Shown here piece after piece: positions 1 to 44,704 of a DNA stretch of 44,704 nucleotides. A program made the position numbers and the translations under genes. The DNA is from Anaerolineae bacterium. Lineage in GTDB: Bacteria > Chloroflexota > Anaerolineae > S140-20. Position 1 is the stretch's first letter. The number at the start of each line of letters is the position of its first letter. Location: the NCBI GenBank assembly GCA_034435435.1, contig DAOTXN010000147.1, positions 1-44,704 on the forward strand, in the 5' to 3' direction. The notes below the pieces were generated by a model that was not told where the DNA came from, searched no databases, and saw only the letters and a list, made by a program, of their open reading frames with translations.

Positions 1-1389
1 CAAAATGCCCTCACGTAGTTGGATCATGAACGACACAGCGAGATGCGTTACGACGCCAAGCCCGCATTACTTTCTGCTTGGGTGGCGATGCACAGCGGCG
101 CGGTATGGCTTTGCGCTCGACCTTACTCTCAACTGGCAGCAATGCCACGGCGGCGCCGAGCGCTGGAGGGGGATCTCCTTCCAAAGGCGTGATCACAGGA
201 TACAAGCGCTCGAGCCTGATACGCGCATCGTCGGTAGTGAATTGCCAGTTCACCGTGGTTGCGCTGGTGTTGCGAGCTTGGGTCCAGGCCAACACTTGTC
301 TTTCCAGAATCTGCCGTGTCCCAATGCGTCGATCCAAACACTGGCGGCTGAGCACGCTCAACTCGGTCTCGGCCATATTCAACCAACTACCGTGTTTGGG
401 GGTGTAGTGAATTTCCAACTTGTTCAGAATGCGTTGAGCCTCGGCCGGTGGAAAGGCTTCGTACAGCGCGCCCCCGACGTGGGTGTTCAGATTGTCCATC
501 ACCAGCACGACCTTCTCGGCATCCGGGAACAATACGTCCACGATGTCCCGCACCAGATAAGCCCAGTCCTTGCGTGTGCGCCGCTTCGTGACACGGGTCC
601 AACGTTGGCCCAGCAGCGGGGCAAAAACCATAAAGATGTTGGCAACCCCCTCGCGTTTGTACTCGTAGTCGTGGCATTCTGTCTGTCCAGGCTTCAGTGG
701 CAGCGGAATTCGCGTCTCCGAGACCAGTTGATAGGGCATTTCGTCCATGCATACCAGCGGTCGCTTGGGATCCAAGGGTCTACGATAGACTTCCAGGATG
801 TCTTCCATGTGGCAAACGAACTCGCCGTTTTGCCCCGGCGGAATGCACCATTCCTTCTTGAGCCAGGGTTTGAGTTCATTCGCCTTCAACGTTTGGCGCA
901 CGGTCTCGTAAGAAATCGGTTCGTCAAATATCGCCAACTCGACCGCCTTGTCCGCCAGCAGACGCAACGACCAGCGAGCGTAACCCTCTGGCGCAGGCCC
1001 ACACAGCATCGCGATCAAGCGCGCCTCGCATTCGCCATCGATTCTACGTCGACGATGATTCCGCGTCGAATGCCCATGCAGGGCTATCTCGAAGCTCTCC
1101 AGCACAAACCGCTCCCGAATATTCGCCACTGTGCTCACATTAACTTCCAACGCTTCGCTGATTTTTGCATCCGTCCAAGCCGGAGCATCGGGACTACTGT
1201 CTGCCTTCAACATGATCCGCGCATGGACCAGTTTGCGCGCCGCCGCCTTGCCTTTCGCCAACATCGCTTCCAATCGTACACGCTCTTCCTCGGTCAACGT
1301 GATAACAGACTTTTTCATAGCTCTGGGCCCCCTTTGGAGTGCGTTGTTCTCGCATCCTTAAGGGTACCCCAGATTTTGTCACAGGGAAA
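1..1389 (-). mobile_element. IS630-family insertion sequence, possibly truncated by the window edge, inserted immediately upstream of the PglZ gene
   Basis: The transposase gene occupies almost the whole interval. Only 71 bp separate the transposase start (1318) from the PglZ start (1390). Terminal inverted repeats could not be verified because one end lies outside the window. Confidence 0.4.
11..1318 (-). CDS. IS630/Tc1-mariner family DDE transposase (N-terminal HTH + DDE_3 core). The ORF runs without a stop to the window edge, so the true 3' end is uncertain.
   Basis: Translation has an N-terminal HTH region (EERVRLEAMLAKGK...VSTVANIRERF). The DDE core tail VLVMDNLNTHVGGALYEAF...LEIHYTPKHGSWLNMAETELSVLSRQCL is characteristic of IS630 transposases. 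The long + strand ORF 5..1393 is its antisense shadow. Confidence 0.75.
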   Translation of the reverse strand: MKKSVITLTEEERVRLEAMLAKGKAAARKLVHARIMLKADSSPDAPAWTDAKISEALEVNVSTVANIRERFVLESFEIALHGHSTRNHRRRRIDGECEARLIAMLCGPAPEGYARWSLRLLADKAVELAIFDEPISYETVRQTLKANELKPWLKKEWCIPPGQNGEFVCHMEDILEVYRRPLDPKRPLVCMDEMPYQLVSETRIPLPLKPGQTECHDYEYKREGVANIFMVFAPLLGQRWTRVTKRRTRKDWAYLVRDIVDVLFPDAEKVVLVMDNLNTHVGGALYEAFPPAEAQRILNKLEIHYTPKHGSWLNMAETELSVLSRQCLDRRIGTRQILERQVLAWTQARNTSATTVNWQFTTDDARIRLERLYPVITPLEGDPPPALGAAVALLPVESKVERKAIPRRCASPPKQKVMRAWRRNASRCVVHDPTT

Positions 1390-3204
1390 ATGAATCTTGA
1401 CAGACCACTAGAGCATGACCCAGCCGCCCTGGCCCGCAAACTGGCGCAGGTGAAAATCTTGGCAGGTTACCCGCCCACAGTGGGCCAACGCATCCTCGGC
1501 CCAGAGTACGGCCATCTGGCTGCTCTAAACCTCGACCTCAGCAGCCTGCCGGTCCGCGAAACCGAGTTAGCCGGTGCTGTAGACCAGATCCGCGTTCATC
1601 TGAAGACCCTGGCGGAGACCCTGCTACCGTCCGAGGCGTTGCCCACAGCCCTCGCTCAAGTCAGCGGTCACCTGGTGGCCGAATTTGAAACGCTCCAATC
1701 ACTTCTGAAATCCAGCGCGGCTGTCGTTGTGGACGCCGACCTCGTGCAGCGGGTCCGTCACAAGTTCACCCCCATTCGCGACCAGTTGGAGCAAGAACTG
1801 GCCGACCTGGATTTGCTGATCACACCGTTACGCCCACCCAGGCCAAATCCTGATGGAAGCTGGGCTGCCGATAACTGGCTGGAGTGGGCCGTCAAGCACT
1901 ACTTGCCCTATCGGTTCTGGCTGGAAGAGATTGGCCGTCACGACCACGAGATCGCCGTCCAGGCCGACGCCTTTGCCGAATGGCTCTACGATCACTACCC
2001 AATGCTGCAGTTAACCTATCCTCGAATGGTCTATCGGGGCCTGTTAGCCCTACGGGATCGGCTCACCGGTCCTGCTCCAGTCCTGGTGGCTGTGGTGGAC
2101 AACCTCAACTACAAGTTCTTCCCCGATCTGGTGCGTTATCTCCAGACCCAGGGCTTCTTTAGCCAAGAGACCATTCCTCACCTGGCGATGCTCCCCTCTT
2201 GCACTGAGGTGAGCAAAAAGTGCCTGTTCATCGGCCAGCCAGAGCCTTTCCCTGGCACTGCCTATGAAAAGCCGACGCTCGCGGCTTGGGAACACACTCT
2301 AAAAGGGCGACGGATTCGCTACTTGCCTCATGTTGGCGCACTGCGCTCGGTCAAGCGACGGGAACACGATGTCTACTTTTTGAACTACTTGCCGGTAGAC
2401 GAAGCATTACACGACGACGAGCAACAAACCGGTGTGTTCTACAGCGCCGCCGTCCGCCAGCGGTTGCGGGCGCTGACCCAAGACATCCGGGCGTTCGCTG
2501 AGCGGATCGGCGCCGAGGGTGATCTGGTTCTGGTCGTCGTCTCGGATCACGGCGCGACTCGCATTGCTGCTGAGGCGCCCAACGCCATTGATCGCCAATT
2601 CTACGCCGGTAGAGTGAAGGACAGGCATCACCGCTATGTGACCATAGACGATAAGCAACTCGCTGCTCTGCCGGACAATGTGCGCTTCGAGTGCTACGTC
2701 TTTGAGCGGGAACGCTTCGGTTTGCCGACCCATTATCTGGCCGCCCGCAGCACCTACCGTTTCGCTGACCCGGGCGAAGGCATCTATGTCCACGGCGGAT
2801 TGTCGCCTGAGGAGACCATCGTGCCCCTGGCCGTCTTTACGCCGGTTGCCGTCGCCTCCAGGCCGCTGACGATCCGCCTGCTGGCCGACGAGTTCCGCTA
2901 TGGCGTAAAATCGCTCCTGCGTTTAGAACTGGTCAATCCCAACCGCTATGGTTGCCAAGATGTGCACGTGGAGGTGCTCAACGCCAACGTCGAGGCGACT
3001 CCTGTTTTGCTGGGCGGCCTGGATGCACTGAGTCAGGCCGAGGTCTCAAGCGAGGTACGTTTCCGTCGCATGCCTGGCGAGATGACGGCTCTGCAAGTGC
3101 GGATGACCTACCAGTTCCTGGGCAAGTCGCACAGCCAGGTGGCGGAACTGCCGATCACGCTAAAACGGTTGATGACCACGACCTTCGACCTGGACGACCT
3201 GTAA
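1390..3204 (+). CDS. PglZ-domain protein (alkaline-phosphatase superfamily), 604 aa
   Basis: Carries the conserved PglZ/alkaline phosphatase motifs LVLVVVSDHGATR and YVHGGLSPEETIVPL (SDHG and HGG..E). Probable ATG at 1390 (MNLDRPLEHD) inside the longer ORF 1339..3204. Gap of only 30-50 bp to the downstream ATPase gene. Confidence 0.6.
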   Translation: MNLDRPLEHDPAALARKLAQVKILAGYPPTVGQRILGPEYGHLAALNLDLSSLPVRETELAGAVDQIRVHLKTLAETLLPSEALPTALAQVSGHLVAEFETLQSLLKSSAAVVVDADLVQRVRHKFTPIRDQLEQELADLDLLITPLRPPRPNPDGSWAADNWLEWAVKHYLPYRFWLEEIGRHDHEIAVQADAFAEWLYDHYPMLQLTYPRMVYRGLLALRDRLTGPAPVLVAVVDNLNYKFFPDLVRYLQTQGFFSQETIPHLAMLPSCTEVSKKCLFIGQPEPFPGTAYEKPTLAAWEHTLKGRRIRYLPHVGALRSVKRREHDVYFLNYLPVDEALHDDEQQTGVFYSAAVRQRLRALTQDIRAFAERIGAEGDLVLVVVSDHGATRIAAEAPNAIDRQFYAGRVKDRHHRYVTIDDKQLAALPDNVRFECYVFERERFGLPTHYLAARSTYRFADPGEGIYVHGGLSPEETIVPLAVFTPVAVASRPLTIRLLADEFRYGVKSLLRLELVNPNRYGCQDVHVEVLNANVEATPVLLGGLDALSQAEVSSEVRFRRMPGEMTALQVRMTYQFLGKSHSQVAELPITLKRLMTTTFDLDDL

Positions 3205-3255
3205 CCTGTTCTCGTCACTTGCCCACTTGCAAACTTGCCTGCATGGAGAGAGTCG

Positions 3256-4668
3256 ATGGAAACCTTTGAACAAAAGGCCCTGGACCATTACGGTGAAGTC
3301 ATCATCAACAAGCATCTGATCCACGAGGCTGGTTTTGGCGCACGAGCCATCCCCACCTACGTCGGCGAGTGGATCCTCTCGGCCTACGCCCAAGATGGCG
3401 AGCTGACCGAAACCAGCCGGGAAAAGATCGCCGCCTTTTTGAGCAAGTACCTGCCCACCAAAGGCCAGAAGGATGAGATCAAGAACCGTCTGCTCAAGAT
3501 GGAGACCGTACGTTTGCTAGACGATTTCAGTGTGGCCATCAACCTCAAGACCGGCGAGCGGCTGCTGCGCGTCCCCTTGCTCGACATCAACGATGCCCAA
3601 GTTAGCGGTCAAATTGTGGATCACAACGAGTTGCTGGTCACTAGTGGCGTGTGGGGCATTGGCGATTTGTTCTACGTGCCGCCGGAAGGTTCCCGAGAGC
3701 GCGGTCAGGTCTGGATGCGCGAATTCCGCCCCTTTCAGGTCAGCAGCATTGATCTGGCATACTTTCAGGACTGCCGGCGGCACTTTACACTGGACGAGTG
3801 GCTGGACCTGATGGTCTCCAGCATGGGTTTCAATCCGGGCGCGCTGGCCGAGCTCCAAAAGATCATCCTCATCACCCGTATCATCCCCCTGGCTCAGCCT
3901 CGGGTGAACCTGGTCGAGCTGGCCCCCAAAGGCACCGGCAAATCATTCGTCTACGACAACCTTTCCCGTTACGCCCGCGTCATCGGCGGCGGCAAGATTA
4001 CCCCGGCCGTGCTCTTTCATAACCTGGCCTCGCACACTCCCGGCCTGATCACCCGCTACGACGCAATCGTCCTGGATGAAGTACAGAGTATTCGAGGCGA
4101 CAGCGCCGGCGAGCTTGTCGCCGGGCTTAAGGTCTATCTGGAAGCGGGCCGTTACAGTCGCGGTCGCACGATGGGCACGGCTGAAGCCAGCTTTGTCATG
4201 TTGGGCAACATTACCCTGGACGAGAACAAGCGCCCACTCTACTCAGACGCCGGACTATTCCGTGAGATCCCCAACTTTTTGCAAGAGACCGCCTTCCTGG
4301 ACCGTATTCACGGTTTGGTAGCAGGGTGGGAGATGGGCCGGGTGACCAAAGACACACCATCGCGCAGCCTGGGTTTCAAAGGCGACTTTTTCTCAGAGGT
4401 TCTACACGCGCTCCGTCGTGAAGCCCAATACGACGAGTTCGTCTCGCAAGAGATGCGTCTGGTCGGCTGTGACGACCTGCGTGACCGAAAAGCTATCGCC
4501 CGTCTGGCAGCCGGTTTCCTCAAGCTGCTCTTCCCCGATTCAAAGCCAGCCCCGGAAGAGTTCCGCGAATTTTGCATTCGGCCTGCCGTTGCGCTGCGCC
4601 AGCGAGTGAGGGACGAGCTGCACCGCATGGACCCCGAATACGCTCAAGTGGAGATCGGCGTGGCGTAA
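3256..4668 (+). CDS. BrxL-like AAA+ ATPase (Lon-associated ATPase domain without the Lon protease domain). Partner of the PglZ protein (TIGR02687/TIGR02688-type gene pair).
   Basis: Walker A LAPKGTGKSFVYDNL and Walker B AIVLDEVQSI. Overall resemblance to the N-terminal ATPase region of BREX BrxL. The ATG at 3256 (METFEQKAL) is preceded by GGAGAG. The protein ends well short of where a Lon protease domain would be. Confidence 0.5.
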   Translation: METFEQKALDHYGEVIINKHLIHEAGFGARAIPTYVGEWILSAYAQDGELTETSREKIAAFLSKYLPTKGQKDEIKNRLLKMETVRLLDDFSVAINLKTGERLLRVPLLDINDAQVSGQIVDHNELLVTSGVWGIGDLFYVPPEGSRERGQVWMREFRPFQVSSIDLAYFQDCRRHFTLDEWLDLMVSSMGFNPGALAELQKIILITRIIPLAQPRVNLVELAPKGTGKSFVYDNLSRYARVIGGGKITPAVLFHNLASHTPGLITRYDAIVLDEVQSIRGDSAGELVAGLKVYLEAGRYSRGRTMGTAEASFVMLGNITLDENKRPLYSDAGLFREIPNFLQETAFLDRIHGLVAGWEMGRVTKDTPSRSLGFKGDFFSEVLHALRREAQYDEFVSQEMRLVGCDDLRDRKAIARLAAGFLKLLFPDSKPAPEEFREFCIRPAVALRQRVRDELHRMDPEYAQVEIGVA

Positions 4669-4801
4669 ATGCCGTCGTCGGCTGTGACGTTTTTGTCATA
4701 TAGGGATCATATTAGACTCGGTCCGACAGTGCTATGATAGAGGCGTGTTCGGCGACCTGCGAGCACCCCATCACGTCCGTCTTTAATCGCACCGAGGCGA
4801 T

Positions 4802-7108
4802 GTGTTGAGCGACCAAACGGACAACAACTATCGGATTAACGAACCCGTCATCGCCCAAGTGGAACAAGTCTTCCCCTTTGGCGTCTTTGCTCGCCTGCCC
4901 AACGGCGCCCGGGCTTACGTGCGTAAGCGAGAGCTCACCTTGACGGGTAATGTGGACCCCCGTCAGGTAGTCTCAGAAGGCGAGCACATCAAGGCCGTCG
5001 TGATTGCGCTGGCTCAAGCCGAGCGGAACCTCGAGCTGAGCGTTCGTCAGGCCGAGCCAGACCCGTGGGATACAGTTGCGCGCTCGCTCAGCGTTCGATA
5101 TACCGTCATCGCTACGGTGAAGAAGCTGTCAACCCGAGGCGTTCTGGTCCAGGTTGTCCCCGGTGTGGACGGCTTTATCCCTTTGGCCGAGCTGGCGCCC
5201 TGGTCTGTAGAAAAGCCCGATGATCTATTGTGGCCTGGCGATCACGTGGAAGCGATGATCACACATCTCGATCTCCCGGTCAGACGCCTGCGGCTCAGCA
5301 TCCGCCAACAAATGAAACACGCGGCCCAGGTCAGGGAAATGGTAGCGTTCTTGAGGGAGAAGGAAAAGGCGGAGGAAAAACTGCCCGCCGAGGTTACTGA
5401 CGAGTCGTTTACCAGGGAAGAGTTTGCATCTCTTGAAGTGGGAGTTGAAAGTGTGGCCCCGGATATCGCCGAGCGGCTGGGACGAATTTTGATCGTAGAA
5501 GACCACGAGGATGTTCGCGAACCGCTGGTCGCGTGGCTGCGCCGATTGGGTTTTTCGACCGAGGGCGTCACGTCGCCGGCAGAGGCATTGGCTTGCTTGC
5601 AAGAAGGCAATTGTGGGCTGGCCTTGATTGATCTGGATCTGTCTGGCGAGGATGGTTTGAATCTCACTCGGACCATCGCTCAAGGGACCTCAGACACACA
5701 ACTGGCAGTGATGAGTTCTCCTGAGTGGATTGCGCAGCGGCTATCAGAATTGACCGCGCTGCGGGTGGTGGCAGTCTTTGTCAAGCCGTTGGATTTGAGC
5801 GAGATTCTCGAGACACTCATCCAGGTGGGTCAAGGCGAGACCCCCGATCCGCTTAGACCGGCGGCACCGAAACTGGATGAAGAGAAGAGCCTGGACTCAC
5901 ACCAGCAATTAGCTGAGACCATGCGCAGCGGCCTGCCACTGCAGGCACGATTCCGGGCCGGCCTGGAAGAGCTGGTGCACACGTCCCGTGCTGAGGAGGG
6001 TTTAGTCTTTCAGCTCGACCCGCATTCACAGCAGGTGACCATCGTGGCCCAGGCCGGGGATCTCGCGTTGAATCGAGCGGCGCTTTATATGCTGGTCGAG
6101 AGCCCGGTCAAGGATGTGATCCAAGAGCGGGATGCGGTGTTTGAGACACACGTTTCCCGTCAGGCCGCAGCTCGTTTCAGCAAATTGCTAGACTTGCTGC
6201 CTTTTGAATCCTGCCTGGGAGTACCTATCCCGGCCGGCGGTGAGGTGCACCACGCTCTTTTTTTGTTCCATCGCCAGCCGGACGCTTTCTCTCGCTATCG
6301 CGTGCGAGATGCGCAGGCCATGGCGATGTTGTTCAGTGTAGCCCTGGAGGGCCAGGCACTGGAAGAGCGTATTCGGGCAGTCAGTCCCTTTTTGTTGAGC
6401 GGTCAACTGGCGACGGGGTTCAGCCACGAAGTATACAACAAGATGCTCGGCCTAGAGCTGCAGATCCGCAACCTGCGGGCCGATTGCGAGCGTTTGCAGT
6501 TGGGAACGGCGTCTATTGACTCCCTCGCGCCACACCAGGCGCTCGATCAACTCTTGACTGCGGCTCTCGATTTGAAGGACGCAGCGACCCTCTTTCAAAA
6601 ATTAGTCCGGTCCGAACAGGAAGAGAGAGTGGACGTGAACGGGGTGATCCAGCGAGCCAATCAGTTGCTGCACCCCATCGCCCGCCGACACCAGGTCAAG
6701 ATCGAAACCGCGTTGATGCCGGACCTGCCCCCTATCCTTGGCAGCGCCATTCGTCTGCAACAGGTGTTCTTGAACGTGATGCTGAACGCCGTCCAGCACA
6801 TAGCCCCCAAGGTGAAACGTTGGTCTGAAACTCGGGGGTTATTGCGCATCATCACGACCCTGGAGCCGGAAAAGGAACGTCCCATTCAGGTGCGCTTTGC
6901 CGACAATGGACCAGGCATCCACCACCGTTCGTGGGAAAGTATCTTTGGCCTGGGCTTTTCCACCCGACCAGGAGGGACCGGCCTGGGATTGTTCATCGCC
7001 AGGAGTCTGGTCGAGTCCGTGGGAGGGGCGATTTGCGTAGAACAGAGCCTGATCCCAACCGGCACAATCTTTCGGGTCGAATTGCCGGCAGCGACGGGCA
7101 AGGCGTGA
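4802..7108 (+). CDS. Hybrid sensor histidine kinase with two N-terminal S1 RNA-binding domains, a receiver (REC), a GAF-like region, HisKA and HATPase_c
   Basis: S1-like OB folds: VIAQVEQVFPFGVFARLPNGARAYVRKRELT and YTVIATVKKLSTRGVLVQVVPGVDGFIPLAEL. REC: RILIVEDHEDVREPLVAWLRRLGF...ALIDLDLSGEDGLNL. H-box: GFSHEVYNKMLGLELQIRNLR. ATP lid: DNGPGIHHRSWESIFGLGFSTRPGGTGLGLFIARSLVE. Confidence 0.7.
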   Translation: MLSDQTDNNYRINEPVIAQVEQVFPFGVFARLPNGARAYVRKRELTLTGNVDPRQVVSEGEHIKAVVIALAQAERNLELSVRQAEPDPWDTVARSLSVRYTVIATVKKLSTRGVLVQVVPGVDGFIPLAELAPWSVEKPDDLLWPGDHVEAMITHLDLPVRRLRLSIRQQMKHAAQVREMVAFLREKEKAEEKLPAEVTDESFTREEFASLEVGVESVAPDIAERLGRILIVEDHEDVREPLVAWLRRLGFSTEGVTSPAEALACLQEGNCGLALIDLDLSGEDGLNLTRTIAQGTSDTQLAVMSSPEWIAQRLSELTALRVVAVFVKPLDLSEILETLIQVGQGETPDPLRPAAPKLDEEKSLDSHQQLAETMRSGLPLQARFRAGLEELVHTSRAEEGLVFQLDPHSQQVTIVAQAGDLALNRAALYMLVESPVKDVIQERDAVFETHVSRQAAARFSKLLDLLPFESCLGVPIPAGGEVHHALFLFHRQPDAFSRYRVRDAQAMAMLFSVALEGQALEERIRAVSPFLLSGQLATGFSHEVYNKMLGLELQIRNLRADCERLQLGTASIDSLAPHQALDQLLTAALDLKDAATLFQKLVRSEQEERVDVNGVIQRANQLLHPIARRHQVKIETALMPDLPPILGSAIRLQQVFLNVMLNAVQHIAPKVKRWSETRGLLRIITTLEPEKERPIQVRFADNGPGIHHRSWESIFGLGFSTRPGGTGLGLFIARSLVESVGGAICVEQSLIPTGTIFRVELPAATGKA

Positions 7109-7128
7109 ACGGTGAGGAGCGATGAGCG

Positions 7129-10100
7129 ATGAGCGATGAGCGGCTACGGGTTTTACTGATAGACGATGAAAAAAGCTTGCGAGAACCCCTGGAAAAGTTC
7201 CTGGAAGGCAATTTCGGCTACTGGGTGGACGCTGTCGCCAGCGGTGAGGAGGGGCTGCGTCAGGTACAAGAGGCTCACGGTCAGTATGATGTCGCCTTGA
7301 TTGACGAGGTCCTTTTGGAAGGGCCGGATGGCATTGAAACCATGCAGCAGATCAAGGCGCTTTATCCCAACGTAGAAGTCATCATATTCACCGGCTGGGG
7401 GCCAGAATCTAAACAACGGGCGATCCGGGCCGGCGCCTTTCGGTATTTGGAAAAGCCTGTTAACAACGACGAACTGGCCATGCTCATCCGCACGGCGGCG
7501 CAACAGGTGCGCCTGCGCGACATTGGCAGGGCCATTCTGGCAGAACGAGAGCCTGATCAAGTGCTCGCAAGCATTGGCAGAGCTGCCTGCTCCCTGGCTC
7601 TGGCTGACGATGCAGCCATTGTGCTTTTGGATCCGGCTACGGGAAAGTTGAGAGTTTATTCCAATACCTATGCGGCTGAGCAGCAATGGCAAAAACATTT
7701 CCAAGATCAGAATCTCTCCAGGGAGATCATCCGTACCGGCCAGGTCGTACAGGTCCCAGATACAGCGCAGGACGAGCGAGTAAACCCGCAGGTAGCGCAG
7801 ACCGGTATCCGTTCCTTTGTGGGGTTGCCCATTCCCGGCGAAGGCGGGAACCTGGGCGCGCTCTATGTTTATAGCCAGAAACCGATGCGGTTTGAAGAGT
7901 GGGGAACCGTCGCCGTGCTGCAAACCCTGGCCGGACAGGCCGGGTTGGCCATTACCAATGCTCAAGCTTTTCACCAGGTCCGCGCTCACGCCTGCTATAT
8001 GGAGGCCCTGGTGCAGGCCGGACAAGGGTTGACCAAAGCCACACACTTGGAGGAGCAGCTCGCATTGGCGTGGGGCTTTGTGCGCGAGCAGTTGGAGGTG
8101 TCTACCTTTTTCGTGGGTTTGTTTGACCGAGAAGCAGACGTTTTGACTTTCCCGCTGGCTTATGACGAGGGCCAGCCGATTGAGATTCCTGAGCGAATTC
8201 TGGGTGGTGATCCCAAGGAATGGGGTGCTGCCGGTTATGTGGTCAAGACCGGGCAGGAATTGTATTGGCCCACACAGGAAAGTAGCAAGGCGCACTGCCT
8301 TTCTTTGGGTATTAAAGGTATTCAAATCGGCAAGCCGTGCCAGTCCTGCTTTTATCTGCCTCTGAAGGCAGGTAATCAGGTTACGGGAGTGGTATCCATT
8401 CAAAGTTACAGCTCCTATGCCTTTACCCCCATCCTGTTGGATGCCTGCCGGGCTTTGGGGAGCCAGTTGAGCGAGGCTCTGGAGAACAGGCGGTTGTTTT
8501 CCGAACTGGTGGAGACCAAGGAGTGGCGAGAGGCCCTGATCGAGAACGCCTTTGACGCGGTGGTTGCCATTGACCGAAACAAGCGGATTACCGTGTTTAA
8601 TCAGCGGGCGGAAGAGATGTTTGGCCGGACAGCCGAGGAGATGAGTGGCCGGACAGTGGCTCGACTGCACGTGGATGTAAGCAAGGCACAAGAAATCTTT
8701 GATATAGTGGACAAAGAAGGAGCGATTTCAGGCTGGAAAGTAGAATTGAAGCACCGCGATGATACCCCTATCCCGGCCTTGCTCTCTGCCACCCTGATAA
8801 GAGACAGCGGCGGTCGTCCCATCGGACAGGCTGGTTTTATGCGCGACTTGCGCAAAGTCAATCTGTTGGAGGAACGACAGCAAGCTCTGATGCAGGTAAG
8901 CCAAACGATCACCAGTACGTTAGAATTGGATACAGTTCTAGAACGGGTCATACAGGCCGCGGTCGCGGCTTTCCCGGCGGCCCAGGCAGGAGCCATTCAT
9001 CTCTACGATGAGCGGAGTGGTGACTTGTGTTTGCGAGCCAACACATTTGGCTATAGTCCTTCAGCCGCCGAAGCGCTGTGCTTCAAGGCCGGCGAAGGCA
9101 TTGCCGGCTGGGTGTTCCAAAACCGGCAGCCAGCGGTGGTAGACGATGCCTTCCAAGATCCCCGCTACAAGTGGATTGAGCATCCAGAGGTGTCAGCCCA
9201 CCGGTCTATGGTCTGTGTACCACTTGAGGTGAGAGGCCAAGTGATCGGCGCTTTATCCTTGAACACGGTGGATAGTGCGGGTGTCTTTCACGCCGATGAT
9301 CTGGGCTTGCTGACCACGTTCGCCGATCAAGCAGCGATTGCCATTGACAACGCCCGCCGGATGCATGAATTGGAGCAAATGCGCCGGGCCGCAGAGGCAA
9401 TGGCGCGAGTTTTTGAACCCCCCCAGGCCTTGCAGCAGATTGCCAGGAGCGCCAGACAGGTTCTCGAAGCTGACTCTTCGGCCATCTGGTCTTATGATCA
9501 AGTCCTGGATCAGTTTATCCCGGAAGAACTGGTAGCTGTTGGAATTCCACCTGATGAACTGGAACGCTTTAGGCAAGAGGAGCCCAAGCCCGGTCGTACC
9601 GCGGACACGGTGATGCAAAGAGGTTACATCGCAGTGCAGGACATCTCGCAGCCTGAGTACGAATTCTTGGGTCAACCCACGCGCCGGTTATTAAATCGCA
9701 TCGGTGTACGATGTTTTCAGGGGATTGCGTTGCGAGTCGGGGAAGAAAGTCTGGGCGTACTGTATGTAAACTATAAACATACGAAAACCTTGGGCGAGGA
9801 GGAAGAAGCCACTCTCAGAACGTTCGCCAGTCACGCGGCCCTGGCCCTGAAAAACGCCCGTCTCCTGACCCAAATGGAACGAACAAGAAGGGCAACCGAG
9901 GTCATCGCCCGGGTCACAGTGCAGGAGGACCTGCATCATACGCTCACCACCATCGCTCAACACACACGCCGGGTTTTGAGTAGCGATGCCGTCAATATCT
10001 ACGAGTTTGATGAAGATGCGGGTCAATTCGGCGAATGGACAGCAGAGATCGTGGATGCTCGCGATCCTGGCTCCGTGCGACCAGCGGACCAGTTGACACG

Positions 10101-11628
10101 CGAGTCTGTAGTCTGGAGTATCTTGAATCTGGATGGCCCTGATTTCTACACTCTGGCAGAGGATCGCGTCTCGCAACATGAGCTGCTCGGTGGTCATTTT
10201 GTGACTGTGGAAGAAATCCGAGCTGCCATCGGCCTTCAACTGCGCGCGGGGGGGCGTCGGCTCGGGGTGATGTTCGTCAACTTTCGTTCGCCGCATCGCT
10301 TCACCTTCGACGAGATTGCCACTATTCAACTCTTTGCAGATCAGGCGGCGGTAGCGATTTGGAACGCCCGTCTGTTCCAGGCGGAACAGCGGCGAGTCGA
10401 AGAGCTTTCCGGGCTACACACGATCTCCCAGGCTATCGGTTCACTGACCGACATCCAGGAAGTCTATCAGCGGGTGAATGAGAGCATGGCAATGCTGATT
10501 GGCGCAGAGATGTGTGCAGTTCTACTTTACGACGAGGCTGAGAAAACGCTTGTTTGCCAACTACCGATGTACGGCGTGCCTGAAGAGATCGGCAAACAGT
10601 ACCGCATTCCTGTAGACGAGGGGGAAGCTGCAGCTATTTGGATGGTGGACGATCATCTAATCCTCAACGATGTTGGCCAGTCTCCTCTGGTGGCCGAACT
10701 AGGATTAGGTGAGCTTGTCCAGGAAGCCGGTCTGCGCGATACCTTGCTGGTCAAGTTGACAGTGGGAAACCGAGATATTGGAATCGTTCAAGCCTCAAAC
10801 AAGTTGAACGGAACTGTTTTCACACGTGATGACGCCCGGTTGCTGCGCATCTTTGCCAACCAGGCCGCAGCAGTCATAGAAAATGCGGGGTTGTACGAGG
10901 ACTTGAAAAAAACCAGAGGGCTTGTAGAGGCAAGGACTGTCCTCGCCTGGATGGGAATGGATAGTAGCTCTTCGCGCCATGCCATCAATAATCATGCCCG
11001 AACTATTCGAGAACAAATCCAATTGTTGCACGGGGATTTGAAAAAGGTACGTATGGTAAAACAACGCTCCAGAGTAGCCGATCGACTTTCGATGATAGAG
11101 CGACTCGCAACCAAAATCCTGGAGAAACCGATTACCCCTCCACTGTCAACGGAAGAAGGCATGGACTTGGTGCCCGTCAACGCATTGATCGGCGAACGCG
11201 CCAGACAACTGTGGCAAAGTGATCCCTATAAGAGAGTAACACTTCGGTTGGATCTGTGTTTGGCTGACACCGCTACCGTGTGGGCAAGCCCTGAATGGCT
11301 GCGGAGAGCGTTTGACATTCTGGTCGACAACGCTGTGGATGCCGTCGCTGATTGTGAGAAAAAAGAGGTCACTATCGGTACTCGCATGGCTGGTGGAGGA
11401 GTAGAAATCTTTGTATCAGACACCGGTCCAGGAATTCCTCAAGAGATACAAGCTCGAATCGGTCTGAGGTTGATCAAGCCGGAAGATGCAAAAGGTCTAG
11501 GTATGGGTCTTTTAATAGCCCAGGCCATTGCCCAGACTTACGGGGGTGAAATCCGGGTGCTGTCCTCCAGCCCTTCAGGTGCCACTGTCGCCATCTGGTT
11601 GCCGCCTAGAGTAATAGCCCCAGAATGA
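7129..11628 (+). CDS. Giant (1499 aa) hybrid sensor histidine kinase: N-terminal REC, multiple GAF domains, a PAS domain, and C-terminal HisKA/HATPase
   Basis: REC: RVLLIDDEKSLREPLEKFLEG...VALIDEVLLEGPDGIE. PAS: ENAFDAVVAIDRNKRITVFNQRAEEMFGRTAEEMSGRTVARLH. Repeated GAF-like blocks (e.g. GIAGWVFQNRQPAVVDDAFQDPRY). ATP-binding: VSDTGPGIPQEIQARIG...GLGMGLLIAQAIAQTYGGEIRV. Start codon lies in a GATGAGC x3 tandem repeat. Confidence 0.75.
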   Translation: MSDERLRVLLIDDEKSLREPLEKFLEGNFGYWVDAVASGEEGLRQVQEAHGQYDVALIDEVLLEGPDGIETMQQIKALYPNVEVIIFTGWGPESKQRAIRAGAFRYLEKPVNNDELAMLIRTAAQQVRLRDIGRAILAEREPDQVLASIGRAACSLALADDAAIVLLDPATGKLRVYSNTYAAEQQWQKHFQDQNLSREIIRTGQVVQVPDTAQDERVNPQVAQTGIRSFVGLPIPGEGGNLGALYVYSQKPMRFEEWGTVAVLQTLAGQAGLAITNAQAFHQVRAHACYMEALVQAGQGLTKATHLEEQLALAWGFVREQLEVSTFFVGLFDREADVLTFPLAYDEGQPIEIPERILGGDPKEWGAAGYVVKTGQELYWPTQESSKAHCLSLGIKGIQIGKPCQSCFYLPLKAGNQVTGVVSIQSYSSYAFTPILLDACRALGSQLSEALENRRLFSELVETKEWREALIENAFDAVVAIDRNKRITVFNQRAEEMFGRTAEEMSGRTVARLHVDVSKAQEIFDIVDKEGAISGWKVELKHRDDTPIPALLSATLIRDSGGRPIGQAGFMRDLRKVNLLEERQQALMQVSQTITSTLELDTVLERVIQAAVAAFPAAQAGAIHLYDERSGDLCLRANTFGYSPSAAEALCFKAGEGIAGWVFQNRQPAVVDDAFQDPRYKWIEHPEVSAHRSMVCVPLEVRGQVIGALSLNTVDSAGVFHADDLGLLTTFADQAAIAIDNARRMHELEQMRRAAEAMARVFEPPQALQQIARSARQVLEADSSAIWSYDQVLDQFIPEELVAVGIPPDELERFRQEEPKPGRTADTVMQRGYIAVQDISQPEYEFLGQPTRRLLNRIGVRCFQGIALRVGEESLGVLYVNYKHTKTLGEEEEATLRTFASHAALALKNARLLTQMERTRRATEVIARVTVQEDLHHTLTTIAQHTRRVLSSDAVNIYEFDEDAGQFGEWTAEIVDARDPGSVRPADQLTRESVVWSILNLDGPDFYTLAEDRVSQHELLGGHFVTVEEIRAAIGLQLRAGGRRLGVMFVNFRSPHRFTFDEIATIQLFADQAAVAIWNARLFQAEQRRVEELSGLHTISQAIGSLTDIQEVYQRVNESMAMLIGAEMCAVLLYDEAEKTLVCQLPMYGVPEEIGKQYRIPVDEGEAAAIWMVDDHLILNDVGQSPLVAELGLGELVQEAGLRDTLLVKLTVGNRDIGIVQASNKLNGTVFTRDDARLLRIFANQAAAVIENAGLYEDLKKTRGLVEARTVLAWMGMDSSSSRHAINNHARTIREQIQLLHGDLKKVRMVKQRSRVADRLSMIERLATKILEKPITPPLSTEEGMDLVPVNALIGERARQLWQSDPYKRVTLRLDLCLADTATVWASPEWLRRAFDILVDNAVDAVADCEKKEVTIGTRMAGGGVEIFVSDTGPGIPQEIQARIGLRLIKPEDAKGLGMGLLIAQAIAQTYGGEIRVLSSSPSGATVAIWLPPRVIAPE

Positions 11629-12020
11629 GGGTGATAATAGTGAGCAAATCCTTCCTGCTAGTCAGCGAGAGATCAGATACACACTGGCCCCTCGTTTTGC
11701 GCCAGGCGTTGACCCCTCTCGGGAAATTGCACATCGTGTCAGAAGAAAAGGCGTTACAAATAGTGGCTCAGAGCTATTACGACGCAATCATAGTCGATGC
11801 AGGAGCAGTCACTGATGCAATTGCAATAGTCTCGCGCTTGCGTGCGCAACAGTCTAAAGCGCGTATCATCGTCGCCACCGCGTCTCCCACCTGGACAAGG
11901 GCACGAGAGGCCCTGCACGCAGGTGCAGTTGATTATGTCCGTAAATCATTGGATGAAAAAGAGCTTCGTTCTGCAATCGAAGCGGTGTTGGAGCTTCCAC
12001 TACCGCCGGCGCAACATTGA
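11625..12020 (+). CDS. Degenerate (pseudo-)receiver domain protein, 131 aa
   Basis: REC-like fold with the phospho-acceptor Asp context (YDAIIVDAG), T (IIVATAS) and K (VDYVRKS). It lacks the N-terminal acidic pair (RVIIVSKSF instead of ..DD..). ATGA overlap with the upstream kinase gene. Confidence 0.5.
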   Translation: MRVIIVSKSFLLVSERSDTHWPLVLRQALTPLGKLHIVSEEKALQIVAQSYYDAIIVDAGAVTDAIAIVSRLRAQQSKARIIVATASPTWTRAREALHAGAVDYVRKSLDEKELRSAIEAVLELPLPPAQH

Positions 12021-12034
12021 AATGGAGATGGCAG

Positions 12035-12733
12035 ATGGCGACAGCAACTCTTCTTTTCGCTGACAATGACCCAGATTTCCTCAAAACCCGATCCGAGTTT
12101 CTTGAGCAAGAGGGCTATCAAGTGATCCAGGCGGGCAATCCTGCTGAAGCGCGAAGACTGCTCGAAAAAGGTGGGATAGACCTGGCAATTTTGGACATCC
12201 GGCTGCGGGACGATGACGACGAAAAAGACACCAGTGGTCTCACCCTGGCAAATGAAGTGACTCCTTCGATACCTAAGATCATTCTGACGAGTTTTCCGTC
12301 CGTAGATGCAGTGCGTGAAGCGCTGAGACCTCAATCAGGTGGTTTGTCACTGACTGTGGACTTTGTCAGCAAGAATGAGGGACCAGAGGCATTAATTGCC
12401 GCCGTCAAACGCGCCATAGCCGTACATGTTGACAAGCGACCTAAGCAAGTCGTTTTGAACCTATCGGAGCAGTTGGAGAAAGATTATGAGGAAGCCCGAA
12501 AGCAAGCGATTTTTACTCACCGTGCCAGGCTTGTCCTGATGGTGGTCGGTAGCATAGTTATCATTGGCGGCGTCGTAGGGGTGTTGTTGGGGCAAGCTAC
12601 GGCTGGTGCTTTGGGTACAGTGTCGGGCGTGCTGATAGAAGCATTGGCTGCTCTGTTCTCGAAATTCTCGGAAGAAGCCAATAAGCGGATGGACAAATAC
12701 CACAGAGAGTTGCTCAAACTCTATATGGACTAA
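12035..12733 (+). CDS. Response-regulator receiver domain protein with a C-terminal transmembrane helix and coiled-coil tail
   Basis: REC: LLFADNDPDFLKTRSEFLEQEGYQVIQAGNPAEARRLLEKGGIDLAILDIRLRDDDDEKDTSGLTLANEV. Hydrophobic segment LVLMVVGSIVIIGGVVGVLLG. An alternative TTG start at 12017 would overlap the previous gene's stop. Confidence 0.6.
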   Translation: MATATLLFADNDPDFLKTRSEFLEQEGYQVIQAGNPAEARRLLEKGGIDLAILDIRLRDDDDEKDTSGLTLANEVTPSIPKIILTSFPSVDAVREALRPQSGGLSLTVDFVSKNEGPEALIAAVKRAIAVHVDKRPKQVVLNLSEQLEKDYEEARKQAIFTHRARLVLMVVGSIVIIGGVVGVLLGQATAGALGTVSGVLIEALAALFSKFSEEANKRMDKYHRELLKLYMD

Positions 12734-12765
12734 AAGTGATCCGTCAGAACAATAAAGGGGGAAAT

Positions 12766-14730
12766 ATGTTTGGGGGCCAAGTGTTATTTGTTGACAACGA
12801 TCCCGATTTTCTCGACACCCGCGCCGAGTTCCTGGAAAACGCTGGTTATCGGGTAATGAAAGCATATACACTGGAACAGGCCCGACAGTTGCTGGCAGAT
12901 GCTCGCGTCCATCTAATCATTCTGGACATTCGTATGGTGAATGAAGATGATGAGAAAGACACCAGTGGCCTCACTTTGGCCAAGGATCCGGCTTATCGTC
13001 CGCTGCCCAAGATCATTCTCACCGGCTATCCTAGCTATAAGTATGTGAGAGAAGTCCTGGGGCCTGCACTGGAAGGCTTACCACCCGCAGTGGATTTCCT
13101 GGCCAAAGACGAGGGTCCTGGGGCTATGATTCAGGCCGCAGCGCGCGCCTTTGCCCAGCATGTTCGCCTCAACTGGGACCTGCACATCAACTGGGACCCT
13201 CGAGAACATCTGTCGTTTCTGCACCTGGTCAGCCCGCTCCAACCCGACCTGCCCAATGATACCCTGCTTCAGCGGGCCGACGAGCTGGAAGACCTCTTCC
13301 GGCGCTTGTTCTACGATTACCAGCAGATTCGCATTGGCCGGCTGCTGTGGCACGATCAGGAGCGTTTTTGCCTGCAAGTCCTGGCCCAGTCCTCCCAGGG
13401 AGCGACTGATTCCCGCATCTTGGTTTGTGGGGGACAGGGCTGTGTAGAACGCGATTTGAAACAGGTGCGGGAACTGGCGCCCGAATCGGCCCAGGGGACA
13501 AAACTGGACAGCACAGCCGAGACTATGCATTTCGCGGCGGCGGCTTTTACGCTTCTCGGCGCTGAACTGGAAATCGTGCAGCCACTACGGGACTTGTTTC
13601 AGCATGCTCAGGAACGCCCTCTCAGAACTGCCTTTGACCACTTGCTAAAAGATGTCCTGTTGGCCTGGCATCAGCGTGGGCAAATGGTTGAGCAGCGGCG
13701 CGACCTGATGACACTCTATCGTCTTCAGGTAGGGTTGGAGGAAAATGGCTTTCCTCACGCAGAGGTGGAGCGTCGGGTAGAGGCTCTGATCCAGATGGTG
13801 CGCCCCTTGAGCGCCGTGGAGATCGAGCGCGGCGATGGAGTGGTTACCTTTCACTTCCCCAACCAGCCGCCGCTAGTCTGCCCGGACCCCGTGGCGGCTG
13901 CCTACGCGCACCTGGCAAGCTATGACAAACCGATTGTGTGCAAGGTTTCGCCCGGTCAGCTCACGGCTGACAATGTGCTGGTGGACGCGAAGCAACGAGT
14001 CTGGCTGACTGATTTTCGCCACTCGGGTCAGGTCCCCCAGTGGTGGAATTTTGTCTGCCTGGAGGCGATGGTCCGTTTTGACCTGAGTCAGGCTCCCGAC
14101 TTGTTGGCCTGGCAAGAGTTTGAGGAGTGTCTGGTTACGCCGACCCAACTCCACGACCGGCTGCAGATACAAGATGTCATCAGCGATCTGCGCTCGAACT
14201 TGGTTTTGATTGAGCAAATCCGACGTCAGGCAGGAAGCGAAGCGGGACCTGATCCATTACCCTATTATGCTGGTCTGTTGATATGGACTGTGGGGGCCAT
14301 TGCGGATCACGATCCGTCAGTTCTCTATACCCAGGCCGAACGCATGCGCGGTGCCCAACTGCTTCTGGCGGCTGCCGTGCTTACACAAAGGTTGGGTAAG
14401 ACTTTTTCCGCACATCAAGCAGGCCAGAGACTGCGCCTGGAAGGCGATGGCGCTGTGTGGATTGGGGATCGGTGCGTCGGTGAGTTGGGCGGGCAAGAGT
14501 TGGAACTACTCCGTTGCCTGTATGAACGGACCAACCAACCGGTGACTCGCGAGGTGATTGTAAAATCGGCGTTCAAAGAACCTTACAGGATAGGTGATGA
14601 CCAGATGGAAAGCCGCATCAATTCGCTGGTCAGGCGACTGCGAGTTAAGATTGAGCCTGACCCGAACCGACCGCGCTACGTTGTCACAGTCAGGGGAAAG
14701 GGGCTTCGCTTGGAGACGGAAGGCAAGTAA
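12766..14730 (+). CDS. Response regulator with an N-terminal REC, a central protein-kinase-like/aminoglycoside-phosphotransferase-like domain and a C-terminal OmpR/PhoB-type winged-helix DNA-binding domain
   Basis: REC is a paralog of the previous gene's REC (VLFVDNDPDFLDTRAEFLENAGYRVM...LIILDIRMVNEDDEKDTSGLTLAKD). Central motif LTADNVLVDAKQRVWLTDFRHSG resembles a kinase catalytic loop plus DFG. C-terminal LELLRCLYERTNQPVTREVIVKSAF...RINSLVRRLRVKIEPDPNRPRYVVTVRGKGLRL matches trans_reg_C. ATG 12766 is preceded by AAGGGGGAA. Confidence 0.6.
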   Translation: MFGGQVLFVDNDPDFLDTRAEFLENAGYRVMKAYTLEQARQLLADARVHLIILDIRMVNEDDEKDTSGLTLAKDPAYRPLPKIILTGYPSYKYVREVLGPALEGLPPAVDFLAKDEGPGAMIQAAARAFAQHVRLNWDLHINWDPREHLSFLHLVSPLQPDLPNDTLLQRADELEDLFRRLFYDYQQIRIGRLLWHDQERFCLQVLAQSSQGATDSRILVCGGQGCVERDLKQVRELAPESAQGTKLDSTAETMHFAAAAFTLLGAELEIVQPLRDLFQHAQERPLRTAFDHLLKDVLLAWHQRGQMVEQRRDLMTLYRLQVGLEENGFPHAEVERRVEALIQMVRPLSAVEIERGDGVVTFHFPNQPPLVCPDPVAAAYAHLASYDKPIVCKVSPGQLTADNVLVDAKQRVWLTDFRHSGQVPQWWNFVCLEAMVRFDLSQAPDLLAWQEFEECLVTPTQLHDRLQIQDVISDLRSNLVLIEQIRRQAGSEAGPDPLPYYAGLLIWTVGAIADHDPSVLYTQAERMRGAQLLLAAAVLTQRLGKTFSAHQAGQRLRLEGDGAVWIGDRCVGELGGQELELLRCLYERTNQPVTREVIVKSAFKEPYRIGDDQMESRINSLVRRLRVKIEPDPNRPRYVVTVRGKGLRLETEGK

Positions 14731-14844
14731 TCTGGAAAAGCAGGAGAATCATCTTGTTGTGCGCCATTTGTCACATAGGTGAGCAATAATGTCAGAATGA
14801 GGTGATGTCGCCCCACTACTGAATAAATGTGTTGTGCGATAACT

Positions 14845-14873
14845 GAGAGCCGGCTATCACATAGCCGGCTCTC
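14845..14873. terminator. Perfect 13-bp-stem palindrome GAGAGCCGGCTAT-cac-ATAGCCGGCTCTC in the intergenic region. Possible terminator or protein-binding palindrome.
   Basis: Read directly from the sequence. No T-tract follows, so it may be a bidirectional or factor-dependent element, or an operator. Confidence 0.4.
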
Positions 14874-14979
14874 AAGTTGTGCTAGACTCAGAGTGAAAAT
14901 GCCAAGACCCCCACCACTTTAACAAGATTCGGAACCCAATTCGCCAAGTTGGTTCGTAGGATGTGAAGGAGGTGAAACT

Positions 14980-16389
14980 ATGAACGAGACAAGTTTTGAA
15001 CCTTCTGTAGGGATAGAAGATGGTCAGACCGCGCTGTGGTCGTCAAACGGCTCCAACTCTAACCCTTTGATTTCCCCCCCGGAGCAATTTTTTATTCTCC
15101 CCATCATCGGCAAGATACTGAATGTCCCGGCGGGCAGGTGCGCTGTTCTTACCTTCCGCGAGGGCCGGCGAAAGGTATTCACCGAGGGGATGCACGTGCT
15201 AGATCGAAACATCCCCTGGGGCGTCGGCCTGATCCGTTATGTGGATGTGCGACAACATAGCACTTCAATCCCATTCACCCAGGCTTTGTGCAGGGATGGC
15301 TGGCGCGGAGGTCTGGCGATCGAAGTTTGCTGGCGTGTGGGCGATGCGGCTCTCATTGTGGACATCGCCAATCCCGTTGGCGATCTCGTCATCGCGGCCA
15401 GGGCGAGCGTGCGCGCCATTATTGAAACGACGCCCCATGATACGCTTTTTGGCGGCATAGACGCAAGCGTTGTGGGTGCCGACTCCTTGGGCGACACCGT
15501 GGCCGCCAAACTGAAGGCGAACCCAGCCGTTCGCGGCATCGAGATCCTGCGCGTGCTCATCACCGAGCGTCGGGGTGACGAACGCCGCATCCAGATCGTC
15601 CAGACGGCCACCATTGAACGGACACGTGTCAGCAGCGATATGACGCTGGTATCGCAACAGATGGACCTGGAGCGCCAAAATCAAGCCCTGGTCGTGCTAC
15701 GGGCAGAGACTGAGCGCAAGCGGATTGAGGAAGAAAACAAAGTGCGCATTCAGCAAGCAGACATTGAGGCCGAGGTGATGAGGCGTCTCATTCAGACCAA
15801 ATGGCAGCAAGTTCAGCTCGATCAAGCGGCTGCGATTTACCAGCAACGCCACGAGCAGGTCCTTAAGACCATCGATGCTCACGCATTGGTGCTCAGCAAG
15901 GCCGCTGAACTGGGGCAACTCGAGGCATTTGGAGTCTCTTCCCGTCGCCGACCAGAATTCGCGGTTGGCGGTCTGGAAGCTACTTTGAATCAGGGACTTC
16001 ACAACTTGCAACGGATGCTCCAGGTACCATCGTTGATCCCTGCCCCTGGACAGATCGCGCAGCCCGACGACCGAAAGGCTCTGCGTATGCGTCTTATGAC
16101 CGAAGTAGATGAACTCTCTGACCTCGCGGACGTTGGGCAATGCTCCTTGGGTTTCGGAAGAGACGGAGAACAAGACCACGTGGTCGTTCAGGTGGGCAAT
16201 CGCACTGTGGACGTCGCCTGCTACCCTGGTTATCCTCAGGTGCCACCAGAAGTGCGTTGGGCCGACAACGGTCAGCAAAAAGCGTCCATCCGCTGGTCTG
16301 AGGATATGTCCTTGAAACACCTGGTAGCGATGCTCCAGGAAGACGTTGACGGGCAGACCTGCACATCTGGGCCGGTCTCTGAACCGTGA
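14980..16389 (+). CDS. SPFH/band-7 (flotillin-like) domain protein with a long coiled-coil C-terminal region
   Basis: SPFH-like core (VPAGRCAVLTFREGRRKVF...VGDAALIVDIANPVGDL...RGIEILRVLITE) followed by a heptad-rich coiled coil (ERQNQALVVLRAETERKRIEEENKVRIQQADIEAEVMRRL). Strong RBS GAAGGAGGTGAAACTATG. Confidence 0.5.
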   Translation: MNETSFEPSVGIEDGQTALWSSNGSNSNPLISPPEQFFILPIIGKILNVPAGRCAVLTFREGRRKVFTEGMHVLDRNIPWGVGLIRYVDVRQHSTSIPFTQALCRDGWRGGLAIEVCWRVGDAALIVDIANPVGDLVIAARASVRAIIETTPHDTLFGGIDASVVGADSLGDTVAAKLKANPAVRGIEILRVLITERRGDERRIQIVQTATIERTRVSSDMTLVSQQMDLERQNQALVVLRAETERKRIEEENKVRIQQADIEAEVMRRLIQTKWQQVQLDQAAAIYQQRHEQVLKTIDAHALVLSKAAELGQLEAFGVSSRRRPEFAVGGLEATLNQGLHNLQRMLQVPSLIPAPGQIAQPDDRKALRMRLMTEVDELSDLADVGQCSLGFGRDGEQDHVVVQVGNRTVDVACYPGYPQVPPEVRWADNGQQKASIRWSEDMSLKHLVAMLQEDVDGQTCTSGPVSEP

Positions 16390-16413
16390 CGTGAAGCCGA
16401 TCAAGCGAATATC

Positions 16414-16453
16414 CAGGCACTTGCCCAAGCTTGAGCTTCTGGCAAGTGCCTGG
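16414..16453 (+). terminator. Hairpin CCAGGCACTTGCC-(14 nt loop containing AAGCTTGAGCTT)-GGCAAGTGCCTGG, 24 bp after the SPFH gene stop
   Basis: 13-bp perfect inverted repeat seen in the sequence, followed by CATCTTGG. Candidate intrinsic terminator. Confidence 0.45.
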
Positions 16454-16480
16454 GCATCTTGGTAAATACAGAGGTGGGCC

Positions 16481-17680
16481 ATGAAACAGATGATACCTTT
16501 TATTCACACCATCCACTGTCTTGACACGCTTGTAGAATCCGGTATGTTTGATCCCTTTGGAATCGTCTACGAGCACGTGGCAGGCTATCACGCGCTCTTT
16601 GCCGCTCAAGTTGTCCTCGAGCCATACGAGGTCGTCGCGCGGAGAAAACTGGGCTGGGTAGAGAGGGATCTGCTCGATGAGATTTTGGACCGCCAGGGGC
16701 GTTTTATTGCGAGTTTGCACTTTATGGACTCCCAGTCTGCCAGCCCAGACCCTAATCTGAGAACGGTGGCGCTGCGTTACATCGCTTACCCAGACACCAG
16801 ACAGGTGGACGTGATTTTGATGGGCAAGGCTTTTGCTCCAGGACTGGACCAGGCACGGGCTGCAGCACTGGGATGGTATGAAGAGATCAACGCGTTGCTT
16901 TCCCCTGACTACCGGCTTGTGCCACTCTGCTCACAGACAGAATTTGTGACCCGCTCTGGGCAGCAGTTGCTGGAAGAGGTTTCAAAACCCGAGGAAATGG
17001 CCGAGATCAGGCGTTTTGAGATGTTCCTTCCCAGACCTGTGGAAAAGGACGTAAGAGAAACGCATTATCTGGTCTACCCTTTTGCGTGGCATCGGAACGG
17101 CATGGAGCAAGTCTGGCAAGTTATGGCATCATTATCAGTTCCCACAGCCGTCAGCGTACTTTTGCGACCGGCATACTTGTACGAGGCCGAAGAGCTTCAT
17201 CTGACCCGTTTCTACGAGGCAGCAAAAAAGTTGACCGAATCCGGTCGTGCGACGGATCGCTTGTTGGGAGAACAAGCTCTCCAAATATACACGAATTATC
17301 TCTTCTCTTGGCGACAACCTTACCTTGTGCGGGTACAGTTGGCCGTGCCACGTGGCGTGCCTCGGACTCTGGCCCGCGCGGCAGGTTGCGCAATCTCCTA
17401 TAGCTCTAATACGGGTGGCGGAACAGGCTTTTCTTTTCCCGGTTACGAGTTCATTGTGCCTGAAGAACAGGAGTGCGAGACAGCGCGAGACAACGTATGC
17501 ATGTTAGAGATGGATAACTGGGGCTGCGACCAAGCCGCACCTCCCTATCGGCGGTTCCGTCACCTTTCGGACGTCAAAGGTGTTCAGTCTGTCTTCCGTC
17601 TTCCACATGTGCCAAAGGCGGGAATGCCTGGAGCTGCGTTTGACATCTCCACTGACGCTTCCATCGCCAGTTCGATCTAA
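16481..17680 (+). CDS. Hypothetical protein, 399 aa, no recognisable domain
   Basis: Clean ORF with an RBS (GAGGTGGGCCATG). No motif I can assign. Sits between the SPFH gene and the integrase remnant. Confidence 0.45.
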   Translation: MKQMIPFIHTIHCLDTLVESGMFDPFGIVYEHVAGYHALFAAQVVLEPYEVVARRKLGWVERDLLDEILDRQGRFIASLHFMDSQSASPDPNLRTVALRYIAYPDTRQVDVILMGKAFAPGLDQARAAALGWYEEINALLSPDYRLVPLCSQTEFVTRSGQQLLEEVSKPEEMAEIRRFEMFLPRPVEKDVRETHYLVYPFAWHRNGMEQVWQVMASLSVPTAVSVLLRPAYLYEAEELHLTRFYEAAKKLTESGRATDRLLGEQALQIYTNYLFSWRQPYLVRVQLAVPRGVPRTLARAAGCAISYSSNTGGGTGFSFPGYEFIVPEEQECETARDNVCMLEMDNWGCDQAAPPYRRFRHLSDVKGVQSVFRLPHVPKAGMPGAAFDISTDASIASSI

Positions 17681-17850
17681 CGAGCCTCTGTACGCCGGCC
17701 GCTTGGTCTGAACAATCCTGCGCCGTTTCTGCGCGGTCACCATTACAGGCAATCCAAAAACTGCTGATACCCCGGGCATCTTGGACGTAGATCATGCCAG
17801 CTATTGCCTGCATCAGGTGGTCACTGTGAGTTCGGATACTTTGTTACCCT

Positions 17851-18096
17851 CTACTCCCCAACAATCTTTTCCACCTCCCGCTGGAGCTCCCTATCCGACG
17901 GCGTCGTGTAGATGGTCGTCGTGTCCAACTTTTCGTGACCCAGGATAGCGGCTATCCGGTCCAGGCTCGCGCCGGCCTCGACCAGGTTGTGCCCACACGT
18001 GTGCCGCAGGAAGCCGTGCTTTCCTGGCATACCTGACGACCAGCTGATGCGCAGAGCGTGTCGACGGGCCGGTGCTTTCCTCACCATGTCCCGCAA
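17851..18096 (-). pseudogene. C-terminal fragment of a tyrosine recombinase (integrase remnant)
   Basis: The 81-aa ORF carries the catalytic C-terminal box LRHTCGHNLVEAGASLDRIAAILGHEKLDTTTIYT (R..H..H....Y) but no N-terminal or core domain. About 50% identical to the equivalent part of the adjacent intact integrase. Confidence 0.55.
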
Positions 18097-18130
18097 AAAG
18101 CCGGTCGCCTCATCGAGGATGGAGTGTTTT

Positions 18131-19027
18131 TCACTGCTCCGCCTTTTCCATCCGCGCGGCCAGGTCGTCGGTCGTCGGCTCCGTGTAGATCATCGTCGTC
18201 TCGATGGAAGCGTGCCCCAGAATGGCCGCGAGGTTGCGCAGATCGCCCGGGTTCTCGTCGAGATAGCGTTTGGCGAACGTGTGCCTCAAAACGTGAGCGC
18301 TGACCGCCTGCTCGTCCACGCGGGCCATTCGGGCGTACTTTTTCAACATCCGCCACACCCCCGACCGGGAGCGCAGCGGTCCCCGCTGGCCCACCCACAG
18401 CGGATCGTCCGCGCTCAGGTCTGGGTACACAGCCAAGTAAGCCCGTAACGCCCGGCGCACCGGCGGGGTGAGCGGTACCTCGCGATACACCTCATTCTTG
18501 CCCTTGCGCACCACCACCGCGCCATTGCGCTCCCCGGCGGCCACGTCACCCCGTTTCAGCTCGAGCAGTTCTTCCACGCGCAACCCCGCCCCCAAAAGCA
18601 GCTCGACCATGGCCGCATCCCGCGCGTCCCCGGCGGCGTGCACGTGTCGCAGCAGGCGGCGCACCTGGCCTTTGCCCAGCGCTTTGGGCTGGTGCTTGTC
18701 CCGGCGCACTCCCTTGACCTCGGCGGTGGGATCGTTGCGCAGGTGACCTTTGGCCGTGGCCCACCGATAGAAACGCGAGAGGGCCACCAGGCGTTGGTTG
18801 ATGGTGGCCGGTTTGGCGTGCTCGACGCTTTGTTGGTGGGCCTTCCAGTCGTGAACGTCGCGGGGGATGATGAGGGCCGGGTCGAAGGGCTGGCCGTAGG
18901 TCTGCCGATTACAGCGAGCAAAGTGCCGCAGCGCGCGGGCATAACCGGCCAGGGTGTGCGGGCTTTTGCCATCGCGTTCCAGGTGGGCGAGCCATTCTCC
19001 GACGAGTGCATGGGAGGTGTGGGGCAT
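18131..19027 (-). CDS. Tyrosine site-specific recombinase/integrase (XerC/XerD-like), 298 aa
   Basis: N-terminal SAM-like domain (GEWLAHLERDGKSPHTLAGYARALRHF). Catalytic residues: R (LRVEELLELK), HxxR (LRHTFAKRY), GH and Y (LGHASIETTMIYTE). Confidence 0.8.
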   Translation of the reverse strand: MPHTSHALVGEWLAHLERDGKSPHTLAGYARALRHFARCNRQTYGQPFDPALIIPRDVHDWKAHQQSVEHAKPATINQRLVALSRFYRWATAKGHLRNDPTAEVKGVRRDKHQPKALGKGQVRRLLRHVHAAGDARDAAMVELLLGAGLRVEELLELKRGDVAAGERNGAVVVRKGKNEVYREVPLTPPVRRALRAYLAVYPDLSADDPLWVGQRGPLRSRSGVWRMLKKYARMARVDEQAVSAHVLRHTFAKRYLDENPGDLRNLAAILGHASIETTMIYTEPTTDDLAARMEKAEQ

Positions 19028-19478
19028 CGCTTTTTGTCCTCCAGATGCTTATGTTGCCGGATTTTCAGGCGTTAGGCGTGCCAATCAGAGCCAAAACCTG
19101 CCTTGATTATAGTACTTATGTCAAGTCGCGTCAACACAATACCCGTTATGGTGCGTGATTATGGTGACAGCTTTTGCGGCCCACATTTTGCTCACCGGGC
19201 GCGGGCATGATATAATCCCTCGACAGAGAAGCAAAGGAGCGCCGACGCTCAGGCTTTTCGCACAGCCAACAAACGATCACCAACACCGCGGTCAGGCAGG
19301 TCTTTTTTGGTCATCGTGACGACCGCATCCTTTTTGTCGGATGCGGCGCTCTCCTGTGCGTTTGGTCTGGTCCGGCGCTCTCAGGGTGCAAAGAGCTTGT
19401 GTGTGCTCTTGCACACTACATTATAACATAGACACTGGATCGTGGCAAGTGCCTCGCAGAAAACCGGTCCCCGAAGAT

Positions 19479-19721
19479 ATGCAAATCAAGCGGTTGGGAG
19501 AGAAACTCCGCACCGTTCGTGAAAGGGCGGGGCTCACTCTGGATCAAATGGGTGAGGCGCTTGGTAGAACTGAGGAAACCCGTCGCTCTCGCGTGCGGCA
19601 GTGGGAGACCGGCCGGCGAGTCCCCGATCTGATGACAATTCTCCGCTACGCCCGCTTTGCGGGCATCTCCACAGACGTGCTTTTAGACGATAGCCTCGAC
19701 CTGCCGCCAATTGAAAAGTGA
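19479..19721 (+). CDS. XRE-family helix-turn-helix transcriptional regulator (Cro/CI-like), about 80 aa
   Basis: MQIKRLGEKLRTVRERAGLTLDQMGEALGRT...RQWETGRRVPDLMTILRYARFAGISTDVLL is a classic HTH_XRE. Internal ATG start within the longer ORF 19341..19721. Upstream -10-like TATAAT at 19211-19216. Confidence 0.6.
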   Translation: MQIKRLGEKLRTVRERAGLTLDQMGEALGRTEETRRSRVRQWETGRRVPDLMTILRYARFAGISTDVLLDDSLDLPPIEK

Positions 19722-20018
19722 ACACACGCTGGCGCTTCTGATTTCTCTTACCAATGTATAGCCATTGACCCAGTCGCAGTCGGAGTCACTTTTTATGGCT
19801 GCCGCGCTGTGCGCGTCCTCGCAACTGCACTCGCCCTATGCCGCTTTCCGCGCCTTGCTGGACCGTCGCAACGACAGCCGGGATGTGCTGCAGGGCCAAT
19901 TCTCCGATTAATGTCAATTCAGTCGCAGTCGAACCACCGGCAGCTTTTCCAGGATCATTCCGTCCTCTTTTCGTTACACCAGATGAGAGGATCTAATCCT
20001 ACCAACAGGAGGTGAAAC

Positions 20019-20606
20019 ATGCAAATCGTACCCAACACTCTGACTCACGAGCGCGTGGTAGCCTTTGTGGACTATCACAACACCGTCCACGCTCTGCGCC
20101 GCGAGGGCCGCCGCATCGACCTGGGCGCGCTACGCGCATACCTGGCCGAAGGCCGCCACTTACTGGAGGCCTTCCTCTACATCGCCACCCATCCGCGCCC
20201 CGAGCGCTACGAGGCCGACGCCGCCACACTACACCGCTTGCGCCAGCACGGCTTCCTCGTCCGCACCAAGATGGGCCAACTCCTGCCCAACGGTCGCCTC
20301 AAGTGCGACTTTGATCTCGAAATGGCCCTGGACGTCCAGGAGTTCGCTGCCCGCACCCATCCCGACATCATCGTCCTGGTCAGCGGCGACGGCGATTTCG
20401 CCCCCCTGGTGCAGCGGCTGCGTCTTCAGGGCGTCCGCGTCGAAGTCGCCTCGACCCCGGGCAGCGTCTCGGCGAACCTGCGGGCGATGGCCAATGGATT
20501 CGTTGACCTCACCCGCCTGGGCGACGTCGTAGACCATCTGGGCCTGCCCGAAGCGGAACACATCCTCGCCGGCACGCCTATCGCCGCGACTGAGCTGGCG
20601 CTCTAG
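20019..20606 (+). CDS. NYN-domain (LabA-like, PIN-fold) putative RNase, 195 aa
   Basis: VAFVDYHN...CDFDLEMALDVQEFA...DIIVLVSGDGDFAPLVQRLRLQGVRVEV matches NYN/LabA conserved Asp positions. RBS AGGAGGTGAAACATG. Confidence 0.65.
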   Translation: MQIVPNTLTHERVVAFVDYHNTVHALRREGRRIDLGALRAYLAEGRHLLEAFLYIATHPRPERYEADAATLHRLRQHGFLVRTKMGQLLPNGRLKCDFDLEMALDVQEFAARTHPDIIVLVSGDGDFAPLVQRLRLQGVRVEVASTPGSVSANLRAMANGFVDLTRLGDVVDHLGLPEAEHILAGTPIAATELAL

Positions 20607-20613
20607 GGGCAGC

Positions 20614-20646
20614 GGCAGGGAGTTGGCCTTCCGTCAACTCCCTGCC
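20614..20646 (+). terminator. Hairpin GGCAGGGAGTTG-gccttccgt-CAACTCCCTGCC directly after the NYN gene stop
   Basis: 12-bp perfect stem seen in the sequence. Separates the NYN gene from the Ubl-E2-E1 operon. Confidence 0.45.
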
Positions 20647-20729
20647 ATCCCAGGATTGGTTTCGTTATGAGAGACAGAGGGCTAACCAGCCCGTCGCGTC
20701 ATCCGACTCACGCAAACAGGAGGTGAACC

Positions 20730-20936
20730 ATGGCCACTGCCATCATCAATGGGCGTCGCGTCCAGATCCCGCCCGTCGCCAAGGTGGAAGACATCCGCAA
20801 GGCCGGCGGGATCGACGAGGGCCGCACCATCATCCAGCGTCGTCGCGAAGGCAACTATGTGGTGCGCCCCGGCGAGGAGGTGCCCGTCCAAGACGGCGAC
20901 GTCTTTGTGGACGCGCCCCCACGCATCAAGGGCTAA
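20730..20936 (+). CDS. Small ubiquitin-like (beta-grasp) protein ending in a C-terminal Gly (...PPRIKG-stop), 68 aa
   Basis: Small beta-grasp-like protein directly upstream of the E2-like and E1-like genes. C-terminal glycine exposed. RBS CAGGAGGTGAACCATG. Confidence 0.5.
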   Translation: MATAIINGRRVQIPPVAKVEDIRKAGGIDEGRTIIQRRREGNYVVRPGEEVPVQDGDVFVDAPPRIKG

Positions 20937-21026
20937 CGCCCCCCAAGTCTTCCCAAAGGCTCCCGCCTTTCTCCCCGCCGCCGCTGTAGGCCTTTGGGAA
21001 GGCCCCCTCAAAAAAGGAGGCCGCCA

Positions 21027-21518
21027 ATGGCTCTCGACTGGCTCAAATCGAAAATGGAACAGAACCGGGAACCAGATGCCAACCGCCGCAATCAGCGGAT
21101 TGACGCCGAAGTCATGATGATTGCGCCGCGCTTCAGCCGCCCGCCTTATCAAGGCTTGGTTTATGACGACCAGGGACGCGACTGGCTGGTCGTCCCCGAT
21201 TATCCGCTGCCCGACCGCTTTCGGGATCGCCAGGCCGACTTGCTCATCGTCTTTCCCGAGACCTATCCTGAAACGCCGCCCATCGGCTTTTACCTCAACC
21301 AGCAGTTTCCACTGCGCAACGGCGCGCACGATGCGCATGCCACCGGCAAAGCCTATCACGGCGCCCCGGACCTGACCGATCAGGGTTGGCACTGGTATTG
21401 CGTGCAGATGGACATGGCCACCGCCGGCGCGTGGCGTCCCCAGATCGACCATCGCCAGCCGGACAACTTGTGGACCTTTTTGAACATGGTTCGAGAGGCC
21501 CTGACCAACGACGATTAG
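21027..21518 (+). CDS. Prokaryotic E2 (UBC-like) ubiquitin-conjugating enzyme homolog
   Basis: Size and position between the Ubl and E1 genes. Candidate catalytic Cys in WHWYCVQMD. RBS AAGGAGGCCGCCAATG. Call rests mainly on operon context and overall resemblance to bacterial E2-like families. Confidence 0.45.
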   Translation: MALDWLKSKMEQNREPDANRRNQRIDAEVMMIAPRFSRPPYQGLVYDDQGRDWLVVPDYPLPDRFRDRQADLLIVFPETYPETPPIGFYLNQQFPLRNGAHDAHATGKAYHGAPDLTDQGWHWYCVQMDMATAGAWRPQIDHRQPDNLWTFLNMVREALTNDD

Positions 21519-21547
21519 CCAACCAGCCATCCGAAAGGAGGAGCCTG

Positions 21548-23104
21548 ATGAACTACACCCTCTCACTCACACGACACGCAGCCGAAACGTTGCAAGCCCA
21601 TCTCCTGGGCGACCGGAGCCGCGAGCAGATGGCCATCACCTTGTGCGGCGTCAACCGGCTGCGCCGCGAGCTGCGCTTGCTGGTGCGCGACGTGATCCTG
21701 CTGCCGCCTGACGCCTTCCGTCACCAGACCGCCGCCTATCTGGAACTCAAGCCCGAAGTGCAGGCCCACGTCCACCGCCGGGCGCACCAGCATAGGCTGG
21801 TGCAGGTAGACTGGCACAGCCATCCTGCACCCGGTTTGCCTGCCACCTTCTCGGCTGTGGATGACCGGCACGAGGCAGCCCAGGCCCTCTACCTGGCTCA
21901 ACGCATGGACGGCGTGCCTTACGGATCAGTCGTCGTCAGTCCGCAGGCGCTCGACGCCCGCTTGTGGATCGTGACGCAACGAGGACGGAAAGGGCGGGCC
22001 GCGCCGACGCCGGCGCACCCCCAGGCCCACCCGCTAAACGCCGTGCTCTTCGGCGACCTGCAGCGTCGAATTCCCCTCAGCGCCCAACAGCAGGCGGATG
22101 CGCCGGGCCTCTCTGCGATCTTTGACCGCCAGGTGCGGGCCTTTGGCGCGGCCTTTCAGCGCCAGGTCGCTCAACTGCGCGTCGGCGTCGTCGGCCTGGG
22201 CGGGTTGGGCAGCGCGCTGGCGGCGCATCTGGCGCGTATGGGCGTGCGCGACTGGGTGCTGGTAGACCCCGACGTGGTGGAGCTGTCCAATCTGAACCGC
22301 CTGGTCAATGCCACGTTGACAGACGCGCAGAAAAACCGGCCCAAGGTCTACGTCGCTCGCAGCAGCGTGCGCCAGGCCCAGCCCCAGGCCCGCGTGCGCG
22401 CGATGCAGGTTGACGCCTTTGATCCCGCCGCGCAGCGCGCTCTCAAGGCTTGCGACCTGCTCATCCTCGCCACCGACAATCACAGCAGCCGCATGGCCCT
22501 CAACCGGCTGGCCGCGCAATACCCCATCCCGCTGCTCCACGTCGGATTCAACATCAGCGTTGGACCAGTTGGCAACTTGTCCGACGTTAGCGGCGAGCTT
22601 GTCATCCCCGACCTGGGACAGTGGTGTCTGCAATGCGCCGGCATCGTGAACCCACAGCAGGCGGGTTGGGAGCTGGCGTCCGACTCGCAGCGAGACCTCT
22701 TGCGCCAACGCGGTTACGTAACCGACACGCCCGCGCCTGCCGTGGGCCACCTGGACGGCGTGGTGGCTGCGTTGGCCGCCGCCGAGGTGCACAACCTGGC
22801 AAGCCGCTACAAGCCCCAGCAGCGCTACCTGACCTACGACGCGCTGCGCGGAGAACTGGCGCCCTTGCAGGTGACGCCCAGCGGCGATTGCCCGGTGTGT
22901 AGCCTCGATCACGGCGTGCTGGGGTTGGGCGACTTGGAGCCGCTACCGGATTACACCCGGCAGGCGACGCTGCTCCTGCCGCCTTCGGTTGCTCGCCCGC
23001 TGCCGGACATCCCTGGCCCCAACGGGAAAACGCTCCAAACGGCCACGCCCCTGCCCGACCGCACGGCGCGCGCCCGCCGAATGCGGGCGGCGCTGGACGA
23101 ATAG
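21548..23104 (+). CDS. Fusion of an N-terminal JAB/JAMM-like deubiquitinase domain and a C-terminal E1-like (ThiF/MoeB) adenylyltransferase
   Basis: JAMM-like HSHPAPGLPATFSAVD (HxH...S..D). E1 Rossmann: LRVGVVGLGGLGSALAAHLARMGVRDWVLVDPDVVELSNLNRL. Zinc-ribbon cysteines CLQCAG and CPVC as in MoeB/ThiF. RBS AAGGAGGAGCCTGATG. Confidence 0.6.
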   Translation: MNYTLSLTRHAAETLQAHLLGDRSREQMAITLCGVNRLRRELRLLVRDVILLPPDAFRHQTAAYLELKPEVQAHVHRRAHQHRLVQVDWHSHPAPGLPATFSAVDDRHEAAQALYLAQRMDGVPYGSVVVSPQALDARLWIVTQRGRKGRAAPTPAHPQAHPLNAVLFGDLQRRIPLSAQQQADAPGLSAIFDRQVRAFGAAFQRQVAQLRVGVVGLGGLGSALAAHLARMGVRDWVLVDPDVVELSNLNRLVNATLTDAQKNRPKVYVARSSVRQAQPQARVRAMQVDAFDPAAQRALKACDLLILATDNHSSRMALNRLAAQYPIPLLHVGFNISVGPVGNLSDVSGELVIPDLGQWCLQCAGIVNPQQAGWELASDSQRDLLRQRGYVTDTPAPAVGHLDGVVAALAAAEVHNLASRYKPQQRYLTYDALRGELAPLQVTPSGDCPVCSLDHGVLGLGDLEPLPDYTRQATLLLPPSVARPLPDIPGPNGKTLQTATPLPDRTARARRMRAALDE

Positions 23105-23134
23105 GAATCAGCCTGACGCTGGGCCGGGCGACTC

Positions 23135-23168
23135 CCCCCGGTTGTTCCAAGCGACCGGGGGTTCTTTA
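23135..23168. terminator. Bidirectional terminator-like hairpin CCCCCGGT-(11 nt)-ACCGGGGG followed by a T-rich stretch, between the convergent E1 gene and the membrane-CARF gene
   Basis: 8-bp GC-rich stem followed by TTCTTTATT, read from the sequence. Confidence 0.45.
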
Positions 23169-23810
23169 TTCGAATCGTGTGACAAAGACGCCGCGCTGGG
23201 TGTGGGGAAGAGGTTTGTTGTCAGCGTCGTAATCCGAGCGCACGTACTGGCAATCCACGCGGCGCTCGGTCGCCACGGAAAAGGCGCCGGCCGACATGAT
23301 GGCCGTGCCGCCGGTAATGTCTATGGCCGTCCTGGACAGTTCTACCCGATGTTGGGCCAACCAATCCAGCAAAAAAGCCGTCTTGGCCCGCACCTCGACC
23401 ACGCTCCAGGGATCCACGCTCTCTTTTTGGATGCAATCCGCCTCCAGCCCAGACGCCTCGGCAACCACGGCGGCGAGCTCTTCGGTTTGGCGGCTGCAGA
23501 TCAGCCCCAACCAGGCCGGTTTTTGCCGCTGCAAGGCCAGCAGGAGTGTATCTTTTTGGCCCCCGACGGTGAAAATCAGGCCGTCGCGCGGTATTTGAAA
23601 GGCTTCGCCGGCCCCGTAGCGCGGTCGGCGGCGGCGCAGCAGCGCGACCAGCCAGAATATCACGACCAGCAAAACCAGCCCGCCCAACGTGGTGACGGCC
23701 AACAGCAACAAACTGCCGGTGAAAGCGGCGCTGACTACGCTCTGCAGCCAGATGCCGGCGATCAACAGCTCGACCCAGCGGCTCTGAAAAAAGCGTTTGA
23801 TCTCGTGCAT
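23166..23810 (-). CDS. Membrane-anchored CARF-domain protein (Cam1-like/Csx23-like candidate cyclic-oligoadenylate sensor), 214 aa
   Basis: N-terminal hydrophobic segment (ELLIAGIWLQSVVSAAFTGSLLLLAVTTLGGLVLLVVIFWLVALL) followed by basic RRRRPRY. C-terminal soluble domain has a DITGGTAIMSAGAF motif that parallels the NYTGGSKSMAAQSY motif of the CARF protein at 34105..35289. Co-oriented with the type III cas operon. Confidence 0.5.
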   Translation of the reverse strand: MHEIKRFFQSRWVELLIAGIWLQSVVSAAFTGSLLLLAVTTLGGLVLLVVIFWLVALLRRRRPRYGAGEAFQIPRDGLIFTVGGQKDTLLLALQRQKPAWLGLICSRQTEELAAVVAEASGLEADCIQKESVDPWSVVEVRAKTAFLLDWLAQHRVELSRTAIDITGGTAIMSAGAFSVATERRVDCQYVRSDYDADNKPLPHTQRGVFVTRFE

Positions 23811-23819
23811 GGGCGCCTC

Positions 23820-24206
23820 CTACACCTGGCGGGCGACCCGCGCCGCCTCGCGCAGAGCTTGTAGATTGACGATTTCCGCGATCTCGAACTGGGGCGGGGT
23901 GCTCCCGGCCACGGGCCGCATCCACACCACCGCCGGAAAGTAGCCCATCCGCCCGTGCAGTTCGGGCAGCAGGGCGACCGCCGCCGGGGCATAAGCCGGG
24001 GGGTTGATCAGCAGCGGGAGGGTCTGCCACTCCTGGGGCGTCAGGTCGGCGCGGTCGGCGATCTCGGCGATCTGTTCAGCCAGCGGGAGGTCGTGGGTGA
24101 TGTGCACTTGCACGTCGATGACGCGCGCGACGGGCTGGCCGGTCAAGGCTTCGACCTGAGCCAGGTGGTCGGGGGTTAGCGGGTGGGCAAAGTTGAGGAG
24201 GATCAT
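23820..24206 (-). CDS. Hypothetical small protein (128 aa) co-operonic with the membrane-CARF gene
   Basis: ORF with a 4-bp overlap (ATGA) to the upstream RQC-like gene. No assignable motif. Confidence 0.4.
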   Translation of the reverse strand: MILLNFAHPLTPDHLAQVEALTGQPVARVIDVQVHITHDLPLAEQIAEIADRADLTPQEWQTLPLLINPPAYAPAAVALLPELHGRMGYFPAVVWMRPVAGSTPPQFEIAEIVNLQALREAARVARQV

Positions 24207-24844
24207 TTGCGTTGAGCGGGCCGGTCAGGATGTGGGAGCGGCTGTTCGCCTAACGTGTGCAAGGTGTGGTTGATCGCCGTGCGTAGCTTGCGCACCTCGC
24301 GAGCGAACCAGGTTCGCAGCATGGGGGCCAGGTCGCGTCGCTGGCGCTGCTCGATAGCCTGGAGCAGCAAAAGCTTGATGTCGCGGTGAATCGTCTCCAG
24401 CCGGGGCCACACCCGGTCTGGCTGGCCGGCCCCTTCGACGGAGCTCAAGGCGGGCGCCTGCCACTCTTCGAACCAGCCCAACAGCCGCTCCACCCACAGC
24501 GCCTTGACCCGTTCCCAACCCTGTGGCGAGTGGTAGAGCAGGGGGACGTCGCGGTCGTATTCGATGCGCAGCCAGTGATGATAGATGCACCAATCCACCT
24601 TGCGGGCGATTTGCTCGGCGGTGAGGTGTTGCAGCGCGCCATAGTCGGGCAGTTGGTCCCACTCCCACTCTAGCGCTTTTTTGCTGCGCGAGCCGTTGAG
24701 GATCAGTGTCAACCCGCTGCGGCCGGCTGCGCCGACAATGGCGTCGGCAGCCATCAAGATGGCGTTTATTTCGTCCTGGGCCGGCGGTTCGGCCGGCAGG
24801 ACGAGGGTGACGGGGATGGGAGAACGTTTACGACGGCGGGGCAT
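24203..24844 (-). CDS. RQC-like winged-helix domain protein (RecQ C-terminal-like), 213 aa
   Basis: LILNGSRSKKALEWEWDQLPDYGALQHLTAEQIARKVDWCIYHHWLRIEY resembles the RecQ RQC winged-helix signature (..L.GS....I......L..YG.......W...I..LI..G.L). The call rests on that motif pattern only. Confidence 0.35.
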   Translation of the reverse strand: MPRRRKRSPIPVTLVLPAEPPAQDEINAILMAADAIVGAAGRSGLTLILNGSRSKKALEWEWDQLPDYGALQHLTAEQIARKVDWCIYHHWLRIEYDRDVPLLYHSPQGWERVKALWVERLLGWFEEWQAPALSSVEGAGQPDRVWPRLETIHRDIKLLLLQAIEQRQRRDLAPMLRTWFAREVRKLRTAINHTLHTLGEQPLPHPDRPAQRK

Positions 24845-25280
24845 CGTTGTTCTTGGCCTCGGTAAATTCTTCCAAGAGCCGCTGGCTCATTTCCAACACC
24901 AGCGTCGCCTCTTTCAGGGCCTCGTCCGCGTCAAGCTGGGAAAAAATAACCTGGGGCGGCAGCGCCAACTCTTCGTCGCCGTAGATACTTACTTCCCTGT
25001 CCTTGCGCAAGCTCCTGGAAACGTGAATCAGGCGGTCCAACTGGGCTTGAAACCACGGGGGAAACAATTCCCGGTTTTCCCGCATAAAGAAACCCACGTC
25101 GTGCACTCTGGGGACTTCGAGACCCACGAGCCTCAAAACGGCCTTGAGGGCCATCTCGACACACTCTTGACAGCGCCGGACGGCCAGGTGCCACACGCCA
25201 TCGCTTTGAGCCATCCTGGCTTGCTTGAGGGAGTATGCAGCGGTCACGAGATAGCCCTGCGCCATTTCTTCGTTGGTCAT
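24828..25280 (-). CDS. HEPN-domain protein (toxin-like partner of a minimal nucleotidyltransferase)
   Basis: 150 aa, helical. R-x4-6-H candidate in EVPRVHDVGFFMREN. 4-bp overlap with the upstream MNT gene. Confidence 0.55.
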   Translation of the reverse strand: MTNEEMAQGYLVTAAYSLKQARMAQSDGVWHLAVRRCQECVEMALKAVLRLVGLEVPRVHDVGFFMRENRELFPPWFQAQLDRLIHVSRSLRKDREVSIYGDEELALPPQVIFSQLDADEALKEATLVLEMSQRLLEEFTEAKNNDAPPS

Positions 25281-25804
25281 AGCTCGATCACCTCACCCCA
25301 GCGGTAATCGGGTTTCAGCCTCCAATACCGCACACGGCCCTGACGTACCCTTTGGGCGCCTATCTCGCACAATCTTTGCGCCAGTTGATCCAGGATGGTT
25401 TGAAAAAAACCACTCTGGTCATACAAGATGATAGCGTCTTGAGTCAAGTCCAGGTAAAGAGGCGTAAAGCTTTGCGCCTCCTCGGGCGTCTTGATTTTGG
25501 TTGAAAAGTCGGTGTGAATTCCCTGACGGTGCAGGGAGATCAAATGGGGCCAAAGTTCATCTTCAATCTCTACCAGAAGGCGATTGCGGGCGCGGCGTGA
25601 CGCGGGCAGTTCCCTGGCGACGATGAACAAGTCTACGTCGGAGGTGAACGTGTGCTCGCTCCGCGCTACCGAGCCGTACAACACGACGGAGACCAGGCGC
25701 TCGCCGAAATGGCGTTTCAGCGCCTCGGTGTAGGCCTGGGCCGCTTCTAACGCTGACCAGGCGCCCCTGTTTGGGTCCTGTGGCACAGACATGGCATTCC
25801 TCAA
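25277..25804 (-). CDS. Minimal nucleotidyltransferase (MNT/Pol-beta superfamily) partner of the HEPN protein
   Basis: GS-x9-13-DxD motif: VVLYGSVARSEHTFTSDVDLFIVAREL. Confidence 0.65.
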   Translation of the reverse strand: MRNAMSVPQDPNRGAWSALEAAQAYTEALKRHFGERLVSVVLYGSVARSEHTFTSDVDLFIVARELPASRRARNRLLVEIEDELWPHLISLHRQGIHTDFSTKIKTPEEAQSFTPLYLDLTQDAIILYDQSGFFQTILDQLAQRLCEIGAQRVRQGRVRYWRLKPDYRWGEVIEL

Positions 25805-25900
25805 CGGGGATCATTCCCTTGTTCTCGGACCAATGTACCCTGCTTGGCTCGAGATGTCAAGTCTGGCAGCGCCCGGACAAGCGGTAGAGAGCAGCGTTAG

Positions 25901-26020
25901 CCCGCTGCGCTGGGCTGGTCGACGATGGCGGCGGTGGCCATCAGGATGGCGTCTATTTCGGCCTGGGCCGGCGGCCCGGCCGGCAGGGCGAGGGTGGCGG
26001 GGATGCGGCGGCGGCGGAGT
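25901..26020. repeat. Degenerate (~85% identical) copy of the 5' end of the RQC-like gene (24713..24841), lying between the Cas7-CSD gene stop and the MNT gene
   Basis: Direct alignment: CCCGCTGCG..GGC..ATGGCG..GGC.GCCATCA.GATGGCGT.TATTTCG.CCTGGGCCGGCGG..CGGCCGGCAGG.CGAGGGTG.CGGGGATG is shared by both copies in the same orientation. Confidence 0.7.
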
Positions 26021-26025
26021 ATGCC

Positions 26026-28269
26026 TCAGTTTTTGATGCCCCGCACATTTTCGGCTTGCGGGCGACCTTGGTAGCTGCCAACTGTGTAACTCACTCTCTG
26101 CCCTACCTGCAACGATTTTCGCCCTGAGCCGACAATACCGCTGTGGTGAACACGGATTTCGCTGCCATCTTCCTGGGTAATAGAACCGATACCCCGATCA
26201 TCTAACCATTTCTTGACCACTCCGATCTTGGTTGCTGAAGAGGTCGTCTGTTTTATTTGTTCTCTTACCGGCGTGGGCGATTTGACCGGTTGCCCAGCGA
26301 CTGCAGCCAGGGGGTCGGGTAGCACAGGCCGATGCCTGAACCTTTCAAGCTCCATGTACTCTGTTTGCTGGGGCCCAGGCCACTCGAGTATCTTTAACAG
26401 CATTTGAATCCGTGGTACACCCGCCAAAGATGATGCGTTATTGCGCTCGTTCTGGTCCATGTGCGCCAGGACATATCGATCGAATGCCTGGATAAAGCAT
26501 TGGGTATCATCTGGCGTTTCTGCCCTGTGCCACACGGGAAGGATTTGGGCCTTCTCATTTTTACTGAACAGGCAGCTATAGCGACCCATTTCCTCTTTAC
26601 GAGCACTCAAATACAGTGTGGGTTGGAGATGGGCAGAACCCATGCCCAGCGGCTTGCCCATGCCCAGTTTGTGGCGATACTGCTTGTCCGCCTCACCTGG
26701 CAACGTCAAGGCCCAGAGCAAAGCCCCTAGCTCGAAATCGCGCAGGTTCTCAAAATGGATATGAAACTTGAAAGCCACTTTCGACCTGACCGGCTTGATG
26801 CGAGTGTATTGTTTGGGGTGGTCTGTCAATGCCTCCTGATCGAACTCTTGAATATCGTTTAAATTGACATTGCCCCGATGCCAGTAGAGTTTGTGGCCAC
26901 GAATGGTTGTTTTGTGAGGCGGGGGACTGGCATAGTGATCTAGTTGACTTTTATCATCTGGTTCTTGTTGAGTCAGGTAGTGCTGAAAACTAGTTGGCTT
27001 GGGCGAGCCAAGGATCTTTGGCGTGATTGGGTGTTGAGCCGTCCATTCAGCTTGCGCCGCAGGTTCTGACCGTGCATCAGTAATTATGACTCGGCCAGCG
27101 CAGGCGCGATCTTTTACAGGAATGGCATCACTCTTGGTGTAGCCAAAGATAGCCTCGGCCAAATCCCGCTCCGACTCTTTCCGGAGGTCAGGAGGGAGCA
27201 AATCAAGTGGGCTGTTCGGGTAGGGAAGCCGAAACATCTTGGTCGGACCGAAAAAGACCAGTTCACCGGCAACATCGAGCAGATAGAAAAGCGGATCACC
27301 GTCACTCAGTAGTTTTCGTGTGCCTGTACCCAGCCCGCGCGTGAGATCGCGATCTTCCTGGTAGATTTGCCACATCTCGTCAGAAATGGGCACCCATTTG
27401 GCCGAAGGATCTGGCTCAAAGATGACACAGTGCCAATGTTTTTCGTGTCTTCCACCCATATGACCAGATTCGATCAGCGTACCAGGTACCATGCCAGGGG
27501 GTGCACTATGACTTCCGTGGCGAGCCGTTACCCTAGTAGTGATAGCGATATCAAGAATCAAGTCTCCCGGGCCTCGTTGACCACGGTTTTGAGATCCTCG
27601 AGAAGCGGGCTCTACAAACACATCGTAGACCCTTTGTGTCCCTCGTGACTCTCCCGTAATAGATCGGACGTTGTTGTACTCCACGTGTACGAACGATTCA
27701 CCGTTGTGCTCACTTACCGGTTGAATGGCCCACCCATTTGGGGTTTTCTTGAGATAGCCACCCTTGAGACGTGGAGAAGGATAGTCTAGATGCGTGGTCG
27801 GTGGCGCAGCCTTGTTTTTGCCCAGCATTTGCTCTCGATACCAGATTCCTAATGATGAAGGATCGCCTACTGCACGGTAGATGAGCTGTTCGCTGGTGAC
27901 CCACTGTACTTTGCCGTAGCCCACGATTTCCACCAACGATCTGATCATGCCACGCAGAGTGCTGCCCGGAATTACTGGACATTGGCCATCCACAGAGAAG
28001 AACTGAGCTCTTTCGTCTTTTACTTCTTCCGGCAGCTCGTGGAACGGCTTGTCGCCCCAGGCCCTGAAAATCTCTGGACTCATACCTGCCCGGGTGTATA
28101 GAGGCGATTCCGTGGTGAGCAGACATTCGATGTAGCCCGTATACCCGGCATAGACGTCTTGAGGTGGAATGTCATCAACCGTAACCACTTTTTCCGGCAA
28201 TGGAATAAAGTTATAGGGCGCGTGGGCTGTGCGATTTGACTGCTTGGGACTCTTGTGTTTCGGATTCAT
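26026..28269 (-). CDS. cas7: Large Cas7-family RAMP (Cas7 with a large insertion) with a C-terminal cold-shock domain, 747 aa
   Basis: N-terminal HAPYNFIPLPEKV and G-rich loop VIPGSTLRGMIRSLVEIVGYG are typical of type III RAMPs. C-terminal 65 aa (KIGVVKKWLDDRGIGSITQEDGSEIRVHHSGIVGSGRKSLQVGQRVSYTVGSYQGRPQAENVRGI) matches the CspA-type cold-shock domain pattern. RBS GGAGGGGTGAAATG. Confidence 0.6.
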   Translation of the reverse strand: MNPKHKSPKQSNRTAHAPYNFIPLPEKVVTVDDIPPQDVYAGYTGYIECLLTTESPLYTRAGMSPEIFRAWGDKPFHELPEEVKDERAQFFSVDGQCPVIPGSTLRGMIRSLVEIVGYGKVQWVTSEQLIYRAVGDPSSLGIWYREQMLGKNKAAPPTTHLDYPSPRLKGGYLKKTPNGWAIQPVSEHNGESFVHVEYNNVRSITGESRGTQRVYDVFVEPASRGSQNRGQRGPGDLILDIAITTRVTARHGSHSAPPGMVPGTLIESGHMGGRHEKHWHCVIFEPDPSAKWVPISDEMWQIYQEDRDLTRGLGTGTRKLLSDGDPLFYLLDVAGELVFFGPTKMFRLPYPNSPLDLLPPDLRKESERDLAEAIFGYTKSDAIPVKDRACAGRVIITDARSEPAAQAEWTAQHPITPKILGSPKPTSFQHYLTQQEPDDKSQLDHYASPPPHKTTIRGHKLYWHRGNVNLNDIQEFDQEALTDHPKQYTRIKPVRSKVAFKFHIHFENLRDFELGALLWALTLPGEADKQYRHKLGMGKPLGMGSAHLQPTLYLSARKEEMGRYSCLFSKNEKAQILPVWHRAETPDDTQCFIQAFDRYVLAHMDQNERNNASSLAGVPRIQMLLKILEWPGPQQTEYMELERFRHRPVLPDPLAAVAGQPVKSPTPVREQIKQTTSSATKIGVVKKWLDDRGIGSITQEDGSEIRVHHSGIVGSGRKSLQVGQRVSYTVGSYQGRPQAENVRGIKN

Positions 28270-28270
28270 T

Positions 28271-28843
28271 TCACCCCTCCAATCCTACCAAACGGCTCAG
28301 GGCGATATATGCCTGGCCTTCCTCATCATAATCCACGTAATGGCGCACTTTGAGCGCCGGTCGTCGTTTCCCTTGCGGAATCACCGGCGGCGCGTGGCGC
28401 TGGCCCTGTTTCCCTTCCTGGAGCAGGGCGAAGCCGGTCTGTTGGTCTACTTTCACCGGGTTGCCCAGATGCCAGAGCAGGTGTCTCTCGTCTGGCAGCG
28501 CCTTCAATGTGAGGTGGGTATCTTTTATCAGACGAGCGACAAACCCCTTCTTCGTGCGCCAGACCAGCAGTTCTCCCGCCGGGCCAAAGATGCGCGCTTG
28601 CTGCAAGGTCACCGCCCGTAACGGCACGGCGACCGAGGGAAATTCTTTGGAATCGCTGAATACGTCGCTAGAAAGCGCCAAAGTCCCATCGGCCTGCCGC
28701 TTACCCCAGATGACGCCATCGTCGGCGTGGACGAGCAGCCAGGGCATCCCTTCATCCACTCGCTGCGTCAGCCAGGCGCGCGGGTCGCTAACCAATTCTG
28801 TCAGTTTTTCTTTGTCTATCGATATGCCATAGTGCTTGCTCAT
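28271..28843 (-). CDS. Small beta-rich protein inside the RAMP gene array (possibly Csx19-like accessory subunit), 190 aa
   Basis: Translationally coupled on both sides (TGAaATG downstream, 4-bp overlap upstream). Sequence is beta-strand-rich (GVIWGKRQADGTLAL, ELLVWRTKKGFVARL), unlike helical Cas11. Confidence 0.35.
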   Translation of the reverse strand: MSKHYGISIDKEKLTELVSDPRAWLTQRVDEGMPWLLVHADDGVIWGKRQADGTLALSSDVFSDSKEFPSVAVPLRAVTLQQARIFGPAGELLVWRTKKGFVARLIKDTHLTLKALPDERHLLWHLGNPVKVDQQTGFALLQEGKQGQRHAPPVIPQGKRRPALKVRHYVDYDEEGQAYIALSRLVGLEG

Positions 28844-30282
28844 GCGTTCTGACCCTCCTTGTGAGCGTGGAATGCCGCCACGAAATCTTCCAGGGCTTGC
28901 GACGCACCATCGCCACCAAAGTGTAAGGTCTTATTCTCGCCCTGTGTCAATTCCCAGGTTGTGGTCTGCCCCGGCGTGCGCTGTGTCAACTTTGCCGAGC
29001 GGCCTGCCAGCCGCCCCCGCCCCACGCTGCTCTCACCACCCAGGGGCAGGTCGCCGGTCCACAGGTCTTTGAGCACCAGCAGCAACAGACCGATTTCCGC
29101 CGCTTGGGGCTGACGCAATTCCAGGTGGACACGCACTTGCGATCCCGGGCCGCCGAAGAGCGGCTGCTCGGAAAAGAGCGCCTGGGGATAGGCCCCGCCA
29201 GTAAAGCGGTCGATCTTGACCCGGCTCTGCACCAGGTCGAGATTACCTTTGACCTCGCTCTCATAAGTGACAATGCGGCTGCCCGCCGGTTTGTCCTCGC
29301 TCCCTTTGATGAGCGGGCCGAACATGCCGTTGACTAGGTCCTTGGCCTTGTCTTCCGGCAACAACGTATTGGCAATCCGCTGCGCCCGCGCCCGCACTGC
29401 ACCTGCCAGGCTGGTGCCGGACAGGATGGGAACCGGCTTCCTATTGCGCGGCGATTGCAGATGTACCATATCGGGGTCGTCAGGATCGCCGGAACTGGAG
29501 CGGATGAGCAGGGAGCTTTCCAGCGCAAAGGTTGCATCAAGGGTGAAGCGGACGCGATTATCGGGCAATGCTTGCGCGTCGTCCCCCAACAGGTCGCAGA
29601 TCTTTTCGCCACGCATCTCACCGGTGGCGTCGTTGTTCAACCAGGCCAAAAGCCCTTGCTTCGTCGTGACCGGGTAGCGCCGCACGCGCCACTCGGCGAC
29701 CTTGCACTGCCCCAATCCGCGACGTTTGCGCATTCCCAGGCCGATTTCGCCGCACTCGAGGCCGTGCAGGGCCAGGGCCAGGCTTTGCAGCAAGTCGGCG
29801 CCCCGGTTGTCCTCCGAAAGCAGCAACTCCAAAGAGAGTTCGAACGTCGTCCCGGCTTGAAGCAACTCGATGTCGTACTTTTTCTTATCCGCAGCAGTGC
29901 GAGTTTTGGCCTCGAGGGCCACGCCGTCGCGGATTTCGACGCCCGGCGTCTCGCCCAGGGCATCGTCCACCAGCAGCCAACTCTGCACACTTTCGTTGCC
30001 GCGCACCGTGCCGAAGAGTTGTCGCGCCCGATCATTGGGGCGCTCGGCGCCGCCGTAGCCGTGTTCTGCCTCACGCACGTAGGCGCGCAGCGCGCCCGCA
30101 ATGGACGTGCCAGTGAGCAACGGTTTGCCCGTCACACTATCCAACAGCAAGGGCATATCGGTGAGCGCCTCGGCATCCCCGTTGCCAAGATGCGCCGGAG
30201 TTTCCAATACCAACGTACCCTGGATAAGCACCCGCTCAATGATCTTACGCCCGGCGCGTCCTTCTACTTCATAGCCATTCAT
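28840..30282 (-). CDS. cas7: Double Cas7 fusion (Cas7-2x) RAMP, 480 aa
   Basis: Two G-rich-loop signatures in one polypeptide: PLLTGTSIAGALRAYVRE and VPILSGTSLAGAVRARAQRI. Confidence 0.6.
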   Translation of the reverse strand: MNGYEVEGRAGRKIIERVLIQGTLVLETPAHLGNGDAEALTDMPLLLDSVTGKPLLTGTSIAGALRAYVREAEHGYGGAERPNDRARQLFGTVRGNESVQSWLLVDDALGETPGVEIRDGVALEAKTRTAADKKKYDIELLQAGTTFELSLELLLSEDNRGADLLQSLALALHGLECGEIGLGMRKRRGLGQCKVAEWRVRRYPVTTKQGLLAWLNNDATGEMRGEKICDLLGDDAQALPDNRVRFTLDATFALESSLLIRSSSGDPDDPDMVHLQSPRNRKPVPILSGTSLAGAVRARAQRIANTLLPEDKAKDLVNGMFGPLIKGSEDKPAGSRIVTYESEVKGNLDLVQSRVKIDRFTGGAYPQALFSEQPLFGGPGSQVRVHLELRQPQAAEIGLLLLVLKDLWTGDLPLGGESSVGRGRLAGRSAKLTQRTPGQTTTWELTQGENKTLHFGGDGASQALEDFVAAFHAHKEGQNA

Positions 30283-31889
30283 GCGCCCACCTCCTGGTCA
30301 GGTTTCTGGTTCTGGCGGATCGCCTTTTTCATCACACCATCAATGAGCCGCGCTGTGTATTTCACCCGCAATTCGGGCGTGAACGCCGCCCGCTGACCTG
30401 CGACGGGGGATAAAGACTGTCCTTTTAAGAGTTGTTGCTGGATGTCTTGCTCCTGCAGCCGGGCCTCGAGCCAGGTCAGCAGGGGAAGGCCCGCCACGCG
30501 CGCCTCCTCGAATTGCCCCTTCGCGCCCTTGAGGGCGGCCAGGTGCACGCGAATGGGAGTCAGATCCCCTTCCCGCAGCGCTTGGCGCGCTGCGTTGCGC
30601 ACCCGCGAAAGCTGCGCGTTCTGTGGCTGGCGCGAGATTTGGATGCCGCTGATGGCAGCCGTCAGGCCCCGTTCCAACAGGTTTACCAAGTGGTTTTGGG
30701 CCATCCGCTGTGCCAATGCCAGACCTTCCTCAGAAAGGTTTGCCTTGGACGTTAATGCTTGACGCGCCCATGGTCCCCAGGCTACAGTATTCGCCGTGTG
30801 CCAGTTGACCGCGATGCGCCCAAACCCCTCGGCTCGTCGCTCGCCGATACCGGCTGCGACGAGATCGCGTAGTTGTTCAGCATCTACCTGCGCCGCGTCA
30901 TAGACAAAGACGCTGCCCGCTTGCAAGACCCAGGTTTGCTCCAGCGGTAACCCCCACTTGCGGTTAAAGCCGCCCACCAATCCCACGCGCTGATACTTGC
31001 GCCGGGCCTGCAGGTCTGGCAAGTCTAACAAGTCAGCCAGCATCCCATCCATATCGGCGCTGAACTGCCCGTCTGACCCGCGCAGGATGGCATCGCTCAG
31101 CAACGTGACGATGACCACGTCACCCGGCGCAGCAGCGGGTGCGTATTCCGTCCAGTTTTCAACCAGGGCCAGTGTTTCTATTTGTACGTGACCATAGCCG
31201 GCCGTGTGCGCGCCGCCCAAGAAGAGATCGGGATTCCCTGCTAGCAAGGTGTGCAGCAGCTCCAGGTCAAAGTCATCCGGCGCGATGATGGCGCCGCCCA
31301 GCACTTCCCCCGCCGCCAACGCATCGTAGCGATAGACCTTGTTTTCCTCGGTGCGGGTGTTCGCTTTGACCAGCGCGATGTGGACGTTTACCTCACGCGC
31401 AGGAGTGTAGAACTTTGTTTGTGGCGGCTCAGGTTCTTTGCCGACAGCAAGCGCTTCCAGTGCTTCCTCGGCGGATAGTTGGGGCGCTTCGGGCATGGTC
31501 AAAACGCAAAAATCGGCATTCTTGGGCGGTTTGGGTTGCTGCAATTGAATGGACGCATCCACTGCCCAGTCGTAGAATGTCCCGCTATCATCTCCCGCCA
31601 AATCCTTCTCCGTGAACCACGAAAGAGGGCGAGGCAAAAGCCGTTTCCCTTCGGGAGCAGGATAGGCATTGAGGAAAGCCACTGTGCCATCCAGAAACAA
31701 CGCACGAGTCTCGGCGTTTTTCGCCAAGTCGCCCGGTTCCTCATCTCGCAAATAGCGCGCGACCACCGCACCGCGCAGGGCGCTGCCCGGCACAAAGGGC
31801 AGGCCGATGGCGCTGTTCTCCTCGCCGGTTTCGGCTTGGGAGACCAGCACCGGTTCCAGCAAACGTAATTGATAGGTCAGGGCTTTCAT
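30279..31889 (-). CDS. Large RAMP-superfamily protein (536 aa). Cas7-like N-terminus, possibly a Cas5-group/Csx10-like or fused subunit.
   Basis: GLPFVPGSALRGAVVARYLR G-rich loop near the N-terminus. 4-bp overlaps with both neighbours. Confidence 0.5.
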   Translation of the reverse strand: MKALTYQLRLLEPVLVSQAETGEENSAIGLPFVPGSALRGAVVARYLRDEEPGDLAKNAETRALFLDGTVAFLNAYPAPEGKRLLPRPLSWFTEKDLAGDDSGTFYDWAVDASIQLQQPKPPKNADFCVLTMPEAPQLSAEEALEALAVGKEPEPPQTKFYTPAREVNVHIALVKANTRTEENKVYRYDALAAGEVLGGAIIAPDDFDLELLHTLLAGNPDLFLGGAHTAGYGHVQIETLALVENWTEYAPAAAPGDVVIVTLLSDAILRGSDGQFSADMDGMLADLLDLPDLQARRKYQRVGLVGGFNRKWGLPLEQTWVLQAGSVFVYDAAQVDAEQLRDLVAAGIGERRAEGFGRIAVNWHTANTVAWGPWARQALTSKANLSEEGLALAQRMAQNHLVNLLERGLTAAISGIQISRQPQNAQLSRVRNAARQALREGDLTPIRVHLAALKGAKGQFEEARVAGLPLLTWLEARLQEQDIQQQLLKGQSLSPVAGQRAAFTPELRVKYTARLIDGVMKKAIRQNQKPDQEVGA

Positions 31890-32554
31890 CCTTGCACCGC
31901 CTTTCGGAAGCTCGCAAAATGAGTTTCGGTCAGCGGTTCACCGCCCGGGGCAAAGAGCTCCGCCTGCACCCGCCCGCGCCCACGATTGCGCCCGGTGCCG
32001 ACACGTCGCAGCGCTTTGACCGTGGCTGCGAGCAGGGCCAGATCGTCAGAGTTCGGCTCTTCGCTGAAGATGAGTTGCGCACTGAACACGATATCGCGGA
32101 GGATGACCCGCATCGTGCGCAGCGTCTCTTTGCGCGGCGCGCCGCTCTCGTCCATCGCGGTCTGGCGGCGTAGCGTGGTCAACATGTCGAGCACATCGCT
32201 GCGCGTCAGAGTCTTTTTCTCGATGTCACGGGACAAGGCCGCCTGTAAGTCGCGCGGCAGGCGGGCCGGACCAACACGCATGATGGCTTCTCCTTCCAAC
32301 CGCGCCCCGCTCTGACCAAAGAGGCGGGTTGCAGCCCGTTGCCAGCGCGTTTTTTGATCTGGGAGGGCTTTACTCAGGGCATGGACCAGATCGTCGCACT
32401 CTGCGCCCAAGACGCCCTTGAGCGCGCGCCCACCGAGATAGGGTAGGCCGACGGCGTCGTGTTGTACCTCCACATCCACCAGACCGGCCACGCCATCGCC
32501 GCGCCCAAAGGTAGCATCACTCAAGAGGGTCAGTTTGAGTTGATAGACTTTCAT
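31886..32554 (-). CDS. cas7: Cas7 (Csm3/Cmr4-like) RAMP, 222 aa
   Basis: MKVYQLKLTLLSDATFGRGDG...GLPYLGGRALKGVLGAECDDL matches the Csm3-type N-terminal strand plus G-rich loop. Confidence 0.55.
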   Translation of the reverse strand: MKVYQLKLTLLSDATFGRGDGVAGLVDVEVQHDAVGLPYLGGRALKGVLGAECDDLVHALSKALPDQKTRWQRAATRLFGQSGARLEGEAIMRVGPARLPRDLQAALSRDIEKKTLTRSDVLDMLTTLRRQTAMDESGAPRKETLRTMRVILRDIVFSAQLIFSEEPNSDDLALLAATVKALRRVGTGRNRGRGRVQAELFAPGGEPLTETHFASFRKAVQG

Positions 32555-34066
32555 CGTGTTATTTCCTCCTCCAATGGGACAAAAAAGTCCAGCGCCTCCA
32601 CTGCGTCAAAGTAGCCGCAGCGCCCTCCTTGCCAGCCCTGCCCCGCCATCATGGGCAGGCTGCTGATTTCCGGTAGACGTTTCAGATCGGGATACGCGGC
32701 GAGGAAATGCTGCACCGCCTCACGCCCGCCACGCAACGCCTCCCGCAGTGCTTTGACCTTGTTGCGCCGTCCGGCCCAGGAGCCATCTCCATCCTGGAAG
32801 GCCGCCATGATCCGTGTAAAAGTTTCCCATGAGCGCCAATCGCCATTGGGTGGATTTAGCCGCACCGGGCGCATGAGCAGGCTATCGTCATGCACGGTGT
32901 ATTCGCGCTCTCGCACCTCTTTCAACGGCAGCACCAGCCCACTCACGGCAAAGTGCCAATCCAGGGCAGTCAAGCGATCTTTGCCGATATAGCCTTTGGC
33001 CGAGGCTGCCAACGCTTCGGCCAGTTCGTAGGCGCGGGAGAAGGGATAGTGCGATTTGACCACAGCCACACCCGCGCGGGCGTGCGCCTGTTCCTTGTCG
33101 GAAAGGATCTGCTCCGAGAAGACCCGCAGATAGTGCGCGGCGACTGCTAGACCCAGCCGCCCTTCGCAGACGAAGGTGACGTCATCCCCGCCAAAGACGA
33201 TGGGGCGGAAGGGCAAATGATCCACTCCCTTCTTATGCGGGCAAGGCACACGACCTCGTATGCGTTTGCTCACTTGGCCCTTCTCATCCTCAACCTCTTT
33301 GACCGCATCAAACAGTAAATCTACGGTGCTGGCAAGGGCTTTATCCGCTGCTGCTTTTACCGAGTTGGAGAAATTTTTCAACGCCTCACAGTAGTCCTCG
33401 TCGCTCCTTCCCACCAATCCCTGGATACGCTCGCCCATACGGTTGCCGTCGGTGTGGATGATGGCCAAGTAACTGGATTCACCCTTGGTCCCAAAATCAC
33501 CGAAATCATAGACAAATTCATAGCCCTGCTCGGTGAGCCTGGATAACTTTCGGCGAAGCTGGGCTTTGCCGTCTTCAGTTGCGCGTAGTTTGGCTTGCAC
33601 CTCGGCGGAAATCAGTTGCCCATCGTCGTTGGTGCCGACTGCCGGCGCGCCGGTGTAGACGCAGGCAGCGGTGACGCCCAGGCCCAGGAGCGGCGTGGAT
33701 GGGCGGCGGTTCAGTTTGCGTTGGGCCAGTTTGCCACGCAACGCCTGGTGCGTATCGCGCAACTGCCCCGACGCGAAAGTCTGCCGCGCTACGACCAGTT
33801 GCAGGCCGGGCGCGTCTTTGAGCGCCTGGTAGGTCAGCTCGCGAGCAAAGGTGTCCGCCTGTACCTCGGTATCAAAGAGCAACATGGCGTTGCCGCCGCC
33901 GGTGTAGACACGCTGTTCCGGCGTGGTCCGCGCCGCGACCCAATCCTCTGTGGCCTGGCGCACCAACTCCGAAGCGCCGATGTTCTGAGCCAGTTGGTTG
34001 CTGCCAAAGATGTAGTTCTGGATGCCGGAAGCTTCCACCAATAACAATGTTTTCTCTGTCATCATC
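32551..34066 (-). CDS. cas10: Cas10-like large subunit lacking an HD domain but retaining the cyclase GGDD motif (type III-D-like), about 505 aa
   Basis: Palm-domain motifs LLLVEASGIQNYIFGSNQLAQNIGASELV and PIVFGGDDVTFVCEG. No HD motif at the N-terminus. The ATGATG start at 34066/34063 is preceded by AAGGAGGG, and the longer ORF start at 34104 is unlikely. Confidence 0.55.
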
Positions 34067-34104
34067 CCTCCTTGAATGAATGAACGAGAAAGCGAGTGAG
34101 CCAA

Positions 34105-35289
34105 TCAGCGAATCTGACCGGCAATGGCGATCCACTCGCGGAAGTGCTGCGCCAGATCCGGCAAATGTTCCCGCCCAAAGACGCGGATTTTACCCTGAGC
34201 GTCCCAAGACTCACTGACCTCATCTTGTAATGCTTGTGCCTGTTCCACACAACATACCACGGCAAAGCGCGCTTCGTCACCGCCCAATTGCCGGGCACGG
34301 ACAAAGGTCTCCATGAGATGATCCTTGGCGGACTGCGTGCGATCCGTCGCCATGCATGAAAGAGCAAACAACTGATAGCCCAACAATGCCGCCACGTCTA
34401 ATTCAAAACCACGATGACCAGGGCGCTTGAATTCCAATCCCATGCCCACTTGATGCAATCCCAACTGCGCGCTCAACGCCTGCAAATTCTCAAACACGTA
34501 TTCTTCCAGCCAGTCGGCAATGAACAACTTGGTGCAATTGGCGAGGTGGCCGTTTTTGCAGTTTAGTTCGTCGGCTACCCGCTGGGGCGTTGGCGCCACG
34601 CCACATAGCGCCGTAAAGGCAGCGATCACCGGCGCTAAAGCCGGGTATTCGGCCGCGGTAGGCAGCTGCGGATTAGCCTGGCTGAGAGTTTGCAGCCAGG
34701 TGCGCCATTGGTTAAAGCCCGCTTTCGTGCAATGTACCTCCACCAGCGACTGGCGCAAAATCGACGGCATGGCTGGCGGACGCTGTACATTCACTTCGTA
34801 GCCATGCAAGGCGAAAAGGGCCTCAAAATCCACTTGCACGCGCTGGCCTACAAAGATGTGCTGGGTGGGCACACCCGGCGCTTCGATGACGAAGGAGAGC
34901 GTGTCGGCATCCAGGTAGCTGAACACACCACGGGGATAGGCCGCGCGCAAGATGTGATAAGATTGCGCGGCCATCGATTTGCTGCCGCCGGTGTAGTTCA
35001 GGCCGATGCTGGCGTTAGGGCCGATCTCCCGCTTTAAGCTCTGTAGGCGCTGGGCGATCAACTGTGGATCGGACTTGGAGATTTCCCAGAGGGTTAGAGT
35101 CAGATCGCCGCGCTTTTTACGGATCTGTTCACTGAGCTGCTTGGCGATGTCAAAGGTTGTATTGGTATGCAGAAGATAGGCCACGCCGCGCTCTGCGGCC
35201 AGCAACAACGCTGCCACATAATTCGGCAGCGGGTTGGCGCCGACCAGGAGAAACAGCACATCCGTTTGGTAGGGGGAGAAATCGGCCAT
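34105..35289 (-). CDS. CARF-domain effector protein (Csx1/Csm6-like, possible C-terminal HEPN), about 394 aa
   Basis: CARF N-terminal strand-loop DVLFLLVGANPLPNYVAALLLAA and the LNYTGGSKSMAAQSY motif. C-terminal R-x5-H candidate (KIRVFGREH). ATG at 35289 (MADFSPYQ). Confidence 0.5.
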   Translation of the reverse strand: MADFSPYQTDVLFLLVGANPLPNYVAALLLAAERGVAYLLHTNTTFDIAKQLSEQIRKKRGDLTLTLWEISKSDPQLIAQRLQSLKREIGPNASIGLNYTGGSKSMAAQSYHILRAAYPRGVFSYLDADTLSFVIEAPGVPTQHIFVGQRVQVDFEALFALHGYEVNVQRPPAMPSILRQSLVEVHCTKAGFNQWRTWLQTLSQANPQLPTAAEYPALAPVIAAFTALCGVAPTPQRVADELNCKNGHLANCTKLFIADWLEEYVFENLQALSAQLGLHQVGMGLEFKRPGHRGFELDVAALLGYQLFALSCMATDRTQSAKDHLMETFVRARQLGGDEARFAVVCCVEQAQALQDEVSESWDAQGKIRVFGREHLPDLAQHFREWIAIAGQIR

Positions 35290-35322
35290 TGTTGTCCTTT
35301 TCAAAAACACCTGTTTGTCTGA

Positions 35323-36315
35323 CTAGTCCATTCCCTTATCGAGAACATACCTCCCCCCTCCCCACACCACCCCCTTCCCCACGCCCACCCACTGCCCCAG
35401 CCACAGGGCCGGCAACAGCGGGCGCAGATCTGCTTCCGAGGCATACCAGGCCTGACCCACGAATCCTTCCAGCGGCATTGTTCCGCCGCGCTGGCTGTGG
35501 CGGGTCTGGCTCATCCAGGTGGTCTCGTGGTGCTCCAGGCGCACCCCGTCGGCCAGGTCCAGCAGCGGGCCGTACTCGGCCTGGGGCCATTCGCCCGCGC
35601 CGTGCACCTCGCTCAGGATGCGCAGCCGGCGCACGACCGCCCGCGCCAGGGGCGCGAACTCGGGGCGGCGGGCCAGCTCGCCCTGCGCTTTGACCTTGAC
35701 CGGGCTGAGAAAGTGCAGGCGCAAGCGCGTGATTTCAGGTGCGCCGCACCTGACCCAGGTCTGGCCGTCGGCGTAGCTCACCGCCATTCCCTCTACCGGG
35801 TCGCCCTGCCACACACCATCCACGAGCAATGGGACAGTCTGGCCGTCCGGCCCGGTCAGTGCTTCCACCCGGCGTATCACAGCTTTCAAGCGCTCGCGGC
35901 CCATTCCGCGCTCGCCCCCCACCATCAGCGCCGCCACAAAGGCCGGCAGTTGCTGGATGGCCGCCGAACCGATGAGGGCCAATTCAAAACGAAACCAGTC
36001 GCCAACGTCCACCTCACGCCGGCGGTCCTGATTGTCCCACAACGCGTAGCCCGGCGGCGGGGTGGGACCCATCAAGCGTTGCAGCGCTTGCGACCAGGAG
36101 GGGTCGGGCTGGGGTTCCAGCAAGAATCCGAACAGACACTGGCGGGGTCGTTGGCAGCCGTTCCGGCAACGTTCGGGCTGCCGGCACCAGAGGGTCCCCA
36201 GATACCACAGCAAGGCCCGGCGCAGCAGGTCGCCCTTGTAGGGTGGCAGGCGGGCGGGAGCGGCCACCTCTAGCTCGAAGCGCAGGCGCATCAGGCGCAG
36301 TTCCGATAACATATC
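35323..36315 (-). CDS. cas6: Cas6-like CRISPR RNA endoribonuclease (330 aa)
   Basis: C-terminal glycine-rich loop GVGKGVVWGGGRY (G.G.....G.G pattern). N-terminus MLSELRLMRLRFELEVAAPARLPPYKGDLLRRALLWYLG is Cas6-like. Position at the head of the type III operon. Confidence 0.5.
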   Translation of the reverse strand, partial: DMLSELRLMRLRFELEVAAPARLPPYKGDLLRRALLWYLGTLWCRQPERCRNGCQRPRQCLFGFLLEPQPDPSWSQALQRLMGPTPPPGYALWDNQDRRREVDVGDWFRFELALIGSAAIQQLPAFVAALMVGGERGMGRERLKAVIRRVEALTGPDGQTVPLLVDGVWQGDPVEGMAVSYADGQTWVRCGAPEITRLRLHFLSPVKVKAQGELARRPEFAPLARAVVRRLRILSEVHGAGEWPQAEYGPLLDLADGVRLEHHETTWMSQTRHSQRGGTMPLEGFVGQAWYASEADLRPLLPALWLGQWVGVGKGVVWGGGRYVLDKGMD

Positions 36316-36655
36316 AGACCCCTTCCCTGCGCTGCGATGCCACCGGCAAAAAGTCTGACGGATGGTTGAGCAGCAAGACCACGCGCGCGGGCTGGAACAC
36401 GCTGATGGTTTGAAGCAAGGGTTCAATGGAATGGCCCACCGGAAAGGCCAGAGTATCGCAAGCGGGGAATTCCAACGCGCCGCGCTGTTCGGCGTAGCAC
36501 AGCTCGGCCGGCAGCAGGTGTTCTACGTACCAGGCCATGCGCTCGGCCAGGGCGCCGCCGCATTGCCAGTATTGTTGTGTGCGCTCGCGCAGCGCGGCGA
36601 TGCTCAAGTCGCCGCAGGCCGCGTGAGAGGCCCACCATCGGAATGAGGAGTGCAT
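36314..36655 (-). CDS. Hypothetical 113-aa protein, first gene of the minus-strand cas operon
   Basis: ORF with RBS AGGAGA. 2-bp overlap with the cas6 start. No assignable motif. Confidence 0.3.
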   Translation of the reverse strand: MHSSFRWWASHAACGDLSIAALRERTQQYWQCGGALAERMAWYVEHLLPAELCYAEQRGALEFPACDTLAFPVGHSIEPLLQTISVFQPARVVLLLNHPSDFLPVASQRREGV

Positions 36656-36659
36656 TCCC

Positions 36660-37050
36660 GCTGTGTTCTCCTGTGCATCGTTTGTAACGGGACCCGGTTT
36701 GATTTGAAATGTCGTCGTTCGGTTAGAATGCTGTCAGCGCGGCGTCTGGCGCGATGCGGCGAGATGAGGTAAAATGGAATCAGAAAATGGGCCAGCCAGA
36801 CGTTCTTTGGAATGGCTGCTCCCATTGTACCATAATTCCCCGTTTGTGCGCAAGTTTTTGTCAAGCGCGTCACAGGTTCCAACTCTTTCAAACCAACTTT
36901 TTTTTCAACCGAATACAGGCTGTTTTCGTCGCGCTAGATAGAGACAGATAACGACCTGCTTTTGCGGGCGTGACCCCTCTCCCCATGCGCCCACGGTTTT
37001 GTGGCGCGCCGCGCAGCCGTCGCGCGACGGCTGCCCAGTAAAAATGAGGA
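36660..37050. promoter_or_regulatory. AT-richer divergent promoter region between the minus-strand cas operon and the plus-strand gene at 37059
   Basis: Marked local drop in GC (runs such as CAACTTTTTTTTCAACC, GTAAAATGGAATCAG). No long ORFs. Confidence 0.4.
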
Positions 37051-37058
37051 GAGTAGAA

Positions 37059-37997
37059 ATGTCACGTGCGAAAGCAAATGGGCGGCAACGTAGCGTACAC
37101 TGGAGCGCAGGCTTGCTGCGCCAGGCCGTAGAAGCGCTCTACATGCAACTGGTGGGACCGGCGGACGACGGGTGTGACCCAGGAGTCGTGGAGCACATCG
37201 TGCAGACGGGTATGCAGTCCAAGATATTGGAGGCGCTGCGGGGGCGCTATGACCCGGCCGAGGCCGTGCGCGATCTGTGCACGCGCTGCGCCTTTACCGC
37301 GCTGATGGTGCAAGGGCGGCCCCACCGCGAAATCGCCCCGCTGTACCAACGGCTGATCCAGGACACACTGAACCTCATCACCGAACGGGCAGAAGGGATC
37401 GCCCGGCGTACCGGCGAGAACCCGCTGGACGAGGACCCAGGGCTGCTGATCTCGCTGTGCAAGTGCCTGAGTAGCCACACCCTGCGCCAGCCGATAAGCG
37501 CCCACATCACCTGGAAGCTGGGACACTATGAAGGAGCCGTCAGCCGGGCCATGCGCCAGATCGAGAACCTGGCCAGGCACCCGCAGGTCGTGGAAGCCTT
37601 TGCGGCCCACGTGCTCGACTCGGACCTGCCCGGCGTGCTCAAGGCCCAGTTGCTGCAAATGGCGCGAGGCGGCGGGCGCACCGGCGTGAACCCAGAGTGG
37701 GCCATCCGCTTCTTCGTCCTGCCCGGCACGGTGGCGTTCGTCAAGGCCTTCGCCGGCGTCGTGCAGACGGCCCGCACGCTGTACGACGAGGAAACCTACG
37801 CCGGCGTCGCGTGGCGCGGCAAGCGCAAACTGCCCCGCGAGCGTCGCCAGGGCTACGTGGAGGCCGCTAGGCTATGCGACTCACGTAGCGCCCTCCCGCG
37901 GGTGTCCCGTCACTTGCGGGAGGGCGACGCTCGTCAGGAGGTGCGACGATGCACACCCATCCCGACTATTACACGGAACTGGTGCGGCGGCGCGTGA
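37059..37997 (+). CDS. Hypothetical protein, about 312 aa
   Basis: ATG at 37059 (MSRAKANG) preceded by AGGAGAGTAGAA, inside the longer ORF 36999..37997. Confidence 0.4.
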   Translation: MSRAKANGRQRSVHWSAGLLRQAVEALYMQLVGPADDGCDPGVVEHIVQTGMQSKILEALRGRYDPAEAVRDLCTRCAFTALMVQGRPHREIAPLYQRLIQDTLNLITERAEGIARRTGENPLDEDPGLLISLCKCLSSHTLRQPISAHITWKLGHYEGAVSRAMRQIENLARHPQVVEAFAAHVLDSDLPGVLKAQLLQMARGGGRTGVNPEWAIRFFVLPGTVAFVKAFAGVVQTARTLYDEETYAGVAWRGKRKLPRERRQGYVEAARLCDSRSALPRVSRHLREGDARQEVRRCTPIPTITRNWCGGA

Positions 37998-38320
37998 CCG
38001 GCGACCCGCCCCTGACCGCGCGCCAGCAGCACGAGCTGGACCTGCACCTCTACATCTGCGTCGAGTGCAATGACGAATATGCGCGACTCTTGGAAGCGCG
38101 CGCGCCGGCCGCGGCAAAGGCCCTGCGCCGCGACCTGGAGAGTCGCCTGACCGCCGATATGATCACGCCGTACCTGCGCGACCTGGCGCTGACTCTCTTT
38201 GCCGGGCAGCCGTTAACGGATTTTCAGTTGATCGTGTGGGGTTTTGTGCAGCGCGACCCGGAGGCCCTGGGACGCTTTCGCTTGTTAGAGGCCAGCGTGT
38301 GGCTGGAGAGGGATGTGTAG
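37949..38320 (+). CDS. Hypothetical 123-aa protein with a possible zinc-finger (CVECNDEY)
   Basis: ORF overlaps the previous gene's end in another frame. Annotation is weak. Confidence 0.3.
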   Translation: MHTHPDYYTELVRRRVTGDPPLTARQQHELDLHLYICVECNDEYARLLEARAPAAAKALRRDLESRLTADMITPYLRDLALTLFAGQPLTDFQLIVWGFVQRDPEALGRFRLLEASVWLERDV

Positions 38321-38380
38321 CCAGGCAGCGATTTGTGGTATAATCTATGCATCGATGTGAACGCGTATGTGAGGAGGGAT

Positions 38381-38620
38381 GAGATGATCGCCTGGGATGC
38401 CGTTCGATACGTAGTGGGAGCCGATGGCCGTCCCACAGCCGTTCAAATGGATCTGGAATTTTGGCGGCAGATCCTGGCTGTGCTCGAGGATGCTGAGGAC
38501 GTGGAGATAGCGCGGGCGGCGTTGGCCGAATTTGACGCGGCCGGCGGCGATCCAGAAAAAGCAGGTTGGATACTATTGGAGGACCTCGAAAAAGAATGGG
38601 AGATCGATGACGCGCTATAA
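38381..38620 (+). CDS. Type II antitoxin-like small acidic protein, partner of the RelE/ParE toxin
   Basis: Small acidic protein (MIAWDAVRYVV...EDLEKEWEIDDAL) overlapping the toxin start. Extended -10 TGGTATAAT at 38336-38344 upstream. Confidence 0.45.
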   Translation, partial: EMIAWDAVRYVVGADGRPTAVQMDLEFWRQILAVLEDAEDVEIARAALAEFDAAGGDPEKAGWILLEDLEKEWEIDDAL

Positions 38621-38912
38621 GGTCTACGTTCTCCCTTCCGCAGCGAAAGAGATCGATCGTCTACCGGGCCACATTCGACAACGCGTGCGTCAGGCAGTAA
38701 AGGAACTAGCCCGAGATGTTTATCCGCCGCGCAGCAAACGTTTGGACTACGAGCTCAAGTCTGGATGGGAGCTTGGGCGCTTGCGCCTGGAAAGCTGGCG
38801 CTTGGTTTACGTGATTGACCGAGAGTGGGATCGCGTATTTGTGTTGACCGTCCGCAGGCGACCGCCCTATCAGTACGACGACCTGGATCAGCTTCTATCA
38901 GACGTAGAATAG
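38607..38912 (+). CDS. RelE/ParE-family toxin
   Basis: MTRYKVYVLPSAAKEIDRLPGHIRQRVRQAVKELARDVYPPRSKRLDYELKSGWELGRLRLESWRLVYVIDREWDRVFVLTVRRR matches the RelE/ParE fold signature (..K.L..L.......I...I..L...P.....K.L.G.L....RLR.G.YR..Y.ID.....V.VL.V.HR). Confidence 0.6.
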   Translation: MTRYKVYVLPSAAKEIDRLPGHIRQRVRQAVKELARDVYPPRSKRLDYELKSGWELGRLRLESWRLVYVIDREWDRVFVLTVRRRPPYQYDDLDQLLSDVE

Positions 38913-38974
38913 CCCATTGAAAAAATACGCATCTTTGCGTGGCGCCCGTCCCTGGCTGGGACGGGCGCTTGTGT

Positions 38975-39370
38975 TTAGCGCTGGCGCACCTGTCGCCCGA
39001 CGAGGCCGCGCTCGTTCTGTTCCACGCAGCACGTGACCGGCATGCCCACGTAGGGTGTGATGCGCTCTGCCAGGTCGGAGACGTGGAAAAAGATGCGCGG
39101 ACCGCCGTTCTCGATGAACCCGTAGCCGCGGTCGGGAAAGTAGGCGCTCACCACGCCCGTGGCCACCTCCAGCGGAGGCTGGCCCAGTGCGTTACACATC
39201 GGGCACAGGTAGCGCACCGTGTTCCAGCTCGGGTTGGTCCCGGCCAGCACCATGTGTACGCCCGGATGGCGTGGGCAGCGTGGGTTGGGGTTGCGCCCTG
39301 TCCCAGACGACTGGCGATGCTGCGGCGGGCGCTCGGCCGGACGCCGATAGTCGATCTTGAGCTGTCGCAT
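38975..39370 (-). CDS. Cold-shock-domain protein with an N-terminal basic/Pro-rich region and a Cys pair (CPMC), 131 aa
   Basis: C-terminal TGVVSAYFPDRGYGFIENGGPRIFFHVSDLAERITPYVGMPVTCCVEQNERGLVGRQV matches the CspA-type CSD pattern. RBS AGGAGGAGGAACATG. Confidence 0.55.
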   Translation of the reverse strand: MRQLKIDYRRPAERPPQHRQSSGTGRNPNPRCPRHPGVHMVLAGTNPSWNTVRYLCPMCNALGQPPLEVATGVVSAYFPDRGYGFIENGGPRIFFHVSDLAERITPYVGMPVTCCVEQNERGLVGRQVRQR

Positions 39371-39450
39371 GTTCCTCCTCCTGTTTCGTTTTCCCGTGAT
39401 AGGTATCGATCTTGCATCTCTTGTAACGAAAGGATTAGGGTTGCGAATGG

Positions 39451-39479
39451 TTGCGGTTCCTTTTCGAGTGTGCTACAAT
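39451..39479 (+). promoter_or_regulatory. Sigma70-like promoter: -35 TTGCGG, 17-bp spacer, extended -10 TGCTACAAT, upstream of the DUF433 gene
   Basis: Read from the sequence. 33 bp upstream of ATG 39512. Confidence 0.45.
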
Positions 39480-39511
39480 GACCACAGATTTGAATTTTCA
39501 GGAGAAAGCGC

Positions 39512-39880
39512 ATGACTGAAGCAGCGGCCGATGTTCAAGTGGTGGTGGAGCGGTTAAGCTCACTGGAGGAGCAAGTTCGCCAATTGCAGGAGCTTGTATC
39601 CAGCCGGTGGGCTCCCAGGTCGGTGGGTACTTCCACTGAACATCCCCACGTCACGCGGGTGGACACTATCTTGGGCGGTGAACCGATCATCAGGAGCACC
39701 CGTACTCCTGTGCGGGCGGTGGCCGAGCACTGGAAATTCGGCGATGCACCCGAAGAGATAGCCCGCAAGCTGCCCCACCTGCAACTGGCTCAGATTTTTG
39801 ATGCCCTGAGCTATTATGACGACCACCGGGACGAAATTGAGCGCTATATCGCCCTGAACCGCGTACCGCTCCATGACTGA
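39512..39880 (+). CDS. DUF433-family protein (antitoxin-like, usually paired with a DUF5615/PIN-like partner that is absent here)
   Basis: ILGGEPIIRSTRTPVRAVAEHWKFGDAPEEIARKLPHLQLAQIFDALSYYDDHRDEIERYI matches the DUF433 signature (GG.P.I.GTRI.V..V.....G...EEI....P.L....I..AL.YY). Confidence 0.55.
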   Translation: MTEAAADVQVVVERLSSLEEQVRQLQELVSSRWAPRSVGTSTEHPHVTRVDTILGGEPIIRSTRTPVRAVAEHWKFGDAPEEIARKLPHLQLAQIFDALSYYDDHRDEIERYIALNRVPLHD

Positions 39881-40033
39881 GCGCGCCGATCCTGACTTGC
39901 AGGCCCTTTACCTCTAGCAACCCGTCGGAGAACCCTGTAGCATAGGGCCTTGCGCCCGTTTTGCTTGCGCCCGTTTTGCGCCCACGAGGGGCTAAATTAC
40001 ATCTCCCCGACAGGCTGCTGACCAGCCGCCCAA

Positions 40034-40066
40034 CCGACCACACCTTTGAGGCGTGGTCGGTTTTTT
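40034..40066 (+). terminator. Rho-independent terminator CGACCAC-acctttgaggc-GTGGTCG followed by GTTTTTTCG
   Basis: Stem plus T6 tract read from the sequence, downstream of the DUF433 gene. Confidence 0.55.
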
Positions 40067-40125
40067 CGTTATCCCAGGTGGACCCATTTGACCGTTGGCA
40101 AAAGACGCTCCTCAGGAGGCGTGTG

Positions 40126-41277
40126 ATGCTCTCGAATAACTGCTTGACCGATAGCGTTCAGGATGTGCCCCAAGCCCTCATCCGCGCATTGCTCCGCCAC
40201 CCGCGCGCGCTGCAATCCGCGCTGACCGAGGCCGGCCTGGCCCCTCACGACCTGGCGATCTGGGCCAGGGGGCAAGGCGATCTGGCCGACGTGGAAAAAG
40301 TGGCCGGTTGGCTGGCGGTGAGCCAGCGCCCCGGCGCCTATAAACCCCTGCTGGAGGTGGCCGGCAGCCACCTGCGCGCCGGCGACCTGGAAGCCGCCTT
40401 GCCGGTGTTCCGCTGGGCGTACCAGGCCTGGCAAGCGGCCCCCGGTTGGCGCGCCGCGCACCGCTACGACGGGGCCAAGCTGCTGGCGCTGTGGGGCGAG
40501 TGCCTCTATCGGCTGGACCAATCCGCCGAGGCGCAACAGCGCTGGCTGTGGGCGCTGGACGTGGCGCCCGACGCCGAGACGCTTACCCGCCTGGCCCGGG
40601 CCATCGAGCGGGCCGAGGCCGGAGACGCATACGCCGTCGTACTGAGCGAAGCCGTGCGCCGCCGCCTGCCCGGCGCCGCCGCGCTGCAGGAGCGCTGGGA
40701 GCGCATCAACGCCCTCACCGCCGTGGAGAGCGACGCATCCGACGCCAAAGCGCCCCAGCCCCAATTATCATCCCGAGCTCGTCGAGGGACTACCGCCGTT
40801 CTGGCCGATGTGGCCAACCTGGACCTGGTGTGCGGCGAGCAATTCGGCTACGGGCGACGGCTGGATTATGGCCGCCTGCTGCAAGCCGCTGAGCATTACG
40901 GCCCGGTCGTGATCAAGCTGGCCTGTGTACCCAACGTGCCCGACACGCTGGATGTGCGCGAACACCTGATCCAGGCCGGCTTTGAGATTGACCTCAAGCG
41001 CCCCAAGCGCAGCCACGGGCGCATCGTCGCCAACGCCGACACGGCCATGGCTGCCTTTGCTGTGCGCTGGGCCAGCGACCCGCAAATCGAGCGACTCGAG
41101 CTATGGACCGGCGACGGCGACTTTGTCAAAGTGCGCGAGGTGGTGACGCAGGCATGGCCGGAAGTCGCCGTGGCCTTTCGGAGCTTCGAGATCGGCACGG
41201 CGGCTGAAATCCGCCAGTTGGAGCAGGATTGGCTTCCTATCGGGGTGGAATACCTGCAAAACCTTCCAGGTTTCTGA
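40126..41277 (+). CDS. Protein with an N-terminal helical/TPR-like region and a C-terminal NYN (LabA-like) nuclease domain, about 383 aa
   Basis: C-terminal TAVLADVANLDL...RLDYGRLLQAAEHYGPVVIKLACVPN...IQAGFEIDLKRPKRSHGRIVANADTAMAAFAVRWASDPQIERLELWTGDGDFVKVREVV matches NYN/LabA. ATG 40126 preceded by CAGGAGGCGTGTG. Confidence 0.55.
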   Translation: MLSNNCLTDSVQDVPQALIRALLRHPRALQSALTEAGLAPHDLAIWARGQGDLADVEKVAGWLAVSQRPGAYKPLLEVAGSHLRAGDLEAALPVFRWAYQAWQAAPGWRAAHRYDGAKLLALWGECLYRLDQSAEAQQRWLWALDVAPDAETLTRLARAIERAEAGDAYAVVLSEAVRRRLPGAAALQERWERINALTAVESDASDAKAPQPQLSSRARRGTTAVLADVANLDLVCGEQFGYGRRLDYGRLLQAAEHYGPVVIKLACVPNVPDTLDVREHLIQAGFEIDLKRPKRSHGRIVANADTAMAAFAVRWASDPQIERLELWTGDGDFVKVREVVTQAWPEVAVAFRSFEIGTAAEIRQLEQDWLPIGVEYLQNLPGF

Positions 41278-41293
41278 GACCTGGAAGGTTTTC
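41261..41293 (+). terminator. Hairpin ACCTTCCAGGT-ttctgag-ACCTGGAAGGT followed by TTTTCG. The NYN gene stop codon sits in the loop.
   Basis: 11-bp perfect stem plus T-tract read from the sequence. Confidence 0.5.
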
Positions 41294-41342
41294 GTTATAC
41301 CAAATAGCAGCCCATTTCGACCATCTGATAGGAGGAAGAACT

Positions 41343-42002
41343 ATGAATCCCCAAGACGCCCGGCTGTTGGCCGAAAAGGTGGTGCGCGAGTTGTACCGCA
41401 TCGCCCAGGGCTACGGCAAGGAGCATCCCTTCCGCTTCGAAGACCTGGCTCACGACTTTGCGGTGATGCTAGACCGGAACGTCCTGCACGTCGTTTCGCT
41501 CAAGTTCTACCGCTCCAATGGGAACCGCGACGTGTTGGTGGAATACACCTACGAGCTGCACGCCGGCCGCCCGCACTTTCACCTGGATGACGCGCAAGGG
41601 CTGGGCATCGCGCCGCTCAGTCCGCCCTTCGAGATGGCGCTGATCGTCAACCGCGACCCGCAGGGCGGAGCCTACGAAGGGCAACTGCGGCTCAAGTGGG
41701 GCGACGCGCCCAACTATGCCCGGCGCGGCGGCTTTGAGCACCAGGACGGCAACACAGCGCAGCGCACTGGGGGACGGGCCAGCAAGCGGGTCTACATGGA
41801 CCATGGCCTGCGCCGCCAGGGCCAGGTCAAGTTCTTCCGAGCCGAGCAGAGCTACGGGTTCATCGCCGGCGCGGACGGGATAGACGTGTTCTTTCACGCC
41901 AGCAACGCCGACGGGTTCCAGCCGCGCAAAGGCCAGCGGGTAACTTACCTGCCGCTAGTGACGCCGCGCGGCATCCAGGCCAAGGACGTGCGGCTGGCGT
42001 GA
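41343..42002 (+). CDS. Protein with an unknown N-terminal domain (~150 aa) and a C-terminal cold-shock domain, about 219 aa
   Basis: C-terminal GQVKFFRAEQSYGFIAGADGIDVFFHASNADGFQPRKGQRVTYLPLVTPRGIQAKDVRL matches the CSD pattern. RBS GATAGGAGGAAGAACTATG. Confidence 0.55.
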   Translation: MNPQDARLLAEKVVRELYRIAQGYGKEHPFRFEDLAHDFAVMLDRNVLHVVSLKFYRSNGNRDVLVEYTYELHAGRPHFHLDDAQGLGIAPLSPPFEMALIVNRDPQGGAYEGQLRLKWGDAPNYARRGGFEHQDGNTAQRTGGRASKRVYMDHGLRRQGQVKFFRAEQSYGFIAGADGIDVFFHASNADGFQPRKGQRVTYLPLVTPRGIQAKDVRLA

Positions 42003-42022
42003 GGAGCGCCGAAGGACGGATG

Positions 42023-42499
42023 ACGATGGACCACGAGACCTATTACTACTGCGACGCTTCGATTGACGCGCTGATGCGCTGCACCGGCGTGGCGGTGGTG
42101 GTGCGCGACGGCGGGGGGCGTATCCTGGACGCAGCCAGTTGTTGCCTGGAAGGGATGACCAACAACGAGGCTGAGTACGAGGCGCTCATTCTGGGTATCG
42201 AGCTGGCGCTCTCACGCGCTGAAGCCGCCGAACGGGTGGCGCTGCTCACCGACAGCCAGATCGTGGTGGGGCAGATGGCGCGCCAGTTTGCGGTGCGCGA
42301 CCGCAAGCTGGCCCCACGCCACGAGCAGGCCTCGCGCCTGCTGGCCCAATTGCCCGGCGCAACGTTGATGTTCATCCCCCGCGAGCGCAATTGGCTGGCC
42401 GACGCGCTGGCCACCGAGGCGATGGAAACCGGGTTAGAAAAAGACCTGCCAGGTTTTGGAAACCTGGCAGGTCTGGGAGGGGAGGATGACGCTGTTTGA
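42023..42499 (+). CDS. Stand-alone RNase H (RNase HI-like) domain protein, about 158 aa
   Basis: YYYCDASID...DGGGRILDAASCCLEGMTNNEAEYEALILGIELAL...ALLTDSQIVVGQM matches the RNase H type 1 D-E-D core (D..S, NN.AEY.AL, TDS). RBS GAGGAG upstream. 14-bp overlap with the RT gene start. Confidence 0.6.
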   Translation, partial: TMDHETYYYCDASIDALMRCTGVAVVVRDGGGRILDAASCCLEGMTNNEAEYEALILGIELALSRAEAAERVALLTDSQIVVGQMARQFAVRDRKLAPRHEQASRLLAQLPGATLMFIPRERNWLADALATEAMETGLEKDLPGFGNLAGLGGEDDAV

Positions 42500-43346
42500 G
42501 GCGGTGTGCGACAGCTATAACCTGGACCAGGCCTGGATGGCGGTGCGGGGCAAGCGCACACTGGCCGCCCGGCAGCAAGGGGCCGGGGTAGATGGTGTGA
42601 CGGTGGCCGATTGGGAGCAAAACTGGCCCGCTCGCCTGCGAGCTTTGCAGACCGCCTTGCTGGAGGGCGCATATCACCCCAGCTCGCTGCTGTGGTTCGA
42701 CGCGCCGCGCCGCCCCCCCCTCAATCCCGCCCGCTCGCGGGGGGGAAGTAAAGGTAAGCGCCGCCTGGGCATCCCCACCGTGACCGACCGGGTGGCTCAA
42801 CGGGCCGTTCTGCGCGTGCTGGAACCGCTCTGGGAAGACGTATTCCTCTCGTGCAGCCACGGCTTTCGGCCGGGACGCTCGGTGTTCACTGCTGTGGCCC
42901 ACGTGCTGTGGCACGCGGCGCGGGGGTTGCGCTGGGTGGCCGACGCCGACATCGCATCCTTCTTTGATACGATCTCGCACGAGCGCTTGTTGCGCCAACT
43001 GGCGGCTCTGGACGACGAGCGAGTGCTGAGCTTGCTGGCGGGCTGGCTGGCGGTGGGCGCGGCAGCGCCGGGGCGAGGCGTGGCGCAGGGCGCGGTGATC
43101 AGTCCGTTGCTGGCCAACGTTTACCTGCACCCATTCGACGCGGCGCTGGTGCAGGCGGGTTGGGCGCCAGTGCGCTATGCCGACGATGTGGTGGTGCTGT
43201 GCGCCGACCCCGACCAGGCGCTGCAAGCCCTGGCCCACGTCAACCAGGCCCTGGCGGACCTGGACCTGGCGCTGAACGAGGCCAAGACGGCGGTTGTGCC
43301 GTTCGGGCCCGGGTTCAGCTTTCTCGGAGCGACGTTTGATGACTGA
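42486..43346 (+). CDS. Reverse transcriptase (group II intron-like RT domain only; the Cas1-associated RT encoded separately from Cas1), about 286 aa
   Basis: RT motifs LGIPTVTDRVAQRAVLRVLEPLWEDVFLSCSHGFRPGRS and the catalytic YADDVVVLC. RBS GGGAGGGGAGGATG. Stop TGA at 43344-43346, 12 bp before the cas1 ATG. Confidence 0.65.
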   Translation: MTLFEAVCDSYNLDQAWMAVRGKRTLAARQQGAGVDGVTVADWEQNWPARLRALQTALLEGAYHPSSLLWFDAPRRPPLNPARSRGGSKGKRRLGIPTVTDRVAQRAVLRVLEPLWEDVFLSCSHGFRPGRSVFTAVAHVLWHAARGLRWVADADIASFFDTISHERLLRQLAALDDERVLSLLAGWLAVGAAAPGRGVAQGAVISPLLANVYLHPFDAALVQAGWAPVRYADDVVVLCADPDQALQALAHVNQALADLDLALNEAKTAVVPFGPGFSFLGATFDD

Positions 43347-43358
43347 AGGGGGTGAACC

Positions 43359-44222
43359 ATGACCCGACTGATCGTGGACACGCAAGGGGCGCGGCTGCGC
43401 AAGGTGGGCGAGCGGCTGGCCGGGCCGCTGTCCAAGCACAGCGCGCTGCGCGCCCGCCAGACGCTGGCGGCGAGCGACCCGGCCCAGGCGCTGCCGGTGG
43501 CGCGGGCCATGGTGGCCGGCAAGCTGCGCAACCAGGCCACGGTGCTGCGCCGGTACGTTGCAGATAGCGACGAGCGCGTGCAGCGGGCGGTGGAGATCAT
43601 CGCGGCGCAGGTGGAACGGGCAGGCCAGGCGGCCGACCTGGAGACGCTGCGCGGGCACGAAGGCAGCGGGGCGGCGGCCTACTTTCGGGCCTGGCCGGCC
43701 CTGTTCGACGCCGAGCGCTGGCGCTTCCACGGGCGGGCCTACTATCCACCGCCCGACCCGCTGAACGCTATGCTCAGCCTCACTTGCCCTGGCGGGCAGT
43801 GCCAGGGGGGCTACACGCTGCTGCTCAACGACGTGGTCAGCGCAGTGTATCGCATCGGCCTGGACCCCGACATCGGCTTTTTCCACGCGCTTGACTATGG
43901 GCGGCCCTCGCTGGCGCTGGACCTGGAGGAGGAGTTCCGGCCGGTCATCGTGGACACGCTGGCCCTGAGCCTTGTGCGCAACCAGGTGCTCGAGCCGGGC
44001 GACTTTCGGCAGGAGGAGGGCGAGCGGCCCCGGGCGCTGATGACCGACGACGCGCGGCGTTTCTTCATCCAGAGCTACGAGGAGCGCATGGGGGTGCGGG
44101 TGCGGCATCCGGCGTGGGAGCAGATGCTCACCTACCGCCAGTGCATCGAGCGGCAGGTGGAGCACCTGGCCCGTTGCATCCTGGGGCGCGACGCGACCTA
44201 CGATCCGTTGCTGATCCAGTGA
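43359..44222 (+). CDS. cas1: Cas1 integrase (287 aa; the N-terminal beta-sandwich domain appears shortened)
   Basis: Catalytic-domain motif GFFHALDYGRPSLALDLEEEFRPVIVDTLALSLV (Cas1 E/H/E region). RBS GGGGGTGAACCATG. Confidence 0.7.
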   Translation: MTRLIVDTQGARLRKVGERLAGPLSKHSALRARQTLAASDPAQALPVARAMVAGKLRNQATVLRRYVADSDERVQRAVEIIAAQVERAGQAADLETLRGHEGSGAAAYFRAWPALFDAERWRFHGRAYYPPPDPLNAMLSLTCPGGQCQGGYTLLLNDVVSAVYRIGLDPDIGFFHALDYGRPSLALDLEEEFRPVIVDTLALSLVRNQVLEPGDFRQEEGERPRALMTDDARRFFIQSYEERMGVRVRHPAWEQMLTYRQCIERQVEHLARCILGRDATYDPLLIQ

Positions 44223-44280
44223 AACGTGAGGCGCGAGCTACGTTTCACGTCCCTTTGGGACGCACCACGGAGGAAGGGCC

Positions 44281-44559
44281 ATGTTTGTCGTTGTCGCCTA
44301 TGACATCGCCGACAACAAGCGGCGGGTGCGGGTGATGAAGGCGCTGCAGGGCTTTGGCGAGCACGTGCAGGAGAGCGTGTTCGAGTGCCACGTGGATGAC
44401 GCCGTCTATCGCAAGATGGTGCGGCGGCTCAAGGAACTGGTCAACCAGGGGGAAGATAACGTGCGCTTGTATCATCTGTGCCAGACGGACGTGGCGCGCA
44501 TCCAGCAGTTGGGCGTGGGCCGGGCGGCGCAGATGTTGACCGAATTCGCCATTGTGTAG
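44281..44559 (+). CDS. cas2: Cas2, 92 aa
   Basis: MFVVVAYDIADNKRRVRVMKALQGFGEHVQESVFECHVDD...NVRLYHL is the canonical Cas2 N-terminus with the catalytic Asp (YDI). RBS GGAGGAAGGGCCATG. Confidence 0.8.
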   Translation: MFVVVAYDIADNKRRVRVMKALQGFGEHVQESVFECHVDDAVYRKMVRRLKELVNQGEDNVRLYHLCQTDVARIQQLGVGRAAQMLTEFAIV

Positions 44560-44704
44560 AGGATATTGGATATGTAACTGCTCACCCTGGTAGCTCTTTG
44601 GACAAGATTTACAGGATTTACAGGATTTTTCCACGAATTCCATCCTGTGAATCTTGTGAATCCTGTCGAATGGCTTTGGGTTTGCCGCTTTTACGCATTT
44701 GGGC
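44560..44704 (+). promoter_or_regulatory. Leader-like, AT-richer sequence downstream of cas2 with short direct/inverted repeats. A CRISPR array may begin beyond the window end.
   Basis: ATTTACAGG x2 and CCTGTGAAT-like x3 (ACAGGATTT / AATCCTGT inverted relationship) seen in the sequence. No repeat-spacer periodicity within the 145 bp available. Confidence 0.3.

Follow-up and report, generated by a model that had tools for sequence, protein, structure and literature searches.

A predicted RNase H linked to a stand-alone CRISPR reverse transcriptase in a type III-D adaptation module of Anaerolineae-type Chloroflexota

An adaptation module of five co-oriented genes, encoding a HORMA and cold-shock-domain (CSD) protein, an RNase H, a reverse transcriptase (RT), Cas1 and Cas2, was located at 41343-44559 of a 44,704-nt stretch of Anaerolineae DNA (the window). 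Among Chloroflexota, 49 loci were informative, and in 45 of them, representing three gene orders, RNase H lies beside a stand-alone CRISPR RT. Judged from its sequence, the locus is probably a type III-D adaptation module of Anaerolineae-type Chloroflexota in which separate proteins carry out RT-assisted spacer acquisition, converting RNA to DNA prespacers. The initial annotation had called the arrangement undescribed. No paper analysing an association of RNase H with CRISPR RTs was found in the literature, and the arrangement has apparently never been analysed before, but one passing mention, the sole one found, lists 'RNase H-like (26 ORFs)' in the neighbourhood of novel Cas1 clades (PMC9755687).

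Organization of the locus

The following features were assigned.

26026-36426, minus strand: predicted type III-D effector operon (Cas6, CARF-PD-(D/E)xK nuclease, Cas10, Csx10, Csx7-type RAMPs, and a TIGR03986 RAMP fused to a CSD)
38975-39370, minus strand: small, divergent CSD protein (CSD 1.1e-05, 25.6 bits, just below the 27-bit cut-off; PADLOC CSD_V 2.5e-07)
40126-41277, plus strand: NYN-domain predicted RNase (Pfam NYN 2.3e-12; start from the gene call)
41258-41292, plus strand: hairpin with a 17-bp stem (dG -23.4, z -5.6), spanning the NYN stop codon and followed by a T-rich run
41343-42002, plus strand: HORMA and CSD protein, 219 aa (Pfam CSD 1.2e-09, over the curated cut-off)
42026-42499, plus strand: stand-alone type-1 RNase H, 157 aa (ATG start; the ORF opens at 41999)
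42442-42474, plus strand: perfect hairpin with a 15-bp stem (dG -29.1, z -5.7), within the RNase H gene at its 3' end
42486-43346, plus strand: stand-alone group-II-intron-like RT, 286 aa (fingers and palm only, YADD)
43359-44222, plus strand: Cas1 (Cas_Cas1 6.2e-63, 213 bits; matched at profile positions 72-283 only)
44281-44559, plus strand: Cas2, 92 aa (CRISPR_Cas2 3.4e-23, 82.1 bits, cut-off 23.8; TIGR01573)

Checking of the ORFs bore out the five-gene content and spacing first described: the RNase H and RT ORFs share 14 nt (42486-42499), and cas1 starts 12 nt past the RT stop codon. The module reaches further upstream, to the NYN gene and the minus-strand small CSD gene. A second assembly of run SRR10095362 was 100% identical over 37005-43806, the RT/cas1 junction and a deletion within Cas1 (described below) included. 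The contig ends 145 nt beyond cas2 and holds no CRISPR array. Large arrays (45-88 repeats) lie ~2 kb downstream of cas2 in relatives, which indicates an active module in this lineage.

Effector genes were matched to profiles for Cas10 palm2, Csx10 (TIGR02674), Csx7 (TIGR02581) and the TIGR03986 RAMP, with only TIGR03986 scoring above its NCBIfam cut-off. By its combination of Cas10, Csx10 and Csx7-type RAMPs the operon is assigned to type III-D, and the adaptation module is predicted to serve it. An Rfam gathering scan of the window, group II intron models included, returned zero families, with no retron-like or other known ncRNA among them. The window lies in a defence-rich region in which BREX genes are also present.

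RNase H and its linkage to stand-alone CRISPR RTs

The predicted RNase H was matched to PF13456 (RVT_3; 6.8e-17, 62.0 bits, cut-off 21.6) and to PF00075 (RNase_H; 5.2e-06, 27.1 bits, cut-off 25.8), and its D-E-D-D motif is complete (D10, E48, D76, D126). Three of these catalytic residues were aligned to LC11-RNase H1 (3u3g), and an active-site mutant structure (4h8k) confirms the third position. LC11-RNase H1 and Rv2228c-N (3hst) are the nearest solved structures. Of the RT-linked homologues, 43 span all four positions, and 41 of these keep the motif. The identity proposed in the initial annotation thus passed both the profile and the catalytic-residue test, and the protein is predicted to be an RNase H of type 1 whose D-E-D-D motif is intact and which belongs to a CRISPR-RT-linked clade.

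Gene order was found to be conserved in many related genomes, so the proposal withstood the refuting condition named in the initial annotation, a lack of such conservation. Nine distinct window-like loci (group A) share the order smallCSD(-)/NYN/HORMA-CSD/RNaseH/RT/Cas1/Cas2, usually with a WYL gene next. The order RNaseH-(SPFH)-RT-Cas1-Cas2 (group B; Chloroflexus, Roseiflexus and Anaerolineales) was present in 32 of 36 informative loci. The third order, RT-Cas1-RNaseH-Cas2, was found in 4/4 genome loci and in the complete metagenome loci L093, L112 and L147, and also in L092 and L135, both cut by contig ends. Four loci (L065, L081, L082 and L088) have no RNase H despite 10 kb of upstream sequence, and L170 reads HORMA-CSD-RT-Cas1-Cas2 without RNase H; these five indicate that RNase H can be dispensed with or that a host enzyme can take its place. 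The initial annotation had suggested looking for RNase H beside other RT-Cas1 loci: the association holds for stand-alone RTs (45/49) but not for RT-Cas1 fusions, where RNase H was absent from all 14 loci examined.

Metagenome RNase HI genes picked by a generic motif had RT or Cas neighbours in only 13 of 80 cases. In a neighbour-joining tree all RT/Cas-linked RNases H, these 13 included, fell in a single clade, separate from 66 unlinked RNase HI genes; support for this one clade is only moderate (bootstrap 52/100), and the subgroup of the window's RNase H received 100/100. Pairwise divergences were correlated between RNase H and RT (r 0.92), RNase H and Cas1 (r 0.92) and RT and Cas1 (0.945), and none of 2000 permutations attained the observed r values. 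Shared host phylogeny may be a partial cause of the co-divergence with RT and Cas1. That RNase H stays linked to RT, Cas1 and Cas2 and diverges in step with them was observed directly, and synteny, the dedicated clade and co-divergence together strongly indicate that RNase H is functionally linked to RT-dependent adaptation, as had been proposed.

The enzyme could instead be a housekeeping RNase HI whose position beside CRISPR genes is an inherited accident. It does belong to a common bacterial and archaeal type-1 family, and the source records call it no more than 'ribonuclease HI'. This account is nevertheless very improbable given three gene orders that each place the gene inside the adaptation operon, the exclusion of the 66 unlinked genes from the linked clade, and an RT that is always present while the effector subtype varies (III-A in L001, III-D here).

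Reverse transcriptase and Cas1

The RT was matched to RVT_1 (1.4e-31) and, far above any DRT or retron model, to the PADLOC CRISPR RT model PDLC01136 (7.9e-77); its YADD motif is invariant across relatives. The match to TIGR04416 (228 bits) is confined to positions 3-267 of 353, so the maturase/thumb part is missing. The best PDB match, GsI-IIC RT, covers residues 19-273 of 428, and relatives' RTs (287-305 aa) all stop directly after motif 7. The fingers-and-palm architecture first noted therefore stands, but it is nothing special: the thumb is also missing from the Cas6-RT-Cas1 structure, and thumbless RTs are the norm in CRISPR systems (PMC8102632).

The separation of RT and Cas1, which had been taken as unusual, is native to the lineage, being found in all close relatives (RT-cas1 gaps of about 80-130 nt), and stand-alone RTs of Chloroflexi form Toro's clade 9 (PMC5541045). 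A sequencing frameshift in a fused gene is needless as an explanation and scarcely credible. The ORFs are admittedly just 12 nt apart and Cas1 is abnormally short; the RT end residue is nonetheless constant among the relatives (Cas1 334-335 aa), the junction is identical in the second assembly, and the first 18 Cas1 residues align to the relatives' true N-termini.

Judged by profile recovery and identity, the window's RT lineage appears related to clade 9 (Chloroflexus aurantiacus and Roseiflexus spp.; PMC5541045), in which a stand-alone RT likewise adjoins cas1 and whose layout group B loci share. A profile of the window RT recovered Chloroflexus and Roseiflexus loci at 38-43% identity, and against the clade 9 RTs the identity is only about 41-45%; a stretch of 110-140 residues inserted between their motifs 3 and 4 has no counterpart in the window RT. 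According to that study complete operons were unavailable for clade 9, and its text and supplement are silent on RNase H (PMC5541045).

The N-terminal shortening of Cas1 suspected at first proved real. Relative to four close relatives (334-335 aa) the protein has a 57-residue in-frame deletion in its N-terminal domain, peculiar to this genome, and carries 7 inserted residues (TCPGGQC); nothing in it matches profile positions 1-71, and the N-terminal beta-sandwich is incomplete. The catalytic residues E101, H176 and D188 are retained, in invariant columns. Because most of the N-terminal domain is lost, the window's Cas1 is probably crippled and integration impaired, though the RT-side genes look intact. 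The best-scoring Cas1 models were types I-C, I-D and I-G (200-229 bits), against 103 bits for the RT-fused Cas1_IIIb, which assigns this Cas1 to a type-I-like lineage and not to the RT-fused one.

HORMA, CSD and NYN proteins

The CSD protein of the initial annotation does contain a CSD (by profile and OB fold), but as one of two domains: a HORMA fold was confirmed as well, its match to Pfam bacHORMA_1 (29.3 bits, profile positions 15-83 of 169) lying under the 35.6 cut-off. The genes annotated in the window and in group A loci include neither a CD-NTase nor a Trip13-like AAA+ ATPase. Distant HORMA-CSD homologues are likewise encoded directly upstream of an RT. The CSD resembles the retron Se72 effector NF038236 (26.6 bits, cut-off 82) and PADLOC CSD_V, in both cases below cut-off. 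The NYN gene heads the group A cassette and holds the equivalent position in 9/9 distinct group A loci; about 220 residues at the N-terminus of its product match no detectable family. The position of the small CSD gene is also kept across group A.

The NYN, HORMA-CSD, RNase H and RT genes might alternatively form a self-contained defence cassette of DRT or retron type that merely sits beside cas1-cas2 and has no role in spacer acquisition. Consistent with this are the sub-threshold Se72 and CSD_V resemblances, the known occurrence of HORMA proteins in CBASS defence, the defence-rich, BREX-containing surroundings, and locus L001, where the cas2-cas1 pair is inverted and set off from the RT by a WYL gene. 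We regard it as improbable: no DRT or retron model comes near the CRISPR RT model in its fit to the RT, and RNase H, which co-diverges with Cas1, is flanked by cas1 and cas2 in seven complete loci as well as in two truncated at contig ends. In addition, every RT of this kind stands beside cas1-cas2 wherever sequence is available, and the scan of the window detected no retron-like or other known ncRNA.

Proposed mechanism

The route from RNA protospacer to DNA spacer in RT-Cas1 systems is debated, direct integration of RNA/cDNA standing against prior conversion to double-stranded DNA. We infer every biochemical step of the following model, including the RNA-strand removal and the delivery of single-stranded RNA by the CSD that were first proposed, from sequence. 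The thumbless group-II-like RT would copy an RNA protospacer into cDNA. The HORMA and CSD protein may act as an RT helper, the CSD holding single-stranded RNA or DNA and the HORMA domain docking on a partner; Rev7, which docks on DNA polymerase zeta, is such a HORMA subunit. The dedicated RNase H would act on the RNA/cDNA hybrid, removing or nicking its RNA strand, after which the second DNA strand would be made by the RT or a host polymerase. Cas1-Cas2, with a Cas1 of the type-I-like (DNA-handling) lineage, would insert the all-DNA prespacer into the array, and the NYN RNase may trim RNA, either the protospacer or the crRNA.

Digestion by RNase H followed by second-strand synthesis has been raised as a possible alternative route for the Marinomonas RT-Cas1, for which direct integration of dN-tailed RNA/cDNA duplexes by RT-Cas1/Cas2 was reported (10.1101/2023.09.01.555893). 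As a counterpoint to the model, fused RT-Cas1 systems function although they have no RNase H of their own; together with direct RNA/cDNA integration this means that RT-assisted adaptation can proceed without the RNA being removed before integration. RNase H could act after integration instead, Cas1-Cas2 inserting an RNA/cDNA or otherwise RNA-containing prespacer, in line with proposals for RT-Cas1 fusions, from which RNase H strips the RNA, with gap repair yielding a DNA spacer. All of the linkage evidence is equally compatible with such timing, and the Marinomonas study reports direct duplex integration (10.1101/2023.09.01.555893); the Cas1 here is type-I-like and outside the RT-fused lineage, and we judge the later timing unlikely, though deserving of some weight.

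A bolder version of RNA removal before integration is put forward only tentatively: RT, RNase H and the HORMA and CSD protein might together form a trans-acting holoenzyme resembling a retroviral RT, making double-stranded DNA prespacers from RNA for a DNA-only Cas1-Cas2, with HORMA, like its counterparts in CBASS or polymerase zeta, as a switch or docking subunit that licenses reverse transcription only under infection. If true, evolution would have arrived at RNA spacer acquisition a second time, independently and by a route different from that of the RT-Cas1 fusions.

That the adaptation operon itself encodes RNase H, at some loci with the gene set between cas1 and cas2, suggests a route with built-in RNA removal, and the module offers experimenters defined genes as a natural handle on RNA-to-DNA spacer conversion. 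One RNase H/RT arrangement (L046) is carried by the cultured Chloroflexus islandicus. The small unfused proteins (RT 286 aa, RNase H about 140 aa, HORMA-CSD 219 aa) are possible tools for transcriptional recording.

Comparison with known systems

The RT-Cas1 and Cas6-RT-Cas1 modules of Marinomonas mediterranea MMB-1, Vibrio vulnificus and Thiomicrospira likewise combine a group-II-intron-derived thumbless RT with type III Cas1-Cas2, and RNA spacers are expected in both cases. The window differs in that its RT is a separate polypeptide, its Cas1 is type-I-like, and its operon adds RNase H and, in the window's subgroup, also the HORMA and CSD protein and the NYN RNase. Retroviral and LTR-retrotransposon RTs also turn RNA into double-stranded DNA by combining RNA-dependent DNA polymerase with type-1 RNase H. 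In those enzymes the RNase H is covalently linked, whereas here there are two separate proteins of independent origins (a group-II-intron-like RT and a bacterial/archaeal RNase H of the LC11/Sto-RNase HI kind) and the product is presumably a ~35-bp prespacer, not a genome.

Compared with CBASS HORMA/Rev7 proteins, the HORMA here is CSD-fused and has an RT as partner, in a locus with no Trip13-like ATPase or CD-NTase and with bacHORMA_1 matched below cut-off; it would take bacterial HORMA beyond CBASS, to a polymerase of another class. Retron Se72-type (type V) systems share an RT gene and a CSD protein, with weak Se72 effector and CSD_V matches; here the effector match falls short (26.6 against 82 bits), the RT is non-retron, msr/msd RNA was not detected in the window, and the genes lie in a CRISPR adaptation operon. 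An NYN ribonuclease is also present in the type III-B/CorA locus of Bacteroides fragilis, where trimming of crRNA intermediates has been proposed (10.1101/2024.04.08.588522). The locus described here differs in having no CorA or DHH, in an NYN gene that heads the adaptation-side cassette, and in the ~220-residue N-terminal region.

Hairpins and the RNase H/RT junction

Relatives' RNase H proteins stop about 15-20 residues sooner than the window's, and at their RNase H/RT junctions the genes overlap by 1 nt or lie 34-82 nt apart. Translational coupling through the 14-nt overlap, as first suggested, is thus confined to this genome. The hairpin at 42442-42474 has no copy among 168 related loci, and its insertion accounts for both the C-terminal extension of RNase H and the 14-nt overlap with the RT. 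The related hairpin at 41258-41292, with its T-rich run, appears terminator-like.

Organization of the adaptation operon

[quoted passage not shown] The RNase H gene runs 14 nt into the RT gene, and the gap between RT and cas1 is 12 nt. Features of the locus were as follows, with the five operon genes assigned by Pfam.

26026-36426, minus strand: type III-D effector operon, further upstream
38975-39370, minus strand: small CSD gene upstream of the NYN gene
40126-41277, plus strand: NYN-domain gene directly upstream of the five-gene operon
41343-42002, plus strand: CSD with a sub-threshold bacterial HORMA match (HORMA-CSD, 219 aa)
42026-42499, plus strand: RNase H (RVT_3/RNase_H)
42486-43346, plus strand: RT (RVT_1)
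43359-44222, plus strand: Cas1, profile positions 72-283 only
44281-44559, plus strand: Cas2

The type III-D operon encodes Cas6, a CARF-PD-(D/E)xK nuclease, Cas10, Csx10, Csx7-type RAMPs and a TIGR03986 RAMP. No CRISPR array was found on the contig by Tandem Repeats Finder and a direct-repeat search, and the contig ends 145 nt past cas2; relatives carry arrays of 45-88 repeats ~2 kb downstream. An exact look-up of the window Cas2 returned no record.

RNase H, RT and Cas1 proteins

The RNase H assignment held: the ORF matches RNase H profiles (Pfam RVT_3/RNase_H), and all four D-E-D-D carboxylates are present in the 157-aa protein (D10, E48, D76 and D126). Its closest matches are LC11-RNase H1 (3u3g), the Rv2228c N-terminal domain (3hst) and enzymes of the Sto-RNase HI type.

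The RT is group-II-intron-like, with 228 bits over the RT portion of TIGR04416 and 7.9e-77 against a CRISPR-associated RT model, and its best solved relative is the GsI-IIC RT (residues 19-273 of 428). It terminates directly after motif 7. The earlier description of an RT with fingers and palm only was thus correct in that the thumb is absent, but this is nothing special, since the Cas6-RT-Cas1 structure is likewise without a thumb (PMC8102632). An Rfam gathering scan of the window matched no family, group II intron and retron RNA included, and no tRNA was found; the RT therefore belongs neither to a group II intron nor to any retron that could be recognised.

The window Cas1 scores highest with type I-C, I-D and I-G models, not with the RT-fused Cas1 model. 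The initial annotation had raised the possibility of a frameshift splitting a fused RT-Cas1 gene. In the Logan assembly of run SRR10095362, window positions 37005-43806 recur with 100% identity; its contig is identical across the RT/cas1 junction and has the same Cas1 deletion (see below). The frameshift explanation is disfavoured.

Conservation across loci

Anaerolineae assemblies contain many homologues of the window RNase H (55-81% identity), and the expected conservation of gene order was found in every long contig examined. The common order is small CSD (minus strand), NYN, HORMA-CSD, RNase H, RT, Cas1 (334-335 aa) and Cas2, usually followed in long contigs by a WYL-domain gene on the opposite strand. 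This cassette adjoins different effector modules, III-A in locus L001 and III-D-like in locus L006.

One genome per GTDB species was scanned with the RT profile, and all loci were then annotated with profiles. Three arrangements of RNase H with a stand-alone RT were found. Group A, the window type, comprises nine distinct loci, in all of which the RNase H gene lies immediately upstream of RT. In group B (Chloroflexus, Roseiflexus and Anaerolineales), RNase H is upstream of RT, adjacent to it or with an SPFH gene between, and is present in 32 of the 36 loci with enough upstream sequence; it is missing from four loci with 10 kb upstream, even in a relaxed profile search. Group C has the order RT-Cas1-RNaseH-Cas2 (4/4 informative genome loci), with three further complete loci (L093, L112, L147) and two cut by contig ends (L092, L135) in metagenomes. 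The search of other RT-Cas1 loci for RNase H, another earlier proposal, thus succeeded for the stand-alone RTs of groups A-C but not for RT-Cas1 fusions from other phyla (0/14 loci), fusions being judged by ORF length and absence of a separate Cas1.

HORMA-CSD is narrower in distribution, with 80 clusters, nearly all of 218-231 aa. Two distant homologues (44-45% identity) again lie directly upstream of RT. One of the two belongs to a fourth operon type (locus L170, 4517-7922), which has CSD, HORMA-CSD, RT, Cas1 and Cas2 without RNase H, beside Csx3 and Cas6; HORMA-CSD and RNase H can therefore each be linked to RT independently.

Several loci differ in further details. Group-B RTs of Chloroflexus type (L046, L038 and others) are longer, with an insertion of 110-140 residues between RT motifs 3 and 4 that is missing from the window RT. 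In Chloroflexus/Roseiflexus-type loci the gene between RNase H and RT is SPFH/Band_7 (L046, 8090-9475); the window SPFH gene (14980-16389) is 25 kb away. Tubulin-like (PF13809) genes lie immediately upstream of RNaseH/RT/Cas1 in some Anaerolineae loci (L038, 4191-9342; L016, 6087-9840), as does a GTPase with DUF697 in L016; DUF697 is among frequent Cas1 neighbours (PMC9755687).

Reciprocal and evolutionary tests

Eighty type-1 RNase H genes were drawn from metagenomes by the generic motif T[NC]NEAEYxA, and an RT or Cas gene stood nearby in only 13 cases. A neighbour-joining tree built from 121 sequences placed all 54 RNases H with such neighbours (linked) in a single clade, which also took in one gene whose contig, at 1.8 kb, does not reach far enough to show its context; the 66 unlinked sequences fell outside this clade. 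Bootstrap support was 52/100 for the linked/unlinked split and 100/100 for group A. Of the 43 linked proteins whose sequence spans all four D-E-D-D positions, 41 retain the motif. That the linked gene is a housekeeping RNase HI is disfavoured.

Pairwise divergence was compared across 37 distinct loci by Mantel test on merged envelopes, the Chloroflexus-type insertion splitting the RT domain. RNase H correlated with RT (r 0.92) and with Cas1 (r 0.92) nearly as closely as RT did with Cas1 (0.945); none of 2000 permutations reached the observed correlations. Likewise disfavoured is a self-contained RT defence cassette. Clade membership, D-E-D-D retention and co-divergence together show that the stand-alone RT/Cas1/Cas2 module has been accompanied in its evolution by a dedicated RNase H lineage.

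Proposed mechanism

The link between this RNase H and RT-dependent adaptation is well supported, and from it we infer a biochemical role. In the most economical model, the RT would copy an RNA protospacer into cDNA, RNase H would remove or nick the RNA strand so that the DNA duplex can be completed, and the type-I-like Cas1-Cas2 would then integrate this duplex. HORMA-CSD might keep a single-stranded template close to the RT or gate the enzyme's activity, and the NYN RNase might trim RNA, by analogy with a type III-B NYN enzyme for which RNA trimming has been proposed (10.1101/2024.04.08.588522). For Marinomonas RT-Cas1, direct integration of RNA/cDNA duplexes was favoured, and the route of this model, with host RNase H, was raised as a possible alternative (10.1101/2023.09.01.555893). 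Action of RNase H after integration also fits, and the same linkage data agree with it. The earlier interpretation, an elaborated form of RNA spacer acquisition, is partly supported.

Relation to previous work

Stand-alone RTs beside cas1 in Chloroflexi form Toro clade 9; that study had "no complete operons" to draw on for this clade (PMC5541045). An RNase H partner is unmentioned in that study, its 2018 follow-up, the Silas 2017 survey, the 2021 prokaryotic RT review, the CRISPR-linked gene survey and the 2025 classification. The arrangement had been put forward as, so far as known, undescribed. No analysis of the RNase H-RT-Cas1 association was found in the searchable full-text literature, outside which lie many subscription papers (e.g. 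Toro et al. 2019, RNA Biology), but there is one passing remark, which lists "RNase H-like (26 ORFs)" among the non-cas genes often seen beside novel Cas1 clades, mostly of Chloroflexota, in hot springs (PMC9755687). The module is thus a variant of RT-assisted CRISPR adaptation, unfused and with a dedicated, co-evolving RNase H; the window's subgroup adds HORMA-CSD and the NYN RNase, and the window copy has a damaged Cas1.

Cas1 lesion and hairpins in this genome

Alignment with four close relatives bore out the suspected shortening of the Cas1 N-terminal beta-sandwich, from which 57 residues are gone in frame. The same alignment showed a gain of seven residues (TCPGGQC; 21 nt) within the conserved LSLGYTLL segment and retention of the catalytic E, H and D. 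The lesion is probably real, because the SRR10095362 Logan assembly has the same deletion, and the integrase is probably impaired. The independent Logan contig (L169) stops exactly inside the 21-nt insertion, at a G-run (lesion region 43359-43810), a possible sign of differences between strains or of a break in coverage at this point.

A perfect hairpin with a 15-bp stem (42442-42474) lengthens the RNase H reading frame and so produces the RNase H/RT overlap. The overlap from which translational coupling had been argued is present here, but relatives have a 1-nt overlap or a 34-82-nt gap. A related hairpin (41258-41292) spans the NYN stop codon. Both are very stable and palindromic, share the core ACCTKCCAGGTTT and each lie at the 3' end of a gene, NYN or RNase H; arms with this core occur four times against 0.15 expected by chance. 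No copy of either was found among 168 related loci, which rules out a conserved regulatory element and marks the hairpins as genome-specific; they may be a small palindromic element of this genome.

Other features of the contig

The TIGR03986 RAMP (26026-28269, minus strand; 394.8 bits) is the last gene of the effector operon and has a C-terminal CSD (residues 683-744); counting it, three CSD proteins are encoded at the locus. Just downstream of this operon, an 86-nt direct repeat (87% identical) occurs at 24733-24818 and 25920-26005, 1.2 kb apart.

Two genes without a family (37059-37997 and 37949-38320, plus strand) head the cassette and are kept in group-A loci reaching far enough upstream. 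Their proteins gave nothing significant in Pfam, PADLOC and PDB profile searches; the smaller has an HxxxCxxC motif that recalls zinc-binding anti-sigma factors. Between these conserved upstream genes and NYN, a ParE-like toxin pair and a DUF433 gene (38333-38912 and 39512-39880, plus strand) are present in this genome only.

Just 3' of cas2 (44602-44671), three tandem copies of ACAGGATTT are followed by three of the near-complement ATCCTGTGA, and L006 has other short repeats at the equivalent site between cas2 and the WYL gene (12855-13050); these may be regulator binding sites. The remaining contig (1339-4668, 4802-14730 and 21386-23104) abounds in defence and signalling genes, among them BREX PglZ and BrxL, large GAF/PAS histidine kinases with S1 domains, a JAB-ThiF fusion, and response regulators with TCAD9 and CyanoTRADDas_TM domains.
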